Shown in pieces: positions 1 to 64,000 of a stretch of 64,000 nucleotides of DNA. Below the pieces are notes generated by a model. It worked only from the letters and a program-made list of their open reading frames with translations, was not told the DNA's origin and ran no database searches. Location of the stretch: contig CACYHL010000001.1 in assembly GCA_902774205.1 (NCBI GenBank), positions 20,022 through 84,021 of the forward strand. Direction: 5' to 3'. A program made the position numbers and the translations under genes. Within the stretch, counting starts at the first letter, position 1; every line of letters starts with the position of its first letter. Source of the stretch: an uncultured Bacteroidota bacterium (GTDB lineage: Bacteria; Bacteroidota; Bacteroidia; Bacteroidales; WCHB1-69).

Positions 1-197
1 TCAATGGCTGCTGTCTGTGCAAACGACTCTATCACAATAAGTTGGTCACTATCAAAATAGAGTTTCCCGTTAACGCTGACATTGAAAACCTGCTTTGAAG
101 TATCGGTCATAGTGACAGTGACAATAGTCTGCGCCTCCGTTTTTACAGAAAACAGGAGCATCAGCCCTACAATAAAAAAATTCAAGATTTTCTTCAT
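1..197 (-). CDS. partial CDS (5' end only, continues off the left edge): small secreted protein with signal peptide
   Basis: ATG at 197 on the minus strand. The translation MKKILNFFIVGLMLLFSVKTEAQTIVTVTM... stays open to position 1. A hydrophobic h-region is followed by an A-Q cleavage-like site. It is absent from the ORF track because it runs off the window. Confidence 0.4.
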   Translation of the reverse strand, partial: MKKILNFFIVGLMLLFSVKTEAQTIVTVTMTDTSKQVFNVSVNGKLYFDSDQLIVIESFAQTAAI

Positions 198-285
198 AAA
201 GTTAGTAGTATTAATGGGTTTTAAGAATCTTCAATAAAACGTACAAAAGTAACGATTATTTTTCGTAAACACCATAAAAATATTG

Positions 286-293
286 TATTTTTG
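286..293 (+). promoter_or_regulatory. Bacteroides-type -7 box TATTTTTG
   Basis: Matches the TAnnTTTG consensus 14 nt upstream of the ATG at 307. It lies inside the TTG-initiated ORF-track extension. Confidence 0.55.
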
Positions 294-306
294 CAAAAAA
301 AAGAAT

Positions 307-1305
307 ATGAATCCTGTGGTATTATCAAGAATAAAACTGATTATCAGAATCCTTTTAGGCGGGCTTTTTATTTTTACAGCTATTCTTAAATTAATATCAA
401 TCAACAACTTCGAAATCTACATTTACAGTTTCAACTTTTTCAGCTTGGCGTTCTCGGCATTGGTTGCGCGCGCCGTTATAGCTGCGGAGTTCATTCTCGG
501 CGCCCTACTCATCGCAAAGATTTTCTACAAGCAAGCGTGGTGGCTCACGATGGCCATGTTATTGAGTTTCACGCTGTTACTAATATACACAGCCATTTTC
601 CGCGATGACTCTAACTGCCACTGTTTCGGTGAACTTATCGAGCTCGACCCGTTTGTGTCAATTTTCAAAAACCTCATCACTGCCGCTTTGATGCTGCTTG
701 TAATGAAAGAAAATGACTACGGTTTTCGCGGCTGGAAAATCGTTCTCGGTGTGATACTCGCCTGCGGCATCATCGTGCCGTTCTGTGTTATCCCGCCGGA
801 TTATGTTTACACCAAGATTTTCAAAGACGACACGCCGACTCTCAACGAACCGCTTTTTGAAAAATCGCTGCAAGACTCCGCACTGATGCTTACACTTCAA
901 GATGTGAGGCGGCTTCCCGAAACCGATTCGGTGGTCTTCTCGAAAGAGACACTGCCCCTCAACATATCGGACGACAAATATATCATCGCTGTTCTGTCTG
1001 CAAACTGCCCGCACTGCAAACTCAGTATGGAAAAGACAAATATCATTTTCAAAAACAACGAAATCCTCCCAAGCCATCTCAAAATCCTGATGTGGGGCAA
1101 CGAATCGTCTGTATCCAAGTTTTTAAGAGAAACCGGCAGCGACCAATTTGAGACACGCCTCATACACCCGATATTGGCAATAGACTTGGTGGACGGCGCA
1201 TTCCCGACATTCCTGCTCATTGACCATGGGGACGTCTCCGCCGTATGCAACTCACGCGAACTCACGGAGAAAAAAATCATTGAATTTCTCAGTATAGAAA
1301 AATAG
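307..1305 (+). CDS. MauE/DoxX-like membrane protein fused to a thioredoxin-like domain
   Basis: The ORF-track start at 283 is a TTG overlapping the promoter box; the first ATG is 307 (MNPVVLSRIK...). The N-terminal half has several hydrophobic helices. The C-terminal half carries a CPHC redox motif (SANCPHCK). Confidence 0.55.
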   Translation: MNPVVLSRIKLIIRILLGGLFIFTAILKLISINNFEIYIYSFNFFSLAFSALVARAVIAAEFILGALLIAKIFYKQAWWLTMAMLLSFTLLLIYTAIFRDDSNCHCFGELIELDPFVSIFKNLITAALMLLVMKENDYGFRGWKIVLGVILACGIIVPFCVIPPDYVYTKIFKDDTPTLNEPLFEKSLQDSALMLTLQDVRRLPETDSVVFSKETLPLNISDDKYIIAVLSANCPHCKLSMEKTNIIFKNNEILPSHLKILMWGNESSVSKFLRETGSDQFETRLIHPILAIDLVDGAFPTFLLIDHGDVSAVCNSRELTEKKIIEFLSIEK

Positions 1306-1341
1306 AACATCTTGAAAATCAATTAAATAAATAGAAATTTT

Positions 1342-2574
1342 ATGGAAATCTTATCAAACAGAGTTTTAAACATGGCTGAATCCGAAACGTTAGCCATGAC
1401 AAGAATCGCGCGTGAACTTCGCGAAGCGGGAAAAGACGTCATAAGCCTCAGCATTGGCGAGCCGGATTTCAACACTCCGAACGCGGTGAAAGAGTTCGCG
1501 AAACAGGCCATTGACGAAAACTGGACACACTATCCGCCAGTACCCGGCTATCCAGAACTGCGCAAAGCAATCAGCATGAAGTTCAAACGCGACAACAACC
1601 TCGACTACGCACCAGAACAGATTATCGTTTCAACCGGAGCAAAACAGTCTATTTTCCAAGTGGTTATGACGTTAGTGAATCCGGGCGACGAGGTGATAAT
1701 CCCCACACCGTTCTGGGTTTCGTACAAAGAGATTGTGAGGGTTGCCGAAGGAAAATGTGTCTATATCCCCACAAAAATCGAAAACGACTTCAAAGTAACG
1801 CCAGAGCAGCTCCGCGCGGCAATCACGCCAAAAACGAAGATGATAATGTTCAGCAGCCCGTCTAACCCGACAGGAATGCTATACACGAAAGAGGAATTGC
1901 GCGCTATCGCCGAAGTTGTGAAGGAGTATCCGAACATCATCATCATGGCAGATGAGATTTACGAGCACATCAATTTCAAGGGAAAACACGAAAGCATCGC
2001 ACAGTTCGACTTCATCAAAGAGCAGGTTGTGACGGTGAACGGTGTGGCAAAGGGTTTCGCAATGACCGGCTGGCGAATCGGGTTCATCGGTGCACCGAAG
2101 TTCATCGCCGCGGCGTGCAACAAAATGCAGGGGCAGGTCACATCAGCGACATGTTCAATAGCACAGCGTGCCACAATCAAGGCGATGGAGATGGACCCCG
2201 CAACATCAGAAGACATCATCAACATGAGGAATACGTTCCTGAAACGCAGAGACATGGTTTACAAACTGTTGCAGGAAATTCCAGGATTCAAGGTCAGACT
2301 GCCGCAGGGTGCGTTCTACTTCTTTCCGGAAGTGTCATCGCTATACGGTAAAAATGTCCCCGCAGACAGCGAGTTCGCGAAAATCTACAAAAAGACAAAA
2401 ATCGAAAACTCGTCAGACCTCTGCTTCTATTTCCTTTACGACTACAATGTTGCGCTTGTTCAGGGCATTGCCTTCGGAGACGACAACTGCGTAAGATTAT
2501 CATACGCTACTTCGGAGGACAAGCTCATCGAAGCCGCAAAGCGCATGAAAGCGGCGGTGGAGGCGTTGAGATAA
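1342..2574 (+). CDS. aspC: class-I PLP-dependent (aspartate-type) aminotransferase
   Basis: 410 aa. Motifs SSPSNPTG and the PLP-lysine context VNGVAKGFAMTGWRIG; overall AspC/AspB-like layout. Confidence 0.8.
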   Translation: MEILSNRVLNMAESETLAMTRIARELREAGKDVISLSIGEPDFNTPNAVKEFAKQAIDENWTHYPPVPGYPELRKAISMKFKRDNNLDYAPEQIIVSTGAKQSIFQVVMTLVNPGDEVIIPTPFWVSYKEIVRVAEGKCVYIPTKIENDFKVTPEQLRAAITPKTKMIMFSSPSNPTGMLYTKEELRAIAEVVKEYPNIIIMADEIYEHINFKGKHESIAQFDFIKEQVVTVNGVAKGFAMTGWRIGFIGAPKFIAAACNKMQGQVTSATCSIAQRATIKAMEMDPATSEDIINMRNTFLKRRDMVYKLLQEIPGFKVRLPQGAFYFFPEVSSLYGKNVPADSEFAKIYKKTKIENSSDLCFYFLYDYNVALVQGIAFGDDNCVRLSYATSEDKLIEAAKRMKAAVEALR

Positions 2575-2614
2575 TTTTCAGGAAAATTTCATTTTCCAAT
2601 AACAATTAAAAAAC

Positions 2615-2643
2615 GTAGGGCTGTCACAATGTGACAGCCCTAC
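2615..2643. terminator. perfect 13-bp hairpin downstream of the aminotransferase gene
   Basis: GTAGGGCTGTCAC-AAT-GTGACAGCCCTAC. An A-run lies 5' and only a weak T-run 3', so it is a terminator-like stem without a classical U-tract on the plus strand. Confidence 0.45.
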
Positions 2644-2745
2644 AAATTATTATAACAATTCCCCGAAAACCGTATGGCTGCGCCATTGACACAGCCATAT
2701 AATGTTTATTTTTACAGAAAAAAAAGGATTAATCTGATATTTTTG

Positions 2746-2753
2746 TATTTTTG
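2746..2753 (+). promoter_or_regulatory. -7 box TATTTTTG
   Basis: TAnnTTTG 18 nt upstream of the ATG at 2771. Confidence 0.5.
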
Positions 2754-2770
2754 CGCAAATTTGAATTAAC

Positions 2771-4972
2771 ATGAAAAGAACATTACTCCTTATCCTTTCT
2801 ATTTTTTCAGTATCTTTTTCAATTGCCCAACCTCAAATGATGACCTATCAGGCGGTAGTGCGCAATTCCAACAACGAATTAGTTATAAATCAGCAAATTG
2901 GCATTCAAATATCCATTTTAGAAGATAACGCCAATGGTCCTATAGCGTATGCAGAAAGGCACACAGCACAAACAAACGCAAACGCTTTGTTCAGTATTAA
3001 TATCGGCTCAGGAACACCATTGCTAATAAACAATATGGCAGACATCAAATGGGGTAAGCACAATCATTTTATGCGGGTACAAATTGACCCTACTGGCGGC
3101 ACAAATTATACAATAACAGGCACACAGCAACTGCTTTCAGTTCCATATTCGTTATACTCAGACAAGAGCAAATATGTTGACACCGCATTGTATGCAAAGA
3201 ATGCAACAACTGCAAATTACAGCACATACTCAGACTCAACACTATATAGTTATTCTGCCATCTATTCAACATACACCGATTCATCATGGTTTTCCATCTA
3301 TGCAATCAATGCAATTCATGTTGATACGGCACATTACACATATAATGCCGCACATTCAGACACAGCCAACTACTCAGCAATTGCCAATGCTGCAAATAGC
3401 GCATTCAATGCGACATACTCTGATACATCTTTATTTGCAACAAACTCTAATCATTCCATTTATGCTGACACCGCATTATACCTGATAAACGCACAAACTT
3501 CAGACACTGCAAAATTTGCATATCATTCAGATACAGCCAATTACTCAACAATTGCTAACTCTGCAAATAACGCATTCAATGCGACATACTCTGACACATC
3601 TTTATTTGCGACAAACTCCAATCACTCCATTTATGCTGACACTGCATTATACCTGATAAATGCACAAACTTCAGACACTGCAAAATATGCATATCATTCA
3701 GATACAGCCAATTATGCCCACAATGCTAACTCTGCTACAATTGCAAATACAGCCACAAATGCGCTAACCGCAAATCATGCTGACACTTCACTATACACTG
3801 CAAATTCACATCATGCTATATTAGCTGACACCGCAACCATAGCTGACTACAACAAACTTCTGAACAAACCCGCAGGCACCAATCGCGGTGATATTCTATA
3901 TTGGGAAACAACCGACTCTTCATGGCACATCGTTCCAGCTGGAAATGCAGGGGAAATACTCATTATGGATACAAACAAAATTCCTTACTGGCATTCAAAC
4001 ATTATCTCTTTGCCCAACGTAATAACAGATTCTGTTATAAACGTAACTAAAACAACAGCAACTGTCATTAGCACCATCACGGGTGACGGCGGCGCAGCTT
4101 TAGTATTCGGCGGGATATGTTGGGACACCATTTCTCATCCTACTATTCTTAACAATCACACTTTGAACGGAATTGGCATTAATTCTTTTACGAGCAATTT
4201 ACAAGAATTAATTCAAGGTATGACGTACTATGTGAGGGCATACGCTTCTAATAATGCAGGGATTGTCTATGGTAATGAAATATCATTTACAACCACTGAT
4301 GCATGTGCAGGTGTGACAACCGTGAAAGATTATGATGACAATACGTATCACACTCTTGCTCTTGGCAAACAATGCTGGATGAAAGAAAATATGAGAACAA
4401 CACACTATGCTCAGGGTGCCGACATCCCATTAGGAAATGGAACCAGTTCTACAACCGCATATAGGTATTATCCTAATGGTAACAGTAGTAATGTAAGCAC
4501 ATACGGGTACTTGTATAATTGGCCTGCGGCAATGCATGGAGCTTCATCTTCTGGTTCAAATCCAAGTGGAGTACAAGGAATTTGCCCTAACGGCTGGCAT
4601 GTGCCGAGTGACGCCGAATGGATACAATTAGAAAATTACTTGGGAACACAAAACCATTATATATGTGGAGGGACAAATACAAGTGTTGCCAAATCTTTAG
4701 CCTCCACTACTGGGTGGAACTATCATAGTAACACATGTGCTGTCGGAAACGATCAAACTGATAATAATTCAACCGGCTTTAATGCGTTGCCAGGCGGATA
4801 TTATAATGGTCCTTATGTTGAATTTGGGAATTGTGCCTATTTTTGGAGCACAACAGAATTAAGTAATACCAACGTTTTCAGCAGATATTTGTCCTATGGA
4901 GCAGCTTCTATTATAAAAGGTTATTATGATCCAAAATTACTTGCCATACCCGTCCGCTGCTTAAAAGACTAA
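2771..4972 (+). CDS. secreted repeat-rich surface protein with C-terminal FISUMP (Fibrobacter succinogenes major paralogous) domain
   Basis: Signal peptide MKRTLLLILSIFSVSFSIAQ. A ~300-aa S/T/A/N/Y-rich region shows SDTAxY periodicity and contains 57-aa tandem repeats. A tail-fibre-like ADYNKLLNKP linker follows. C-terminal blocks: YHTLALGKQCWMKENM, YGYLYNW, CPNGWHVPSDAEW, GFNALPGGY, AYFWS. Confidence 0.75.
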   Translation: MKRTLLLILSIFSVSFSIAQPQMMTYQAVVRNSNNELVINQQIGIQISILEDNANGPIAYAERHTAQTNANALFSINIGSGTPLLINNMADIKWGKHNHFMRVQIDPTGGTNYTITGTQQLLSVPYSLYSDKSKYVDTALYAKNATTANYSTYSDSTLYSYSAIYSTYTDSSWFSIYAINAIHVDTAHYTYNAAHSDTANYSAIANAANSAFNATYSDTSLFATNSNHSIYADTALYLINAQTSDTAKFAYHSDTANYSTIANSANNAFNATYSDTSLFATNSNHSIYADTALYLINAQTSDTAKYAYHSDTANYAHNANSATIANTATNALTANHADTSLYTANSHHAILADTATIADYNKLLNKPAGTNRGDILYWETTDSSWHIVPAGNAGEILIMDTNKIPYWHSNIISLPNVITDSVINVTKTTATVISTITGDGGAALVFGGICWDTISHPTILNNHTLNGIGINSFTSNLQELIQGMTYYVRAYASNNAGIVYGNEISFTTTDACAGVTTVKDYDDNTYHTLALGKQCWMKENMRTTHYAQGADIPLGNGTSSTTAYRYYPNGNSSNVSTYGYLYNWPAAMHGASSSGSNPSGVQGICPNGWHVPSDAEWIQLENYLGTQNHYICGGTNTSVAKSLASTTGWNYHSNTCAVGNDQTDNNSTGFNALPGGYYNGPYVEFGNCAYFWSTTELSNTNVFSRYLSYGAASIIKGYYDPKLLAIPVRCLKD
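3353..3735 (+). repeat. in-frame 171-bp tandem repeat (2 full copies plus ~40 bp of a third)
   Basis: Copies start at 3353, 3524 and 3695 (cattcaga[ct]acagccaa...). Each encodes HSDTANYS.IAN.ANNAFNATYSDTSLFATNSNHSIYADTALYLINAQTSDTAK.AY. Only a few substitutions separate copies 1 and 2. Confidence 0.9.
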
Positions 4973-5733
4973 AACACCCACTTCAGCCCGACACACGGGT
5001 TGCATCTGAATCCGGCATTGGCAAAATTATATGATAATTCGACTTCGCCGCCGATGTTCAGATTGTCGCAGTGAAACCATTGTCCCACGCAATACCAAAG
5101 CTGCGGCTCAGACAATAGGACATATTTTGCCTCTGTAAGTTGTCCGTTTTTCCCTTCAAATTGAATGTTTTGCCACCAAAAATCGACAAAACCTGAAAAC
5201 TGTAATCCCTTCAACCTGAAAATATCCTTGCAAGTCCACACAAACGTTAACTGCATTGGCAAAATGGACTTCACATCGAAAATATATTTGTAAAGCACTT
5301 GGAAATTAAGAACATAGTTATAATCTTCCGTATGCCAGCAATAGTTCGCGCCACCCAAAAAGGCGTTATTAATCGGATAGCCGCAATTATCCAAAAGCGC
5401 ATTCTTGAAAATTCCGAGCCCTGCATCAAACTCCAAATGAAGGTTAAGTCCGCCCATCTTTGTATTCTGCCAGAAATTCAAGCAGCGGGCAAACTCCAAA
5501 TAAGCCCCACTCGGTGCCACCGCTAATTTCCTATCATTACGATAGTTATAGTCAATATCAACAAAAAAGAAAGTATTACCCCAGTTATCAGCTTTAAACA
5601 TCTCCAACGTGGTGGTAACATGTTTCCGCCCAAAATCATAAAAGCCCTGCAAATTAACCTGAGCTTCAGATGAAAAAGCGAAAAAAATCAAAAATAAAAC
5701 CGGAAAAAGTAACTTTTTATTCATATTCAACAT
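4969..5733 (-). CDS. outer-membrane beta-barrel protein (DUF5020/Tsx-like)
   Basis: Signal peptide, alternating beta-rich sequence and an aromatic C-terminus (GLKWVF). The block NLQGFYDFGRKHVTTTLEMFKADNWGNTFFFVDIDY resembles the Bacteroidetes DUF5020 family from memory. Confidence 0.5.
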   Translation of the reverse strand: MLNMNKKLLFPVLFLIFFAFSSEAQVNLQGFYDFGRKHVTTTLEMFKADNWGNTFFFVDIDYNYRNDRKLAVAPSGAYLEFARCLNFWQNTKMGGLNLHLEFDAGLGIFKNALLDNCGYPINNAFLGGANYCWHTEDYNYVLNFQVLYKYIFDVKSILPMQLTFVWTCKDIFRLKGLQFSGFVDFWWQNIQFEGKNGQLTEAKYVLLSEPQLWYCVGQWFHCDNLNIGGEVELSYNFANAGFRCNPCVGLKWVF

Positions 5734-5743
5734 AAATTTTCGT

Positions 5744-6316
5744 TTAACTTATCATATTTTTCTCAACTATTTCACAAATAATATGCCCCATAAGGATATG
5801 GCACTCCTGAATTCTCGGCGTGTCTTCGGAAGGCACTGCAAGCAAGACATCAGACAAAGGCTTCAATTTGCCCCCGACCGCACCTGTCATCGCCACAGTT
5901 TTAACCCCCATTTCACGAGCCGCCTCGAAAGCGTTAACCACATTTTTCGAATTCCCGGAAGTGGAAAGCCCTACAAGCACATCGCCTTTTTTTGCGGACG
6001 CCCGCAACAGCCGCGAATAAACAGCCTCAAAACCGTAATCGTTCGCCACGGCAGTAAGGTAAGAGGTATTACAATGCAACGCCTCGGCATCAAAAGGAGG
6101 ACGATCGGCATAGAAACGCCCCGACAGCTCGGAAGCGATATGCTGGGCATCAGCCGCACTCCCACCGTTACCACAGAAAAAAACCTTATTACCTGAACGC
6201 AACGCCGATGTAATCATATCTACAACAGTCTCAACCCCTCCTATTAAATTCTCATCACAAAGAATCAACTTTTTTATCTCAATACTCTTATTTACAATTT
6301 GTTGTATATAATTCAT
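5744..6316 (-). CDS. gmhA: D-sedoheptulose-7-phosphate isomerase (SIS domain)
   Basis: Motifs FFCGNGGSAADAQH and GLSTSGNS. A minus-strand TAATTTTG box at 6344-6351 lies inside the longer ORF (to 6364), so the start is taken as the ATG at 6316 (MNYIQQIV...). Confidence 0.8.
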   Translation of the reverse strand: MNYIQQIVNKSIEIKKLILCDENLIGGVETVVDMITSALRSGNKVFFCGNGGSAADAQHIASELSGRFYADRPPFDAEALHCNTSYLTAVANDYGFEAVYSRLLRASAKKGDVLVGLSTSGNSKNVVNAFEAAREMGVKTVAMTGAVGGKLKPLSDVLLAVPSEDTPRIQECHILMGHIICEIVEKNMIS

Positions 6317-6343
6317 CTTAAAAATCAAATTGTTTAGCGACTG

Positions 6344-6351
6344 CAAAATTA
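6344..6351 (-). promoter_or_regulatory. -7 box TAATTTTG for gmhA
   Basis: The reverse complement of caaaatta gives TAATTTTG, 28 nt upstream of the ATG at 6316. Confidence 0.5.
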
Positions 6352-6512
6352 CATAAATAATCAAATAAAAATCATTATCTTTGCCTATGTTAAAAGTTTT
6401 TTTAATGAATTAAAACATAAAACACGTAATTTTGTATTAACAAACTTTCACTACACACCACCAAACAAAGTCAAAATAATTTTCATTTGTAATTCAAACT
6501 CTATCAAAGACA

Positions 6513-7586
6513 ATGTTAATAAAAAGAATCCTAACAACATTAATTATCGCTGCAACACTCACAGCTGTAGGGCAAAGCACAAAAAAAGTGTTGTTCATTG
6601 GCAACAGCTACACTTACGTCAACGATCTTCCCGGCACACTCCGCACCCTTGCTCTCGGCTGCGGCGACACCCTAAACTATGAGCAAAGCACACCTGGCGG
6701 CAGCACTTTTCAGAGCCATCTGTCGAACAACAACACCACTTCGCTAATTTCGCAAGGCGGCTGGGACCAAATTGTGCTTCAGGAGCAAAGCCAGCTGCCA
6801 GCTTTCCCAATCTCTGACGTGCAGAACCTCTGTTTCCCGTATGCCCAACAACTGTGTAACCTCATACGCATCAATAACCCAAACTCTGAAATAGTTTTTT
6901 ACATGACATGGGGCAGAAAAAACGGAGACGCAAGCAACTGCGCAAATTATGCTCCACTATGCACTTACGAAGGAATGGACAGCCTGATTTACGAGCGCTA
7001 TATGATAATGGCCGAAACGAACCAAGCCGCCGTCTCACCAGTTGGCAGAGTTTGGCATGCGCTTCGCGAGAACCACCCTGAAATAGAGCTATACAGTTCT
7101 GACGAGAGCCACCCATCGATAGCTGGCACTTACGCCGCCGCAGTGACTTTTTACACCATATTATTCAGAAAATCACCAAGTTGCATCACAAACAACCTGA
7201 CTTTGAACGCAGCGACAGCGCAAAGCATCCGCGAAACTGTAGAGGAAATTGTCTTCGACCAACTTGACTTTTGGTATCACTACTCCCCATTCCCGCCTGA
7301 ACAACATGATGCTATACAGTCCACCCGCCCCACAGCGCAACTTCGAGTCTATCCTACCCCTGCAAGAGGTATGCTACACATTGAGCTGCCAACTGACAAC
7401 GACAGCCACATCATCACAATACACAATGCCATAGGAAAGCAGGTATACCGCAGCCAAACAAGCGTAAAAGGCGAAATAGCCATACCTGTATCAAAATTAC
7501 CATCAGGAATTTACATCATAGAATGCAAAACTGAAAACTCCAACACAAAAGTTATTTCACATCGGGCAAAGGTAGTGGTCGAGTGA
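6513..7586 (+). CDS. secreted SGNH/GDSL-like hydrolase (DUF4886-like) with T9SS C-terminal sorting domain
   Basis: Signal peptide, VLFIGNSYTY (block I-like) and DESHPS (block V-like). The last ~80 aa (LRVYPTPARGMLHIEL...LPSGIYIIECKT...KVVV) match the T9SS type-A CTD pattern. Confidence 0.65.
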   Translation: MLIKRILTTLIIAATLTAVGQSTKKVLFIGNSYTYVNDLPGTLRTLALGCGDTLNYEQSTPGGSTFQSHLSNNNTTSLISQGGWDQIVLQEQSQLPAFPISDVQNLCFPYAQQLCNLIRINNPNSEIVFYMTWGRKNGDASNCANYAPLCTYEGMDSLIYERYMIMAETNQAAVSPVGRVWHALRENHPEIELYSSDESHPSIAGTYAAAVTFYTILFRKSPSCITNNLTLNAATAQSIRETVEEIVFDQLDFWYHYSPFPPEQHDAIQSTRPTAQLRVYPTPARGMLHIELPTDNDSHIITIHNAIGKQVYRSQTSVKGEIAIPVSKLPSGIYIIECKTENSNTKVISHRAKVVVE

Positions 7587-7628
7587 ATCGAAAACAGAAA
7601 AAATCAGCCATTAATAAAATAAAATCAT

Positions 7629-7636
7629 TATCTTTG
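7629..7636 (+). promoter_or_regulatory. -7 box TATCTTTG heading the glycan region
   Basis: TAnnTTTG 21 nt upstream of the ATG at 7657. Confidence 0.5.
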
Positions 7637-7656
7637 CAGTCGTTAAAAAGTTTTGA

Positions 7657-8769
7657 ATGCATACCGAGAAAACAATAACAGTTACAGAACCCCTGCTTCC
7701 CGACCTTGAGGAGTTCATACCATATTTGAAAAAAATCTGGGAGAGCAAGTGGATCACCAATAACGGACAGTTCCACAGGCAGTTAGAAGATGCGTTGGCG
7801 GAATATTTGGGTATTGAATACATATCTGTCTTCACAAATGGGACACTTCCGTTAATCACGGCATTACAGGCTTTGAACATCACAGGCGAAGTAATAACGA
7901 CCCCTTACAGTTTTGTCGCCACCACCCATGCGTTATGGTGGAATGGCATAAAGCCTGTTTTTGTTGACATTGATCCGACCACTTGCAACCTCGACCCCGA
8001 CAAGATTGAGGCGGCAATCACCGAAAAGACCACAGCAATCATGCCGGTACACTGTTACGGGATGCCTTGCGACACGGAGCGGATACAAGCAATAGCCGAC
8101 AAGTACGGGCTAAAGGTCATATATGACGCGGCACACACTTTCGGAGTACGGATAAATGGCGAAAGCATATTGAAAGCCGGAGACATGTCAACCTTGAGTT
8201 TTCATGCCACAAAGGTCTTCAACACGGTGGAAGGCGGCGCACTCGTCTGCCACGATGCGGAGACCAAGAAACAGATCGACTTCCTGAAGAACTTCGGCTT
8301 CAACGGGGAGACATGTGTTGTTGCGCCCGGAATCAACAGCAAGATGGACGAAATCAGGGCGGCATACGGGCTGTTGAACCTCAAGCAGGTGGACAAGGCC
8401 ATTGAAGCGCGGCACAAGGCGGCTGACTATTACAGGGCGGCGCTGCGTGGAGTAAATGGCGTAAAAGTATTCGAGGACGTTCCCGGCGTGCGACACAACT
8501 ACTCATACTTCCCGATATTAATAAACGCTGAAGAATACGGGATGACCCGTGATGAGTTATATTTCAAGATGAGAGACGACAATGTTCTGGGGCGCAGGTA
8601 CTTCTACCCGCTCATCAGCACATTCGACACATATAAAGGATTGGAATCATCCAATCCCGCCAACTTGCCTGTCGCCACACGCATCGCAGACGAGGTAATC
8701 TGCCTGCCGATGTACTACGGTTTGACAGAAGGTGATATGGAAAGGGTTTTGAGGTGTATTGTGAAATAA
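7657..8769 (+). CDS. DegT/DnrJ/EryC1/StrS-family sugar aminotransferase
   Basis: 370 aa. ITTPYSFVATTHAL and SFHATKVFNTVEGGA (PLP-lysine context) are typical of the family. Confidence 0.8.
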   Translation: MHTEKTITVTEPLLPDLEEFIPYLKKIWESKWITNNGQFHRQLEDALAEYLGIEYISVFTNGTLPLITALQALNITGEVITTPYSFVATTHALWWNGIKPVFVDIDPTTCNLDPDKIEAAITEKTTAIMPVHCYGMPCDTERIQAIADKYGLKVIYDAAHTFGVRINGESILKAGDMSTLSFHATKVFNTVEGGALVCHDAETKKQIDFLKNFGFNGETCVVAPGINSKMDEIRAAYGLLNLKQVDKAIEARHKAADYYRAALRGVNGVKVFEDVPGVRHNYSYFPILINAEEYGMTRDELYFKMRDDNVLGRRYFYPLISTFDTYKGLESSNPANLPVATRIADEVICLPMYYGLTEGDMERVLRCIVK

Positions 8770-8785
8770 AATAATCAAAAAGAAA

Positions 8786-9565
8786 ATGAATACTCAACAA
8801 CAAGAAATGCTGGATATACTGAAAGAGCTGAAAGAAGTGCATGGCGTTTATGCCATCAAAGCGGAATTTGAAGCGGAAGGCTCTCGCAAAGACGAACTGA
8901 TACAACTTCGAGAACTGGTGTTGAAGTCTGATTTGAATTTTGTGATAAAAATAGGTGGTTGCGAGGCAGTCCACGACTTGGATCAATGCAAATTGCTGGG
9001 GGCTACCGGCGTGATGGCTCCTATGATTGAAACGCCCTTTGCCATGACAAAATTCATTTCGGCCGCCAAACGCGTTTATGGCAATGACATGTCTGATATA
9101 GAATGGATTATCAATGCTGAGACTAAGACCTGTCTGGCCAATTATCCTGAAATCATCAATGTCGGCAAGGATTTCCTTAAAACCGTTACCGTCGGTCGCA
9201 GTGATTTGTCCGCTTCCATGGGCATCACCAAGAAAGACATTGAAACCCAACCTGTTTATGATGCAACACGCCAACTGCTCACGCTGTCGCGTGAAGCAGG
9301 CTTCACCACCAATTTCGGCGGGAATATCGGAATTGAAAGCATTCCGTTCATCATTAGGATGAGCGACATCGCCGCCCGTTTCGAGACACGAAAAGTGGTG
9401 ATTGGAATGAATACCGACGAAAATAAATTGAAAAAGGCTATCGCAAAAGCTTTGGAATTCGAATTGATGTATCTGCTCAACAAGAGTGCTTATTACGATA
9501 CGATGGCCAAGGAGGATGCTCAACGCATTGTCCGTATGCAAAACCAAATACAATCAGCAAAATAA
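8786..9565 (+). CDS. HpcH/HpaI/CitE-like aldolase-lyase family protein
   Basis: 259 aa with a TIM-barrel-like pattern. GVMAPMIETPFA resembles the PMVET-type block and VGRSDLSASMG the iGxxDLs block. The assignment is from memory of the family and was not searched. Confidence 0.45.
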   Translation: MNTQQQEMLDILKELKEVHGVYAIKAEFEAEGSRKDELIQLRELVLKSDLNFVIKIGGCEAVHDLDQCKLLGATGVMAPMIETPFAMTKFISAAKRVYGNDMSDIEWIINAETKTCLANYPEIINVGKDFLKTVTVGRSDLSASMGITKKDIETQPVYDATRQLLTLSREAGFTTNFGGNIGIESIPFIIRMSDIAARFETRKVVIGMNTDENKLKKAIAKALEFELMYLLNKSAYYDTMAKEDAQRIVRMQNQIQSAK

Positions 9566-9567
9566 CG

Positions 9568-10590
9568 ATGAAGAAAATTGTTACTTTTGGGGAAATCATG
9601 TTGAAATTGTCGCCCGAATCTTTCGCCCGACTGACACAAGCCCATTCTCTGAAAGTTGAATATTCCGGGGCGGAAGCCAATGTCGCCGTCTCGTTGAGCC
9701 AATTGGGAATGGAAACCGTTTTTGTGAGTAAGGTGCCGGACAATGATATGGGAAGGAGTGCGATCAACTTTGTCCGTCAGTTCGGGGTCAATACGGCATA
9801 CGTTTGTCAAGGCGGCGAACGTATAGGCATTTATTTTACGGAAAAAGGTGCAGCCCAGCGGGCTTCCAAAGTGATTTACGATAGGAAACATTCGGCAATC
9901 GCTACTGCGGAAGCTGATGATTTTGACTGGGAAGCAATTTTCAGAGATGCACAGTGGTTCCATTTTACGGGCATTACGCCCGCTTTAAGCGATAATCTTG
10001 CGGAAATCTGTTTGCAGGCTTGTAAAACCGCAAAAGCAAAAGGCATTCATGTCAGTTGTGACTTGAATTATCGCTCAAAACTTTGGACAAAAGAAAAAGC
10101 CAGAACGGTCATGTCAAGGTTGGCTCCTTACGTGGACATCTGTATTGCCAACGAAGCTGATATGAACGATGTATTTGATTTTTCGTCAGGAAAAGAACAA
10201 CTGAATTATTCCTCCATTGATGAAAAATCCTATCAGAAAGTCGCTAAAATGGCGGCGGAGAAATTGGGGTTCAAAAAGGTGGCCATCACTTTGAGAGAAT
10301 CCATTTCAGCGAGCGACAACAACTGGTCTGCAATGCTGTATGACGGAACGGATTTTTATCAAAGCAAGCAGTACGCCATCCACATCGTTGACCGTATCGG
10401 TAGCGGTGACTCCTTTGCAGCAGGCCTGATTTACGGATTCTTACAGAATTTCGATAATCAAAAAAGTCTGGATTTTGCCGTGGCGGCAAGTTGTTTGAAA
10501 CATTCCATTGAAGGTGATTACAATCTTGTGACAGCCGCTGAAGTAGAGAATTTGTTAAATAACAACACATTTGGAAGAATTCAAAGATAA
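9568..10590 (+). CDS. PfkB-family sugar kinase (2-dehydro-3-deoxygluconokinase-like)
   Basis: GAEANVAV near the N-terminus and the C-terminal DRIGSGDSFAAGLIYG ATP/anion-hole motif. Confidence 0.75.
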   Translation: MKKIVTFGEIMLKLSPESFARLTQAHSLKVEYSGAEANVAVSLSQLGMETVFVSKVPDNDMGRSAINFVRQFGVNTAYVCQGGERIGIYFTEKGAAQRASKVIYDRKHSAIATAEADDFDWEAIFRDAQWFHFTGITPALSDNLAEICLQACKTAKAKGIHVSCDLNYRSKLWTKEKARTVMSRLAPYVDICIANEADMNDVFDFSSGKEQLNYSSIDEKSYQKVAKMAAEKLGFKKVAITLRESISASDNNWSAMLYDGTDFYQSKQYAIHIVDRIGSGDSFAAGLIYGFLQNFDNQKSLDFAVAASCLKHSIEGDYNLVTAAEVENLLNNNTFGRIQR

Positions 10591-10594
10591 CATT

Positions 10595-11761
10595 ATGATA
10601 CCTGTTTCTGCCGTTGCCAACTCTATTGAGTCCTCGTTGATTCGTAGCATCTTCAATTTGGCCAAACAATTGGACGATGTGGTTGACTTTACTCTCGGTG
10701 ATCCTGACGTGCAACCCCATTTGGCTATCAAAAATGCCGCATGTGAATCGATACAACAAGGCAAAACCCGTTATTCTCAAAATGCCGGCCTGCTTGAATT
10801 AAGACAAACAATCAGCCAATATTACAAAAGAAAAGAAGGATTTGACTATGATCCCGTAACGGAAATCATGGTCTCTGTCGGAGCAATGGAAGGATTGTAT
10901 CTTGCCTTCCTTGCCATGTTGAATCTGGATGACGAAGTGATTATTCCAGCACCTTATTATGTCAATTACGTGCAGATGGTGCAGCTTTGCCATGCCAAAC
11001 CGATCATCGTTGACAATCCCGGAAAAGAGGAACTCTCTTTCAGCGTGGAAGATATTGAAAAGGCAATTACGTCTAAGACAAAAGCAATCATTATCAACAC
11101 CCCTTCCAATCCTTCGGGGAAAATCATACCACAGGAAAAAATCAAAGCCTTGGCAGATATCGCTAAAAAATACGATTTGACTGTTATCGCAGACGAAGTT
11201 TACAAATGCCTTATTTACGATGGAACAGAATTCAAGAGCATTGTAGCGATAGAAGGCATGCGGGAACGCACGGTACTTATCAATAGTTTGTCAAAGGAAT
11301 TTTGTATGACGGGCTATCGTATCGGCTACGTGCTGGCTCCGTCTGAACTGATTGCCGCCATGACAAAATTGCAGGAAAACGTGGCAGCCTGTGCCCCACT
11401 TCCTTCGCAATATGCTGCAATTGAGGCTCTTAGCGGGAAAGAGGATTATTCCAAAAACATGGTTGAAATTTTCACCAAACGCCGTAACGTCCTATATGAA
11501 GGTTTAAAGGATTTGCCTCTGATAAAAGCCCATCAGCCGGAAGCCACTTTCTACATGATGGTGGATATTTCCGAAACGGGAATGACTTCTCTGGAATTTG
11601 CACATGCCATTTTGGAAAAAGCGCATGTCGCGGTTGTGCCGGGCATTGCATACGGGAAAAGCTGTGACAAATATGTCAGAATTGCGTTTACTCTTGAAGA
11701 AGACAGAATAAAAGAAGGGATAAATAGAATATCTCATTTCATTAACTCTATTGCCAAATGA
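10595..11761 (+). CDS. class I/II PLP-dependent aminotransferase
   Basis: The ORF-track TTG start at 10571 overlaps the kinase; the first ATG is 10595. Motifs INTPSNPSG and SLSKEFCMTGYRIGY (PLP lysine). Confidence 0.8.
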   Translation: MIPVSAVANSIESSLIRSIFNLAKQLDDVVDFTLGDPDVQPHLAIKNAACESIQQGKTRYSQNAGLLELRQTISQYYKRKEGFDYDPVTEIMVSVGAMEGLYLAFLAMLNLDDEVIIPAPYYVNYVQMVQLCHAKPIIVDNPGKEELSFSVEDIEKAITSKTKAIIINTPSNPSGKIIPQEKIKALADIAKKYDLTVIADEVYKCLIYDGTEFKSIVAIEGMRERTVLINSLSKEFCMTGYRIGYVLAPSELIAAMTKLQENVAACAPLPSQYAAIEALSGKEDYSKNMVEIFTKRRNVLYEGLKDLPLIKAHQPEATFYMMVDISETGMTSLEFAHAILEKAHVAVVPGIAYGKSCDKYVRIAFTLEEDRIKEGINRISHFINSIAK

Positions 11762-12972
11762 AAAGAATACTAATGTTGGGCGGCTCGCTCTACCAGACAT
11801 ACGCCATTAAAGAAGCGGTAAGATTGGGGTATTATGTCATCACTTGTGATTATTTGCCCGAAAATCCCGGACATAAGTTCGCACATGAATACCACAATGT
11901 CAGCACCACGGACAAAGAGGCTGTACTGGAATTGGCGAAAAAATTAAATGTGGACGGGGTCGTGGCATACGCTTCAGATCCAGCAGCTCCGACGGCAGCA
12001 TACGTTTGCGAAAAACTCGGTCTGCCCACCTCTCCTTACAAATCTGTGGAAATCCTTTCCAACAAAGACCTTTTCCGAGATTTTCTCCAAAGGAACCATT
12101 TCAATTGTCCCAAGGCAAAGGGATATACAACTTACGAAGAAGCCTTGAAGGACATTGACGAATACCGCCTACCCGTAATGGTGAAACCTGTGGATTCGTC
12201 AGGAAGTAAGGGAATAAACAAACTTACGGATTGGGGACAGTTGAAAGATTTTGTGGAAGACGCCCTGCATTACTCCCGCAGGAAATGTTTTCTGATAGAG
12301 GAATTTATCGTCAAGAAAGGCCATCAGATTTCCGGAGACGCTTTTTCTGTGAACGGGGAATTGGTTTTCCATTGTTTGGGTAATGAGTTTTATGACCCGA
12401 ATTGCGACAAGGATTTTGCTCCGCTTGGAGAGTGCTGGCCGTTTGAAATGGATCACAAATATATTGAAGATTTGGAACAACAGTTGCAGCGTTTGATGAC
12501 GTTGCTTAATATGAAATCCAATGCCTATAATGTGGAAGCCATTGTGGGCGAAGACGACAAAGTTTATTTGCTGGAGCTCGGGGCTCGCAGCGGAGGCAGT
12601 CTGATACCGCAAGTCACAGAATGTGCGACTGGAGTTAATATGGTAACGTGGGTAGTACAAGCGGCTGCGGGAGACCCTATTGACTTGTCAATACTCAATG
12701 AACGTAAAGAAATGCCCATTAAAGGGTGCTGGTCAAACTACATGGTGCATCCGACTGAAACAGGAAAATATGATGGAACTTGGTTTGACGAAGAGTTCAA
12801 AAAAAAGCATTTGGTGGATTTTGTAACGGATACCAAAGAGGGCGAGGAAGTGCATAAATTCCGCGGTGCACAGGACTGCACAGGGGAACTCATTTTGAAA
12901 TACGATACGCCGCAACAGATGATGCAAGTGATTAAGGATATGGACGAATACGTAAAAGTGAGGGTGAAGTAA
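11758..12972 (+). CDS. ATP-grasp domain ligase
   Basis: ATGA overlap with the upstream gene. Blocks PVMVKPVDSSGSKGI, LIEEFI and VYLLELGARSGG fit the ATP-grasp layout. Confidence 0.7.
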   Translation: MKRILMLGGSLYQTYAIKEAVRLGYYVITCDYLPENPGHKFAHEYHNVSTTDKEAVLELAKKLNVDGVVAYASDPAAPTAAYVCEKLGLPTSPYKSVEILSNKDLFRDFLQRNHFNCPKAKGYTTYEEALKDIDEYRLPVMVKPVDSSGSKGINKLTDWGQLKDFVEDALHYSRRKCFLIEEFIVKKGHQISGDAFSVNGELVFHCLGNEFYDPNCDKDFAPLGECWPFEMDHKYIEDLEQQLQRLMTLLNMKSNAYNVEAIVGEDDKVYLLELGARSGGSLIPQVTECATGVNMVTWVVQAAAGDPIDLSILNERKEMPIKGCWSNYMVHPTETGKYDGTWFDEEFKKKHLVDFVTDTKEGEEVHKFRGAQDCTGELILKYDTPQQMMQVIKDMDEYVKVRVK

Positions 12973-13427
12973 TGGGGTTAACTGTTGTGAAAAAGGATAT
13001 TGATTATATCAGAGCTACTTTAGACCCGGAGGCAGTACACACTCTTTTGCAGAAGTGCGACGAAGGATTTGTGCCGTCGTTATCCCAAACAATGAATTTG
13101 AAGCAATACGCTCAAAAGTTATCCGATTTTGCACAGTTTGTCATAGCTCTCGACAATGGAAGCGAAGCAGGCTTTGTCGCCTATTACCTTAATGATGAAG
13201 GACATTTCATCTATGTGCCTCTTATTTGGGTGTCAAGTGAATATCAAAAAAACGGAATCGGTCAGCAATTGATTGCACAACTATCGGAACTTTCTTTAAT
13301 GGGATATTCATCTATACGTTTGGAAGTTTTGAAAAGCAACACAGGAGCATGCCATTTCTATTTAAAAGAGAATTTTAAAATTGCAGAGGAGAGGGATAGT
13401 AAATGGCTGATGTCAAAAAATATATAA
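12972..13427 (+). CDS. GNAT-family N-acetyltransferase
   Basis: 151 aa. The acetyl-CoA motif QKNGIGQQLIAQL fits Q/RxxGxG/A. TAATG overlap with the ATP-grasp gene. Confidence 0.7.
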   Translation: MGLTVVKKDIDYIRATLDPEAVHTLLQKCDEGFVPSLSQTMNLKQYAQKLSDFAQFVIALDNGSEAGFVAYYLNDEGHFIYVPLIWVSSEYQKNGIGQQLIAQLSELSLMGYSSIRLEVLKSNTGACHFYLKENFKIAEERDSKWLMSKNI

Positions 13428-13465
13428 ATAACTACTAACTACTTTGCATCAAAATATTTTGTAAA

Positions 13466-14524
13466 ATGAAACATATTTTTAGCGTTTGGGGACATCTTAC
13501 TTTTTATATCGCAAAAAGAATCATTGAATTAGATCAGTTGAACCCCGATGATTGCATATTCGTCCTTGCCCGTGATTATAAAATCATGGAAAAATATCAA
13601 AAGCAATTCAAGAATCAGATACATATTCGATATAGAGTTGAAGGTGAGAATCAATTTTCAAATAGAATATTTGCTGGGGCTAATTTCATAGCCACGCACA
13701 GAAATATCGCCCATTTTGATAGTTTGATAGATTCTTATACAAAAGGGGACACCTACATTTATTATTCGGCAAATTTAGGAAACGACTACGGGAACCTCTT
13801 GGTAAGCAACAAGCATTGTCAAGGCTATTTTGTCACAGAAGATGGCATGGGGTCATACAGGGATTTTAATCCGGAAGTCTTTCCTGGAATATTGCAAAAG
13901 TTGACTTATAGAATATTGCGCACCCTTTATCCTCGATTATATCGGTATAAACATCATTTTATTGTAACTGACTCACCAAAATTCAGAGGCTGCATCGCTT
14001 CCCAACCACAATGTTTTCCGTTACACCAACAATACTTAAGGGTCATCGGATTGCCTTTTGAGCATGTGGACCTGGGATTCACCCCTGATTGCATTCTCTC
14101 TATAGATCCAATGCATTTGTACTGCGACTGGGAGGCCATAACGAAAATCTATTCGCAGATTGCTACCGTCTTCAAAAAGAAGAATTATAAAACCATAGCC
14201 TACAAATTCCACCCCACATTCGATGCTGAAGCCAATAAGGAAATCAAACGTGTTTTTAACAAGATTATCCATGACTGTTTTGCTGACGAATTAGTGGAAT
14301 TGGGATCTCATGTTGTTTTGGAAAATATCTTCATGTCATATAAATGCGACTTTTATTCTAACAATTCCGCTGTTGGTATATATGCTCACGGCATGGGGGC
14401 CACCTGTTATACCATATATCCTATCATCAAAAAATTTGTCCCCTCAATTGGCATGGAAATCTCAAGTCTGGTAAGTCAGTATTATGTGAATATACCTGTT
14501 GATAACACAAATGACAATGAGTGA
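13466..14524 (+). CDS. putative nonulosonic-acid (sialyl-type) transferase
   Basis: 352 aa with no GT-A DxD signature. It contains both short motifs shared by bacterial sialyltransferases: D/E-D/E-G (FVTEDGMGSY, 13838-13846) and H-P (AYKFHPTF, 14210-14215), 124 aa apart. It sits next to a CMP-nonulosonate pathway. Confidence 0.4.
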   Translation: MKHIFSVWGHLTFYIAKRIIELDQLNPDDCIFVLARDYKIMEKYQKQFKNQIHIRYRVEGENQFSNRIFAGANFIATHRNIAHFDSLIDSYTKGDTYIYYSANLGNDYGNLLVSNKHCQGYFVTEDGMGSYRDFNPEVFPGILQKLTYRILRTLYPRLYRYKHHFIVTDSPKFRGCIASQPQCFPLHQQYLRVIGLPFEHVDLGFTPDCILSIDPMHLYCDWEAITKIYSQIATVFKKKNYKTIAYKFHPTFDAEANKEIKRVFNKIIHDCFADELVELGSHVVLENIFMSYKCDFYSNNSAVGIYAHGMGATCYTIYPIIKKFVPSIGMEISSLVSQYYVNIPVDNTNDNE

Positions 14525-15490
14525 ATGCAAATCCTAAGTATGTCTAGTCAAGATTCCATATTAGTAACCATTCGTTGTGCGGCCTATAACCATGGGAAAT
14601 ATATCCGCCAAACCTTGGAGGGTTTTGTAATGCAGCAAACAAGCTTTCGGTTTGAAGCACTGGTGCATGACGATGCCTCCACAGACAACACAGCAGATAT
14701 CATTCGCGAATATGCAAATAAATATCCGGACATTATCAAACCCTATTTCCAAAAGGAAAACAAATTCTCAATCAACCCCAGAATCATAGATGAGTGGTTC
14801 GCCTCCAGCACCCAAGGCAAATACCTTGCTATCTGCGAAGGAGATGATTTCTGGACAGATCCGCTCAAACTGCAGAAACAGGTGGATTTTCTGGAAAGCC
14901 ATCCAGATTACAACTTGGTCTGTCACAACTGGAACACTTTCAACGGGACAGAATACGGGGAATCCCCTGTCCACCATCTCTATACCCAGCCGTTCAGTTT
15001 CACTTTTGCACAACTTCCATGGATTTGGATTACCAAGACCTTGACTCTGCTATTGAGAAGCAGCGCTCTCGACTACTCCCTTTTGAATCAGTACAAGTAT
15101 TGTCGGGATGTGCATTTTGTGTATCACGCTTTAAAAGCGGGCAAAGGCTACTATATGCCCGAAGTCATGGCCACCTACCGTGTACATGATGGAGGGGTAT
15201 GGAGCAAGCATGATGCCAACGAGAAAAACCGTACCACCTATGAATTGTATAAAGAACTCTATTCTTTCGAACCCAACAAAGCCGTGCGCAAGCGATATAT
15301 GAACGCCACCCTCGCCTATTACAACGGATTGGCCTTCGGGAAAGAAACATGGTGGCACTTCGGCACCAATGCAAAACTCTATTACGAGGCTCTGAGGAAC
15401 ATTACTGATGCGAAAGACATAGTTTTCTGTCTTGGCGGCCTCGTGCCTACCTCATTGGTGAAGTGGGTTATGAAGCGGTTTAAGGTTTAA
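14525..15490 (+). CDS. family-2 glycosyltransferase
   Basis: Motifs VTIRCAAYNHGKYIRQTLEGFVMQQT, HDDASTDNT and CEGDDFW. Its last ~58 aa are homologous to the gene fragment at 43450-43641. Confidence 0.8.
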   Translation: MQILSMSSQDSILVTIRCAAYNHGKYIRQTLEGFVMQQTSFRFEALVHDDASTDNTADIIREYANKYPDIIKPYFQKENKFSINPRIIDEWFASSTQGKYLAICEGDDFWTDPLKLQKQVDFLESHPDYNLVCHNWNTFNGTEYGESPVHHLYTQPFSFTFAQLPWIWITKTLTLLLRSSALDYSLLNQYKYCRDVHFVYHALKAGKGYYMPEVMATYRVHDGGVWSKHDANEKNRTTYELYKELYSFEPNKAVRKRYMNATLAYYNGLAFGKETWWHFGTNAKLYYEALRNITDAKDIVFCLGGLVPTSLVKWVMKRFKV

Positions 15491-15526
15491 CAGAAAATGC
15501 CAATAATATCGGATTTCTTTTTTTTG

Positions 15527-15534
15527 TACTTTTG
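15527..15534 (+). promoter_or_regulatory. -7 box TACTTTTG ahead of the nonulosonate operon
   Basis: TAnnTTTG 80 nt upstream of the ATG at 15614. Confidence 0.45.
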
Positions 15535-15613
15535 CAGTGAATTAGGAGTGAAACGTGCCAGTAATGGGATTTCGTTGTACAAAACTTTATGACAAAACAG
15601 AAAAGACAAACAC

Positions 15614-16840
15614 ATGTTCAACCTTAATAAATTCATTTCAGAACATATTACACATCGTCCCAACAGCATGTTTGCCCAGGATATTGAGGCAAATAAAGAG
15701 TTGTTGTGCAATGAGATAGAGAATAAGTCGGTGTGTGTGATAGGGGGTGCGGGAAGTATTGGCAGTTCTTTTATCAAAGCTGTACTCCCGTTCCGTCCGA
15801 GCAAACTCATTGTGATTGATTTGAACGAAAACGGTCTGGCGGAACTTACACGCGACTTGCGCTCTACGGAGGGTCTTTATGTCCCGCAGGAATACCGCGC
15901 TTACACTCTGAATTTTGCAGATCCGATTTTCGCCCGCATCTTCCGTGAGGAAAAGGGTTTTGACATCGTGGCGAATTTTTCCGCCCACAAGCACGTGCGC
16001 AGTGAGAAGGATAAATATTCCGTTCAGGCTTTGATTGAGAATAACGATATCAAGGCCAAGAAGTTGATGGATTTGCTGTGCGAGTTTCCACCCAAACACT
16101 TCTTCTGTGTAAGCACTGATAAGGCGGCCAACCCTGTGAACATCATGGGCGCCAGCAAGCGCATCATGGAGGATCTGGTGATGGCGTACAACGACAAATT
16201 CAAAGTGACCACCGCCCGTTTCGCCAATGTGGCTTTCAGCAATGGCTCGTTGCCGGATGGCTGGCTGCACCGTTTGCAGAAAAAACAGCCTTTGGCAGCG
16301 CCCAGCGATGTGAAACGTTACTTCGTTTCCCCTGAAGAGAGCGGACATATCTGTATGCTTGCCTGCATACTAGGTAAAGCAGGCGAAGTTTTTTTTCCAA
16401 AGTTGGGCGAAGAACAGATGCTGACATTCAGCGGTATTTGCGATGATTTCGTGAAAGCACAGGGATTGAGTAAAATGGAATGTTCCTCTGATGAGGAAGC
16501 AAAAATGAAAGCGTCAGCTATCGATGATTCTCAATATTCCACATTCAATTCTCAATTGGATTATCCTGTTGTCTATTTCAAGAGTGATACGACTGGAGAG
16601 AAGGCGTACGAGGAGTTCTATGTGCCTGGCGAAAAGGTTAATATGGAACGTTTTCGGGCATTGGGTGTGGTGGAAGAAACCACTCGCCGTCCGATGCCGG
16701 AGGTGAATGCCTTTTTTGAAAAACTGGAAACGCTATTCGCCAACGACTTCACCAAGGAGGATGTGGTAAAAGCCATTAAGGAGTTTATCCCCAACTTTGA
16801 GCATGAGGAGAAAGGGAAGAATTTGGATCAAAAAATGTAA
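15614..16840 (+). CDS. NDP-GlcNAc 4,6-dehydratase (CapD/PglF/LegB-type polysaccharide biosynthesis protein)
   Basis: VIGGAGSIGSSF Rossmann motif and FCVSTDKAANPVNIMGASKRIME (Polysacc_synt_2 signature). Confidence 0.75.
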   Translation: MFNLNKFISEHITHRPNSMFAQDIEANKELLCNEIENKSVCVIGGAGSIGSSFIKAVLPFRPSKLIVIDLNENGLAELTRDLRSTEGLYVPQEYRAYTLNFADPIFARIFREEKGFDIVANFSAHKHVRSEKDKYSVQALIENNDIKAKKLMDLLCEFPPKHFFCVSTDKAANPVNIMGASKRIMEDLVMAYNDKFKVTTARFANVAFSNGSLPDGWLHRLQKKQPLAAPSDVKRYFVSPEESGHICMLACILGKAGEVFFPKLGEEQMLTFSGICDDFVKAQGLSKMECSSDEEAKMKASAIDDSQYSTFNSQLDYPVVYFKSDTTGEKAYEEFYVPGEKVNMERFRALGVVEETTRRPMPEVNAFFEKLETLFANDFTKEDVVKAIKEFIPNFEHEEKGKNLDQKM

Positions 16841-16843
16841 ACT

Positions 16844-17995
16844 ATGTACGAAAAAATCACCAATTTCATAAAAGACCTATATGGCAACCAGGACTTCACT
16901 CCGCTGTCCGTGCCTGTGTTTGTCGGCAATGAAAAAAAATACCTCAACGAGTGCATCAACAGCACGTTCGTTTCGAGCGTTGGAAAGTTTGTGGACCGTT
17001 TTGAGGAGATGGTGGCGGAATACACCGGTGCGAAACGTGCCGTGGTGTGTGTAAACGGCACCAATGCACTGCACATGGCTCTGATGCTGGCGGGGGTGGA
17101 GCGTAACGATGAGGTTCTGACGCAGGCGCTCACCTTTATCGCCACCTGCAATGCCATCAGTTACATCGGGGCGCACCCGGTTTTTATTGATGTGGATAGG
17201 GAAACGATGGGACTTTCACCTGTTGCACTCCGCAAATGGTTGGAAGACAATGCGGAAGTGAAAAGCGATGTGTGCTACAACAAACATACGGGGCATCGAA
17301 TCAAGGCTTGCGTGCCGATGCACACTTTTGGTCATCCTTGCAAGATTGAGGAGATTGTTGCTGTTTGTCAGGAGTATCACATTGAATTGGTGGAGGATGC
17401 TGCGGAAAGCATTGGCAGTTTCTACAAGGGCCGACACACGGGAACTTTCGGAAAGATTGGCGCATTGAGTTTCAACGGCAATAAAACGGTTACCACGGGA
17501 GGGGGCGGAATGTTGCTGTTCAACGATGAGGAGTTGGGAAAATATGCCAAGCACCTCACCACCCAGGCCAAGGTGCCGCATCGCTGGGAGTTTGTACACG
17601 ATCATATCGGATACAACTACCGCATGCCCAACATTAATGCAGCTCTTGGTTGCGCACAGATGGAGCATTTGGAAGAATATGTGCTGAACAAGCGAGAAAC
17701 CGCTCACCGCTACCAAGAGTTCTTTGCCAACATGGACGACATCAGCTTTTTCACCGAACCTGAGAACTCCCGTTCCAACTATTGGCTGAATGTGGTGATT
17801 CTCAAGGATAAAGCAGCGCAACAGGAATTCCTGCAATACACCAACGACCACGGCGTAATGACCCGCCCGATTTGGGAGTTGATGAACCGCCTGCCCATGT
17901 TTGAGCACTGTCAGCACGACAGTTTGGAGAATACCATCTGGTTAGCTGACAGAGTGGTGAATATACCGAGCAGTGTAAGAATGAAGATATTATGA
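16844..17995 (+). CDS. legC: LegC-type DegT-family aminotransferase
   Basis: The N-terminus MYEKITNFIKDLYGN...PVFVGNEKKYLNECI and SFNGNKTVTTGGGG (PLP lysine) fit the family. It follows the dehydratase. Confidence 0.7.
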   Translation: MYEKITNFIKDLYGNQDFTPLSVPVFVGNEKKYLNECINSTFVSSVGKFVDRFEEMVAEYTGAKRAVVCVNGTNALHMALMLAGVERNDEVLTQALTFIATCNAISYIGAHPVFIDVDRETMGLSPVALRKWLEDNAEVKSDVCYNKHTGHRIKACVPMHTFGHPCKIEEIVAVCQEYHIELVEDAAESIGSFYKGRHTGTFGKIGALSFNGNKTVTTGGGGMLLFNDEELGKYAKHLTTQAKVPHRWEFVHDHIGYNYRMPNINAALGCAQMEHLEEYVLNKRETAHRYQEFFANMDDISFFTEPENSRSNYWLNVVILKDKAAQQEFLQYTNDHGVMTRPIWELMNRLPMFEHCQHDSLENTIWLADRVVNIPSSVRMKIL

Positions 17996-18627
17996 AAAAA
18001 CTAATTCTTATCGGCGGCGGTGGCCATTGCAAATCAGTGATCGATGTCGCAGAAAGTGCGGGTTACACCATTTTAGGAATTCTTGACCGACAAGGAGAGG
18101 TCGGCAAAAAGGTGCTGGGATACGAAGTCATAGGCACTGACGACAACATGGCGAAGTACGCCGATCAGGCTGAATTCATTGTGACGGTAGGACAGATCAA
18201 GTCGCCAGAGGTGCGAATCCGTCTCCATCAGATGCTGGCCGATGCCGGTTGCCAACTCGCCACCATCGTTTCTCCTACTGCGCATGTCTCAAAATATGCG
18301 ACCGTGGGTGAAGGAACAGTGGTGATGCATCAGGCAGTGGTGAACGCCGATGCCAAAATTGGCAAAGGTTGCATTATCAACACGATGGCCAATATTGAGC
18401 ACGATGCGGTCATAGGGGACTATTGTCATATCTCAACCGGAGCTATGGTGAATGGCGAGTGTAAAGTGGGCGAACGTAGCTTCATTGGCAGTCAGGCGGT
18501 ACTGGCTAATTGCATCTCCGTTGGAGCTGACATTGTTGTGGGGGCTGGCTCTCTCGTTAGAAAGAGTATCGCAGAAAAAGGGATCTATTCCGGCAATCCT
18601 GCCATTTTGAAAATCAGTGCGAAATGA
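17992..18627 (+). CDS. NeuD/PglD/LegH-family hexapeptide N-acetyltransferase
   Basis: ATGA overlap. KLILIGGGGHCKSVIDVAE N-domain followed by left-handed beta-helix hexapeptide repeats. Confidence 0.75.
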   Translation: MKKLILIGGGGHCKSVIDVAESAGYTILGILDRQGEVGKKVLGYEVIGTDDNMAKYADQAEFIVTVGQIKSPEVRIRLHQMLADAGCQLATIVSPTAHVSKYATVGEGTVVMHQAVVNADAKIGKGCIINTMANIEHDAVIGDYCHISTGAMVNGECKVGERSFIGSQAVLANCISVGADIVVGAGSLVRKSIAEKGIYSGNPAILKISAK

Positions 18628-19634
18628 ACCATACAATCATTATAGCTGAAGCAGGTGTGAACCATAACGGTTCCATTGAGTTGGCCAAACAATTGGTGGA
18701 CAAAGCGGTGGAAGCAGGCGTGGATTATATCAAGTTTCAGACTTTCAAGGCAGCAAACCTTGTTACTAGAAGCGCGCAGCAAGCTGATTATCAGATGAGA
18801 AATATCGGTAGTAGGGACAATAGTCAGTATCAGATGCTGAAAAAACTGGAGCTTTCTCAAAAGGAACATTTGGAATTGATTGGTTATTGCCAGCAAAGAG
18901 GAATTCACTTCTTTTCTACCGCATTTGATTCCGATAGTGTTGAATTTCTGGACTCATTGCATCTTGGTCTCTGGAAAATTCCTTCAGGAGAGATTACGAA
19001 TTACCCGTACATCAAACAGATTGCCCAAAAGCAAGGTGATGTGATTCTTTCTACTGGGATGAGCACCGCTGAAGATATTCAGAATGCCGTAGATGTTTTG
19101 TTGAGGTGGGGTAAAACCAAAGACCAAATCACAATTCTGCATTGCAACACCGAATACCCCACACCATTTGAGGATGTGAATCTGCGGGCAATGCAAACAA
19201 TCAAAGAGCGCTTTGGCACACAGGTGGGCTATTCCGATCATACCCGTGGCATCGAGGTGCCCATCGCGGCCGTGGCTCTGGGCGCCACAGTTATTGAAAA
19301 GCATTTTACTCTTGACAGAAATATGCCGGGCCCCGACCACAAAGCTTCGCTTGAACCCGATGAGCTGAAAGCGATGGTGTCGGCTATCCGCAATATTGAA
19401 AAAGCTCTTGGCAGTTCAGAAAAAAAAGTGACAGATTCCGAGCGCAAAAACATTGCCATTGCCCGCAAAAGCATTGTGGCCGCCACTAATATCAAGAAAG
19501 GAGAAATATTTACTGAAGAAAACATCACCGTAAAACGCCCTGGAACAGGCATCTCCCCCATGCGTTGGGAAGAGGTGTTGGGGACCACGGCAGTGCGCGA
19601 TTTTCAAGAGGATGAATTGATTGAAATACCCTAA
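18624..19634 (+). CDS. NeuB-family nonulosonic acid synthase (LegI-like)
   Basis: Motifs IIAEAGVNHNGS and KFQTF, with a C-terminal SAF domain (ITVKRPGTGISP). Confidence 0.85.
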   Translation: MNHTIIIAEAGVNHNGSIELAKQLVDKAVEAGVDYIKFQTFKAANLVTRSAQQADYQMRNIGSRDNSQYQMLKKLELSQKEHLELIGYCQQRGIHFFSTAFDSDSVEFLDSLHLGLWKIPSGEITNYPYIKQIAQKQGDVILSTGMSTAEDIQNAVDVLLRWGKTKDQITILHCNTEYPTPFEDVNLRAMQTIKERFGTQVGYSDHTRGIEVPIAAVALGATVIEKHFTLDRNMPGPDHKASLEPDELKAMVSAIRNIEKALGSSEKKVTDSERKNIAIARKSIVAATNIKKGEIFTEENITVKRPGTGISPMRWEEVLGTTAVRDFQEDELIEIP

Positions 19635-19644
19635 ATGTATTTTT

Positions 19645-19724
19645 AGCGAATTTTTATCAAGTAAAAAAATCATAATTAGCGAACTTTTATAAGATAAATT
19701 TCGTATTTTTGCGAACTTTTATTG
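19645..19724 (+). repeat. three imperfect direct repeats GCGAAyTTTTAT spaced 32-33 nt apart
   Basis: agcgaatttttatcaag (19645), agcgaacttttataag (19678) and tgcgaacttttattg (19710). The third overlaps a TATTTTTG -7 box at 19704-19711. Confidence 0.6.
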
Positions 19725-19747
19725 TATAATAATTGAAAAAGAAATCC

Positions 19748-21040
19748 ATGGAATTGCAGAAAATTCGGGAAATTGTTGCGCAGCAGCGTGAAGAAGCACA
19801 TCGTATGAACGTACATAACTGGTGCGACCGAATGGAAGAGCAGTTTCTTGAATTGGATTCTCCATTGGCACAGATTGTCATTGGGGTGCGCAGAAGTGGG
19901 AAATCCACCCTCTGCCACAAGTTTTTAAAACAACATAACATAACCTATGCCTACATCAATTTCGATGATGAGCGCTTGGTGAATTTTCATACCGAGGATT
20001 TCGACCTCCTTTTGGAAGCATTGACAATCGTTTATGGAGATTTTGAATATTTGTTTGTTGACGAACCTCAAAATATCAACTATTGGCATTTGTTTGTCAA
20101 CCGCCTATTACGCCAGCAGGTTCATGTTTTCCTGACGGGCAGCAATGCCAAGCTGCTTAGTGGGGAATTGGCCACCCATCTCACCGGCAGATATAACCAG
20201 ATAGAGTTGTACCCACTTTCTTTTTCCGAATATGTGATCTTGCTGAATATTAATAGAGACCCCTTATTGATCCGAGACAAGGCTGCTTTGCAAATCGCTT
20301 ACGAGAATTACATCAACAAAGGAGGTCTGCCGGAAGTGGTTAGATTAACCAGATGGAAAAGTTACATTATCAACATATTCAATGCCATCTTGGAGCGGGA
20401 TATCATGCAACGCTTTCATGTTCGTTTCCCCTCCGTTTTTCACGATATAGCCCATTATCTTTTGAGCAATTTCACTCATGAGTGCAACTATGACCGGATT
20501 GCATCAATCTTCGGTGTCGCTTCTGACAAGACGGTAAGAAAATATGTTTCCTATCTTGAACAAGCTTATCTGTTCATCCCATTATATAAATTCTCCTATA
20601 AAAGTAGAATCCGCATGCGAAATGCGAAACTTTATGTGGTGGATACGGCTTTTGCAACGGCAGTAAATGAATTGTCGGGTGGGGACGATGGATGGAAGTT
20701 GGAAAATATGGTTTTTCTTGAGCTATTGCGTCGTCGCCAAGTAAACAACTACGAATTATTTTACTACAAGAACAATTACGAGATTGACTTTGTGGTTACC
20801 GTTGGTAAGAAAGTAGTGGAGTTGATACAGGTGTGTTCTGATATCAGCAATGAACGCACTCTTCAGAGAGAACTGAAAGCATTGGCAAACGGATCGGATG
20901 AACTGAACTGCCACAAAATGACATTAATTGCTAATTCTGAAAGCAGAGAAATACAGTATAAAGGAAAGGTAATCCAAATCGTTTCGGCTAAGGAATGGCT
21001 GCTGGAAAAAAATGGCATTGAGAACGTGAATGTACTATGA
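19748..21040 (+). CDS. AAA-family ATPase with DUF4143-type C-terminal domain
   Basis: The ORF-track start at 19733 is TTG; the first ATG is 19748 (MELQKIREI). Walker A GVRRSGKST and Walker B LFVDEPQ. Its stop overlaps the next start (ATGA). Confidence 0.7.
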   Translation: MELQKIREIVAQQREEAHRMNVHNWCDRMEEQFLELDSPLAQIVIGVRRSGKSTLCHKFLKQHNITYAYINFDDERLVNFHTEDFDLLLEALTIVYGDFEYLFVDEPQNINYWHLFVNRLLRQQVHVFLTGSNAKLLSGELATHLTGRYNQIELYPLSFSEYVILLNINRDPLLIRDKAALQIAYENYINKGGLPEVVRLTRWKSYIINIFNAILERDIMQRFHVRFPSVFHDIAHYLLSNFTHECNYDRIASIFGVASDKTVRKYVSYLEQAYLFIPLYKFSYKSRIRMRNAKLYVVDTAFATAVNELSGGDDGWKLENMVFLELLRRRQVNNYELFYYKNNYEIDFVVTVGKKVVELIQVCSDISNERTLQRELKALANGSDELNCHKMTLIANSESREIQYKGKVIQIVSAKEWLLEKNGIENVNVL

Positions 21041-22200
21041 GAAAAATTTGTTTTATTACCGGGACCCGCGCCGAATACGGCCTGCTCAGTCGCCTGATGA
21101 AAATGGTGCAGGACGATAACAGCACCCAATTGCAGATTATCGCCACCAATATGCACCTGTCGCCCAAATTCGGCAATACCTATCAGGAAATTGAAAACGA
21201 TGGTTTTATCATTGACAAAAAAATCCCAATTCTTGAAGATGGAAAAGACGATGCCAATGCAACGTTGAAATCTATGGCAAAAGCCTTGTCCGGTTTTGCG
21301 GATGCTTACGATGAGCTGAAACCGGATATGGTGGTGGTGTTAGGTGACCGTTATGAAATTTTAGCTGCTGCAACTGCTGCACTTTTCGAACGTATTCCCA
21401 TTGCCCATATCCACGGCGGCGAAATCACTGAAGGTGCATACGATGATGCCATCCGCCATAGTATCACCAAGATGAGCCATCTGCATTTTGCCTCGACCGA
21501 GGAGTATCGGAAAAGGATCATACAGTTGGGTGAACAACCGGATAAAGTGTTCTACGTCGGTGCATTGGGCGTGGAGAATATCAAAAAGTTGCCTTTTATG
21601 GGCAAAGAAGAGATTGAAGAATACATTCACTTCAAGCTGGACGGGAACATCATTTTGGTGACCTACCATCCGGTCACGTTAGGTGCTCATTCAGCCGAGC
21701 AGGACATCAAAGAGTTTCTTGCCGCCTTGGAAGAACGCATAGATTTGCGTATTGTTTTTACGATGCCCAATTCTGATACTGGTAGCAATGTGATTGTAGA
21801 AGCAATAAATAAGTTTGTTGAAAACAATCCCAATCGAGCCATTGCATATAAATCTTTGGGATTGAAACGCTATCTTTCAGTAATGAAGTTTTGTTGTGCT
21901 GTAGTGGGTAATTCATCCAGTGGATTACTTGAAGTGCCTTCCTTTGGAATCCCAACGTTGAACATTGGTGATAGGCAGAAAGGCCGTATTGCGGCAGACA
22001 GCGTGTATAACTGCGACACCGACAAGTTCTCTATTCTTCAAGGGTTGGATACCATCATGTCACCTTCGTTCAAGCAGAAAGCTGCCGCAACACACAATCC
22101 ATACGATAAGGGAGGTACTGCACAGGCCATTTTTGATGTCATCAGCACTTATCCGCTTGATGAATTGAAACAAAAGCATTTTTACGATATAAAACAATGA
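21037..22200 (+). CDS. neuC: hydrolysing NDP-sugar 2-epimerase (NeuC/LegG family)
   Basis: 387 aa. KICFITGTRAEYGLL N-terminus with HIHGGE and the general NeuC layout. Confidence 0.8.
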   Translation: MRKICFITGTRAEYGLLSRLMKMVQDDNSTQLQIIATNMHLSPKFGNTYQEIENDGFIIDKKIPILEDGKDDANATLKSMAKALSGFADAYDELKPDMVVVLGDRYEILAAATAALFERIPIAHIHGGEITEGAYDDAIRHSITKMSHLHFASTEEYRKRIIQLGEQPDKVFYVGALGVENIKKLPFMGKEEIEEYIHFKLDGNIILVTYHPVTLGAHSAEQDIKEFLAALEERIDLRIVFTMPNSDTGSNVIVEAINKFVENNPNRAIAYKSLGLKRYLSVMKFCCAVVGNSSSGLLEVPSFGIPTLNIGDRQKGRIAADSVYNCDTDKFSILQGLDTIMSPSFKQKAAATHNPYDKGGTAQAIFDVISTYPLDELKQKHFYDIKQ

Positions 22201-23174
22201 AAATCATAGTAATAGGACTGGGCTCCATGGGCAAGCGGCGTATCCGTTTGTTGGGCGGAAGAAAAGACATTCAGCTTTTCGGCATTGATAGTCAAGAAAG
22301 CCGCTGTGAGGAGGTAAAGGAAAAGTTTGGCGTCAAATGCTATTCCAGCATTTCTGAAGTGGTGGCAGCCGAACATCCCGATGCCGCGATTATCAGCACC
22401 TCTCCGCTTTCTCACGCAGCTATTATCAAGGAGTGCTTGCAAAACAACATGCATGTGTTCACCGAAATCAATTTGGTTCCTGATGGGTATGCCGAGAATA
22501 TGAGGGTGGCCAAAGAAAAGAACAGGGTACTTTTCTTGTCCTCCACTTTTTTATATCGTAAAGAAACACAGACCATTATTGAAAAGGTGCAGCAGACCAA
22601 CTGTCCATTGAACTATATCTATCATATTGGGCAATATCTGCCCGACTGGCATCCCTGGGAAAGTTATAACAACTATTTCATCGGCAACCCACGCACTAAC
22701 GGCTGCCGTGAAATCATGGCTATTGACCTGCCGTGGATTGTGACGGCTTTTGGCCCCATCAAGAATGTTTCTGCTGTAAAGAGCAAAAACACAGAGCTGA
22801 ACATCAATTATAATGACAATTACCTTATCACCATTGAGCACGCAAATGGCAACAAAGGTGTGCTGGCAGTGGATGTGGTAACCCGTAAGTCTATCCGTCA
22901 CATTGAGGTGTATGGCGAAACTTTTCAGATGTCGTGGAATGGCACGGCAGATTCGCTGACAGAATATGACATTGAAAATAAAATAGAGAAAAAGATAGAA
23001 TTTGAGGATGCTTCAGAACACGTGGAAGGTTATGCAGCGTTTATCACCGAGAATCCCTATCGTGAAGAGTTGGATGCTTTCTTAGCGCAAATTGAAAATC
23101 CTGCGAACCTCCCTGCTTGGAACTTTGAGAAGGATTTGGAAATATTGAGAGTGATTGATCAAATAGAGGCATGA
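22197..23174 (+). CDS. Gfo/Idh/MocA-like oxidoreductase
   Basis: N-terminal Rossmann KIIVIGLGSMGKRR. ATGA overlaps on both sides. Confidence 0.6.
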   Translation: MKIIVIGLGSMGKRRIRLLGGRKDIQLFGIDSQESRCEEVKEKFGVKCYSSISEVVAAEHPDAAIISTSPLSHAAIIKECLQNNMHVFTEINLVPDGYAENMRVAKEKNRVLFLSSTFLYRKETQTIIEKVQQTNCPLNYIYHIGQYLPDWHPWESYNNYFIGNPRTNGCREIMAIDLPWIVTAFGPIKNVSAVKSKNTELNINYNDNYLITIEHANGNKGVLAVDVVTRKSIRHIEVYGETFQMSWNGTADSLTEYDIENKIEKKIEFEDASEHVEGYAAFITENPYREELDAFLAQIENPANLPAWNFEKDLEILRVIDQIEA

Positions 23175-24124
23175 TGAGAAAGTATAAAATTGCTTTTGTG
23201 GGATTGGGCTCTATCGCCAAACGTCATTTGAAAAATGTGACTTCATTTCTTGATGGCAGAGGGGATGGTTATCAGATTGACCTATATCGTTCTTCTATAA
23301 ATAGTCTGTTACCAGAAGATATTGCACCATTAGTGCGTGAAGTTTATTTATATGAAAACAGCATTCCTGCGGAAAGGATATATGATGTGGTTTTTGTTAC
23401 GAATCCCACATCCATGCATTATGAAACAATTGAGAGGTTTTACAAGCATACAACGTCATTCTTCATTGAAAAACCGATTTTTGCCGCTACCGATGTGGAT
23501 GAGTCCATCTTTGGTAAACTTTCAGGAATAATGAGTTACGTGGCATGCCCTTTGCGTTACAATGCGGTACTTCAGTATGTGAAGGAGAATGTTGATTTGG
23601 ATAAAGTTTATTCTGCACGGGCAATATCGTCGAGTTATTTGCCTGACTGGAGGCCGGGGCAGGATTATCGCAATACCTATAGTGCCCATAAAGAACTTGG
23701 TGGAGGAGTTGCCATTGATTTGATTCACGAATGGGATTACCTGACTTGGCTTTTTGAAACGCCAGATACATGTTATTCTATTCAAACAAAGATTTCCGAT
23801 CTGGAAATAAACAGTGAGGATGTAGCGCTGTATATTGCCAAAACCGATAAACGATTAATTGAACTGCATTTGGATTATTATGGTCGTGACTCTATAAGAA
23901 TATTACAGTTATTCATGCCAGATGATACTATTGAATGTGATATTTTACACGGCACAGTCCATTATTTGAAATCGCATAAAGAGATCAAGTTGGAGAGCGA
24001 GCGCAATGCTTTCCAAATGAAAGAGATTGAGCATTTCTTTGATATAATTGATGATAAAATTGATAACGACAGCACGCCCGAACATGCTTACCGTGTGCTG
24101 AAAATAGCGAAAGGAGAAATATAG
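23171..24124 (+). CDS. Gfo/Idh/MocA-like oxidoreductase
   Basis: N-terminal Rossmann KIAFVGLGSIAKRH; 317 aa. Confidence 0.55.
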   Translation: MMRKYKIAFVGLGSIAKRHLKNVTSFLDGRGDGYQIDLYRSSINSLLPEDIAPLVREVYLYENSIPAERIYDVVFVTNPTSMHYETIERFYKHTTSFFIEKPIFAATDVDESIFGKLSGIMSYVACPLRYNAVLQYVKENVDLDKVYSARAISSSYLPDWRPGQDYRNTYSAHKELGGGVAIDLIHEWDYLTWLFETPDTCYSIQTKISDLEINSEDVALYIAKTDKRLIELHLDYYGRDSIRILQLFMPDDTIECDILHGTVHYLKSHKEIKLESERNAFQMKEIEHFFDIIDDKIDNDSTPEHAYRVLKIAKGEI

Positions 24125-24125
24125 T

Positions 24126-24914
24126 ATGAATATTTTGTTTACCTTGTGTGGCCGAGCCGGCTCAAAGGGCGTGAAAGGCAAAAATGCCCGCGACTTTTTG
24201 GATGTGCCATTGGTGTGGTATTCCATGGCCAACATTGCACTTTATATGGAGAAATATGCCGCCAACGATAATGTCAAAATTGTGCTGAATACCGACAGCG
24301 AGCCTTTGAAAGATTTGGTTCGCAAAGTAAAGGATGTGCCTGTTACGATTCTTCACCGCGAAGAGCATCTGGCAGGCGACAAAGTTGCCAAAGTCGCTGT
24401 TATCATGGACAGCCTGAACAAAGCTGAAGAGGCTTTTGGCACAAAATTCGACATGGTAGTTGATTTAGACATCACTTCTCCGCTGCGCACCGTGCAGGAT
24501 GTGAAGAATGCCATCGACCGCAAGCGCCAACGCCCCGAGGTGGATGTGGTTTATTCCGTGGCGCCCTCCCGCCGCAATCCATACTTCAACATGGTGAAAG
24601 AAGAAAACGGTTTTTTTTGCAAAGCCATTCCTTCCAACTTCACCACCCGCCAGGAAGCCCCTGTGTTTTATGACATGAATGCTTCAATCTATGCGTATGC
24701 ACCTGAGGCACTAAAAAACAAAGAACACACCACATTCTTCAACTCCAATTGCGATGCAGTTATAATGAAAGACACTGGAATCTTGGATATTGATTCTGAG
24801 GAAGATTATGAATTGATGCAGGTGATTGCGAAGTATCTGTTTGAAAATGACACGAACTTTCAACAAACATATCAAAAAACATTAAGTTGGAAACACAATG
24901 AGAAACAACGATAA
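24126..24914 (+). CDS. acylneuraminate cytidylyltransferase family (CMP-nonulosonate synthetase, LegF/NeuA-like)
   Basis: LCGRAGSKGVKGKN and DITSPLR blocks of the CTP_transf_3 family. Confidence 0.8.
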   Translation: MNILFTLCGRAGSKGVKGKNARDFLDVPLVWYSMANIALYMEKYAANDNVKIVLNTDSEPLKDLVRKVKDVPVTILHREEHLAGDKVAKVAVIMDSLNKAEEAFGTKFDMVVDLDITSPLRTVQDVKNAIDRKRQRPEVDVVYSVAPSRRNPYFNMVKEENGFFCKAIPSNFTTRQEAPVFYDMNASIYAYAPEALKNKEHTTFFNSNCDAVIMKDTGILDIDSEEDYELMQVIAKYLFENDTNFQQTYQKTLSWKHNEKQR

Positions 24915-25938
24915 ATACATAATTTCTGACACGCAATCTATTAAAGATGCCCTCTCCGCTCTGAATGAAATCGGGCACTCTGCCCAGACGCTTTTTGTAG
25001 TGGACAGCGACAACAAAATGGCGGGCACGCTTACCGATGGTGACATTCGCAGAAGTTTGATTGCTGGACTGCCGATAACCACGACTGTTGATGCTGTGAT
25101 GCACAAGGATTTTCAGTATATAACCCAGGCAGATTGGGATGTACGGCGGCTTAAAACCTTGAGAAAAAAAAACATACTGTTCATCCCGATTTTGGATGAA
25201 GAACGGCATATTTTGGGTGTTTGCAATCTGATGAAATATAAAAATATCCTTCCCATTGATGCCGTATTGATGGCAGGAGGCAAAGGCGAACGCTTGCGCC
25301 CCCTTACCGAGCACACCCCAAAACCATTGCTGCCAGTAGGAAAGAAGGCTATTATTGATTACAACATCGACAATTTGGCCTACTATGGTGTAAAAAATAT
25401 TTCTGTGACAGTCAACTACTTGAAAGAACAGTTGGAAGAGCATTTTGCCAGAGAGAGAGACGGTATAAAGGTGCAATGCGTGCGCGAACCTCGTTTTTTG
25501 GGTACGATGGGATCTGTGCAGTTTGTGGAGGAATTCCATAACGACACCATACTCATCATGAATTCCGACCTGTTCACCAATGTGGATTTGGAGGACTTCT
25601 ATTTGCACTTTAAAGAAACAGGCGCTGACATGTCTGCCGCTGCCATTCCGTATTCCGTATCTGTGCCGTACGGCATTTTCAATGTAAATGACGATGATAT
25701 TACCGGCTTGACAGAAAAGCCCACGTACAACTACTATGCCAATGCCGGCATATACTTGGTGAAACGGGAGGTCTTGGCTCTGATTCCGGAGGACACCTTC
25801 TTCAATGCCACCGATTTGATAGAGATGCTCATTGCCCGCCACAAGAAAGTTGTCCGCTTCCCCCTGCACGGCTACTGGATTGACATTGGCAACAAAGACG
25901 AATACGCCAAAGCGCAGGATATTGTGAAGCATTTATAG
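24898..25938 (+). CDS. CBS-pair plus nucleotidyltransferase protein (PtmE-like sugar-1-phosphate nucleotidylyltransferase)
   Basis: N-terminal CBS region (AGTLTDGDIRR) and C-terminal LMAGGKGERLRPLTEHTPKPLLPVG. This is the same architecture as Campylobacter PtmE of the GDP-linked legionaminic acid route. Confidence 0.7.
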   Translation: MRNNDKYIISDTQSIKDALSALNEIGHSAQTLFVVDSDNKMAGTLTDGDIRRSLIAGLPITTTVDAVMHKDFQYITQADWDVRRLKTLRKKNILFIPILDEERHILGVCNLMKYKNILPIDAVLMAGGKGERLRPLTEHTPKPLLPVGKKAIIDYNIDNLAYYGVKNISVTVNYLKEQLEEHFARERDGIKVQCVREPRFLGTMGSVQFVEEFHNDTILIMNSDLFTNVDLEDFYLHFKETGADMSAAAIPYSVSVPYGIFNVNDDDITGLTEKPTYNYYANAGIYLVKREVLALIPEDTFFNATDLIEMLIARHKKVVRFPLHGYWIDIGNKDEYAKAQDIVKHL

Positions 25939-26133
25939 TGTTTTCACTTGTGAAATTTCTCGTTACTATGTTGATTCTTTTCACAAGTTGAATTGAACTT
26001 TATTGTGTTTCTTTTGTTGAATTTATGTAGTTTTTTTATTCTATTCGGGAAAAATAGCTATATTTAATTGTAAGTTATTGAATGTGAGGTAATAAAAGTT
26101 TAGTAAAAACTAAACTATATCAAAAAAAAATTG

Positions 26134-26141
26134 TATGTTTG
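26134..26141 (+). promoter_or_regulatory. -7 box TATGTTTG ahead of the XRE gene
   Basis: TAnnTTTG 65 nt upstream of the ATG at 26206. A 7-bp palindrome AGTTTAG-n6-CTAAACT (26097-26116) sits just upstream. Confidence 0.45.
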
Positions 26142-26205
26142 CAGTCGAAAAGTTGGAGGCGGTTAGCGATACTGGTAAAGTGTTGTTCTTTAAGCTGGAT
26201 TAATT

Positions 26206-26517
26206 ATGATTTCGAATGAGAAATTACTAGAAACTCCCGAGTATTGGACCACCCGCATACAAATGGATTTATACACACATTTGCAGGATTATATGAAGGA
26301 GAATGGCCTGAACAGGGCGCAGTTAGCGCAAAAGTTGGGTGTGACCAAGGGTTATGTAACGCAAGTACTGAATGGTGATTTTGACCACCGGCTTTCCAAA
26401 TTGGTGGAATTGTCGTTGGCTGTGGGATTGATTCCACAATTGGAATTTGTACCTAAAAAGGATTTATTTCAAGAAATTAATGTTGAGGGTATTGGAGTCC
26501 CCTACGACTTGCCCTGA
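26206..26517 (+). CDS. XRE-family helix-turn-helix transcriptional regulator (possible antitoxin)
   Basis: LNRAQLAQKLGVTKGYVTQVLNGDFDHRLSKLVELSLAVGL is a canonical HTH_3-type motif; 103 aa. Confidence 0.8.
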   Translation: MISNEKLLETPEYWTTRIQMDLYTHLQDYMKENGLNRAQLAQKLGVTKGYVTQVLNGDFDHRLSKLVELSLAVGLIPQLEFVPKKDLFQEINVEGIGVPYDLP

Positions 26518-26582
26518 AGCGTATTTGTGGAGGACAGAAAAGCAAAGAAAAGGGAACACTTAATTTAGGCTAAACACAAGAG

Positions 26583-27494
26583 ATGATGGAAATATTGAAA
26601 AATGGAAACGAAGGAGTACAAAGGTTGAGATACTATTCTTCGCTTTTTTCTAGATCTGTATTTATGAGATTAATCAAATTTAATGATTTCTCAAAAATAG
26701 ACATGATTAGAAACGCATTCGATAGTGACCAAATTGCGCAGCAAATCACATATGGAGATTATTTGGATAAGATATATCTTTCTCTGGTGTCGCAGTACAG
26801 AAATGAGTATGTAGTTAAAAATGCACTTATAAATAAGATTGTAGCTACAAACAAATGTGAAAACATCACTGTTTTTAACGAGTTTAGAGTGGGCGATTCA
26901 ATAGCAGATGTGGTTACCTTTAACGGTAAGAGTCGTGCTTATGAAATAAAGACGGAATTGGACTCCCCAAAGAGATTGTGTAACCAATCGGATTCATATC
27001 TTAAATTTTTTAATGAAAGCTATATCGTTGTGCCCGGAAACAAGATTGAAACTTATCTTTCTTGCATTGATGATCGCATAGGAATCATTGCAGTGAGTAC
27101 AAGGAGCGAAAAAATAGCATTTTCAAAGTATAGGAGAGCAGAAACATTAACTGATAATATGGATGTTGACGTTTTGATGCGTGTCTTACGGATTTCTGAA
27201 ATGGAATATCTTGTGAAGAAATGGTATGGAAAGTTACCCGATGTGGGGTATTTTGAAATGTATGATGCTTGCAAAGAACTAATTCGTAAAATTCCCGCAG
27301 AGAAACTTTCTCGTATGGTAGTGCAAACTATCAAAATGCGTAAGGAAGATGACATTATTTTCAATAATAATAGAAAGAGTCTGACTCAGATTTGTCTCGC
27401 CCTCAATATTAATTCAGGCCAATATGCGCAATTGTGTAAAAATCTTAATAAAACAATAAATCCTAGTTATGTATTTCCCATTATTACGAGGTAA
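26583..27494 (+). CDS. PD-(D/E)xK nuclease-like protein (sce7726-family-like)
   Basis: 303 aa. The core FNEFRVGDSIADVVTFNGKSRAYEIKTELD gives E100...D109...E121-x-K123 (nt 26880-26951). YRNEYVVKNALINKI resembles the sce7726-type family as I remember it. No search was run. Confidence 0.5.
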   Translation: MMEILKNGNEGVQRLRYYSSLFSRSVFMRLIKFNDFSKIDMIRNAFDSDQIAQQITYGDYLDKIYLSLVSQYRNEYVVKNALINKIVATNKCENITVFNEFRVGDSIADVVTFNGKSRAYEIKTELDSPKRLCNQSDSYLKFFNESYIVVPGNKIETYLSCIDDRIGIIAVSTRSEKIAFSKYRRAETLTDNMDVDVLMRVLRISEMEYLVKKWYGKLPDVGYFEMYDACKELIRKIPAEKLSRMVVQTIKMRKEDDIIFNNNRKSLTQICLALNINSGQYAQLCKNLNKTINPSYVFPIITR

Positions 27495-28416
27495 ACAATT
27501 TGAATTGATTGCTCTTAAGGAGTTTGCTGGAGCTCATCCTGAGAATAAGTGGATATGCCCGATTATAGAGCCGGTACGCGTGATGCAGCCCTCTCATATT
27601 AAATCATCTCTTATGAAAGCTGCTGAAGTACTCTCACAAAATCGGATCCCGTATAGTATTATTTTGAATCCTGAGAGAGGAGACTATGCAATCACTTCGA
27701 ATCGATTCTCTGTGGCTGATTTTCTGTGCATGTTCAATGAACTGGAAAATCGTCCGATACCAGCTTTTTTTGCAGGTGGAAAATGTAATGAAGTGAAAAA
27801 TGCAATTGTTGAAAACGGGCTTGAGGATGTTATGGTGGTTTTTGAGGATTCTTTTGATATTGAAGAAGCTGATGAGCTTTGTTCTAATAAATCCGTGTCA
27901 TATATAGTGTGCGCTGATGCCGATTCAAGGAGCAATCTGCGCTACTTAATGCGTACTGGAAAGAAAATCATTCGGCTGGATGATAAGTTTATTGTTCGTA
28001 AGCCAAATACAGAGTATAGAGGACGAGATGAAGATTCTTACACAGAAGAGTTCTTTTATTATAAAGAGGACAGGTTCTATGGTTTCTCTGATTACTGTGT
28101 ATTGCCAAAAGAATTTTCTGAAGGCGGGGGTACGCCTACTGCAATAGCTATCCATATGACATATCGTAAAAAGGAGGACTCTATTTGGGTACGGCATTTT
28201 GTATCGGATGAAGCTTATGATACACAAAATATTCGTAATAAGTTCGGTAGTGCTGCAAAACATTTAGAAGTTTTTTACAATACAGTTGAGCCCACAGCGG
28301 CCGTTCGTTGGATGATTGAAAATCGTGGCAAATACCCGGGATTGGGCGTGCTAAAAAAAGTTACTATGCTGAACCATCTTGAACTCATTTCGAACATACT
28401 TTCAACAACAGAGTGA
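27469..28416 (+). CDS. Beta_protein / sce7725-family-like protein
   Basis: 315 aa. The ATG at 27469 overlaps the upstream gene by 26 nt. The N-terminal signature MYFPLLRGKQFELIALKEF...PIIEPV is what I recall for Beta_protein (PF14350)/sce7725. Confidence 0.5.
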   Translation: MYFPLLRGKQFELIALKEFAGAHPENKWICPIIEPVRVMQPSHIKSSLMKAAEVLSQNRIPYSIILNPERGDYAITSNRFSVADFLCMFNELENRPIPAFFAGGKCNEVKNAIVENGLEDVMVVFEDSFDIEEADELCSNKSVSYIVCADADSRSNLRYLMRTGKKIIRLDDKFIVRKPNTEYRGRDEDSYTEEFFYYKEDRFYGFSDYCVLPKEFSEGGGTPTAIAIHMTYRKKEDSIWVRHFVSDEAYDTQNIRNKFGSAAKHLEVFYNTVEPTAAVRWMIENRGKYPGLGVLKKVTMLNHLELISNILSTTE

Positions 28417-29417
28417 TGAATATCGACAAAAAAGACTACAAAAACAAGCGCATCCGAGAGTATATAACGGATAAAGAAAAAAATGGAGATAATGATTTTT
28501 CTGAGCTACAGGAATTCTTGTATTCGCTTTTAACTATTTTTACTGTTTCTGCAACAGGTGATCCTCTTTATGAACTTCTGCAACATGACTGGAATGTCTT
28601 CATGTCAGAAGATGCATGTAAAAAGGTGATTGGCGAGGTTATTCAATCCGATGCCGGAAGCTTTGCTAAAGATGGTATAAAAGACGGAGCTACTTTAGTG
28701 AAATATAAAAAGAATATTACCGATTGTATTGAAGCGTGGAAGACTCTGAAAGAGGATGTCAAATATCATCATCGGTTTACTACGGATATCAACAAGTTGA
28801 ATGCTGCTGGATGGAAGACGTTATTAGACAATAGATATGAACTGAATTTGGGTAAGTCCTTTTATCGTGCGCGTATTCATTACAAAAAAACAGATGTGTT
28901 TGGGAAAGAAGATATGGGAGCTCGTGAAAGGGGGGATTGTCCGCAGGGACGAGTAAATCCTGAAGGAATACCGTTCCTTTATCTGTGTGAAGAACCTAAA
29001 ACCACATTCTATGAAACACGGGTATCGATGCACGATGTGGTTTCCATTGGAGAATTTGTGATAAATGGATCTGATCCATTGTATGTGGAAGATTTGACGG
29101 ATATAAATTTAGATGAAATAGAAATTCTTGACGAAGATGTGGTTACGTTGGCCAAACGCAAACTGTTGATACGTACTTTGAGCGACGATATGTCGCGCCC
29201 TATGCGAAGATATGATTCTCCAATAGAGTATGTGCCTACGCAGTTTCTGTGCGAATATGTTCAACAGACACAGAATGTGTCAGGAATCCGTTTTTCCAGC
29301 TCTATCTATAAAAAAGGAACTAATCTTGTTATTTTTGACCCTGCTTTAATGCGTTGCATAGATGTAAAAGAGTATAGTGTTAAGTCACTTGATATTGGCG
29401 AAGAGGTTGTGGTTTGA
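28416..29417 (+). CDS. RES-domain protein with unassigned N-terminal domain (putative NAD+-targeting effector)
   Basis: The ATG at 28416 shares TGATG with the upstream stop (the ORF track uses the GTG at 28413). The C-terminal half carries the R-E-S triad in context: GRVNPEGIPFLYLCEEPKTTFYETRV and GIRFSSSIYKKGTNLVIFDP. Confidence 0.65.
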   Translation: MNIDKKDYKNKRIREYITDKEKNGDNDFSELQEFLYSLLTIFTVSATGDPLYELLQHDWNVFMSEDACKKVIGEVIQSDAGSFAKDGIKDGATLVKYKKNITDCIEAWKTLKEDVKYHHRFTTDINKLNAAGWKTLLDNRYELNLGKSFYRARIHYKKTDVFGKEDMGARERGDCPQGRVNPEGIPFLYLCEEPKTTFYETRVSMHDVVSIGEFVINGSDPLYVEDLTDINLDEIEILDEDVVTLAKRKLLIRTLSDDMSRPMRRYDSPIEYVPTQFLCEYVQQTQNVSGIRFSSSIYKKGTNLVIFDPALMRCIDVKEYSVKSLDIGEEVVV

Positions 29418-29522
29418 TTTTGGAAAATAGTGCTTTTGTGCCGTCACGGTTTAGGTGATGCCGGATGGTTCAGAAAGAGTGGTGATTTATAGAGATAGTA
29501 GTAAAAGAAGAGGAGTTGATAT

Positions 29523-30134
29523 ATGAGTAAAAGAGTTTATATAAGTGCGGACTATTCAGAGACGGATGGTGACCGTAGTGTAGTGGAAGAACTTCATAAA
29601 TGGGGTGCTGATAACCGTCATAAGGTTGATTATGTTGACACTGCCCAAGTGGTTTCAGGTAGCGTTTCAAAGGATGAGAATTGTCGTGCATGTGATTTGA
29701 AGGCTGAATTTAATAGGCAGATTAATGCCTCCTCTGCAGTAATATTTATCATCGGGGATAAGACAAAAACTCGCACCGCAGGCAGTACATGCCGAAGAGT
29801 AAGTGAAGGAATGTTCTGTGCATGTACACCGTACAAGCAGAATGTTAAGGGGACTTCTAGTTGCAAGATTATTATTGACCCTTGTAAGTATGGACCCAGC
29901 GATGACGTATGCAAAATAAATACATACTCGTATTTAAAACATGAATTTGAACAAGCCAAAAAGAAGAGCAAGGTGATTGTTGTAGTTTATAATTCATTTC
30001 GGAAACACCCCAGTTGGCTTCCTTCATATATGATTGATTATGAAAAAAATGCACATCCTTTCTGGAAAAAGAATATTTGGGGAGAAAAGGTAGGGGACTA
30101 TTCATTTATAAAGAAGACCTTAGGATATGAATAA
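29523..30134 (+). CDS. TIR-like domain protein (ThsB/DUF1863-like) with Cys-rich insertion
   Basis: KRVYISADY start, SSAVIFIIGDKTKTR and LKHEFEQA (candidate catalytic Glu141) follow the ThsB TIR-like pattern. Eight Cys (C54, C57, C90, C99, C101, C114, C121, C130) cluster in and around an insertion. Confidence 0.55.
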   Translation: MSKRVYISADYSETDGDRSVVEELHKWGADNRHKVDYVDTAQVVSGSVSKDENCRACDLKAEFNRQINASSAVIFIIGDKTKTRTAGSTCRRVSEGMFCACTPYKQNVKGTSSCKIIIDPCKYGPSDDVCKINTYSYLKHEFEQAKKKSKVIVVVYNSFRKHPSWLPSYMIDYEKNAHPFWKKNIWGEKVGDYSFIKKTLGYE

Positions 30135-30948
30135 GATCAAGCGACTTTTGTGGAATAAAGGTAGTTCTATAGCTTATGCTATTATTACTGCTATTTTCAC
30201 GCTCGTTCCTGAAGGAGTGTTTAAGTTTGGTATTGTGGATTGCACATGGCCGGAGGGAATATGCATATTGATTAATCGCTTGATTGTGTGTATTCTCGTA
30301 TTTTCTTTGGCAAACATTGCATACCGTTGTCATCGTAAGCACAGAAAAGAGGTTGCCATTTCTGGTAAAACTTTTTCAATCAAAATTGAATTTAATGATT
30401 TGTTCAAAGTTAAGTGTGGAAAAAAAGTCATTAATTTTGATGAGTGTTTCACCACGAAGGTTGGCGAAAAACCTGAAGATATTAAGCCAGATTCCCTTTG
30501 TGGACAGTATCTGATGAAATATCCTATTAATAATATGCAAGAGCTAATTGATGCGACGGGTTTGAGACCAATAGGGGCTTCATTGTATAAAAATAGACCC
30601 AAGTATGCCCAGGGAACACTTATCCCAAGAGATGATTTCTTGCTAATGGCATTTGCGGAGTTGGATGAAAAAGGACGGGGAACTATTACGTATGACAAAT
30701 ATTTGGAGTGTTTAAACAGACTTTGGGAGCAGATAGATCTCTATCATGGCACCGATGATGTTTATCTTCCAATCTTAGGCTCTCGTATTACTCGATTTGA
30801 TAAAGAACTTACACAACAAGAACTATTGGATATAATGATAACTTCGTATAGGTTAAGTCCAAAGAAACTAAAAAGACCTAGTGTATTACATATTGTATGT
30901 AAAGAGAGGGAAGGGTTTTCACTAAATAATGTTTATGGATTGGATTGA
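30127..30948 (+). CDS. two-TM membrane protein with C-terminal Macro-like domain (Thoeris type-II ThsA-like)
   Basis: 8-nt overlap with the TIR gene. There are two N-terminal hydrophobic helices (SSIAYAIITAIFTLV; ICILINRLIVCILVFSLANIAY) and a ~190-aa soluble domain (KVINFDECFTTKVG...). The architecture equals TM-Macro ThsA; the domain call was not verified by search. Confidence 0.45.
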   Translation: MNKIKRLLWNKGSSIAYAIITAIFTLVPEGVFKFGIVDCTWPEGICILINRLIVCILVFSLANIAYRCHRKHRKEVAISGKTFSIKIEFNDLFKVKCGKKVINFDECFTTKVGEKPEDIKPDSLCGQYLMKYPINNMQELIDATGLRPIGASLYKNRPKYAQGTLIPRDDFLLMAFAELDEKGRGTITYDKYLECLNRLWEQIDLYHGTDDVYLPILGSRITRFDKELTQQELLDIMITSYRLSPKKLKRPSVLHIVCKEREGFSLNNVYGLD

Positions 30949-31129
30949 ATACTGAGAACATGTAGACAGATTCTCTGGATAGGTGTAAACCCATCGAAAA
31001 AAAACTGACAATATTAAATAATTGACTATTTTATAACTTGAATGTTTTAGAGAATTTCTTTCATGACCAGAGTGGAAGATATAAAAACAACATAATCACA
31101 ATTAGAGAACACTTCATAATTGATTTTAT

Positions 31130-32581
31130 ATGAGAAGAACCATCATAACATTAGACACAACAGACAAGAAATATATTCCTGTGTTTGTTGTAATGGAAGA
31201 ATTGTACCCCGATATGCAGGATTATAATGCCAAAGGATTAAACAAACATCCCAATTCGTATGAACAAGGTAAAGATAATATCACTATAAGCATTGAAGAA
31301 TTCTCGGAGGAGGATCCCTTTTTGTTGAATGGTGGTTGTGGTAAGCTTGAAAGAATAGGAGATTATGAGGAAGAGCCCGGTAATGATTGTTACATGCTAC
31401 TTCCATCAAATGGTGATGGTTTGAATACACTTGCCGAAGTGCTTCCACATAGAGAATGCCCAAGAGAAGTGAAATGCATAATTGATTCTAATCGAGAAGT
31501 TTGGAATATTTTGTCAGGCGATGGAAGACTTTTGAGCCAATTGAAAAATATATCTACGAGATTTCTTGGATTTGACCTTACACTGTTTCCAGAGCATATA
31601 GGAAATTTTTATTGGGTACGATATAATCCATATTTAAAAAAAATATCATTCAAAGAGTCGAACAATCCCATAGGATTGACTGGAAGTATCGTTTACCGTC
31701 AAGGTCAACAACAACCTTTGAAAATAATAGTGAAAGATAAGCATAGTGGGTATCTAGTCTATACTGTTACAAAGGAATTGACTGGAAACGAGCGTGTTTT
31801 TTCATTGGAAACCCCTCTTCCTCCACATTTGATTTCAATAGAAATTCAGGATAAAGACGGAAACGTCATCATGTTTGATGAAAATATACGATTCATAAAA
31901 CAGATTGCTTTTGAAATTGGAGTTCATAAGATGGAGTTAAGGCTTAAAAAGCAAGGGAAGAAACCAAAGGATAATTATGAAGTTTCAATACCCAAATATG
32001 AAAATGCCGATAAATCTGTTATAGGAGAAAAACAGGATGAGGCATATAACGAATACTTTACAATAGCAGATAGTATATCACGGCAGCAGGCTGATAGAGA
32101 TGCTTTGAATTTTGTCTTTTTTGATGCCGATGAAAAAAATGTGCAAACGATTGTCAGTCAAGCAAAGGGAACCGTACGTAAAATGATAGAGACTGGTCGT
32201 AATGTATGTTATATTTGTGACCCATATTTCAATGCCAACGATTTTGTGGAGTATGTGTGCTATATTAAGAATTTGAATCTTGACATTAGAATTGTTGTTT
32301 GTAAAAGTCCCCAAGATAATGCGGAAGCTTATAACATCCGTTTGAAAGCATTGAAAGACATAGCAAACGATTACAATGCTAAAATGGGAAGAACTATTGT
32401 GGAATGTAAAGGGTTGTCGGGTTTTGGTTTCCACGATCGTTTTGTCTTTGCTGATAAAACTGGTTGGCTGATGGGAAGCTCGTTTTCAGAATTCGGCCAT
32501 CGAACAACCACTATTTCCAAAATTCCTGCATCGCACAGCAACTTGATTTTGGATAGGATTAATGGATGGTGGGAGTCCTAA
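31130..32581 (+). CDS. hypothetical protein; C-terminal K->R variant HKD/PLD-like module
   Basis: 483 aa. The N-terminal ~330 aa are unassigned. The C-terminus has CDPYFN (32216-32233) and FHDRFVFADKTGWLMGSS (from 32429), with HKD spacing H-x-R-x4-D-x6-G-S. Confidence 0.4.
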   Translation: MRRTIITLDTTDKKYIPVFVVMEELYPDMQDYNAKGLNKHPNSYEQGKDNITISIEEFSEEDPFLLNGGCGKLERIGDYEEEPGNDCYMLLPSNGDGLNTLAEVLPHRECPREVKCIIDSNREVWNILSGDGRLLSQLKNISTRFLGFDLTLFPEHIGNFYWVRYNPYLKKISFKESNNPIGLTGSIVYRQGQQQPLKIIVKDKHSGYLVYTVTKELTGNERVFSLETPLPPHLISIEIQDKDGNVIMFDENIRFIKQIAFEIGVHKMELRLKKQGKKPKDNYEVSIPKYENADKSVIGEKQDEAYNEYFTIADSISRQQADRDALNFVFFDADEKNVQTIVSQAKGTVRKMIETGRNVCYICDPYFNANDFVEYVCYIKNLNLDIRIVVCKSPQDNAEAYNIRLKALKDIANDYNAKMGRTIVECKGLSGFGFHDRFVFADKTGWLMGSSFSEFGHRTTTISKIPASHSNLILDRINGWWES

Positions 32582-32596
32582 TTAAAATGTAATGAT

Positions 32597-33160
32597 ATGG
32601 CAGACAATAGTAGTTTTGCTGAAAAGAATAGGATGCTAATTGGATCGACATATCGATTCTTTAACCGCGCTGATCATCCTTCAGCACCTGACGATTATCC
32701 AACTTACTATAGTGAGTTGCTTTCTCTTGCCAGTGTGTCAATTAAGATATGGGATCCTTATTTCAATATAGGTGACGAAGATTTATTTACAGTGGTTCCA
32801 GCAGGAGTTGATGTTATTATACTGTACACATACATTACATTCGGGAGATCGCGTAACCTTCAGCCTCAAGATGTAAAAAGCAGGGTTGAACCTAAACTTC
32901 CCATTGGGCATGGAACTCTAAAGGTGGCTTATCTCCCAGATTATGATACTATATTGTTTGAAAAAAGAAAGTGGCACGACCGCTTTCTGATTATTGATGA
33001 CGCTTTTTATTATTTGATTGGAGCATCATTAAGGTATCAACACACAAGCGCAAAATGTTTTGGGATATACGATATGGAGAATCATGATGACATTGCTCTC
33101 GTTAAAGAACGGTTTGACAAGATTCTTTATGAGGTTGAAAATAAAGGGTATGTAATTTAA
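32597..33160 (+). CDS. hypothetical protein; paralogous HKD/PLD-like module
   Basis: 187 aa. WDPYFN (32750-32767) and WHDRFLIIDDAFYYLIGAS (from 32972) are homologous to the C-terminus of the upstream gene. Confidence 0.4.
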   Translation: MADNSSFAEKNRMLIGSTYRFFNRADHPSAPDDYPTYYSELLSLASVSIKIWDPYFNIGDEDLFTVVPAGVDVIILYTYITFGRSRNLQPQDVKSRVEPKLPIGHGTLKVAYLPDYDTILFEKRKWHDRFLIIDDAFYYLIGASLRYQHTSAKCFGIYDMENHDDIALVKERFDKILYEVENKGYVI

Positions 33161-33170
33161 TCTCTGTGAT

Positions 33171-35054
33171 ATGATTGACAAAGAAACAATTAAAATAGAA
33201 ATATTACTCAAGGGTTACTGTGGAATAGATAACTGGCTGTTTAAAGAAAGATTTGAAACGGAACTGAGCAAGACACAATGTCCAATGGCAGAATTGATGG
33301 TTTTTGTTGACAAATGTTATTCCTTGTTGTCTGATAAATTGTTGAATAGTAAAGATATAATTACTGAATATTTTCCCATGCCACGTCTTCTTGAATGGAT
33401 GGATAAGAATTTTCCTCATGAACCTTTTGAAACTGAATGTGATTGGGTGGCATATACAGAAGAGTTGGTTTATGACAAGCTCTCTATAGCTAAACGGACA
33501 TCGTTTTACGGCGAAACACCTGCGTGGTGTGATTTGTTAGTTGGTTTTGCTCTGAAAATAATTGGAGAGAAATGCTCTGTAGACAATCGATTTCAGAGTT
33601 TTGGTTTTCTATCACACATTTGGGAAAAAGAAGAGTTGTCTTGGGAGTTTTTTGAAGGTTTTACCATATCCGATAGGGTATTAACTCAGGCAGAAAATGA
33701 CCTTAAGGTTGATCCGATGGAAATTTTATGTGGGTCTCGTATGATTGAAAAAGCATCAAACGCATACAATATAAGTGGGAAAAACCAGCAAGAAATACTT
33801 AACGAGTTGTATTGGTATGAAGAGGATGGCGGATATGTGGAATTTCCCGAAACTATCATACAGATTGCGCGTGCATTTAGAGAGGTCGGTAAAGAAGATG
33901 CATTCATTGCATTATGGAAGGCGCTTACTCATCCAACATTGCAGTACGGAATATTGTACTATTTGTTAATGCTGCCCAATGACTGTATTGGACTTTTGAA
34001 ACTATTTCAACAAAAGGGCGTTGACGAGGTTGGGCTTACACTGATAAGGGATTATTGGTTCAAACAATCTGTGAGGTGTCTCGAAAATTTGTTGCAGTTT
34101 GAGGAAAAGATAAAATCTGGCGAATATACCAATCCGGGAATTGTCTCTTTAGAAACAATGAAAGGCGATTTTGTCAAAGGTCTGCGCGATAATGCCAAAG
34201 AATTGATTCGATACTTTACGACCGAGAACCTGTCGCGATGGGCGTTTTCAAAAAACACATTAGGAGGTAAGCCTAATTCCATTTATAAAGAAGCTTATTT
34301 ACAAGTTCTTGGCATACTCAAAGATGTATTGAGTTCTGCCGATGATACTGATGCTTTTTCAACAGATACTAAAGATTTATCATATTTGATATACCTCGCA
34401 AAAAAGGCACTTGAAAACAATAATATAGAAAGAGGGAAACAGATAGAGCTTGTAAGTCTAAAGTTGATTGACACAGGGAGTTTTGGATGGTTTGGCGACA
34501 TAAATGATGAGGTGATTAATCAAATGTTTGTATTAGGGGGCTTGTTGAAAGTTAATCATTCTGACGAAGAAATCATTGATTTAGTTGAAAAAAGAGCTGT
34601 CCGATACGAAGGATGGGGTGTGACTCCCATTTCGAGCATATTAGAAAGGTCTAATTCTTTTACTTTTCTTACCTGTGCGGCCATGCAACATATAGATGTC
34701 GAAAACGACTTTAGGTATCTTGTTCGTTTAGCAATTGATCAGTTCAATGGGTCAAGAATGTTAAACAATGCTCTATTGGCTCCCTTGATTATGGCGGAGC
34801 TGATAGTAACCCAACAATATGATGAATGGCGTGATTGGTATGAACAATTGTTGTTGACAGAAATAGAGTCGTTCGTGTCTCTTTTGGGGATACTCATTCA
34901 TGCACAATCTTCTATGTCAATCACTAATAAGGAACTCTTCGATAAAAGAAAACAAGAAGAATGGAACTTGATTTTTAAGCAATACTCATCCAATCATCGT
35001 CAACTAGAATTAAATAAGTTGACAAAATTGATGGAGAAGATAGAAATGGAATAG
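33171..35054 (+). CDS. hypothetical 627-aa predicted all-helical protein
   Basis: Long uninterrupted ORF starting 10 nt after the previous stop. No Walker motifs, TM segments or other signatures recognised. Confidence 0.5.
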   Translation: MIDKETIKIEILLKGYCGIDNWLFKERFETELSKTQCPMAELMVFVDKCYSLLSDKLLNSKDIITEYFPMPRLLEWMDKNFPHEPFETECDWVAYTEELVYDKLSIAKRTSFYGETPAWCDLLVGFALKIIGEKCSVDNRFQSFGFLSHIWEKEELSWEFFEGFTISDRVLTQAENDLKVDPMEILCGSRMIEKASNAYNISGKNQQEILNELYWYEEDGGYVEFPETIIQIARAFREVGKEDAFIALWKALTHPTLQYGILYYLLMLPNDCIGLLKLFQQKGVDEVGLTLIRDYWFKQSVRCLENLLQFEEKIKSGEYTNPGIVSLETMKGDFVKGLRDNAKELIRYFTTENLSRWAFSKNTLGGKPNSIYKEAYLQVLGILKDVLSSADDTDAFSTDTKDLSYLIYLAKKALENNNIERGKQIELVSLKLIDTGSFGWFGDINDEVINQMFVLGGLLKVNHSDEEIIDLVEKRAVRYEGWGVTPISSILERSNSFTFLTCAAMQHIDVENDFRYLVRLAIDQFNGSRMLNNALLAPLIMAELIVTQQYDEWRDWYEQLLLTEIESFVSLLGILIHAQSSMSITNKELFDKRKQEEWNLIFKQYSSNHRQLELNKLTKLMEKIEME

Positions 35055-35088
35055 AGAGATAGTTTGCTGAATTACAATATTTTACGAA

Positions 35089-35367
35089 ATGAAAATCCAA
35101 ATCTTTTCTGATTCATTGGCTCTTCCTCGGGAAATTCCGCAAAAGGTCTATTACGAGGAAACATATTCTGCCAAATTGTCTAAGGATCATATTGTCGCAC
35201 AGTATTCTAAAGGCGCTGGGACAATTAAGGATTTATTAGACCAAACTTTTTACTACAAAATGTTTTGTCCGGATATCGTCATCCTTCAAAGTGGCATTGT
35301 TGATTGTTCGCCCAGACCTTTTACGCAGTTTGAAGAGCATTTTTTTACCCTTAATTTGTTTGCTTAA
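35089..35367 (+). pseudogene. 5' fragment of an SGNH/GDSL-type hydrolase gene
   Basis: 92 aa. IFSDSLA (block I-like) and QSGIVDC (block III-like) are present, but the ORF stops after ~40% of a normal SGNH length. Blocks with the catalytic D-x-x-H are absent, and only 118 nt remain before rfbF. Confidence 0.5.
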
Positions 35368-35448
35368 GGATGTGAGGCAGTATAAAAGATACAGGAAAAT
35401 TGGATTAAATGATTCAATTATCATATGCTTTAACATCTTTAAATTTTG

Positions 35449-35456
35449 TACTTTTG
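35449..35456 (+). promoter_or_regulatory. -7 box TACTTTTG ahead of rfbF
   Basis: TAnnTTTG 30 nt upstream of the ATG at 35486. Confidence 0.55.
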
Positions 35457-35485
35457 CAAATTGGTAATTTCAATATCGAACAAAT

Positions 35486-36283
35486 ATGAAAACAGTTATA
35501 CTTGCTGGTGGATTTGGCTCAAGAATCTCTGAGGAATCGGTATATAAGCCGAAACCAATGATAGAGATTGGGGGAATGCCCATCCTATGGCATATTATGA
35601 AGGAATATGCCTATTATGGACATAATGAATTTATTATATGTGCCGGGTATAAACAGGAGTATATAAAGGAGTGGTTTGCCAACTATTTTTTGCACAATAG
35701 TGATATTTCGTTTGATTTTCGTGATAATAGGAATGAAATGACGGTACATCATAGTCATTTGGATTCATGGAAAGTCACCATTGTTGACACTGGTTATAAT
35801 ACTATGACGGGTGGCCGCATTAAGAGAGTACAAGAATATGTGGGAGATGAAACCTTTATGATGACCTATGGTGATGGCGTGTGCGACGTAAATATTAATA
35901 AGCTACTTGAATTTCACAAAAGCCATGGTAAGATTGCCACATTGACTGCAGTGAAAATGGCTCAAGAAAAGGGTGTCCTTGAAATCACAAGCAGTTATGC
36001 TGTAACCGCTTTTCGTGAGAAAAATGCTAACGATGGCGCACCTATTAATGCTGGTTATATGGTACTTGGCCCAGAAATCTTTGAATACTTGGATGGAGAT
36101 ACTTGTGTTTTTGAACGCAAACCATTGGAGGATTTGGCCGCAAAAGGAGAACTGATGTCCTATATTCATGAAGGTTTTTGGCAATGTATGGACAACATTC
36201 GAGAGAAACAGTTATTGGAGAAATTGCTTCAAAACGGCACAGCTCCTTGGAAACGTTGGGAAAGTGAAGTGCCTAATATGTAA
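35486..36283 (+). CDS. rfbF: glucose-1-phosphate cytidylyltransferase
   Basis: MKTVILAGGFGSRISEES..KPKPMIEIGGMPILWHIM; 265 aa. Confidence 0.85.
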   Translation: MKTVILAGGFGSRISEESVYKPKPMIEIGGMPILWHIMKEYAYYGHNEFIICAGYKQEYIKEWFANYFLHNSDISFDFRDNRNEMTVHHSHLDSWKVTIVDTGYNTMTGGRIKRVQEYVGDETFMMTYGDGVCDVNINKLLEFHKSHGKIATLTAVKMAQEKGVLEITSSYAVTAFREKNANDGAPINAGYMVLGPEIFEYLDGDTCVFERKPLEDLAAKGELMSYIHEGFWQCMDNIREKQLLEKLLQNGTAPWKRWESEVPNM

Positions 36284-36294
36284 AACGTTGTATT

Positions 36295-37638
36295 ATGGTA
36301 CGTAAAGAAGAACTGAAAAAACGTATTCTTGATTTGACAAGAGAATATTATGCAGAAGTGCATGGTCAACAAAAACCTTTTGAACCTGGCAAAACAAAGG
36401 TAAACTACGGCGGTCGATATTTCGATGCTGAAGAATTGGTGAATTTGGTGGATTCTTCGCTTGACTTTTGGCTGACTGCAGGTCCATGGGCTCACAAATT
36501 TGAAACCCGCTTTGCCAAATGGTTGGGCGTAAAGTACTGTTCACTATGCAACAGCGGCTCTAGTGCTAACCTTCTTGCCTTCAGTGCACTGACAGCATAT
36601 GAATTGGGTGACCGAGCTATTAAACGCGGAGATGAGGTGATCACCGTTGCAGCCGGTTTCCCCACCACAGTGGCTTGCATCGTGCAATTTGGCGCAGTGC
36701 CTGTATTCGTGGATATGAGCATTGAAGAAGGCAATATAGATGTCACACAGTTGGAGAAAGCATACAGTCCCAAGACTAAGGCTGTGATGATTGCCCATTC
36801 TCTAGGGAACCCATTTAATCTGGAAGCTGTGGTGTCTTTTTGCAAGAAGCATCGTCTTTGGTTGGTTGAAGACAACTGCGATGCTCTGGGCTCAGAATAC
36901 TTTATTGATGGCGAATGGAAGAAGACTGGTACCATCGGTGACATTGGTACCAGCAGTTTTTATCCTCCTCACCACATGACCATGGGTGAGGGCGGCGCTG
37001 TCTATACCAATAGCCGAGAATTGGACAAGTACGTGAAAAGTTTCCGTGATTGGGGCCGTGATTGTTGGTGCATGGGAGGTGTGGACAACACCTGCGGATG
37101 CCGTTTCACTGGTCAGTTTGGGAAACTTCCAATGGGTTATGATCATAAATATGTATACAGTCATCTGGGTTATAATCTCAAAGCTACTGATATGCAGGCT
37201 GCTATAGGTTGTGCGCAGTTGGAGAAACTTGATTTTATTGTGAACCGTCGTCGTGAGAACTACCAAATCTTGTATGATGGTCTGAAAGGTACTCATGGCC
37301 TATTACTTCCTGAACCGCAGAAGAATAGTAACCCCAGCTGGTTTGGCTTTTTCATCACCGTGAAGAGTGATGCTGGATACACCCGTAACGAATTAACCAC
37401 ATATTTGGAAGAACATCTGGTGCAGACCCGCAACCTCTTTGCTGGCAACTTATTGATGCACCCTGCTTTTGAGGAGTACGTTGAAGGGAAAGATTATCGC
37501 ACTATTGGCGATTTGCCTGTAACCAACAGCATTATGAACAATTGCTTCTGGCTTGGTGTGTATCCGGGCATGACTACTGAAAAGTTACAATACATGATTG
37601 ATACCATTAAGGCTTTTGTTGCAACAAAAACCAAGTAA
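36295..37638 (+). CDS. rfbH: CDP-6-deoxy-4-keto-hexose 3-dehydrase (E1; RfbH/DdhC family)
   Basis: 447-aa DegT-like protein. It has a C-x-C-x7-C motif (DCWCMGGVDNTC) matching the E1 [2Fe-2S] site and sits between rfbF and rfbG. Confidence 0.8.
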   Translation: MVRKEELKKRILDLTREYYAEVHGQQKPFEPGKTKVNYGGRYFDAEELVNLVDSSLDFWLTAGPWAHKFETRFAKWLGVKYCSLCNSGSSANLLAFSALTAYELGDRAIKRGDEVITVAAGFPTTVACIVQFGAVPVFVDMSIEEGNIDVTQLEKAYSPKTKAVMIAHSLGNPFNLEAVVSFCKKHRLWLVEDNCDALGSEYFIDGEWKKTGTIGDIGTSSFYPPHHMTMGEGGAVYTNSRELDKYVKSFRDWGRDCWCMGGVDNTCGCRFTGQFGKLPMGYDHKYVYSHLGYNLKATDMQAAIGCAQLEKLDFIVNRRRENYQILYDGLKGTHGLLLPEPQKNSNPSWFGFFITVKSDAGYTRNELTTYLEEHLVQTRNLFAGNLLMHPAFEEYVEGKDYRTIGDLPVTNSIMNNCFWLGVYPGMTTEKLQYMIDTIKAFVATKTK

Positions 37639-37639
37639 T

Positions 37640-38716
37640 ATGATTGACATATTCAGTAACTTTTACAAAGGAAAACGTGTCCTCGTTACGGGGCATACTG
37701 GTTTCAAGGGGTCGTGGCTCAGTATATGGCTTCATGAATTGGGTGCTGAGGTAGTAGGCGTGGGGCTTGAACCTTATTCAGAGAAAGACAATTTTGTTCT
37801 TTCTGGAATAGGAAAGAAGATCAAAGCAGACATTCGTGCTGATATCCGCGATGGACAAAAGATGAAAGAAATTTTTGCTCAGTACAAGCCAGAGATAGTA
37901 TTCCATCTTGCTGCACAGCCGCTAGTCCGCCTTAGTTACGAGATCCCCGTTGACACCTATCAGACCAACGTGATGGGAACCATCAACATTATGGAGTCCA
38001 TCCGTTCAACGGATAGTGTTAAGGTAGGTGTAATGATAACTACTGATAAATGTTACGACAACAAGGAACAATTGCGAGGTTACAAAGAGGATGATCCTTT
38101 TGGCGGTTATGATCCGTATTCCAGCAGCAAAGGAGCTTGCGAAATTGCCATCCAAAGCTGGCGCAGAAGTTTCTTCAATCCCGAGAATTACGGAAAGGCA
38201 CATCATGTAAGTCTGGCCAGTGTACGTGCCGGTAATGTAATTGGCGGTGGCGACTGGGCAAAAGACCGTATCATACCTGATTGCATACGTGCACTGGAGT
38301 CGGGTAAGCCTATTGAGATTCGCTCACCAAAGGCAGTTCGTCCGTGGGAACATGTATTAGAACCGCTAAGCGGTTATCTGCTACTTGCCCAGAAAATGTG
38401 GAATCACCCTACCGATTTTTGTGAGGGATGGAATTTTGGACCAGAACAAGAATCAGTACTAAACGTATGGGAAATTGCCACATCCATGATTGAGAATTTT
38501 GGCTATGGTGAGTTGAAAGATGTTTCAAATCCCAATGCACTGCATGAGGCAAATCTTTTGATGCTTGACATAACTAAGGCCAAAACTCGTTTGGGTTGGA
38601 AACCACGTTTAAACGCCAAACAATGTGCAGTACTTACATCAGACTGGTATAAACGGTATAGGAAAGAAGATGTTTATGGTATCTGCATAGATGAAATCAA
38701 AATGTTTTTGCAATAA
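37640..38716 (+). CDS. rfbG: CDP-glucose 4,6-dehydratase
   Basis: The ORF-track start at 37598 overlaps rfbH; the ATG at 37640 follows its TAA. KRVLVTGHTGFKGSWL Rossmann motif. Confidence 0.85.
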   Translation: MIDIFSNFYKGKRVLVTGHTGFKGSWLSIWLHELGAEVVGVGLEPYSEKDNFVLSGIGKKIKADIRADIRDGQKMKEIFAQYKPEIVFHLAAQPLVRLSYEIPVDTYQTNVMGTINIMESIRSTDSVKVGVMITTDKCYDNKEQLRGYKEDDPFGGYDPYSSSKGACEIAIQSWRRSFFNPENYGKAHHVSLASVRAGNVIGGGDWAKDRIIPDCIRALESGKPIEIRSPKAVRPWEHVLEPLSGYLLLAQKMWNHPTDFCEGWNFGPEQESVLNVWEIATSMIENFGYGELKDVSNPNALHEANLLMLDITKAKTRLGWKPRLNAKQCAVLTSDWYKRYRKEDVYGICIDEIKMFLQ

Positions 38717-39252
38717 TGGAAATACTCAAAACACCATTTGAAGGCTTGTTCTTATTACAGACTATAAACTTCCAAGATAATAGAGGAGGATTTCAAAAAT
38801 TATTTAATTTTGACTTCTTCAACGAAAATGGTTTGGATTGCGATTTTAAGGAATTCTACTATTCTGTTAATAATAAGAATGTGGTTCGTGGCATGCATTT
38901 CCAAATGCCACCTTTTGAGCATACAAAAATTGTATATGTGAGTAAAGGACGGATTAAGGATGTGGTAATTGATATTCGCAAATCATCCAAAACTTATAAA
39001 GAGTGCTTTTCAATTGAATTAGATGAGCAGAAAGGACAATATTTATATGTTCCCAAAGGGTTTGCACATGGTTTTGTTTCCTTGGAAGAGGGAAGCATTG
39101 TTAACTATGCGCAAACATCATGTTACTCCAAAGACCACGACTGTGGAATAGATGCTTTGTCTATTGGATTTGATTGGGGCGTTTCTGAACCTGTCCGTTC
39201 AGGTAGAGATTTGACATTTGATAAATTAAACGAATTTATTTCACCTTTTTAA
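38716..39252 (+). CDS. RmlC-like cupin NDP-sugar 3,5-epimerase
   Basis: 178 aa. Blocks FQDNRGGFQKLF, GMHFQ and KGFAHGF. Confidence 0.75.
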   Translation: MEILKTPFEGLFLLQTINFQDNRGGFQKLFNFDFFNENGLDCDFKEFYYSVNNKNVVRGMHFQMPPFEHTKIVYVSKGRIKDVVIDIRKSSKTYKECFSIELDEQKGQYLYVPKGFAHGFVSLEEGSIVNYAQTSCYSKDHDCGIDALSIGFDWGVSEPVRSGRDLTFDKLNEFISPF

Positions 39253-39254
39253 AT

Positions 39255-40130
39255 ATGAAAATATTAGTAACAGGTGCTACGGGTTTTATCGGAACTAATC
39301 TTACACGGGAGCTAAAAAAGAAACATGATTTATACATACTTGGCCAATTTGAAGGTGACCCTGAAAAACTTGGGCTGCCGGGTATTGTCATGTCAGATAA
39401 CATACAACATTTGGCTGATTATATCAAGGCCAATGAAATTGAAGGAATTATTCATCTGGCTTCACTTTACCTGACAACACATACTCCAGAACAGGTGAAA
39501 GATTTGGTGTCCTCTAATATCTATTTCGGGACAGCTGTTTTGGAAGCCGCTACACAGGCTGGTTGTGTAAGGTGGTTTTTAAATACTGGCAGTATATGGC
39601 AGAACTATAATGTAGAGGGCAATGCATACAATCCGGTAAATCTCTATGCAGCTACCAAGCAAGCCTTTATTGACATGGCAAAGTATTACAGTGATGTGTT
39701 TGGAATCCGCTTCTGCACACTAAAACTTTGTGATACCTATGGCCCCAATGATACGAGAAAGAAATTGTTCAAACTATTTAAGGACTGCTCTGAAAGTGGC
39801 GAAGTGCTGAAAATGTCTCCTGGTGAGCAAAAAATAGATTTGATTTATATCACAGATATCATTGCTGGTTTTACACATTTATCAGAACTATTGTCTAACA
39901 ATGTTGTGCTTGCAGATGAGTATGTGCTCACTTCCGGTAAACAAATCCCCTTAAAAGAACTTGCACAATTATTTTCAAAAGTTTCTGGCAGAAAATTGAA
40001 TATTGAGTGGGGCGGCAGACCTTATCGTGATAGAGAAGTAATGATCCCATGGAAAGGAATACCTGTGCCAGGTTGGAAAGCGGAAATTGATGTGCAAAAG
40101 GGTATAAAACTATTTTTAGGGGAGAGATAA
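39255..40130 (+). CDS. SDR-type NAD-dependent NDP-sugar epimerase/reductase
   Basis: KILVTGATGFIGTNL and YAATK (Y-x3-K). Confidence 0.75.
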   Translation: MKILVTGATGFIGTNLTRELKKKHDLYILGQFEGDPEKLGLPGIVMSDNIQHLADYIKANEIEGIIHLASLYLTTHTPEQVKDLVSSNIYFGTAVLEAATQAGCVRWFLNTGSIWQNYNVEGNAYNPVNLYAATKQAFIDMAKYYSDVFGIRFCTLKLCDTYGPNDTRKKLFKLFKDCSESGEVLKMSPGEQKIDLIYITDIIAGFTHLSELLSNNVVLADEYVLTSGKQIPLKELAQLFSKVSGRKLNIEWGGRPYRDREVMIPWKGIPVPGWKAEIDVQKGIKLFLGER

Positions 40131-40182
40131 TCGATTTAACAACTTATAAAAAACAAACGATTAAAAACAAATATAAGAACTT

Positions 40183-41127
40183 ATGGAAGATTTAGTCATT
40201 ATTGTTCCGACGTACAATCGCCCAAATTACTTGAAACGTGTGATTAGATACTATTCTTCATTTCCCTGCAAAGTCTTCATCTGTGATTCCAGCAATGAGA
40301 GAGCGGTTGTGAAAACATCGGAAAATATTATTTATCGTTGGGTCCCGGAATCAACTTTCTATCAAAAAATATTAGATGTAATCAATGAAACGTCCGTTAG
40401 GTTTTATGCGCTTTCTCCCGATGATGATTTTTTAAAAGAGGAAACACTTATTGAGTGTTACAAAATACTAAAAAGTGATGACGAGTACTCGATGGCAACA
40501 GGGGGGCAAGTATTCTTTAAGGAAGGTTTTGAAAATGGTTTTTACATTGAAAACTGGGCTAATAAATTGAGAGGAATTAATAATATTTCTTTTGATTCGC
40601 AGATAAACTATGTGAAGTATTTTGAGGCGCATTATCAGAATATTCATTGGTCGGTATTTAGAGAAAACGTTATTAAAACAGCTTTTCAGATTCTTAGTCA
40701 ATGCAACTATAATAATGGTCGCTTTGTTGAGTTAACACTAAGTATAGAAGGGCTAAGAGAAGGGCGGGTATATGTGTCTTCAAATGGATTGAATTACAGA
40801 GAGATTATGACAGGTGAACATTGGGGAACAATAGCTCCTCCTTTGACATGGCATAATATAAAGAATAACAAAGAATTAAAGAGTGACATAAAAATATTTC
40901 AACAGTATTATAAAAATGATGGAGGTCTTGCATGGTTATGTTTATCGTCATACTTGGATTCTGTCCCTCCTAAGACCATTTTAGATAGATTTAAGTCATT
41001 ACTTCCGAAGTCAATTAAAAAACTGATAATAAAAATATTAAAACCATTTAGAGCGGAAGTGAAACCTACTGTATATGAAGATTCTTCAATGACTTCAAGA
41101 ATAAATGATGCTTTAGCAGATGACTGA
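40183..41127 (+). CDS. GT-A (family-2-like) glycosyltransferase
   Basis: VIIVPTYNRPNYLKRVIRYY...ICDSS N-terminus; the remainder is unassigned. Confidence 0.5.
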   Translation: MEDLVIIVPTYNRPNYLKRVIRYYSSFPCKVFICDSSNERAVVKTSENIIYRWVPESTFYQKILDVINETSVRFYALSPDDDFLKEETLIECYKILKSDDEYSMATGGQVFFKEGFENGFYIENWANKLRGINNISFDSQINYVKYFEAHYQNIHWSVFRENVIKTAFQILSQCNYNNGRFVELTLSIEGLREGRVYVSSNGLNYREIMTGEHWGTIAPPLTWHNIKNNKELKSDIKIFQQYYKNDGGLAWLCLSSYLDSVPPKTILDRFKSLLPKSIKKLIIKILKPFRAEVKPTVYEDSSMTSRINDALADD

Positions 41128-41204
41128 TTTTTGTTAGAATTTGAGAATGAAAAAGTAAGTAAATGTTTCAAGCGTATCTTTCAAGGGTATTCAATAATTA
41201 TTCT

Positions 41205-41212
41205 TATTTTTG
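41205..41212 (+). promoter_or_regulatory. -7 box TATTTTTG
   Basis: TAnnTTTG 22 nt upstream of the ATG at 41234. It overlaps the TTG used by the ORF track. Confidence 0.5.
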
Positions 41213-41233
41213 CATATTAAAAAGAAACAGTCT

Positions 41234-42196
41234 ATGGCAACTACAAATATCGCTATTATCGGAGCTGGTCAATTAGGCAGCCGTCATTTACAGGGGTTGA
41301 AGAAAGCAAATGTTCCAATGAACATTTACGTGCTGGATGCAAGTACGGAATCCTTGGGAATATGCGAACAACGCTATAATGAGATTGCGGAAAATAAACT
41401 GATAGGGGAGATTGTCTTTACCACCCAGTGGGATGAAATGCCTGCACCTATTGACATTGCCATTGTTGCTACGGGTTCTAAACCCAGATGCGCAATTATT
41501 CATGAATTGGTGGAGAAGCACCAGTGTCGGATGCTCATTCTCGAAAAATTCCTTTTCCCAAAAATGAGCGATTACGACGACATAACTAATCTTTTCCAGA
41601 ACAATAAAGTACGGGCATGGGTGAATTGCAGTCGCCGCTATTTTGCTTGCTATCAAAAATTGAGAGATATCCTCGTGGATGACGGTCCGCTAACTTTCAT
41701 TTTGGAAGGTAAAAATTGGGGATTGTGCTGCAACAGTATTCACCAGATTGACCTTTTTGCATATCTAAGTGGAGCAAAACAAATCACATTCGATTGTTCT
41801 GGAATTGACCACACGTTATACGAAAGCAAACGCGCTGGCTATATTGAAATGACCGGTACGATTAAAGGAGTAGCGGACAATGGGTCCAATTTGCAAATTT
41901 CTTCATTCGCGGAATTTGACGGTGTAGGGAAATTGTCCATAAAATCACTGCACCATTGCGTTGAAATCTTTGAGGGATTAAACAAGATGATTATTGATGG
42001 TACAGAAGAACCCATGAATATGTCCTATCAAAGTGATTTAACAGGTAAATATGTGGAGGATTTATTGTCAAGGCATTCCTTGTCATTGGCATCATACGAA
42101 GAATCTGCAAGCCTTCATCAACAAATTCTGCCCCATTTTTTGCACATATACAACCAACTAAAAGGCATAGACAATGATTTGTGCCCTATAACTTAA
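41234..42196 (+). CDS. NAD(P)-binding Gfo/Idh/MocA-like oxidoreductase
   Basis: NIAIIGAGQLGSRHLQGL Rossmann motif. The start is moved to the first ATG downstream of the promoter box. Confidence 0.55.
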   Translation: MATTNIAIIGAGQLGSRHLQGLKKANVPMNIYVLDASTESLGICEQRYNEIAENKLIGEIVFTTQWDEMPAPIDIAIVATGSKPRCAIIHELVEKHQCRMLILEKFLFPKMSDYDDITNLFQNNKVRAWVNCSRRYFACYQKLRDILVDDGPLTFILEGKNWGLCCNSIHQIDLFAYLSGAKQITFDCSGIDHTLYESKRAGYIEMTGTIKGVADNGSNLQISSFAEFDGVGKLSIKSLHHCVEIFEGLNKMIIDGTEEPMNMSYQSDLTGKYVEDLLSRHSLSLASYEESASLHQQILPHFLHIYNQLKGIDNDLCPIT

Positions 42197-42208
42197 TAGA
42201 ATTGAATT

Positions 42209-43156
42209 ATGAAAAATGTTTGGCTTATCGGTACTGGGTTAATCGGTGTCGAGTATTCTAAAGTGTTGGATGCACTCCATGTTAACCATACTATTATTGG
42301 TAGGGGAGACACATCCGCTTCTAAATTCGAGGAAATGCGGCCTGGTAAAAAAGTAATTCGAGGTGGATTGGATAATTTTTTGAGCACGAATCCTTTAATA
42401 CCGGAGTGTGCTATTGTTGCAGTTGGTACACATGAACTTTTTGGAGTAGCCAAGACCTTAATGGAATATGGCGTTAAACGATTGTTCTTGGAAAAGCCGG
42501 GGGCTGACACATACGATAATTTGAAACAACTATATGCTATTGCAAAGGGAAATGATGCAGAAGTATTTATGGCATATAACCGTCGTTTTTATGCTTCTCT
42601 TCTCAAGGCAGAAGAAATTATCCGAGAGGATGGAGGCGTCACTTCTTTTAACTTTGAATTTACAGAATGGCTGCATGTGTTTGAGGCCGCTTATGGTAAA
42701 ATTGAATTGAATTGGATCTTCTGGGCAAACTCCAGCCATGTAATGGATACCGCTTTTTTCTTGGGCGGTGAGCCAAAGGAAATCAGTTGTTATACCAAAA
42801 CCATGGAAGGCGATGACTTCCCCAAAATATTTGCAGGTGCAGGAGTTAGCGAAAAAGGGGCTTTGTTCTCCTATCAAGCCAATTGGGATGCCCCAGGCAG
42901 ATGGGTGGTGGAAATTCTCACGAAAAAACACCGGCTGTATTTTAAGCCGATGGAAACACTGCAAATTCAGGAATTGCGAAGTGTCAAAGTCTTACCAGTA
43001 GAGATTGACGATCATTTGGACAAAGAATACAAGCCCGGCTTCTACCTGGAAACGAAAGCTTTTATTGAAAGAGATGATGCAAGGTTGTGTCCTATAGAGC
43101 AGCAAGTGAAGAAAATTGATACGGTTTTTAATAAAATCGATGGGGCACATAATTAA
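42209..43156 (+). CDS. NAD(P)-binding Gfo/Idh/MocA-like oxidoreductase
   Basis: VWLIGTGLIGVEYSKVL Rossmann motif and LFLEKPGA. Confidence 0.55.
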   Translation: MKNVWLIGTGLIGVEYSKVLDALHVNHTIIGRGDTSASKFEEMRPGKKVIRGGLDNFLSTNPLIPECAIVAVGTHELFGVAKTLMEYGVKRLFLEKPGADTYDNLKQLYAIAKGNDAEVFMAYNRRFYASLLKAEEIIREDGGVTSFNFEFTEWLHVFEAAYGKIELNWIFWANSSHVMDTAFFLGGEPKEISCYTKTMEGDDFPKIFAGAGVSEKGALFSYQANWDAPGRWVVEILTKKHRLYFKPMETLQIQELRSVKVLPVEIDDHLDKEYKPGFYLETKAFIERDDARLCPIEQQVKKIDTVFNKIDGAHN

Positions 43157-43348
43157 TTATTGTCATTAAGCATATTTTTTCGGGTATCAGCCCTTTATCC
43201 TTTTGTACCGCCAATAGAATCATTCAATTGGATTGTATTCCTCCAGATGATTGTGTATTTTTTCTTTACGTCATTATCATATTCCTAAGCAATACACAGG
43301 CATATACAAAAATATGGGTGTCCGCTAAAAAAGTTTTTGAGAAAAAAT

Positions 43349-43385
43349 AAGGCTGAATTTCCATGAAGAGATTCAGCCTTTTTCG
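43349..43385 (+). terminator. rho-independent terminator closing the glycan operon
   Basis: AAGGCTGAAT-12 nt loop-ATTCAGCCTT followed by TTTCGTT. Confidence 0.65.
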
Positions 43386-43449
43386 TTATTTTTGCTTTTA
43401 CCACAAAACCTAAATAACGATGGTCAAAAGTACGCATTTTTTCGGACAG

Positions 43450-43641
43450 CCGAAGCCGACACTCGCCTATTTCAACGGGCTGGCGTACGGCAAGAAAACA
43501 TGGTGGCTCTTCGGCACCAACGCCAAACTCTATTTCGAAGCGCTGCGCAACGTTTCCGATTTTAAGGACATCGTCTTCTGCCTCGGCGGGCTCGTACCTA
43601 CACAAGTAGTGAAATGGGTGATGAAAACCTTTAGGGTGTAA
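43450..43641 (+). pseudogene. 3' remnant of a GT2 glycosyltransferase gene (homologous to the end of 14525-15490)
   Basis: TLAYFNGLAYGKKTWWLFGTNAKLYFEALRNVSDFKDIVFCLGGLVPTQVVKWVMKTFRV aligns with ATLAYYNGLAFGKETWWHFGTNAKLYYEALRNITDAKDIVFCLGGLVPTSLVKWVMKRFKV. No GT catalytic domain lies upstream. Confidence 0.8.
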
Positions 43642-43698
43642 AAAGAATTGCTCTGCCACTTCTCCCAGTACCCCAAAAAACAGAATAGTAAAAAACAA

Positions 43699-43735
43699 AA
43701 ATCCCCAACTCTTGACGAATTGGGGATTTTTCTTT
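43699..43735. terminator. bidirectional intrinsic terminator
   Basis: AAATCCCCAA-11 nt loop-TTGGGGATTT is flanked by an A-run on the 5' side and a T-run on the 3' side. It directly follows the 3' end of the minus-strand tRNA. Confidence 0.7.
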
Positions 43736-43736
43736 G

Positions 43737-43810
43737 CGCTCCCTCAAGGACTTGAACCTTGGACCCTCTGATTAACAGTCAGATGCTCTAACCGACTGAG
43801 CTAAGGAAGC
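43737..43810 (-). tRNA. tRNA-Asn (anticodon GTT)
   Basis: The reverse complement GCTTCCTTAGCTCAGTCGGTTAGAGCATCTGACTGTTAATCAGAGGGTCCAAGGTTCAAGTCCTTGAGGGAGCG folds as a cloverleaf. It has a 7-bp acceptor stem (one G-U), D arm GCTC/GAGC, anticodon loop CTGTTAA and T arm CAAGG-TTCAAGT-CCTTG. No CCA is encoded. Confidence 0.9.
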
Positions 43811-43829
43811 GTGTCCCTTTTTGACGGTG

Positions 43830-43837
43830 CAAAAATA
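43830..43837 (-). promoter_or_regulatory. -7 box TATTTTTG for tRNA-Asn
   Basis: The reverse complement of caaaaata, 20 nt upstream of the tRNA 5' end. Confidence 0.5.
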
Positions 43838-43869
43838 CAATTTTTTTTGATTTCAACAACACTTTTTAA

Positions 43870-45915
<2,046 letters not shown>

Positions 45916-45918
45916 AAA

Positions 45919-47172
45919 GTGAAAGAACTATATAACCTTTTTTTGAAATCTTCGAGTGTCTGCACGGACACTCGAAACATTTTGAGCGGATGCATGTTCT
46001 TCTGTCTCAAGGGTGAGAATTTCAATGGCAACGATTTCGCTCAGGCGGCGTTGGAGCACGGCGCAACGTGCGTGGTTACGGAGCGCGCCGACCTCGCCGG
46101 AACAGATGGCTTTTTCGTTGTGGATAATGTTCTTGAGACATTGCAGCAGCTCAGCTTGTACCACCGGCACCAGCTCACAATCCCCGTGATTGGCATTACC
46201 GGCACCAACGGCAAAACCACCACAAAAGAGCTTGTCGCAGCAGTGCTGTCGCAAAAATACAAGACCGCCTTCACAAAAGGCAATCTCAATAACCATATCG
46301 GAGTGCCGCTGACTCTGCTCTCAATAAAACCCGATGATGAGATTGCGATTGTTGAGATGGGCGCGAACCATAACGGTGAAATCGCGCAACTCTGCAAGTT
46401 TGTGGAACCGGACTTCGGGCTCATCACGAACATCGGCAAAGCACACATTGAGGGTTTTGGCTCCGTGGAAAACATTGTGAACACCAAACGCGCTGTGTAT
46501 GACGCTGTTATGAACCGCGGCGGTGAGCTTTTTGTCAACGCCGCCGACACCCGCCTTACCGAGTTGGTGAAAGGGTACGGAAAAATCAACTTTTACGGCG
46601 GCGACTCGAAAATCAAAGGAGAAGTGGTTGAGATGAACCCTTATCTCAAGGTGAACATTTTCGGGCAAACCGTACAATCGCACCTCACCGGCAACTACAA
46701 CATCAACAACATGCTTGCGGCAGTCGCGGTCGGGAAGCGGTTTTTCGTTCCGAATGACATGATAATGAAAGCGTTAGAGGAATATATTCCTAGCAATAAC
46801 CGCTCACAAATCAACAAAATCGGGACTAACACTGTCATTGCAGATTTCTACAACGCCAATCCCACGAGCATGGCGGCGGCGTTGGAAAATTTGTCGGCAA
46901 TCGGCTCTGAGAAGAAGCTCGCGGTTTTGGGCGAAATGCGGGAACTTGGCGCCGACAGCGAGAACGAGCACCGTAAAATCGTGGAACTAACTGAGCGACT
47001 GGGGATTCCGGCCATCTTCGTTGGAAACGAGTTCTGCCGGTGCGGCGGAGCCACAACTTTCGAAACTGTTGCCGCGCTCAACGAACATCTCGCCGCCAAT
47101 ATGCCGAAATCGACACTCATTCTCATAAAAGGTTCGCGAGGTGTGCACTTGGAAAACGTGAAAATAGAGTAA
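45919..47172 (+). CDS. murF: UDP-N-acetylmuramoyl-tripeptide--D-alanyl-D-alanine ligase
   Basis: GTG start 3 nt after the gyrB stop. VCTDTRNI N-domain, GITGTNGKTTTKE P-loop and a Mur-ligase C domain. Confidence 0.85.
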   Translation: MKELYNLFLKSSSVCTDTRNILSGCMFFCLKGENFNGNDFAQAALEHGATCVVTERADLAGTDGFFVVDNVLETLQQLSLYHRHQLTIPVIGITGTNGKTTTKELVAAVLSQKYKTAFTKGNLNNHIGVPLTLLSIKPDDEIAIVEMGANHNGEIAQLCKFVEPDFGLITNIGKAHIEGFGSVENIVNTKRAVYDAVMNRGGELFVNAADTRLTELVKGYGKINFYGGDSKIKGEVVEMNPYLKVNIFGQTVQSHLTGNYNINNMLAAVAVGKRFFVPNDMIMKALEEYIPSNNRSQINKIGTNTVIADFYNANPTSMAAALENLSAIGSEKKLAVLGEMRELGADSENEHRKIVELTERLGIPAIFVGNEFCRCGGATTFETVAALNEHLAANMPKSTLILIKGSRGVHLENVKIE

Positions 47173-47242
47173 CTTACGGAGTTATTAACAATGACATCAG
47201 ACAAAAAAATGTTTTTTGAAAAATTCGTAATGTTTATTTGAC

Positions 47243-47250
47243 TATTTTTG
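47243..47250 (+). promoter_or_regulatory. -7 box TATTTTTG
   Basis: TAnnTTTG 19 nt upstream of the ATG at 47269. Confidence 0.5.
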
Positions 47251-47268
47251 CAAAAGAATTTTTGAGAG

Positions 47269-47556
47269 ATGGCGACATTTTTGGAATTATATAATGAAAT
47301 TGAATATAACATCGGGAAAATACGCCTTGTTCTCACAAAAACAAAACATGAAAACGAAATATTGAAAGAGGAAAATTCGACTTTAAAGACGGAAAACGCG
47401 AAATTACAGTCGGATCTCTCCGAATTGAAGGAAAAATACAGATTATTAACTATAACAAAAACATTAGAGGATAAAAAAGACAAGACAGATACAAAAAGAA
47501 AAATAAATGAGATGGTGCGGGAGATAGATAATTGTATAAGGCTTTTAAACAAGTAG
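47269..47556 (+). CDS. small coiled-coil protein (unassigned; possible division-associated)
   Basis: 95 aa, heptad-rich K/E/L sequence, immediately upstream of a ZapA-like gene. Confidence 0.45.
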   Translation: MATFLELYNEIEYNIGKIRLVLTKTKHENEILKEENSTLKTENAKLQSDLSELKEKYRLLTITKTLEDKKDKTDTKRKINEMVREIDNCIRLLNK

Positions 47557-47559
47557 GAG

Positions 47560-47859
47560 ATGGCGGAAAACGAAAGGATAAGGATAAAGTTGGAAGTGGC
47601 GCAAAGACATTATGACGTGGAAATAGCCAGGGCGACGGAGGTGTATTACAGAAAAGCCGAAAAGATAATCAATGACAAGATTCTGCAATTTTCTAAGCAG
47701 TGGACTTACAACGACCACCAAGATATTTTAGCGAAAGTGCTTATTGATTTTGTTGTGAAATGGATAGAAAACGAGGAGAGGCTCAATGAGTTCGATGAAG
47801 AGCTTATACCGAAAATGGAAGAGTTGAAAGCTCTGACAGATTTTGTTGACATTGATTAA
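47560..47859 (+). CDS. zapA: cell division protein ZapA-like
   Basis: 99 aa. The layout RIRIKLEVAQRHYDVEI...YYRKAEKIINDKI...DHQDILAKVLIDF follows the Bacteroidetes ZapA pattern as I remember it. Confidence 0.5.
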   Translation: MAENERIRIKLEVAQRHYDVEIARATEVYYRKAEKIINDKILQFSKQWTYNDHQDILAKVLIDFVVKWIENEERLNEFDEELIPKMEELKALTDFVDID

Positions 47860-47884
47860 AGACGTTCTTTGAAAAATAAACCAT

Positions 47885-48082
47885 ATCCCGCATAAATTCA
47901 ATACGTTTGTTAAACTCAACACATAACAAACGAAGGATAGGCTCATACGTTTTTAGAAAAGGCCTGATTGCCGCAAGGCAAGGTGTAAAAACCCGTGGAA
48001 TTTCGAGAAGCGTGGCTCCTTCATCGTACAAATAATGGAGTTTAATAAGACCATTATGAAAATTTTATGCGGGATTTTTTTT
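47885..48082 (+). ncRNA. ssrS: candidate 6S-like structured RNA (~190-200 nt rod with internal loop and U-tract end)
   Basis: ATCCCGCATAAA (47885-47896) pairs with TTTATGCGGGAT (48064-48075), followed by T7-G-T5. Further helices: 47906-47917 with 48038-48049, GAAGGA (47932-47937) with TCCTTC (48017-48022), and 47947-47954 with 47987-47996. There is also a TTGCC-GCAA-GGCAA tetraloop hairpin at 47969-47981. An asymmetric 14/15-nt internal loop separates the helices. The region has no credible ORF. Confidence 0.45.
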
Positions 48083-48139
48083 GTTTTTGTCGAAAATGAA
48101 ACAACATAACACAATATATATAACATTAAAATAAAAATT

Positions 48140-49702
48140 ATGGAGATAATATTTGGAATAATCGGACTATTATTGGGCGTTGGCGCAGGTATTGCGCTGG
48201 CACACACACTGCTAAAAAATTCAATAACAAAAAATGCTAACGCAATCGAAGAAAAAGCCAAAGAGACCTTGAAAAAAGCCGAAGAAGACGGCGAAAGGCT
48301 GAAAAAAGACAAACTTTTACAGGCAAAAGAGAAATTTCTCCAGCTTAAAAGCGAGCATGAGAAAATGGTGAATGAGAAAAACCAGCAGATTGCCAATGCG
48401 GAAAACAGAATCAAGCAAAAAGAAGGCACACTTAACCAGAAAACCGAGGAACTGAACCGCAAAAACGCTGAAATCAACACAATGAAGGAAAACCTCACAA
48501 AACAACTTGAGGTGAACAAGCAAAAAGCTGCGGAACTCGACAAAAAAACAGCGGAACAGAAGACAAAACTTGAATCTATTGCGGAACTCACCTCACAACA
48601 GGCAAAAGAACAACTCATCGAACTGATGAAAGACGAAGCCAAAGCCGAGGCGATGGTCTATGTGAAAGACATTATGGACGAAGCCGAAGCCAATGCAAAC
48701 GCTGAAGCCAAGAAATTGGTTATCAAGGCAATACAGCGCACAGGCGTTGAAGTGGCGATGGAAAACACAGTGTCGGTCTTCAACATTGAGAATGACGAGA
48801 TAAAGGGTAGGATCATCGGGCGTGAGGGACGTAACATCAGAACCCTTGAAAACCTCACCGGCGTTGACGTCATCATTGACGACTCCCCTGACGCTATTCT
48901 CCTCTCAAGTTTCGACCCCGTTCGCCGCGAAGTCGCACGCTTGTCATTGCAGAAACTTGTCTCTGACGGCCGTATTCACCCCGCAAGAATTGAGGAAGTG
49001 GTTGCGAAGACAAAACGCCAAATAGAGCAGGAAATCGCCGAAATCGGAAAACGCACCTGCATTGACCTCGGTGTTCACAATATGCACCACGACCTTATGC
49101 GTCTCATCGGCAAAATGCGCTACCGCTCATCATACGGGCAGAACCTGCTCCAGCACTCCAAGGAGGTTGCAAACCTTTGCGCAACGATGGCTGCCGAACT
49201 CGGGCTGAACGCGAAATTGGCGAAACGCGCCGGATTGTTACACGACATCGGCAAAGTGCCTGACAACGAGCCAGAGTTGCCGCACGCACTTTACGGAGCA
49301 CAGCTCGCTGAACAGTACAAGGAACGCCCCGAGATAGTAAACGCCATTGGCGCGCACCATGACGAAATGGAGATGGACAACCTTATCGCTCCGTTAGTCC
49401 AGGTGTGCGACGCAATTTCCGGTGCGCGCCCGGGAGCCCGCCGCGAAGTGGTTGAAGCCTATATGAAACGCCTCAACGACCTTGAAAATATCGCCTTGAC
49501 ATATCCGGGTGTTGTGAAAACTTATGCTATCCAAGCAGGCCGCGAACTGCGTGTCATTGTCGGTGCCGAAAAGGTCTCTGACGAGCAGGCCGCACAGATT
49601 TCGTTCGACCTTTCAAAGAAAATCCAGAATGAGATGACCTACCCGGGACAGATAAAGATAACTGTCATCCGCGAGATCAGGTCTATCAATTTTGCGAGAT
49701 AA
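48140..49702 (+). CDS. rny: ribonuclease Y
   Basis: N-terminal TM helix, long K/E coiled coil, KH domain ([12 protein letters not shown]) and HD domain (LLHDIGK, GAHHDE). Confidence 0.95.
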
Positions 49703-49720
49703 TAACGAACCCACAATACT

Positions 49721-49767
49721 ACTGCACATATCCGCAAACCGCTGGGTATGTGCAGTTTCTTTTTTTC
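49721..49767 (+). terminator. rho-independent terminator after rny
   Basis: ACTGCACATA-16 nt loop-TATGTGCAGT followed by TTCTTTTTTT. Confidence 0.7.
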
Positions 49768-49827
49768 TAACGCCAACCAACTTAACGCAAATATGAACTG
49801 AAAATAATCCCATTTACATTGTTTTTG

Positions 49828-49835
49828 TATATTTG
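49828..49835 (+). promoter_or_regulatory. -7 box TATATTTG for trxB
   Basis: TAnnTTTG 25 nt upstream of the ATG at 49860. Confidence 0.5.
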
Positions 49836-49859
49836 CAAGATTAAAATCTTTTTGACAAA

Positions 49860-50798
49860 ATGGAAAACACAAAATGTCTCATTATCGGCTCCGGGCCCGC
49901 TGGCTACACTGCTGGAATATACGCTTCACGCGCCAACCTCTCCCCTATCCTCATCGAAGGGATTACCCCCGGCGGCCAACTGACAATAACCAACGAAGTT
50001 GAGAATTTCCCCGGCTACCCTGAAGGCAAGGCTGGTCCGGAAATCATGGACGACCTCCGCCGACAAGCTCTCCGCATGGGCACCGACATTCGCCAAGGGC
50101 TCGTCGTGACAGCTGATTTTTCGGCGCGACCGTTCCATTGCAAAACCGATAATGGGAACGAAATCGTTGCTGAAACTGTGATTGTCGCCACTGGCGCGAC
50201 CGCCCGCTGGCTCGGATTGGAGTCGGAAACGGAGTACCGCGGCTTCGGCGTGTCAGCATGCGCCACCTGCGACGGCTTCTTTTTCAGAGGTAAGACCGTT
50301 GCCGTAATAGGCGGCGGCGACACAGCTCTCGAAGATGCGCTTTATCTTTCCACTTTGTGCAAAAAAGTCTATTTGGTACACCGCCGCGACCAGCTCCGCG
50401 CCTCACAGGCAATGCAGAAAAAGGTGTTCGCAACCGAAAATATAGAAATCGTTTGGAACTCGGTGCCCGCTGAAATCGTCGGCGAGAAACAGGATTTTAT
50501 GAAGCATGTTACTGGTATTAAACTTCGTAACACACAGAACGACAATATTATACAGCTGCAAGTTGACGGCGTTTTCGTGGCTATCGGCCACACACCAGTA
50601 ACAGAACTTTTCAAAGGTCAGCTTACTCTTGATGAGCAGGGTTATATCGTTACAAAAGCGGGCAGCACGCACACATCTGTGGACGGTGTTTTCGCCGCCG
50701 GTGACGTGCAGGACACAAAGTACCGCCAAGCCATCACCGCAGCGGCCTCAGGGTGCATGGCTGCAATTGACGCCGAGCGTTTCCTGAAAGGCGAATAA
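49860..50798 (+). CDS. trxB: thioredoxin-disulfide reductase
   Basis: GSGPAGYTAG FAD site, CATCDG redox centre and GGGDTALEDA NADPH site. Confidence 0.95.
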   Translation: MENTKCLIIGSGPAGYTAGIYASRANLSPILIEGITPGGQLTITNEVENFPGYPEGKAGPEIMDDLRRQALRMGTDIRQGLVVTADFSARPFHCKTDNGNEIVAETVIVATGATARWLGLESETEYRGFGVSACATCDGFFFRGKTVAVIGGGDTALEDALYLSTLCKKVYLVHRRDQLRASQAMQKKVFATENIEIVWNSVPAEIVGEKQDFMKHVTGIKLRNTQNDNIIQLQVDGVFVAIGHTPVTELFKGQLTLDEQGYIVTKAGSTHTSVDGVFAAGDVQDTKYRQAITAAASGCMAAIDAERFLKGE

Positions 50799-50821
50799 TC
50801 ATCAATTCTAATCTATTTTTT

Positions 50822-51367
50822 ATGAAAGACTATTTTTTCTTGGGAACTATAAACAAACTTCACGGCTACAAAGGCGAGCTTCTCGCTTATCTCGACACTG
50901 ACGAACCTCAAAAATATGCCGAATTGGAATCTGTCTTCATTGATAATGATGGGGAACTTATCCCTTATATTATTGAGAATCTGCGTTTTAAAGATGAAAA
51001 TAATATTATTTTGAAATTGTCTGGAGTTGATGCTGATGAGGCGAAATATCTTGTGAAATCTTCCATGTATCTGCCGCTTTCAATGCTTCCGCCACTCACG
51101 GGAAACAATTTCTATTATCATGAGGTTGTCGGCTTCGAAGTTATTGATAACCAACGCGGTAACATCGGAAAATGCACAGGGTTTCTTGAAACTGGGAAAC
51201 AGGCTGTGATGCAAATTGACCTCAACGGAACTGAAATTCTGCTCCCTGCTGTAGATGATTTCTTTGAATCGGTTGACAGAGAGAACAAAATATTGAAAAT
51301 TTCTGCTCCTGAAGGATTAATAGATTTGTATCTTTCTAATAATGAAGAAGATAACTCAGACCAATAA
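50822..51367 (+). CDS. rimM: ribosome maturation factor RimM
   Basis: 181 aa. LGTINKLHGYKGEL N-terminal barrel and a PRC-barrel-like C-terminus. Confidence 0.7.
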   Translation: MKDYFFLGTINKLHGYKGELLAYLDTDEPQKYAELESVFIDNDGELIPYIIENLRFKDENNIILKLSGVDADEAKYLVKSSMYLPLSMLPPLTGNNFYYHEVVGFEVIDNQRGNIGKCTGFLETGKQAVMQIDLNGTEILLPAVDDFFESVDRENKILKISAPEGLIDLYLSNNEEDNSDQ

Positions 51368-51373
51368 TTTTAA

Positions 51374-53428
<2,055 letters not shown>

Positions 53429-53456
53429 AATGTTTATAAGAAACACATTATAATAT

Positions 53457-54809
53457 ATGTCAACAGAAAACAATCTACTTTCAAAAAAAGGTTTCACCTC
53501 CAATTTGGGAGCAATAATGGCGGCGGCTGGCGGCTCAATCGGCTTGGGCAACATCTGGCGATTCCCATACACAGTCGGTGCGAACGGCGGCGGCGCGTTC
53601 ATCATCGTTTACCTGATTTTCGTGGTGCTGCTTGGTGTGCCGTTGGTTATGAGCGAGCTCATGCTTGGCCGCCGCTCCGGCAAAAACGCGGTCGGCACTT
53701 TCCGCGCCCTCGCCCCCAAACACCGTTCTTGGCAACTCGTGGGACTTATCGGCATTCTCGCCGCATTCCTCATATATTCCTTTTACAGTGTCGTTTTCGG
53801 CTGGACACTCAACTTCACAGGACAGGCATTCACAGGCAGCATTCTCAATCAAGATGAGGCGCAGATTTTCGCATTTTTCGCCCATCCATATTTCCCGTTG
53901 ATAGGCCTTGCGGTCGCGTTGTCGCTCACCGCAGCGGTTGTTGTCGCGGGAGTGCAGAAAGGCATCGAGAAATGCACAAAAATACTTATGCCCGTGCTAT
54001 TTGTAATCATTCTCCTGCTCTGTCTCCGCGCCGTCACGCTGCCTGACGCCTCAAAAGGTCTCTCATTCATCTTTAAACCCGACTTCAGCAAACTGACGAG
54101 CAAAGCCATTTTGAACGCGCTCGGACAGTCAATGTTCTCACTCAGTATCGGCATGTGCGCGCTCATCACCTACGGCTCGTACATACGCAAAGAAGACAAT
54201 CTTTTCGCTTCGAGTTTGTGGATTGCCGGCGCCGACACCGCCATCGCAATTCTTGCGGGTATCGCAATCTTCCCTGCCGTTTTCTCTTTCGGGTTCAGTC
54301 CCGCCGAAGGGCCAAGTCTCGTCTATGTGGTTCTGCCAAAGGTATTTAACTCAATGCCTTTCGGACATTTCTTCTCAATTTTGTTTTTTCTTCTCCTTTC
54401 AATCGCCGCACTCACATCAACAATACTTCTTCTCGAAATCCTTGTTATGTGGGCTGTTGAGGAGTTAAAAATGAAACGCTGGGTGGCGACAATCGCTGTC
54501 TCCACCGTCATTTTCATAATCGGAGCGCTCTGCTCGCTATCTTTCGGTCCTTTAAAGGAATACACAATTTTCGGCGACACACTTTTCGATTTCTTCGACA
54601 AACTGACAGCAACCTACATGATGCCTTTCGGCGCATTGTGCATTTCGCTCTTTATCGGCTGGTATTATCCTAAAAATGAGATAATTGACGAATTTTCAAA
54701 TAAAGGTACAATTAAAACCGGCTATCTCAAAATTTTCTATTTTCTTATGCGTTATATTGTTCCTGTCGCACTTCTGATTGTTTTGCTGACAGGGATTTTA
54801 GGACTTTGA
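53457..54809 (+). CDS. sodium-dependent (SNF-family) transporter
   Basis: GLGNIWRFPY signature and ~11-12 hydrophobic helices. Confidence 0.85.
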   Translation: MSTENNLLSKKGFTSNLGAIMAAAGGSIGLGNIWRFPYTVGANGGGAFIIVYLIFVVLLGVPLVMSELMLGRRSGKNAVGTFRALAPKHRSWQLVGLIGILAAFLIYSFYSVVFGWTLNFTGQAFTGSILNQDEAQIFAFFAHPYFPLIGLAVALSLTAAVVVAGVQKGIEKCTKILMPVLFVIILLLCLRAVTLPDASKGLSFIFKPDFSKLTSKAILNALGQSMFSLSIGMCALITYGSYIRKEDNLFASSLWIAGADTAIAILAGIAIFPAVFSFGFSPAEGPSLVYVVLPKVFNSMPFGHFFSILFFLLLSIAALTSTILLLEILVMWAVEELKMKRWVATIAVSTVIFIIGALCSLSFGPLKEYTIFGDTLFDFFDKLTATYMMPFGALCISLFIGWYYPKNEIIDEFSNKGTIKTGYLKIFYFLMRYIVPVALLIVLLTGILGL

Positions 54810-54823
54810 TTTTTTGCAATGTT

Positions 54824-55882
54824 ATGAAAAAGAGAACGTTAATAACAATTATTGTATGTTTGGCAGCACTTTTGGCAGGTGTGGTTTTCTATTTTTTGAA
54901 ACGTGAGCCGGAAAAGAGAAAATACAAGGTCAAAAAAACAGAATTGGTGACGTTGAAGAAAAATATTGAAGTAAAAATTCATCGCTATACCACTGATTTA
55001 TACGCACTTGACACTGCTGATTTGGCTTCAGGGGTGAAAAAACTTTCGGAAATCTATCCTGAATATCTGATTCGGAAAGATGTTTGGAAAGACGAGATGA
55101 TGATGAAGTCGCTAAAGGACTATCTCACCGACCCTCTGATGCGCGAAATCTACGATGACGTCCTCAATGTCTTCCCGAATCTTGATGAGCAGGAAGCTGA
55201 ACTTACAGAAGCGCTGAGCTATTACAAACATTATTTCCCTAATGCGGAAATTCCTGATTTTTACGCACTTGTACCCGGCCTCGATTTCGAAATGCCATCT
55301 GTTTTTGCTTACGATAACAATATTTACATCTATCTTGACCAATATTTGGGTACCGATAACAAAAAATATCAGCAGATTGCGATTCCAATCTATGTCCGCG
55401 AGCGTTGCGACAAAAAGTATCTTGCTATAGATTGTTTCAAAAAAGCATTGGTTTACAAGTATTTACCAGAAAAGACTTTAGTTACTTTGCTTGATAATAT
55501 GATTTATGAGGGTAAAAAACTATATTTTACGGAATTGATGTTCCCGAATCGTACTGAAAATGATATTATAGGTTATAGTCAGGATAAATATTCATGGGCA
55601 GAGCAATATCAGCCAGAAATTTGGAACTATCTGATAGAAAAGCAGTTATTGTTTTCAAAAGATTCAGATTCCAAACGAAAATTCATTGAGGAGGCCCCTT
55701 TCACAAAACCGTTCTCAAATGTTTCGCCAGGGCGTATCGGCACATTTATCGGCTGGAAAATAGTTCAGGGATATATGGAAAATAATCCTGACATTTCTCT
55801 TGATGAAATGTTGCAAAATACTGATAGTCAAGAAATTCTAACAAAATCAAATTACAAGCCACTCAAAACAAAACACCTATAG
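54824..55882 (+). CDS. gldB: GldB-like gliding-motility/T9SS-associated lipoprotein
   Basis: The ORF-track start at 54806 is TTG; the ATG at 54824 gives MKKRTLITIIVC (lipobox-like). The C-terminal SPGRIGTFIGWKIVQGYMENN...SNYKP block matches my memory of GldB. Confidence 0.55.
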   Translation: MKKRTLITIIVCLAALLAGVVFYFLKREPEKRKYKVKKTELVTLKKNIEVKIHRYTTDLYALDTADLASGVKKLSEIYPEYLIRKDVWKDEMMMKSLKDYLTDPLMREIYDDVLNVFPNLDEQEAELTEALSYYKHYFPNAEIPDFYALVPGLDFEMPSVFAYDNNIYIYLDQYLGTDNKKYQQIAIPIYVRERCDKKYLAIDCFKKALVYKYLPEKTLVTLLDNMIYEGKKLYFTELMFPNRTENDIIGYSQDKYSWAEQYQPEIWNYLIEKQLLFSKDSDSKRKFIEEAPFTKPFSNVSPGRIGTFIGWKIVQGYMENNPDISLDEMLQNTDSQEILTKSNYKPLKTKHL

Positions 55883-55938
55883 TTAAATTTTCTTTAAAAA
55901 AATTTTAATAAAGTGTTGATTTTTTAAAATAAATGTTG

Positions 55939-55946
55939 TATCTTTG
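55939..55946 (+). promoter_or_regulatory. -7 box TATCTTTG for ssb
   Basis: TAnnTTTG 26 nt upstream of the ATG at 55972. Confidence 0.5.
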
Positions 55947-55971
55947 TAGCGAATTTTAAAAACAAAAAAAT

Positions 55972-56433
55972 ATGGCAGGAATAAACAAAGTGATTTTAAT
56001 CGGGAATTTAGGAAGAGACCCGGAAGTACGGACATTTGAAAACGGAACGAAGAAGGCGAATTTCACCTTAGCGACTTCTGAGAACTACAAAGACAAGGAA
56101 GGAAAGATTGTGGAGCAGACCGAATGGCACAACATCGTCTGCTGGCGCAATTTGGCTGACATTGCGGAGAAGTATCTCACGAAGGGCAAGCAGATTTACC
56201 TTGAGGGCAAGTTGCGTACCCGCTCATGGGAAGACAACGGCACAAAGAAGTACATCACAGAGATTGAGGCCTCGACTTTCACGATGTTAGGGACGAAAAC
56301 CGACAACAATGTCGCAAACCGCGTGCCTAACGGCGGGGAGGCGCAGCGAGTGGAATCAGCGGTGGAGGCGGTTATGGCTGCACAACCGCAACCCGAAGCC
56401 GACATGGACAACGTTGACGATTTGCCGTTCTAA
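55972..56433 (+). CDS. ssb: single-stranded DNA-binding protein
   Basis: INKVILIGNLGRDPEV OB fold and the acidic tip DDLPF. Confidence 0.95.
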   Translation: MAGINKVILIGNLGRDPEVRTFENGTKKANFTLATSENYKDKEGKIVEQTEWHNIVCWRNLADIAEKYLTKGKQIYLEGKLRTRSWEDNGTKKYITEIEASTFTMLGTKTDNNVANRVPNGGEAQRVESAVEAVMAAQPQPEADMDNVDDLPF

Positions 56434-56523
56434 TCATTGGGGGTCAAAACTTTACTGGATTTTGTCGCGCAGTCTTCCGTGGCAACCGCCGCGACTGCGT
56501 GGCACAAATCCTCTTGAACGGAC

Positions 56524-56889
56524 ATGTCAGGCGATATCCACAACTTGGGCAAGAGCGGTGAAGAAATTGCCGCCGACCATTACATCAAGCTGAAATACAA
56601 CATCTTGGAAAAGAATTGGCATTTCGGACATCTTGAGGTTGATATTATTGCCGAAAATGCTGACACTGTCGTCTTCTGCGAAGTTAAGACGCGCTCGTCA
56701 AACACTTTTGGGGAACCGGAAACTTTTGTCACAATGCAAAAGCAGAAAAACATAATAAAAGCAGCAAACAATTATATTCTGCGAAAAGGAATAAACAAAG
56801 ATGTTCGGTTTGATGTCATCTCAATAGTGAAAAACGGCGACAACTGCGCACTAAACCACATTCCGGACGCTTTCACCCCAAAATGGTAG
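56524..56889 (+). CDS. yraN: YraN-family (UPF0102) endonuclease-like protein
   Basis: GEEIAADHYIKLKYNILEKNWHFGHLEVDIIAE...VVFCEVKTR pattern; 121 aa. Confidence 0.75.
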   Translation: MSGDIHNLGKSGEEIAADHYIKLKYNILEKNWHFGHLEVDIIAENADTVVFCEVKTRSSNTFGEPETFVTMQKQKNIIKAANNYILRKGINKDVRFDVISIVKNGDNCALNHIPDAFTPKW

Positions 56890-56905
56890 TTCAAAAATTG
56901 GCTTT

Positions 56906-58042
56906 ATGAGTAGAATCTACGTTCATTTCCCGTTCTGCAAAAGAAAGTGCATCTACTGCAACTTCTATTCCGTCAGCAGAGAGGACTTGAAAAGCCAGTA
57001 TCTTGAGGCGTTGTCGCACGAAATTGAGCTGCGGGCGGACGAACTGCGCGGCGCCACCGTTGAAACGCTCTATTTTGGCGGCGGTACCCCTTCGCTATGC
57101 ACCATAGACGAGTTGGTAGCGGTCGCGCAAAAGTTGCGCTCAGCGTTCATTTTTGCCCCAGAACCGGAATTTACCGTTGAAGCCAACCCAGAACAGCTTA
57201 CGACCAGCTATCTGCGCGGATTACGAAAAATAGGCGTCAACCGGCTTAGTATTGGCGTACAGTCTTTTGACGATGAAATACTTGCAATGCTTGGGCGCAC
57301 ACATAGCGCAGCAACCGCAAAAGCTGCTCTTGAAAACGCTTTCGCCACCGGCTTCGACAACGTATCCATAGACCTGATCTACGGCATTGCAGCGCGACAG
57401 CCAGGCCAGTGGCGGCAGGAACTCAAAGAGGCGTTCTCGCACCCGATAACACACTTGTCTGCGTACTCGCTAACTGTTGAGGAGAACACGCTGCTGCACA
57501 GGAAAATCAGAAACGGAGCACTGCCGCCGCTAAACGAAGATTGCGCCGTGGACGACTACTGGACTTTAATATATGAAGCTGGAAATCACAGTTTCGAGCA
57601 ATACGAAATATCAAATTTTGCGCGAGACGGGAAAATCTCACGACACAACTCCGCATATTGGGCGCACACGCCATATCTTGGGCTCGGAGCGGCGGCGCAC
57701 TCCTTCAACGGCACTGAACGGAGCTGGAACGCCGCTGACGTGAACCGCTACATACAAGGGTGTGCAGCTGGCGCGCCGCCGCGGGAATCGGAAACGCTCA
57801 CCCTGCGGGAACTCTTCAACGAGTACATATTGCTAAGGCTTCGCACCAGCGCCGGTATCCGCTTCAATGACCTGCAACAGCGATTCGGAGCAGAGAGACG
57901 GAAAAAAACGGAGAAACACCTCATCAAATTGCCCACTACCTTCTATATCTCTGACGGTGAACACATTGTACTCACCGCTGAAGGTCGCCTGCACGCCGAC
58001 AACATCGCCATGGAACTGTTTGAGACGGGAGATGAAAAATAG
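56906..58042 (+). CDS. hemW: radical-SAM heme chaperone HemW (oxygen-independent coproporphyrinogen oxidase-like)
   Basis: CKRKCIYCNF CxxxCxxC cluster motif; 378 aa with a HemN_C-like tail. Confidence 0.85.
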   Translation: MSRIYVHFPFCKRKCIYCNFYSVSREDLKSQYLEALSHEIELRADELRGATVETLYFGGGTPSLCTIDELVAVAQKLRSAFIFAPEPEFTVEANPEQLTTSYLRGLRKIGVNRLSIGVQSFDDEILAMLGRTHSAATAKAALENAFATGFDNVSIDLIYGIAARQPGQWRQELKEAFSHPITHLSAYSLTVEENTLLHRKIRNGALPPLNEDCAVDDYWTLIYEAGNHSFEQYEISNFARDGKISRHNSAYWAHTPYLGLGAAAHSFNGTERSWNAADVNRYIQGCAAGAPPRESETLTLRELFNEYILLRLRTSAGIRFNDLQQRFGAERRKKTEKHLIKLPTTFYISDGEHIVLTAEGRLHADNIAMELFETGDEK

Positions 58043-58086
58043 AAATCACTTGATTATCTGTTATCTGTTTCTAACTTCCGTTAAAG

Positions 58087-58713
58087 TTATTTGAAGCTAA
58101 GCAAATGAAACTTTAACGCCGCGCTTAACCCTATAACCGGTGTGATGAAATAATCGTATTTTTTTACAGGAATTTTAGCGTATGGAGTGACAACAACTGA
58201 ACAATTCCTGTGAAATTGATAATGGAAACCCGCGCTAACAAGAAACTCGAAACATGCCTTTGCCTCATTGTAATCCGACAGTTGGTAGCAGCCACCCGGA
58301 GAACACACAACCGGAGAGGTTCCTAACGGCTTCGCAAGTATTTCAAAAAAACCGCCCACTCCCACCGACAACTTGTATCTGTCAGTTTTTACAGGGAACT
58401 GTAACTCTATGATAACTGGAACATTACAATATAGGGCATGAAAATCAATATATTCGTTCAGAAGATTATCCTCGAATGTAACACCTGATTTGAAGGCTAT
58501 CAAACATTTGTTCTGTTTGAACTCAGCGCCGAATAAAAGACCTGTCTCATATCTAAAACGCTGGTTCATGGGATATTTGTTTTGTGCCACGACTCGGCAA
58601 GCGCCAAACATAGAAATAGTCGGGACACAAATATGCCCTGAATCCGTCAATGATTGCGCATTAATATCAACGAAAAAGGTGAATAACAAAAGAAGAAACA
58701 ATGTTCTCCTCAT
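58087..58713 (-). CDS. small outer-membrane beta-barrel protein (PorT/OmpA-barrel-like)
   Basis: The start is taken at the ATG at 58713 (MRRTLFLLLLFTFFVDINAQ signal peptide). Alternating beta pattern. Confidence 0.4.
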   Translation of the reverse strand: MRRTLFLLLLFTFFVDINAQSLTDSGHICVPTISMFGACRVVAQNKYPMNQRFRYETGLLFGAEFKQNKCLIAFKSGVTFEDNLLNEYIDFHALYCNVPVIIELQFPVKTDRYKLSVGVGGFFEILAKPLGTSPVVCSPGGCYQLSDYNEAKACFEFLVSAGFHYQFHRNCSVVVTPYAKIPVKKYDYFITPVIGLSAALKFHLLSFK

Positions 58714-58782
58714 CGCCAAAATTTTTACATCGCAAATATAATAAAAATACTTGAACGCCAAACAATAAATAATGGGCTGCCC

Positions 58783-60066
58783 CTATTTCACCACTTTCTT
58801 TACCACAGTTTTATTCTCATCATTGCTGATTCTTATAACATATATTCCTCTTGAAAAAGGAAAATTTATCTCAATATTTTGTTTATTATCAATAATTTGT
58901 GATAAAGATGAGATAAATCTGCCGTCAATGGTGAACAACTCTATGCGATAAAGTTCCGGTTGCTGGCTGTAAATGGAGAGTTGCAGTTTGTCGTTAATTA
59001 CCGGATTCACAACGCTTACCGGAAACGGCTCCCGTGCTTCGCCGATGCCTACCGCCGAACCGGCAACCTCAAGTTCCATGGTTACGGGCAGATGGTCTGA
59101 GTTGTTGTACAGTGCGTTAAGAACTTTCTCGGGAACACCGCTGGTGTTGGCAGGCACGAGCAGCCCTTTGTTGAGCCTATTCCCATCTTGTCCGACAGTT
59201 GTGTATGTCTCATTTAGCGACCTCACGCCGTTCTGACCGTAATAGACTTGCGGCGAGACAAGTATCATGTCGTAACGGTTGTCAAAACCCCCACCGCTGA
59301 AACACGGGTCTGACTCATAACCAGAATGTGTTGACTGTGTGTGATATAACGCATAAACCGGATTGTCGTGCCAATCTCCCACTTGGTCAATCGGGTCGAT
59401 GAAGTTATGGTCGCCGTTGTCAATCAGCAGCTGGAAAGCGTATTCCAAGTCATTACTGATATTGAAATCCCCAGACAAAATGAAATTCTCATTCCGTCCG
59501 CTTTGTCGCAACTGATGCAGAAAAGTCTGCACTTGCTCAGTGCGTGAATCTTGATTTTCTTCGTAACTTCCTGCTTTTAAATGTGTTACGATAAACGTAA
59601 TGAACGTAGTATCACCTGATGAAAGTTCCGCTGTATTGCAGAAAAATCTGTAACAATTAAAATATGTGAGTCCTGTCGGGAAATAGTAACTCTCAACCCA
59701 AGTCAGTTTGCGCGAATCGTAAAACATTCTGTTCCCGATAGTTATGCCGGTATTATTTGAAGTTGTCGGGCAAAATCGGTAGTAGTCAACACCATCAACA
59801 TTCAATGTGTTTACCAGAAGATGGTTGGCATAAACATCAGTTTTTCCAATCTCATTCACACCAATGACATCCGCTTTCACATACTTGAAAATCTCTTTAA
59901 GACAAGAGTCTTTTTTCTTGAGAGAATTTGAGTATTCGTCGCATCCTTCGGGGGCGTTGTCGGTATAGTACATCAGATTGTACTGCATCATCTTTATCGT
60001 GTCAGCCGCGGCAATGCCCGTTGTAGCCGACAGCAGCACGATGAGCAGGAACCTCACAATTTTCAT
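58783..60066 (-). CDS. secreted endonuclease/exonuclease/phosphatase-family protein with T9SS C-terminal sorting domain
   Basis: Signal peptide, then EEP blocks (MQYNLMYY, VIGVNEI, SGDFN, SDHLPV). The last ~80 aa (YRIELFTIDGRFI...GIYVIRISNDENKTVVKKVVK) form a T9SS CTD. Confidence 0.7.
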   Translation of the reverse strand: MKIVRFLLIVLLSATTGIAAADTIKMMQYNLMYYTDNAPEGCDEYSNSLKKKDSCLKEIFKYVKADVIGVNEIGKTDVYANHLLVNTLNVDGVDYYRFCPTTSNNTGITIGNRMFYDSRKLTWVESYYFPTGLTYFNCYRFFCNTAELSSGDTTFITFIVTHLKAGSYEENQDSRTEQVQTFLHQLRQSGRNENFILSGDFNISNDLEYAFQLLIDNGDHNFIDPIDQVGDWHDNPVYALYHTQSTHSGYESDPCFSGGGFDNRYDMILVSPQVYYGQNGVRSLNETYTTVGQDGNRLNKGLLVPANTSGVPEKVLNALYNNSDHLPVTMELEVAGSAVGIGEAREPFPVSVVNPVINDKLQLSIYSQQPELYRIELFTIDGRFISSLSQIIDNKQNIEINFPFSRGIYVIRISNDENKTVVKKVVK

Positions 60067-60078
60067 TGCCTGAAGATT

Positions 60079-61350
60079 TTAGTCGATAATGTCGAAACCT
60101 GTGTATTTTCTAAGGACTTCAGGAACAACAATACCGTCTTTCGTCTGATAGTTTTCGATAATTGAAGCCATGATGCGCGGCAGGGCGAGTGCGCTGCCGT
60201 TGAGGGTGTGCGCAAGACGTGTTTTTCCGTTCCCGTCTTTGAATCTCAGTTTCAAACGGTTCGCCTGATAGCTTTCAAAATTTGATATTGAACTGACTTC
60301 CAACCATTTGCGCTGCGCTTTGGAATAGACTTCAAGGTCGTAGGTTAGAGCTGAGGTGAAGCTGATGTCACCGCCGCAGAGACGCAGCACACGAAATGGC
60401 AACCCGAGTCTTTGAAGCAGCGACATTCCGTATTGTTTCATCTGTTCCAATGTTTCATACGAGCGGTCTGGGTGTTCAATCTGCACCATCTCCACCTTGT
60501 CGAATTGGTGCAGGCGGTTGAGTCCGCGCACATCTTTGCCGTACGAGCCGGCTTCGCGGCGGAAACATGCGGAGTAAGCACATCTTTTTATCGGGAAATC
60601 AGTCTCTTTCAGAATCATATCCCTGAAGATATTCGTAATCGGCACCTCGGCGGTCGGAATCAGATAGAGGTTGTCTTCGTTAACATAGTACATTTGTCCC
60701 TCTTTGTCCGGCAGCTGGCCTGTGGCATACGCTGAGGCCTCGTTCACAACGTAAGGCGGCTGTGTCTCTTCGTAGCCAGCCTCAGTCGCACTGTCGAGGA
60801 AGAAGTTGATGAGTGCGCGCTGCATTTTCGCACCTTTGCCTTTGTAAACAGGGAAGCCTGCACCTGTGATTTTAGTGCCAAGCTCGAAATCTATAATGTC
60901 ATACTTTTTCACAAGTTCCCAGTGCGGCAGAGCGTCATCGCCGAGGTCGGAGGCGTCGCCCTCGCTATAGACGATCTCATTGTCTTCAGCGCCTTTGCCG
61001 GGAGCCACGGAGGTGTGCGGCATGTTCGGCAGAAGCACCATCTTGCGGTTGAGTTCATCGGTCTTCGCGTCAACGGTGGCCTGCAATTCCTTCTCCTCGC
61101 TCTTCATAACAGCAGTCTTCTCCTTCACCACCGCCGCCTCGGCTGCCTTACCTGTTTTGAAAAGCATACCAATCTCTTTCGCCATCTTGTTCTGCTCGGC
61201 AAGGTTCTCGTCCAAACGCTTTTTCGCGCCTCTTATTTCAATATCTAATGTAAGTACTTCATTAACAATATTTTCCGCATCAAAGTTTTTGATTTTCAAT
61301 CTTTCAATAACTTTTTCCGGATTTTCTCTTAACAACTGAATCTGTAACAT
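60079..61350 (-). CDS. serS: serine--tRNA ligase
   Basis: N-terminal coiled-coil arm with class-II motifs FRREAGS and GSALALPR. Confidence 0.95.
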   Translation of the reverse strand: MLQIQLLRENPEKVIERLKIKNFDAENIVNEVLTLDIEIRGAKKRLDENLAEQNKMAKEIGMLFKTGKAAEAAVVKEKTAVMKSEEKELQATVDAKTDELNRKMVLLPNMPHTSVAPGKGAEDNEIVYSEGDASDLGDDALPHWELVKKYDIIDFELGTKITGAGFPVYKGKGAKMQRALINFFLDSATEAGYEETQPPYVVNEASAYATGQLPDKEGQMYYVNEDNLYLIPTAEVPITNIFRDMILKETDFPIKRCAYSACFRREAGSYGKDVRGLNRLHQFDKVEMVQIEHPDRSYETLEQMKQYGMSLLQRLGLPFRVLRLCGGDISFTSALTYDLEVYSKAQRKWLEVSSISNFESYQANRLKLRFKDGNGKTRLAHTLNGSALALPRIMASIIENYQTKDGIVVPEVLRKYTGFDIID

Positions 61351-61383
61351 TTCTATGATTTTTTATAAGGTTCTGAAGAATTT

Positions 61384-63183
61384 TTATCTTTTTTTCTGCT
61401 GTTGGCGCATCATCTGCTGTTGCTGTCTCTGCATCTCCTCAAGTTTTTTCTCCCATTTCGACTTCTTCACGGGCTTTTCCATATTCGCTTTCAGCTTGGC
61501 GCGGAGTTTGTCTTCATTAACCGCATATCTGAAAATCCCCATCTGAATGAAAGTTATAATGTTGACTAACAGATAATAATATGTCAAAGCTGATGAGAAT
61601 GAGTTGAACATCGGGAGGAAGAGGATTGGCATTATGTACATCATCCACTTCATCATTTTCTGCTGCTGCTCGTCTCCGGTCGGAGCCATGAGCCGGTTGT
61701 TAAGCCACGTGTAGAAGAGTGTGGCTATAGTCATCAGAAGGCAGAAGAGGCTCACATGATCGCCGTAGAACGGAATGTTGAAGCTGAAATCCAAAATCGA
61801 GTCGTATGTTGAGAGGTCTTCAGCCCAAAGGAACGACTGCTGGCGTAACTCGTAAGCTGACGGGAAGAAGCGGAACATAGCGACGAGAATCGGGAATTGG
61901 AAAAGCATTGGCAAGCAGCCCGACATAGGACTCACACCTGCTTTTTTGTATAGGCTCATTGTCGCCTGCTGTTTTTTCATTGCATCCTCCTGCTTGGGAT
62001 AACGCGCGTTTATCTCCATCAATTCCGGTTTCAGCACCCGCATTTTCGCAGATGACATATATGTTTTGTATGCCACTGGGAACAGAATGGTCTTTATTAT
62101 TATTGTAAGAATGAGAATAATGATACCATAGTTGATTCCGTATGCTTCGAGCCAGTTGAAGATTGGGATGATGGCTATTCTGTTAATCCAGTGAAGAAGG
62201 AAACTCCATCCAAGCGGGACCTGACGTTCGAGATTGAGGTCATATTCCTTCAAAAGTTTGTACTGGTTCGGGCCATAGTAGAAAGACATGTCGAAGCTGC
62301 CATGGTCGAGATCGCTGATTGGGAACTCCAACTGTGCTGAAGCCTCTTTCAGAAGATGACGTTCCGATTTGTCGGGCAGCGACACTTTCAGGAACCCGCT
62401 GCTGAAATTCGCGGAGTCGGCAATCAGCACCGAAGTGAAGAACTGCTGCTTGAACCCAACCCATTTCAACTCTGACGCAAACTCCTTCTTGTCGGGTTTC
62501 CGCTCCTCAAGATTGTCAACATCATCAGTGTTATCCATGTAGTATATTGTGGTGATGTCGCGCTCGTACTCGTAATTTTTCTCCACGTTATTGAGAGCAG
62601 CCGCCCAGTCCATTGAGAACGAACTGCTGTTGGTGTAAAGGTATTGCGACATGTTGACCATGTTCACGCGAAAACCGAAACGGAAATCATCAGGATTGAA
62701 AGTATATACATATTCTATATAGCTTCCGCTGTCAGTTTTTGAAACGGTCGCTCCACTCTCATCGGTCTCGGTCTTTACAGGGTGCGCACGCAAAACCAAC
62801 TGTTCTCCATTTTCTGTAACAATAAGAGTATCAATAATTTCTGAAACAAACAAAAGATCTTTGGTCTTTATTATCTTCTGGTTTTTCAGAGTCAGATTCA
62901 AGTTAAGGGAGTTGTCATTTCCGTCAAAAAGCACGAGATTCTTTTTGGCTGAATCTTTTGGGGTGTACGCGTAAATGTCCTTAAACTCAATTCTTTTGAG
63001 ATATCCGCCAATGGAAGAGAAAGTGTAGCGAGCAAGGTTTGTCTCCACGAAATAGTCGGCGGTGGCTTGTGCGGAGGCAAAATTGTTGTCGGCCTGCGGC
63101 GCGGGCTGGGCTGTGAAGTCATCGTTGGTGTTGCCCGCCATTGAGTCGGTTTTTATTGTAATCGTGGTGGAATCCTGCGCCAT
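61384..63183 (-). CDS. yidC: membrane protein insertase YidC (ORF lacks the usual N-terminal TM anchor)
   Basis: Large P1-like domain, 5-TM insertase core (MSGCLPMLFQFPILVAMF) and a K/R/Q-rich tail. The first ~30 aa (MAQDSTTITIKTDSMAGNTNDD) are hydrophilic. See the finding on the out-of-frame MDKN start. Confidence 0.85.
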   Translation of the reverse strand: MAQDSTTITIKTDSMAGNTNDDFTAQPAPQADNNFASAQATADYFVETNLARYTFSSIGGYLKRIEFKDIYAYTPKDSAKKNLVLFDGNDNSLNLNLTLKNQKIIKTKDLLFVSEIIDTLIVTENGEQLVLRAHPVKTETDESGATVSKTDSGSYIEYVYTFNPDDFRFGFRVNMVNMSQYLYTNSSSFSMDWAAALNNVEKNYEYERDITTIYYMDNTDDVDNLEERKPDKKEFASELKWVGFKQQFFTSVLIADSANFSSGFLKVSLPDKSERHLLKEASAQLEFPISDLDHGSFDMSFYYGPNQYKLLKEYDLNLERQVPLGWSFLLHWINRIAIIPIFNWLEAYGINYGIIILILTIIIKTILFPVAYKTYMSSAKMRVLKPELMEINARYPKQEDAMKKQQATMSLYKKAGVSPMSGCLPMLFQFPILVAMFRFFPSAYELRQQSFLWAEDLSTYDSILDFSFNIPFYGDHVSLFCLLMTIATLFYTWLNNRLMAPTGDEQQQKMMKWMMYIMPILFLPMFNSFSSALTYYYLLVNIITFIQMGIFRYAVNEDKLRAKLKANMEKPVKKSKWEKKLEEMQRQQQQMMRQQQKKR

Positions 63184-63238
63184 CTAATAATGAGTTTTTA
63201 TCCATTTTATGAGATTTGTTGTTTAAGTTAAAAACTTG

Positions 63239-63246
63239 CAAAAATA
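63239..63246 (-). promoter_or_regulatory. -7 box TATTTTTG for yidC
   Basis: The reverse complement of caaaaata, 33 nt upstream of the out-of-frame ATGGATAAAAAC and 55 nt upstream of the ORF ATG. Confidence 0.5.
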
Positions 63247-63253
63247 CAATTTT

Positions 63254-64000
63254 TTAGTATTCATCGTCCATCATTTCCTCATCTCCTGCCGGCATTTCTT
63301 TGCGGCGTTTGTAATTGTTGAACTTGTAACTCAGGGTGAGGTTGATTTCCAAGCCGCTCCGCACCCTTACACTATGCGCATCGTAGCCGTTTGTCTCACC
63401 AAAGGAATATGTATGGACATTGTTCTTCCTATTGAAAATGATATTCCTGATATTCATACTGATAACAAAATTCTTTTTGAACATCGATTTTTTTACACCG
63501 AAGTTCAGAGAGTAGCGCGCCGACCGTTTGCCCTGTCCGACACCATTGTTGCCCCACCCCATGCCACCGACAGTAAGCCCTGGCGAGTTGTAGCGGAAGT
63601 TGAGCTGCAAATCCCAGTCTTTCGGAAGCGTGAAGTTCTGGTTCAGCCTGATGTTCCAGTTCCAATGGTTTGAAAGGCTCTTTTCAAGAAGATTGTTGCT
63701 TTCTATGACTTCGTAGTACACGCTCCCCGAAAGTGTTATCTTCCAGAATTGCCACAAGCGCTGACCGTAGGTTATCTCAAGTCCGAGATTATGGCTGCTG
63801 TTGAGGTTTCTATAAGTCGTCAGCGTGGTCGAGTCGTCCAAGAGCTCGGTGTAGCGCGTGATTATGTCTTGCCTTTGGCGATAGAAAGCAGAAGTGTTGA
63901 GCGAGCTTTTTTTGATGTTCATAAGATAGCCGAGTTCAACAGAATTTACGAATTCAGGGTGAAGGTCGGGATTGCCGGTGCTCCAATTCTGACGGTCTGA
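63254..64000 (-). CDS. partial CDS (3' part): TonB-dependent-receptor-like outer-membrane beta-barrel (OMP_b-brl_3-type)
   Basis: The frame stays open to the window edge. The upstream codons read ...GNPDLHPEFVNSVELGY, a TBDR barrel motif. The C-terminal LTLSYKFNNYKRR tail is typical of this barrel family. Confidence 0.7.
   Translation of the reverse strand, partial: SDRQNWSTGNPDLHPEFVNSVELGYLMNIKKSSLNTSAFYRQRQDIITRYTELLDDSTTLTTYRNLNSSHNLGLEITYGQRLWQFWKITLSGSVYYEVIESNNLLEKSLSNHWNWNIRLNQNFTLPKDWDLQLNFRYNSPGLTVGGMGWGNNGVGQGKRSARYSLNFGVKKSMFKKNFVISMNIRNIIFNRKNNVHTYSFGETNGYDAHSVRVRSGLEINLTLSYKFNNYKRRKEMPAGDEEMMDDEY

Follow-up and report, generated by a model that had tools for sequence, protein, structure and literature searches.

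A probable three-system defence island in an integrase-less hotspot of a Bacteroidales surface-glycan locus

Introduction

Core defence hotspots, such as cDHS1/2 of Pseudomonas aeruginosa and the MGE-free hotspots of Escherichia coli, occupy fixed chromosomal sites between conserved flanking genes and hold variable, defence-rich cargo that is often absent and lacks identifiable mobility genes; transfer through the flanking homology has been proposed (PMC10250203; PMC10121019). Several characterised gene sets bear on the cargo described here. The gop-beta-cII genes of the P4 satellite form an experimentally shown anti-phage system, in which Gop is toxic without Beta, and protect against lambda and P1 (PMC9122126). 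Type II Thoeris, of the Bacillus amyloliquefaciens Y2 type, sets a TIR-domain ThsB beside a ThsA that combines transmembrane helices with a Macro domain at its C terminus (for its mechanism, see bioRxiv 10.1101/2024.01.03.573942). RES domains, the probable NAD+-consuming toxins of RES-Xre modules (ParST/MbcTA-type), catalyse the phosphorolysis of NAD+ according to a passage in PMC9503650 that cites Skjerning 2019, and proteins of the VPA1262-family/PDC-S05 combine an N-terminal domain (NF040700) with a PLD-like C-terminal lobe.

Here we analyse a 64,000-nucleotide stretch (the window) from an uncultured member of the Bacteroidales, in which relatives of these systems lie side by side. We consider it very likely that 25939-35081 is a 9.1-kb, three-system defence island in an integrase-less recombination hotspot, 3' of a PtmE-like gene in a surface-glycan locus. 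The site shares the fixed position, conserved flanking genes, variable defence-rich and often absent cargo and lack of mobility genes of the P. aeruginosa and E. coli hotspots. Those are flanked by ordinary core genes or tmRNA/ncRNA, whereas the flanks here are genes of a hypervariable surface-glycan operon in a Bacteroidales host, with occupancy drawn from just 14 lineages on metagenome contigs.

Results and discussion

Extent and composition of the island

Table 1. Features of the island and the surrounding glycan locus (window positions)
Feature	Position	Strand	Basis or description
Second single-gene insertion, NeuB/NeuC junction	19625..21035	+	AAA_14 + DUF4143 ATPase, ORF 19733-21040
Left sugar genes	up to 25938	+	PglF-like, DegT, PglD, NeuB, NeuC, two GFO, CMP-transferase, PtmE-like
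Left anchor, PtmE-like CBS + nucleotidyltransferase gene	24898..25938	+	Pfam NTP_transferase 4e-38 + CBS
Probable defence island	25939-35081	+	Nine genes in 9.14 kb; an insertion when compared with close relatives
Left junction	25939..26205	+	Alignment with L089 island
Gp49-like/PDC-M64B gene stub	26135-26203	+	22 codons, MFAVEKLEAVSDTGKVLFFKLD then stop
Orphan XRE-type helix-turn-helix gene	26206..26517	+	103 aa; Pfam HTH_3 3e-6
sce7726-family protein, triad gene 1	26583..27494	+	NCBIfam NF033832 1.4e-49; PADLOC 'cll' 8e-20
sce7725-family protein, triad gene 2	27469..28416	+	NCBIfam NF033831 8.7e-68
RES-domain protein, triad gene 3	28413..29417	+	334 aa; Pfam RES 3.6e-15
ThsB, TIR-domain sensor and signal synthase	29523..30134	+	PADLOC ThsB PDLC00432 5.7e-98, full length
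ThsA effector	30127..30948	+	Pfam ThsA_Macro 2.8e-39; PADLOC PDLC00411 2.9e-99
483-aa protein, trio gene 1	31130..32581	+	NCBIfam VPA1262_N_dom 2e-39
187-aa stand-alone PLD-like protein, trio gene 2	32597..33160	+	PADLOC PDC-S05 3.8e-11
627-aa all-alpha solenoid protein, trio gene 3	33171..35054	+	AF2 model
Right junction	35055..35081	.	BLAST coordinates and alignment
Truncated SGNH/GDSL gene	35089..35367	+	92 of about 213 codons
Right sugar genes	from 35486	+	rfbF, rfbH-like, rfbG, epimerase, reductase
Right anchor, rfbF-like glucose-1-phosphate cytidylyltransferase	35486..36283	+	Pfam NTP_transferase

A sequence-only reading of this DNA had described plus-strand sugar genes running to 25938 and resuming at 35486, which the gene families on both sides bear out (Table 1). 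The interval between them holds ten plus-strand ORFs in the groups that had been proposed, with gaps or overlaps of at most 65 bp within modules and gaps of 105 and 181 bp between modules. The PtmE-like gene closes the nonulosonic-acid block; the insertion point is marked by its stop codon (25936-25938), and homology to empty-site relatives stops at 25937. It restarts at about 35074-35087, just 5' of the SGNH start codon, and the SGNH fragment shares 95% identity with its counterpart in the island-free relative L004. Since island-free relatives share this fragment, the island comprises nine genes rather than the ten first counted, and its right edge lies at about 35081, not 35485; the truncated gene is real, but it is locus backbone and not cargo. 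In agreement with the sugar-free gene content that had been claimed, no island protein matches a sugar-pathway family. SGNH is full-length in L089, L091, L094, L113 and L116 (213-216 aa and Lipase_GDSL_2 in L089, L094, L113 and L116). It was not the island that truncated the gene but the rfbF..glycosyltransferase cassette at about 35390-41188; L089, L091, L092 and L093 have no such cassette. The rfbF-like gene is the first of this CDP-sugar cassette, itself variable, and its product is 100% identical in L004.

At the left junction, about 100 bp are specific to the window, with the palindrome TTTCACTTGTGAAA at 25942-25955, and about 140 bp are common to the window and the alternative island of L089. 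A search of the island edges found no flanking direct or inverted repeats. The earlier statement that integrase, transposase and tRNA genes are missing from the edges agrees with tRNA positions (the sole window tRNA, a tRNA-Asn, is at 43736-43810) and with a Pfam scan that found no integrase or transposase among 50 window ORFs, a set that excludes four short ORFs on the plus strand of the left sugar region and several elsewhere. A TAnnTTTG box is indeed present on each side, TATGTTTG at 26134, overlapping the ATG of the Gp49-like stub, and TACTTTTG at 35449, near the rfbF-like gene, but the window contains 68 such boxes where 60 +/- 8 would be expected, so their number carries no significance.

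The island has a GC content of 0.366 versus 0.436 in the rest of the window, and its GC3 (0.337) is lower than that of the left glycan genes (0.499; Mann-Whitney p=1.6e-4) and housekeeping genes (0.541; p=1.4e-4), but does not differ from that of the right-hand sugar genes (0.376; p=0.37). The AT-richness noted by eye is thus confirmed by GC and GC3 against the nonulosonate flank and housekeeping genes, relative to which the composition is foreign, and not against the right-hand flank. The cargo of L089 is likewise GC-poor (0.367 versus 0.43 in its flanks).

Occupancy of the junction in relatives

Among 14 PtmE lineages, examined from metagenome contigs or MAGs and without a strain phylogeny, three carry defence cargo, all three different. 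The PtmE/SGNH junction is empty in L004, L091, L092, L093, L113-115 and L116-118, with a spacer of 17-22 bp, and holds only sugar genes in L119-124, L009, L028 and L094; PtmE followed directly by SGNH is the ancestral state. Of the two other, unrelated defence cargos, that of L089/L090 encodes Gp49-like/XRE, caspase-like, DUF4238 and 838-aa proteins, and that of L125/L126 a type II methyltransferase, a HATPase, AbiC/AbiP-like and two unknown proteins. All three cargos start at the first base 3' of the PtmE stop codon, just after which a weak match (13/18) links L089 and L125; the right ends of the cargos differ, the window and L089 cargos stopping before SGNH and the L125 cargo replacing SGNH through the GFO pair. 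The presence/absence comparison that had been called for therefore shows that the nine genes are not fixed. Because related strains have an empty junction or other defence genes at this point, the junction is a site at which immunity genes are swapped, which supports the earlier proposal of a defence hotspot in a surface-glycan locus. The island recurs in an identical context in at least five independent contigs and is therefore not an assembly artefact; exact copies of its proteins occur solely in this context.

The NeuB/NeuC junction carries a second insertion, an ATPase gene matching PADLOC PDC-S01 (5e-98) that is missing from L004, L009 and L094; a different gene (SLFN_AlbA_2 + HATPase_c_4 + HTH) occupies this junction in L091.

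Gene content

Defence models match six of the nine island proteins with E-values of 4e-11 to 3e-99, and a seventh weakly (3e-4). PADLOC, run as had been suggested and combined with Pfam and NCBIfam, confirms the defence character of three modules. These are independent, compact systems, probably of the abortive-infection type.

The first module had been read as XRE-nuclease-Beta-RES; the triad stands, but XRE is not a member and 'Beta' is a distant relative only. The sce7726 protein has a precomputed PF26915 Phage_P4_cII assignment and is 26% identical to P4 cII (E=2e-9), itself annotated as sce7726 family; its motif D105...E121-x-K123 is suggestive of a PD-(D/E)xK nuclease fold. The sce7725 gene overlaps it by 26 bp, and its product matches Pfam Beta_protein only along its first 60 residues, at E=0.03 (P4 Beta control, 4e-56), and P4 Beta itself by BLASTP at E=2e-4, making it a distant relative of Beta by a marginal relationship. 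The RES protein bears a 150-aa N-terminal extension and is the predicted NAD+-degrading effector of the triad. The order sce7726-sce7725-RES is conserved across phyla, recurring on Moraxella and Rhizobium plasmids, where the third protein is annotated 'RES family NAD+ phosphorylase'.

As in gop-beta-cII, cII/sce7726-family and Beta-like proteins are encoded with a toxic third component in a toxin-antitoxin-like, abortive architecture. In P4, however, that component is Gop (133 aa), to which the RES protein shows no similarity, cII is divergent and the system sits on a satellite; the triad here is co-directional and chromosomal, and PADLOC finds in the island only the cII-like component, with no beta or gop. 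By analogy with gop-beta-cII, the sce7726 and sce7725 proteins would restrain the toxic RES protein until a phage cue, whereupon the freed RES domain would destroy NAD+ and arrest the cell. RES-Xre modules likewise have an XRE gene near a RES toxin, but here XRE lies two genes from RES, as part of a decayed Gp49 pair, and RES is coupled instead to sce7726/sce7725. On the NCBIfam ParT model, whose cut-off is 110 bits, the RES protein scores 11.7 bits.

The XRE gene itself has a host-like GC3 (0.48), unlike the island. Its product, with a helix-turn-helix region at residues 22-75 in NCBIfam matches, is 84% identical to the L089 XRE protein (87% at the DNA level), which in L089 accompanies a full-length Gp49-like gene (142 aa; PADLOC PDC-M64B 3e-12, Pfam Gp49 weak). 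These two features, together with the Moraxella and Rhizobium triads being XRE-free, led us to reject XRE as a triad member; it is the leftover of a decayed Gp49-like/XRE pair shared with the L089 island. Stub and orphan are what is left of an earlier toxin-antitoxin-like module that this second island also has, and the orphan may still regulate downstream genes.

The TIR+TM-Macro module is borne out as thsB/thsA by PADLOC (models named ThsA1/ThsB1) and Pfam (ThsB_TIR 8.7e-6). The genes overlap by 8 bp, and ThsA carries its Macro domain at the C terminus and a pair of hydrophobic helices at the N terminus (roughly residues 14-37 and 41-66 by hydropathy). With full-length family-model matches and no architectural difference from type II Thoeris, this is an ordinary new member, with thsB before thsA, one ThsB and a Bacteroidales host. 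As in characterised homologues, ThsB would make a histidine-ADP-ribose signal upon infection, which would lead to cell arrest or death once bound by the Macro domain of ThsA, the membrane-anchored partner.

The third module had been called a PLD-like trio, which holds for two proteins; the other is an alpha-solenoid. The 483-aa protein begins with beta-sandwich domains and ends in a PLD-superfamily domain with the motif H435-D-R437...D442...G449-x-S451, invariant in 29 sequences; homologues carry PF13091 PLDc_2, and the AF2 model (pLDDT 82) matches Nuc, NucT, Zucchini and PLD3 in Foldseek. Its nuclease activity is uncertain, because Arg replaces the Lys of canonical HKD enzymes and its structural neighbours include non-catalytic proteins (TrmBL2, FAM83). 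It shares DPYF and HDRF...G-x-S motifs with the 187-aa protein. Nothing in Pfam, NCBIfam, PADLOC or the PDB matches the solenoid, and its model (pLDDT 82.5, pTM 0.71) resembles generic solenoids only; its 11 homologue clusters always stand alongside both PLD-like genes. The three genes always move as a unit amid defence genes (L103-110), in surroundings rich in RM, Pycsar, DarTG and AbiGi. They form a rare, uncharacterised three-gene system, which keeps the domain organization of the VPA1262-family/PDC-S05 but is split, with an extra mini-PLD and a private solenoid partner; genes beside VPA1262_N proteins in Azospirillum and Bacillus have no detectable kinship to these partners. The single PLD-like lobes would pair into a two-lobed phosphodiesterase, and we propose the solenoid as its sensor or scaffold.

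Alternative explanations

The interval could instead be a decayed site-specific element, integrative mobilisable or satellite-like, that has lost its integrase and ends, with an att-like insertion point. Three different cargos begin at the identical base, the window and L089 share the 140-bp left-end segment and Gp49/XRE module, L089 and L125 match weakly past the stop codon, and gop-beta-cII relatives of the triad reside on the P4 satellite. Even so, we think this unlikely: integrase, transposase, tRNA and repeats are absent from both edges, the cargos end differently on the right, viral-contig scans with triad and trio proteins gave no match, and exact copies are confined to one context. Somewhat less probable again is a selfish role, in which the genes act as toxin-antitoxin or addiction modules that persist through post-segregational killing and stabilise, or hitch-hike in, a hypervariable glycan locus without selection for defence. 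RES, Gp49/XRE and gop-beta resemble toxin-antitoxin modules, decay of the Gp49-like gene has left XRE orphaned, and recombination-prone glycan loci favour hitch-hikers; against this, experiments have established Thoeris as a dedicated immune system, gop-beta-cII confers protection from lambda and P1, defence genes abound in the trio's other contexts, and RM and Abi genes are found in the alternative cargos. Addiction and defence are not mutually exclusive views.

Sugar-nucleotide-like molecules can serve as substrates of Macro and PLD folds. This, with the GC and GC3 shared with the right-hand sugar genes and the operon's common strand and tight packing, would fit an AT-rich block belonging to the glycan cassette mosaic, its genes regulating or modifying glycans. 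We regard that as highly improbable, given defence-model rather than sugar-pathway matches, relatives that make the same locus without the island genes, and occurrences of trio and triad outside glycan loci.

Biological implications

Our preferred reading remains a defence island in a recombination hotspot. A 3.6-kb patch (35382-38982) is 97-100% identical between the window and L004, versus 73-93% elsewhere, and shows recent recombination right beside the insertion site; it carried sugar genes without the island. The earlier suggestion of a joint exchange of glycan and defence genes by homologous recombination is supported only indirectly. Because other mobility signatures are absent, homologous recombination via the flanking sugar genes is the most likely entry route: the island would arrive, and be replaced, through conserved sugar genes after DNA uptake. 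We count the site among the integrase-less core defence hotspots, here in a surface-sugar gene cluster of a rumen-type Bacteroidales/Prevotellaceae genome.

Setting and boundaries of the island

The window is Bacteroidota DNA: it encodes T9SS Por_Secre_tail domains, GldB and DUF5020, and TAnnTTTG-type boxes precede many of its genes, their number in the window being not above chance. A scan for sigma-70 promoters, which is ill-suited to Bacteroidota, and for terminators gave counts at or below shuffle expectation. Two stretches compared with a rumen-type 63.5-kb metagenome contig (ena:ERZ1029112:k87_4083939) were 99.98–99.995% identical to it, while the nearest species representatives by rfbF, Xylanibacter ruminicola and uncultured rumen Bacteroidales MAGs, reach only 85% identity. 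The window has an extended sugar-gene region (see table), within which the interval 25939–35485 holds ten ORFs, all on the plus strand.

The sequence-only reading had taken this whole interval as a ten-gene, AT-richer defence insert. Comparison with a relative's locus, L004, bears out the insertion and moves its right edge. L004 encodes an rfbF protein identical to that of the window and a PtmE (the CBS and nucleotidyltransferase gene that ends the nonulosonate block) 88% identical; in L004 a spacer of 17 bp separates the PtmE stop codon from the same truncated SGNH ORF. As L004 positions 9580 and 9598 align with 25937 and 35082, the insert runs from 25938/9 to ~35081, a length of 9.14 kb with nine genes, and the tenth, a 92-aa SGNH fragment, belongs to the locus backbone. 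SGNH is full-length (213–216 aa, GDSL family) in L089, L094, L113 and L116, and in L089 and L091–093 the GFO oxidoreductase pair comes straight after it, so the cassette from rfbF to the glycosyltransferase is an insertion in its own right, and its arrival cut SGNH to 92 codons.

Windowed GC falls to 0.34–0.39 over 26–36 kb, with 0.366 in 25939–35081 vs 0.436 in the remaining window. GC3 is 0.337 in the island, against 0.499 in the left glycan genes (p=1.6e-4) and 0.541 in the housekeeping genes (p=1.4e-4), but is not distinct from that of the sugar genes to the right (0.376, p=0.37), and codon-usage divergence of the island ranks the gene groups in the same order. The island is thus AT-richer than its left flank and the housekeeping genes, and not than the sugar genes on its right.

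Features of the glycan locus and its defence genes (window positions)
Feature	Position	Strand	Remarks
Sugar-gene region	~7.6–43.2 kb	+	almost exclusively plus-strand sugar genes
Aminotransferases and ATP-grasp gene, glycosyltransferase	within ~7.6–43.2 kb	+	
183-bp repeat, left copy	15308–15490		3' end of glycosyltransferase gene
Nonulosonate block	15614–25938	+	legionaminic/pseudaminic-type
NeuB–NeuC junction	19625–21035		ORF 19733–21040; TATTTTTG box at 19704
Palindrome	25942–25955		TTTCACTTGTGAAA
Gp49-like stub	26135–26203	+	
Module 1	26583–29417	+	sce7726, sce7725, RES
Module 2	29523–30948	+	thsB, thsA
Module 3	31130–35054	+	483-aa, 187-aa and 627-aa proteins
Patch nearly identical to L004	35382–38982		3.6 kb; rfbF, rfbH, rfbG
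Variable CDP-deoxyhexose cassette	~35390–41188		rfbF, rfbH-like, rfbG, epimerase, reductase, putative GT2; absent from L089, L091, L092, L093
CDP-deoxyhexose block	35486–41127	+	
GFO oxidoreductase pair	41189–43104	+	
183-bp repeat, right copy	43459–43641		far right of glycan region, adjoining tRNA-Asn
tRNA-Asn	43736–43810	minus	right of sugar region
gyrB, Mur ligase, RNase Y, ligA, yidC	right of sugar genes		housekeeping

Alternative cargos at the PtmE junction

Relatives were collected by anchoring on the SGNH fragment and on the closest PtmE clusters, which yielded 14 PtmE lineages. The window cargo is present on at least five contigs from several samples, and is not an assembly artefact. 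A second cargo is found in L089/L090 (PtmE 94–95%) and a third in L125/L126 (PtmE 86%); the junction is empty in L004, L091, L092, L093, L113–115 and L116–118, and holds only sugar genes (an acyltransferase or the GFO pair) in L119–124, L009, L028 and L094. The same genes are therefore not fixed at this position, as had been anticipated from the sequence. The second cargo (6.1 kb, GC 0.367 vs 0.43 in its own flanks) comprises Gp49-like/PDC-M64B, XRE, PDC-M64C-like, caspase-like and DUF4238 genes and one for an 838-aa protein, and the third a type II methyltransferase (MTase_II), a 750-aa protein with two HATPase domains, two unknown genes and an AbiC/AbiP-like gene. Three mutually unrelated, defence-gene-rich cargos thus share one site, and relative to the empty sites their left breakpoint is identical, at the first base past the PtmE stop codon. 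Their right ends vary: the window and L089 cargos stop just before SGNH, and L125 resumes at the equivalent of L004 position 17744, past the GFO pair. A left-end motif seemingly common to L125 and the window corresponds to the promoter-like TAnnTTTGCA consensus and was not taken as homology. Within the second cargo (L089 5277–9919), the caspase-like protein is a weak Peptidase_C14 match and the 838-aa protein, which has no family match, ends in His/Cys motifs (VHGG / VCHSG) that recall proteases of the CHAT/caspase type; with the DUF4238 protein these may form an uncharacterised protease-based defence module.

More distant relatives were reached by an rfbF scan of a genome collection, which returned 80 loci at identities of up to 85%, none with island homologues; PtmE lay upstream in just two, both with a GFO gene pair between. 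Looking up the exact sequences of ThsA, sce7725 and the 483-aa protein brought back the same contig context only, and so gives no sign of recent transfer of an identical island elsewhere.

The window and L089 have in common ~140 bp comprising the first 22 Gp49-like codons and sequence upstream of them, and an XRE gene 87% identical between them. The window has lost ~345 bp of the Gp49-like gene, which leaves a stub and an orphan XRE gene with a host-like GC3 of 0.48. Most simply read, the site would first have been occupied by an older TA-like module, with the cargo on its right exchanged or added later. Directly behind the PtmE stop, a window-specific segment of ~100 bp contains the perfect palindrome listed in the table, with a half-site-like TTTTCACAAGTTGAA 30 bp downstream; the palindrome could be a candidate operator for the orphan XRE.

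The same locus has a second, single-gene hotspot at the NeuB–NeuC junction inside the nonulosonate operon. There the window carries an AAA_14+DUF4143 ATPase gene (PADLOC candidate PDC-S01, 5e-98) and L091 a different one, encoding a 495-aa Schlafen/AlbA_2 + HATPase_c_4 + HTH protein; in L004, L009 and L094 NeuB abuts NeuC.

Gene content of the window island

The first gene of module 1 belongs to the sce7726 family (NF033832, 168 bits vs a cut-off of 70), with a PADLOC match to ‘cll’ (8e-20) and a precomputed Pfam assignment to Phage_P4_cII; P4 cII, which itself carries an sce7726-family annotation, shares 26% identity with it (E=2e-9). It shows a D...ExK pattern typical of PD-(D/E)xK nucleases and is a putative nuclease. 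The second gene is of the sce7725 family (229 bits), a sister family of Beta; it matches the Beta model PF14350 at 14.3 bits (cut-off 27) over the N-terminal 60 residues only, and P4 Beta by BLASTP at E=2e-4. The third has no similarity to Gop and carries a RES domain instead. The co-directional order sce7726–sce7725–RES recurs on plasmids of Moraxella osloensis (pYHS1) and Rhizobium phaseoli (pRphaN261b), and as XRE is absent from both of these triads we place it outside the system; of the XRE–nuclease–Beta–RES module first proposed, the triad remains and the XRE does not.

P4 gop-beta-cII protects against lambda and P1, Gop being toxic without Beta and a phage protein serving as trigger (PMC9122126). 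RES domains phosphorolyse NAD+ (PMC9503650, citing Skjerning 2019). Module 1 has the sce7726/cII-family member in common with gop-beta-cII, with Gop swapped for the RES protein. A RES-Xre toxin–antitoxin pair would be the other likeness, but the module 1 RES protein scores 11.7 bits on the ParT model NF049844 (cut-off 110), two genes separate XRE from RES where the toxin–antitoxin pairs them directly, and the window XRE is the counterpart of the Gp49-module XRE in L089. We conclude that module 1 is probably a gop-beta-cII-like system with a swapped effector. On the Enterococcus faecium plasmid p114-2 (L101 3306–5513) a GNAT acetyltransferase takes the RES position behind a sce7725-family gene, which suggests that the sce7726/sce7725 pair serves as a platform with exchangeable effectors. 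A viral-contig scan for sce7725 gave no matches, and a literature search found no published system name for the triad.

Module 2 is a type II Thoeris system in current nomenclature, an ordinary new member. ThsB (TIR) matches its PADLOC model at 5.7e-98 over residues 1–202/202 and Pfam ThsB_TIR at 26.5 bits (cut-off 21.2). ThsA, a full-length match to the ThsA model, carries two hydrophobic helices at its N-terminus and a Macro domain at its C-terminus (PF20016, 135 bits vs a cut-off of 25), and thsB and thsA adjoin with an 8-bp overlap. Type II Thoeris homologues signal through His-ADPR (bioRxiv 10.1101/2024.01.03.573942); such signalling, and phage protection, would be expected of module 2 by analogy with homologues only.

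The three genes of module 3 are always found together. The 483-aa protein is of the VPA1262 N-terminal domain family, with PLDc_2 in several homologues. In its AF2 model (pLDDT 82) a PLD-fold lobe comes after beta-sandwich domains, and for this lobe Foldseek (residues ~325–483) returned Nuc 1byr, NucT 6ehi, Zucchini 4ggj and PLD3 8v07 (probability 1.0, E=1e-4 to 1e-5). Its motif H435-D-R437-x4-D442-x6-G449-x-S451, invariant in 29 homologues, differs from the canonical HxK(x)4D of PLD (HKD) nucleases in having Arg where Lys stands. The 187-aa protein, a PDC-S05 match, shares the DPYF and HDRF motifs with the 483-aa protein, and the 627-aa protein, without family and with only 11 homologue clusters, is modelled as an alpha-solenoid (pLDDT 82.5) with generic fold matches only. 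We infer a putative heterodimeric PLD-type phosphodiesterase under the control of a solenoid that may act as sensor. A viral-contig scan for the 483-aa family and a plasmid search with the 627-aa protein gave no matches, and PDB sequence searches with six island proteins nothing useful. Azospirillum genes of like size partnering VPA1262_N were considered as the same trio and dropped, as they showed no sequence or profile similarity.

Elsewhere, the trio occurs with AAA_14/DUF4143, Dam-like methylase and AAA+S8 protease genes in L103–106 (87% identity) and beside Pycsar in L107–110 (49% identity). In L108 (ena:ERZ922469:scaffold_31, 312–16157) AbiGi, a response-regulator-like protein, the trio homologues and Pycsar (LRR-PycC, PycTM and a second PycC) make up a second case of defence genes among sugar genes, with a Polysacc_synt_2 dehydratase and FdtA-like cupin on one side and a DegT aminotransferase on the other; the outer flanks of L107 and L109 differ from these and include DarT and Macro genes.

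Mobility and recombination at the junction

That the island lacks an integrase was upheld. The Pfam scan of 50 window ORFs (a few small ORFs lay outside it) found no integrase or transposase, and the island edges lack a tRNA, flanking direct or inverted repeats and att repeats; repeat, tandem-repeat, tRNA and Rfam searches gave neither edge signatures nor ncRNAs. The core defence hotspots of P. aeruginosa and E. coli likewise have no mobility genes, and transfer through flanking homology has been proposed for them (PMC10250203; PMC10121019). At the PtmE site conserved genes bound a junction that is empty in some relatives and filled in others, the features by which a hotspot is recognized. We regard the defence island as confirmed, with corrected boundaries, and its interpretation as an integrase-less defence hotspot as supported.

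Whether defence cargo moves jointly with receptor genes is a separate matter. Over 35382–38982 the window and L004 are 97–100% identical at the nucleotide level, vs 90% in the SGNH fragment, ~88–97% in most of the left flank and 73–88% further right. This stretch, enclosed by flanks of 73–93% identity, is a recent recombination patch common to an island-bearing and an island-free lineage; it shows that homologous exchange operates at this junction, and the event behind it moved sugar genes without the island. Joint exchange of defence cargo with glycan genes is nevertheless plausible. The 183-bp sequence at the 3' end of a glycosyltransferase gene recurs on the far right of the glycan region (76% identity, same orientation), and in L089 and L091 the homologous glycosyltransferase is found downstream in inverted orientation. 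The 28 kb between the two copies may, as a whole, be one large replaceable cassette.

More generally, the conserved sugar-nucleotide genes of hypervariable Bacteroidales glycan loci might provide integrase-less defence hotspots with homology arms, a proposal that we advance tentatively and consider rather unlikely. Pointing that way are the three different cargos at the PtmE site, the second hotspot at NeuB–NeuC, and the position of the L108 trio homologues, Pycsar and AbiGi between FdtA-like and DegT genes. Were it true, phage-receptor type and part of the immune repertoire would be genetically linked and swappable in one recombination event. Our literature search turned up no account of a defence hotspot inside a glycan locus, which, its coverage being incomplete, is a lead to novelty only.

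Surface glycans rank among the major receptors of phages, and once inside the cell phages meet defence islands as the main barrier; to our knowledge, defence-island biology has been little studied in gut and rumen Bacteroidales. The island contributes two compact, uncharacterised candidates, a RES-armed gop-beta-cII relative and a split PLD-like pair accompanied by an alpha-solenoid protein, both of which may be new anti-phage systems. With three alternative cargos in a glycan operon and adjoining recombination tracts, this hotspot offers a concrete locus at which to ask whether, in Bacteroidales of the gut and rumen, immunity co-segregates with receptor variation or the two are swapped jointly.
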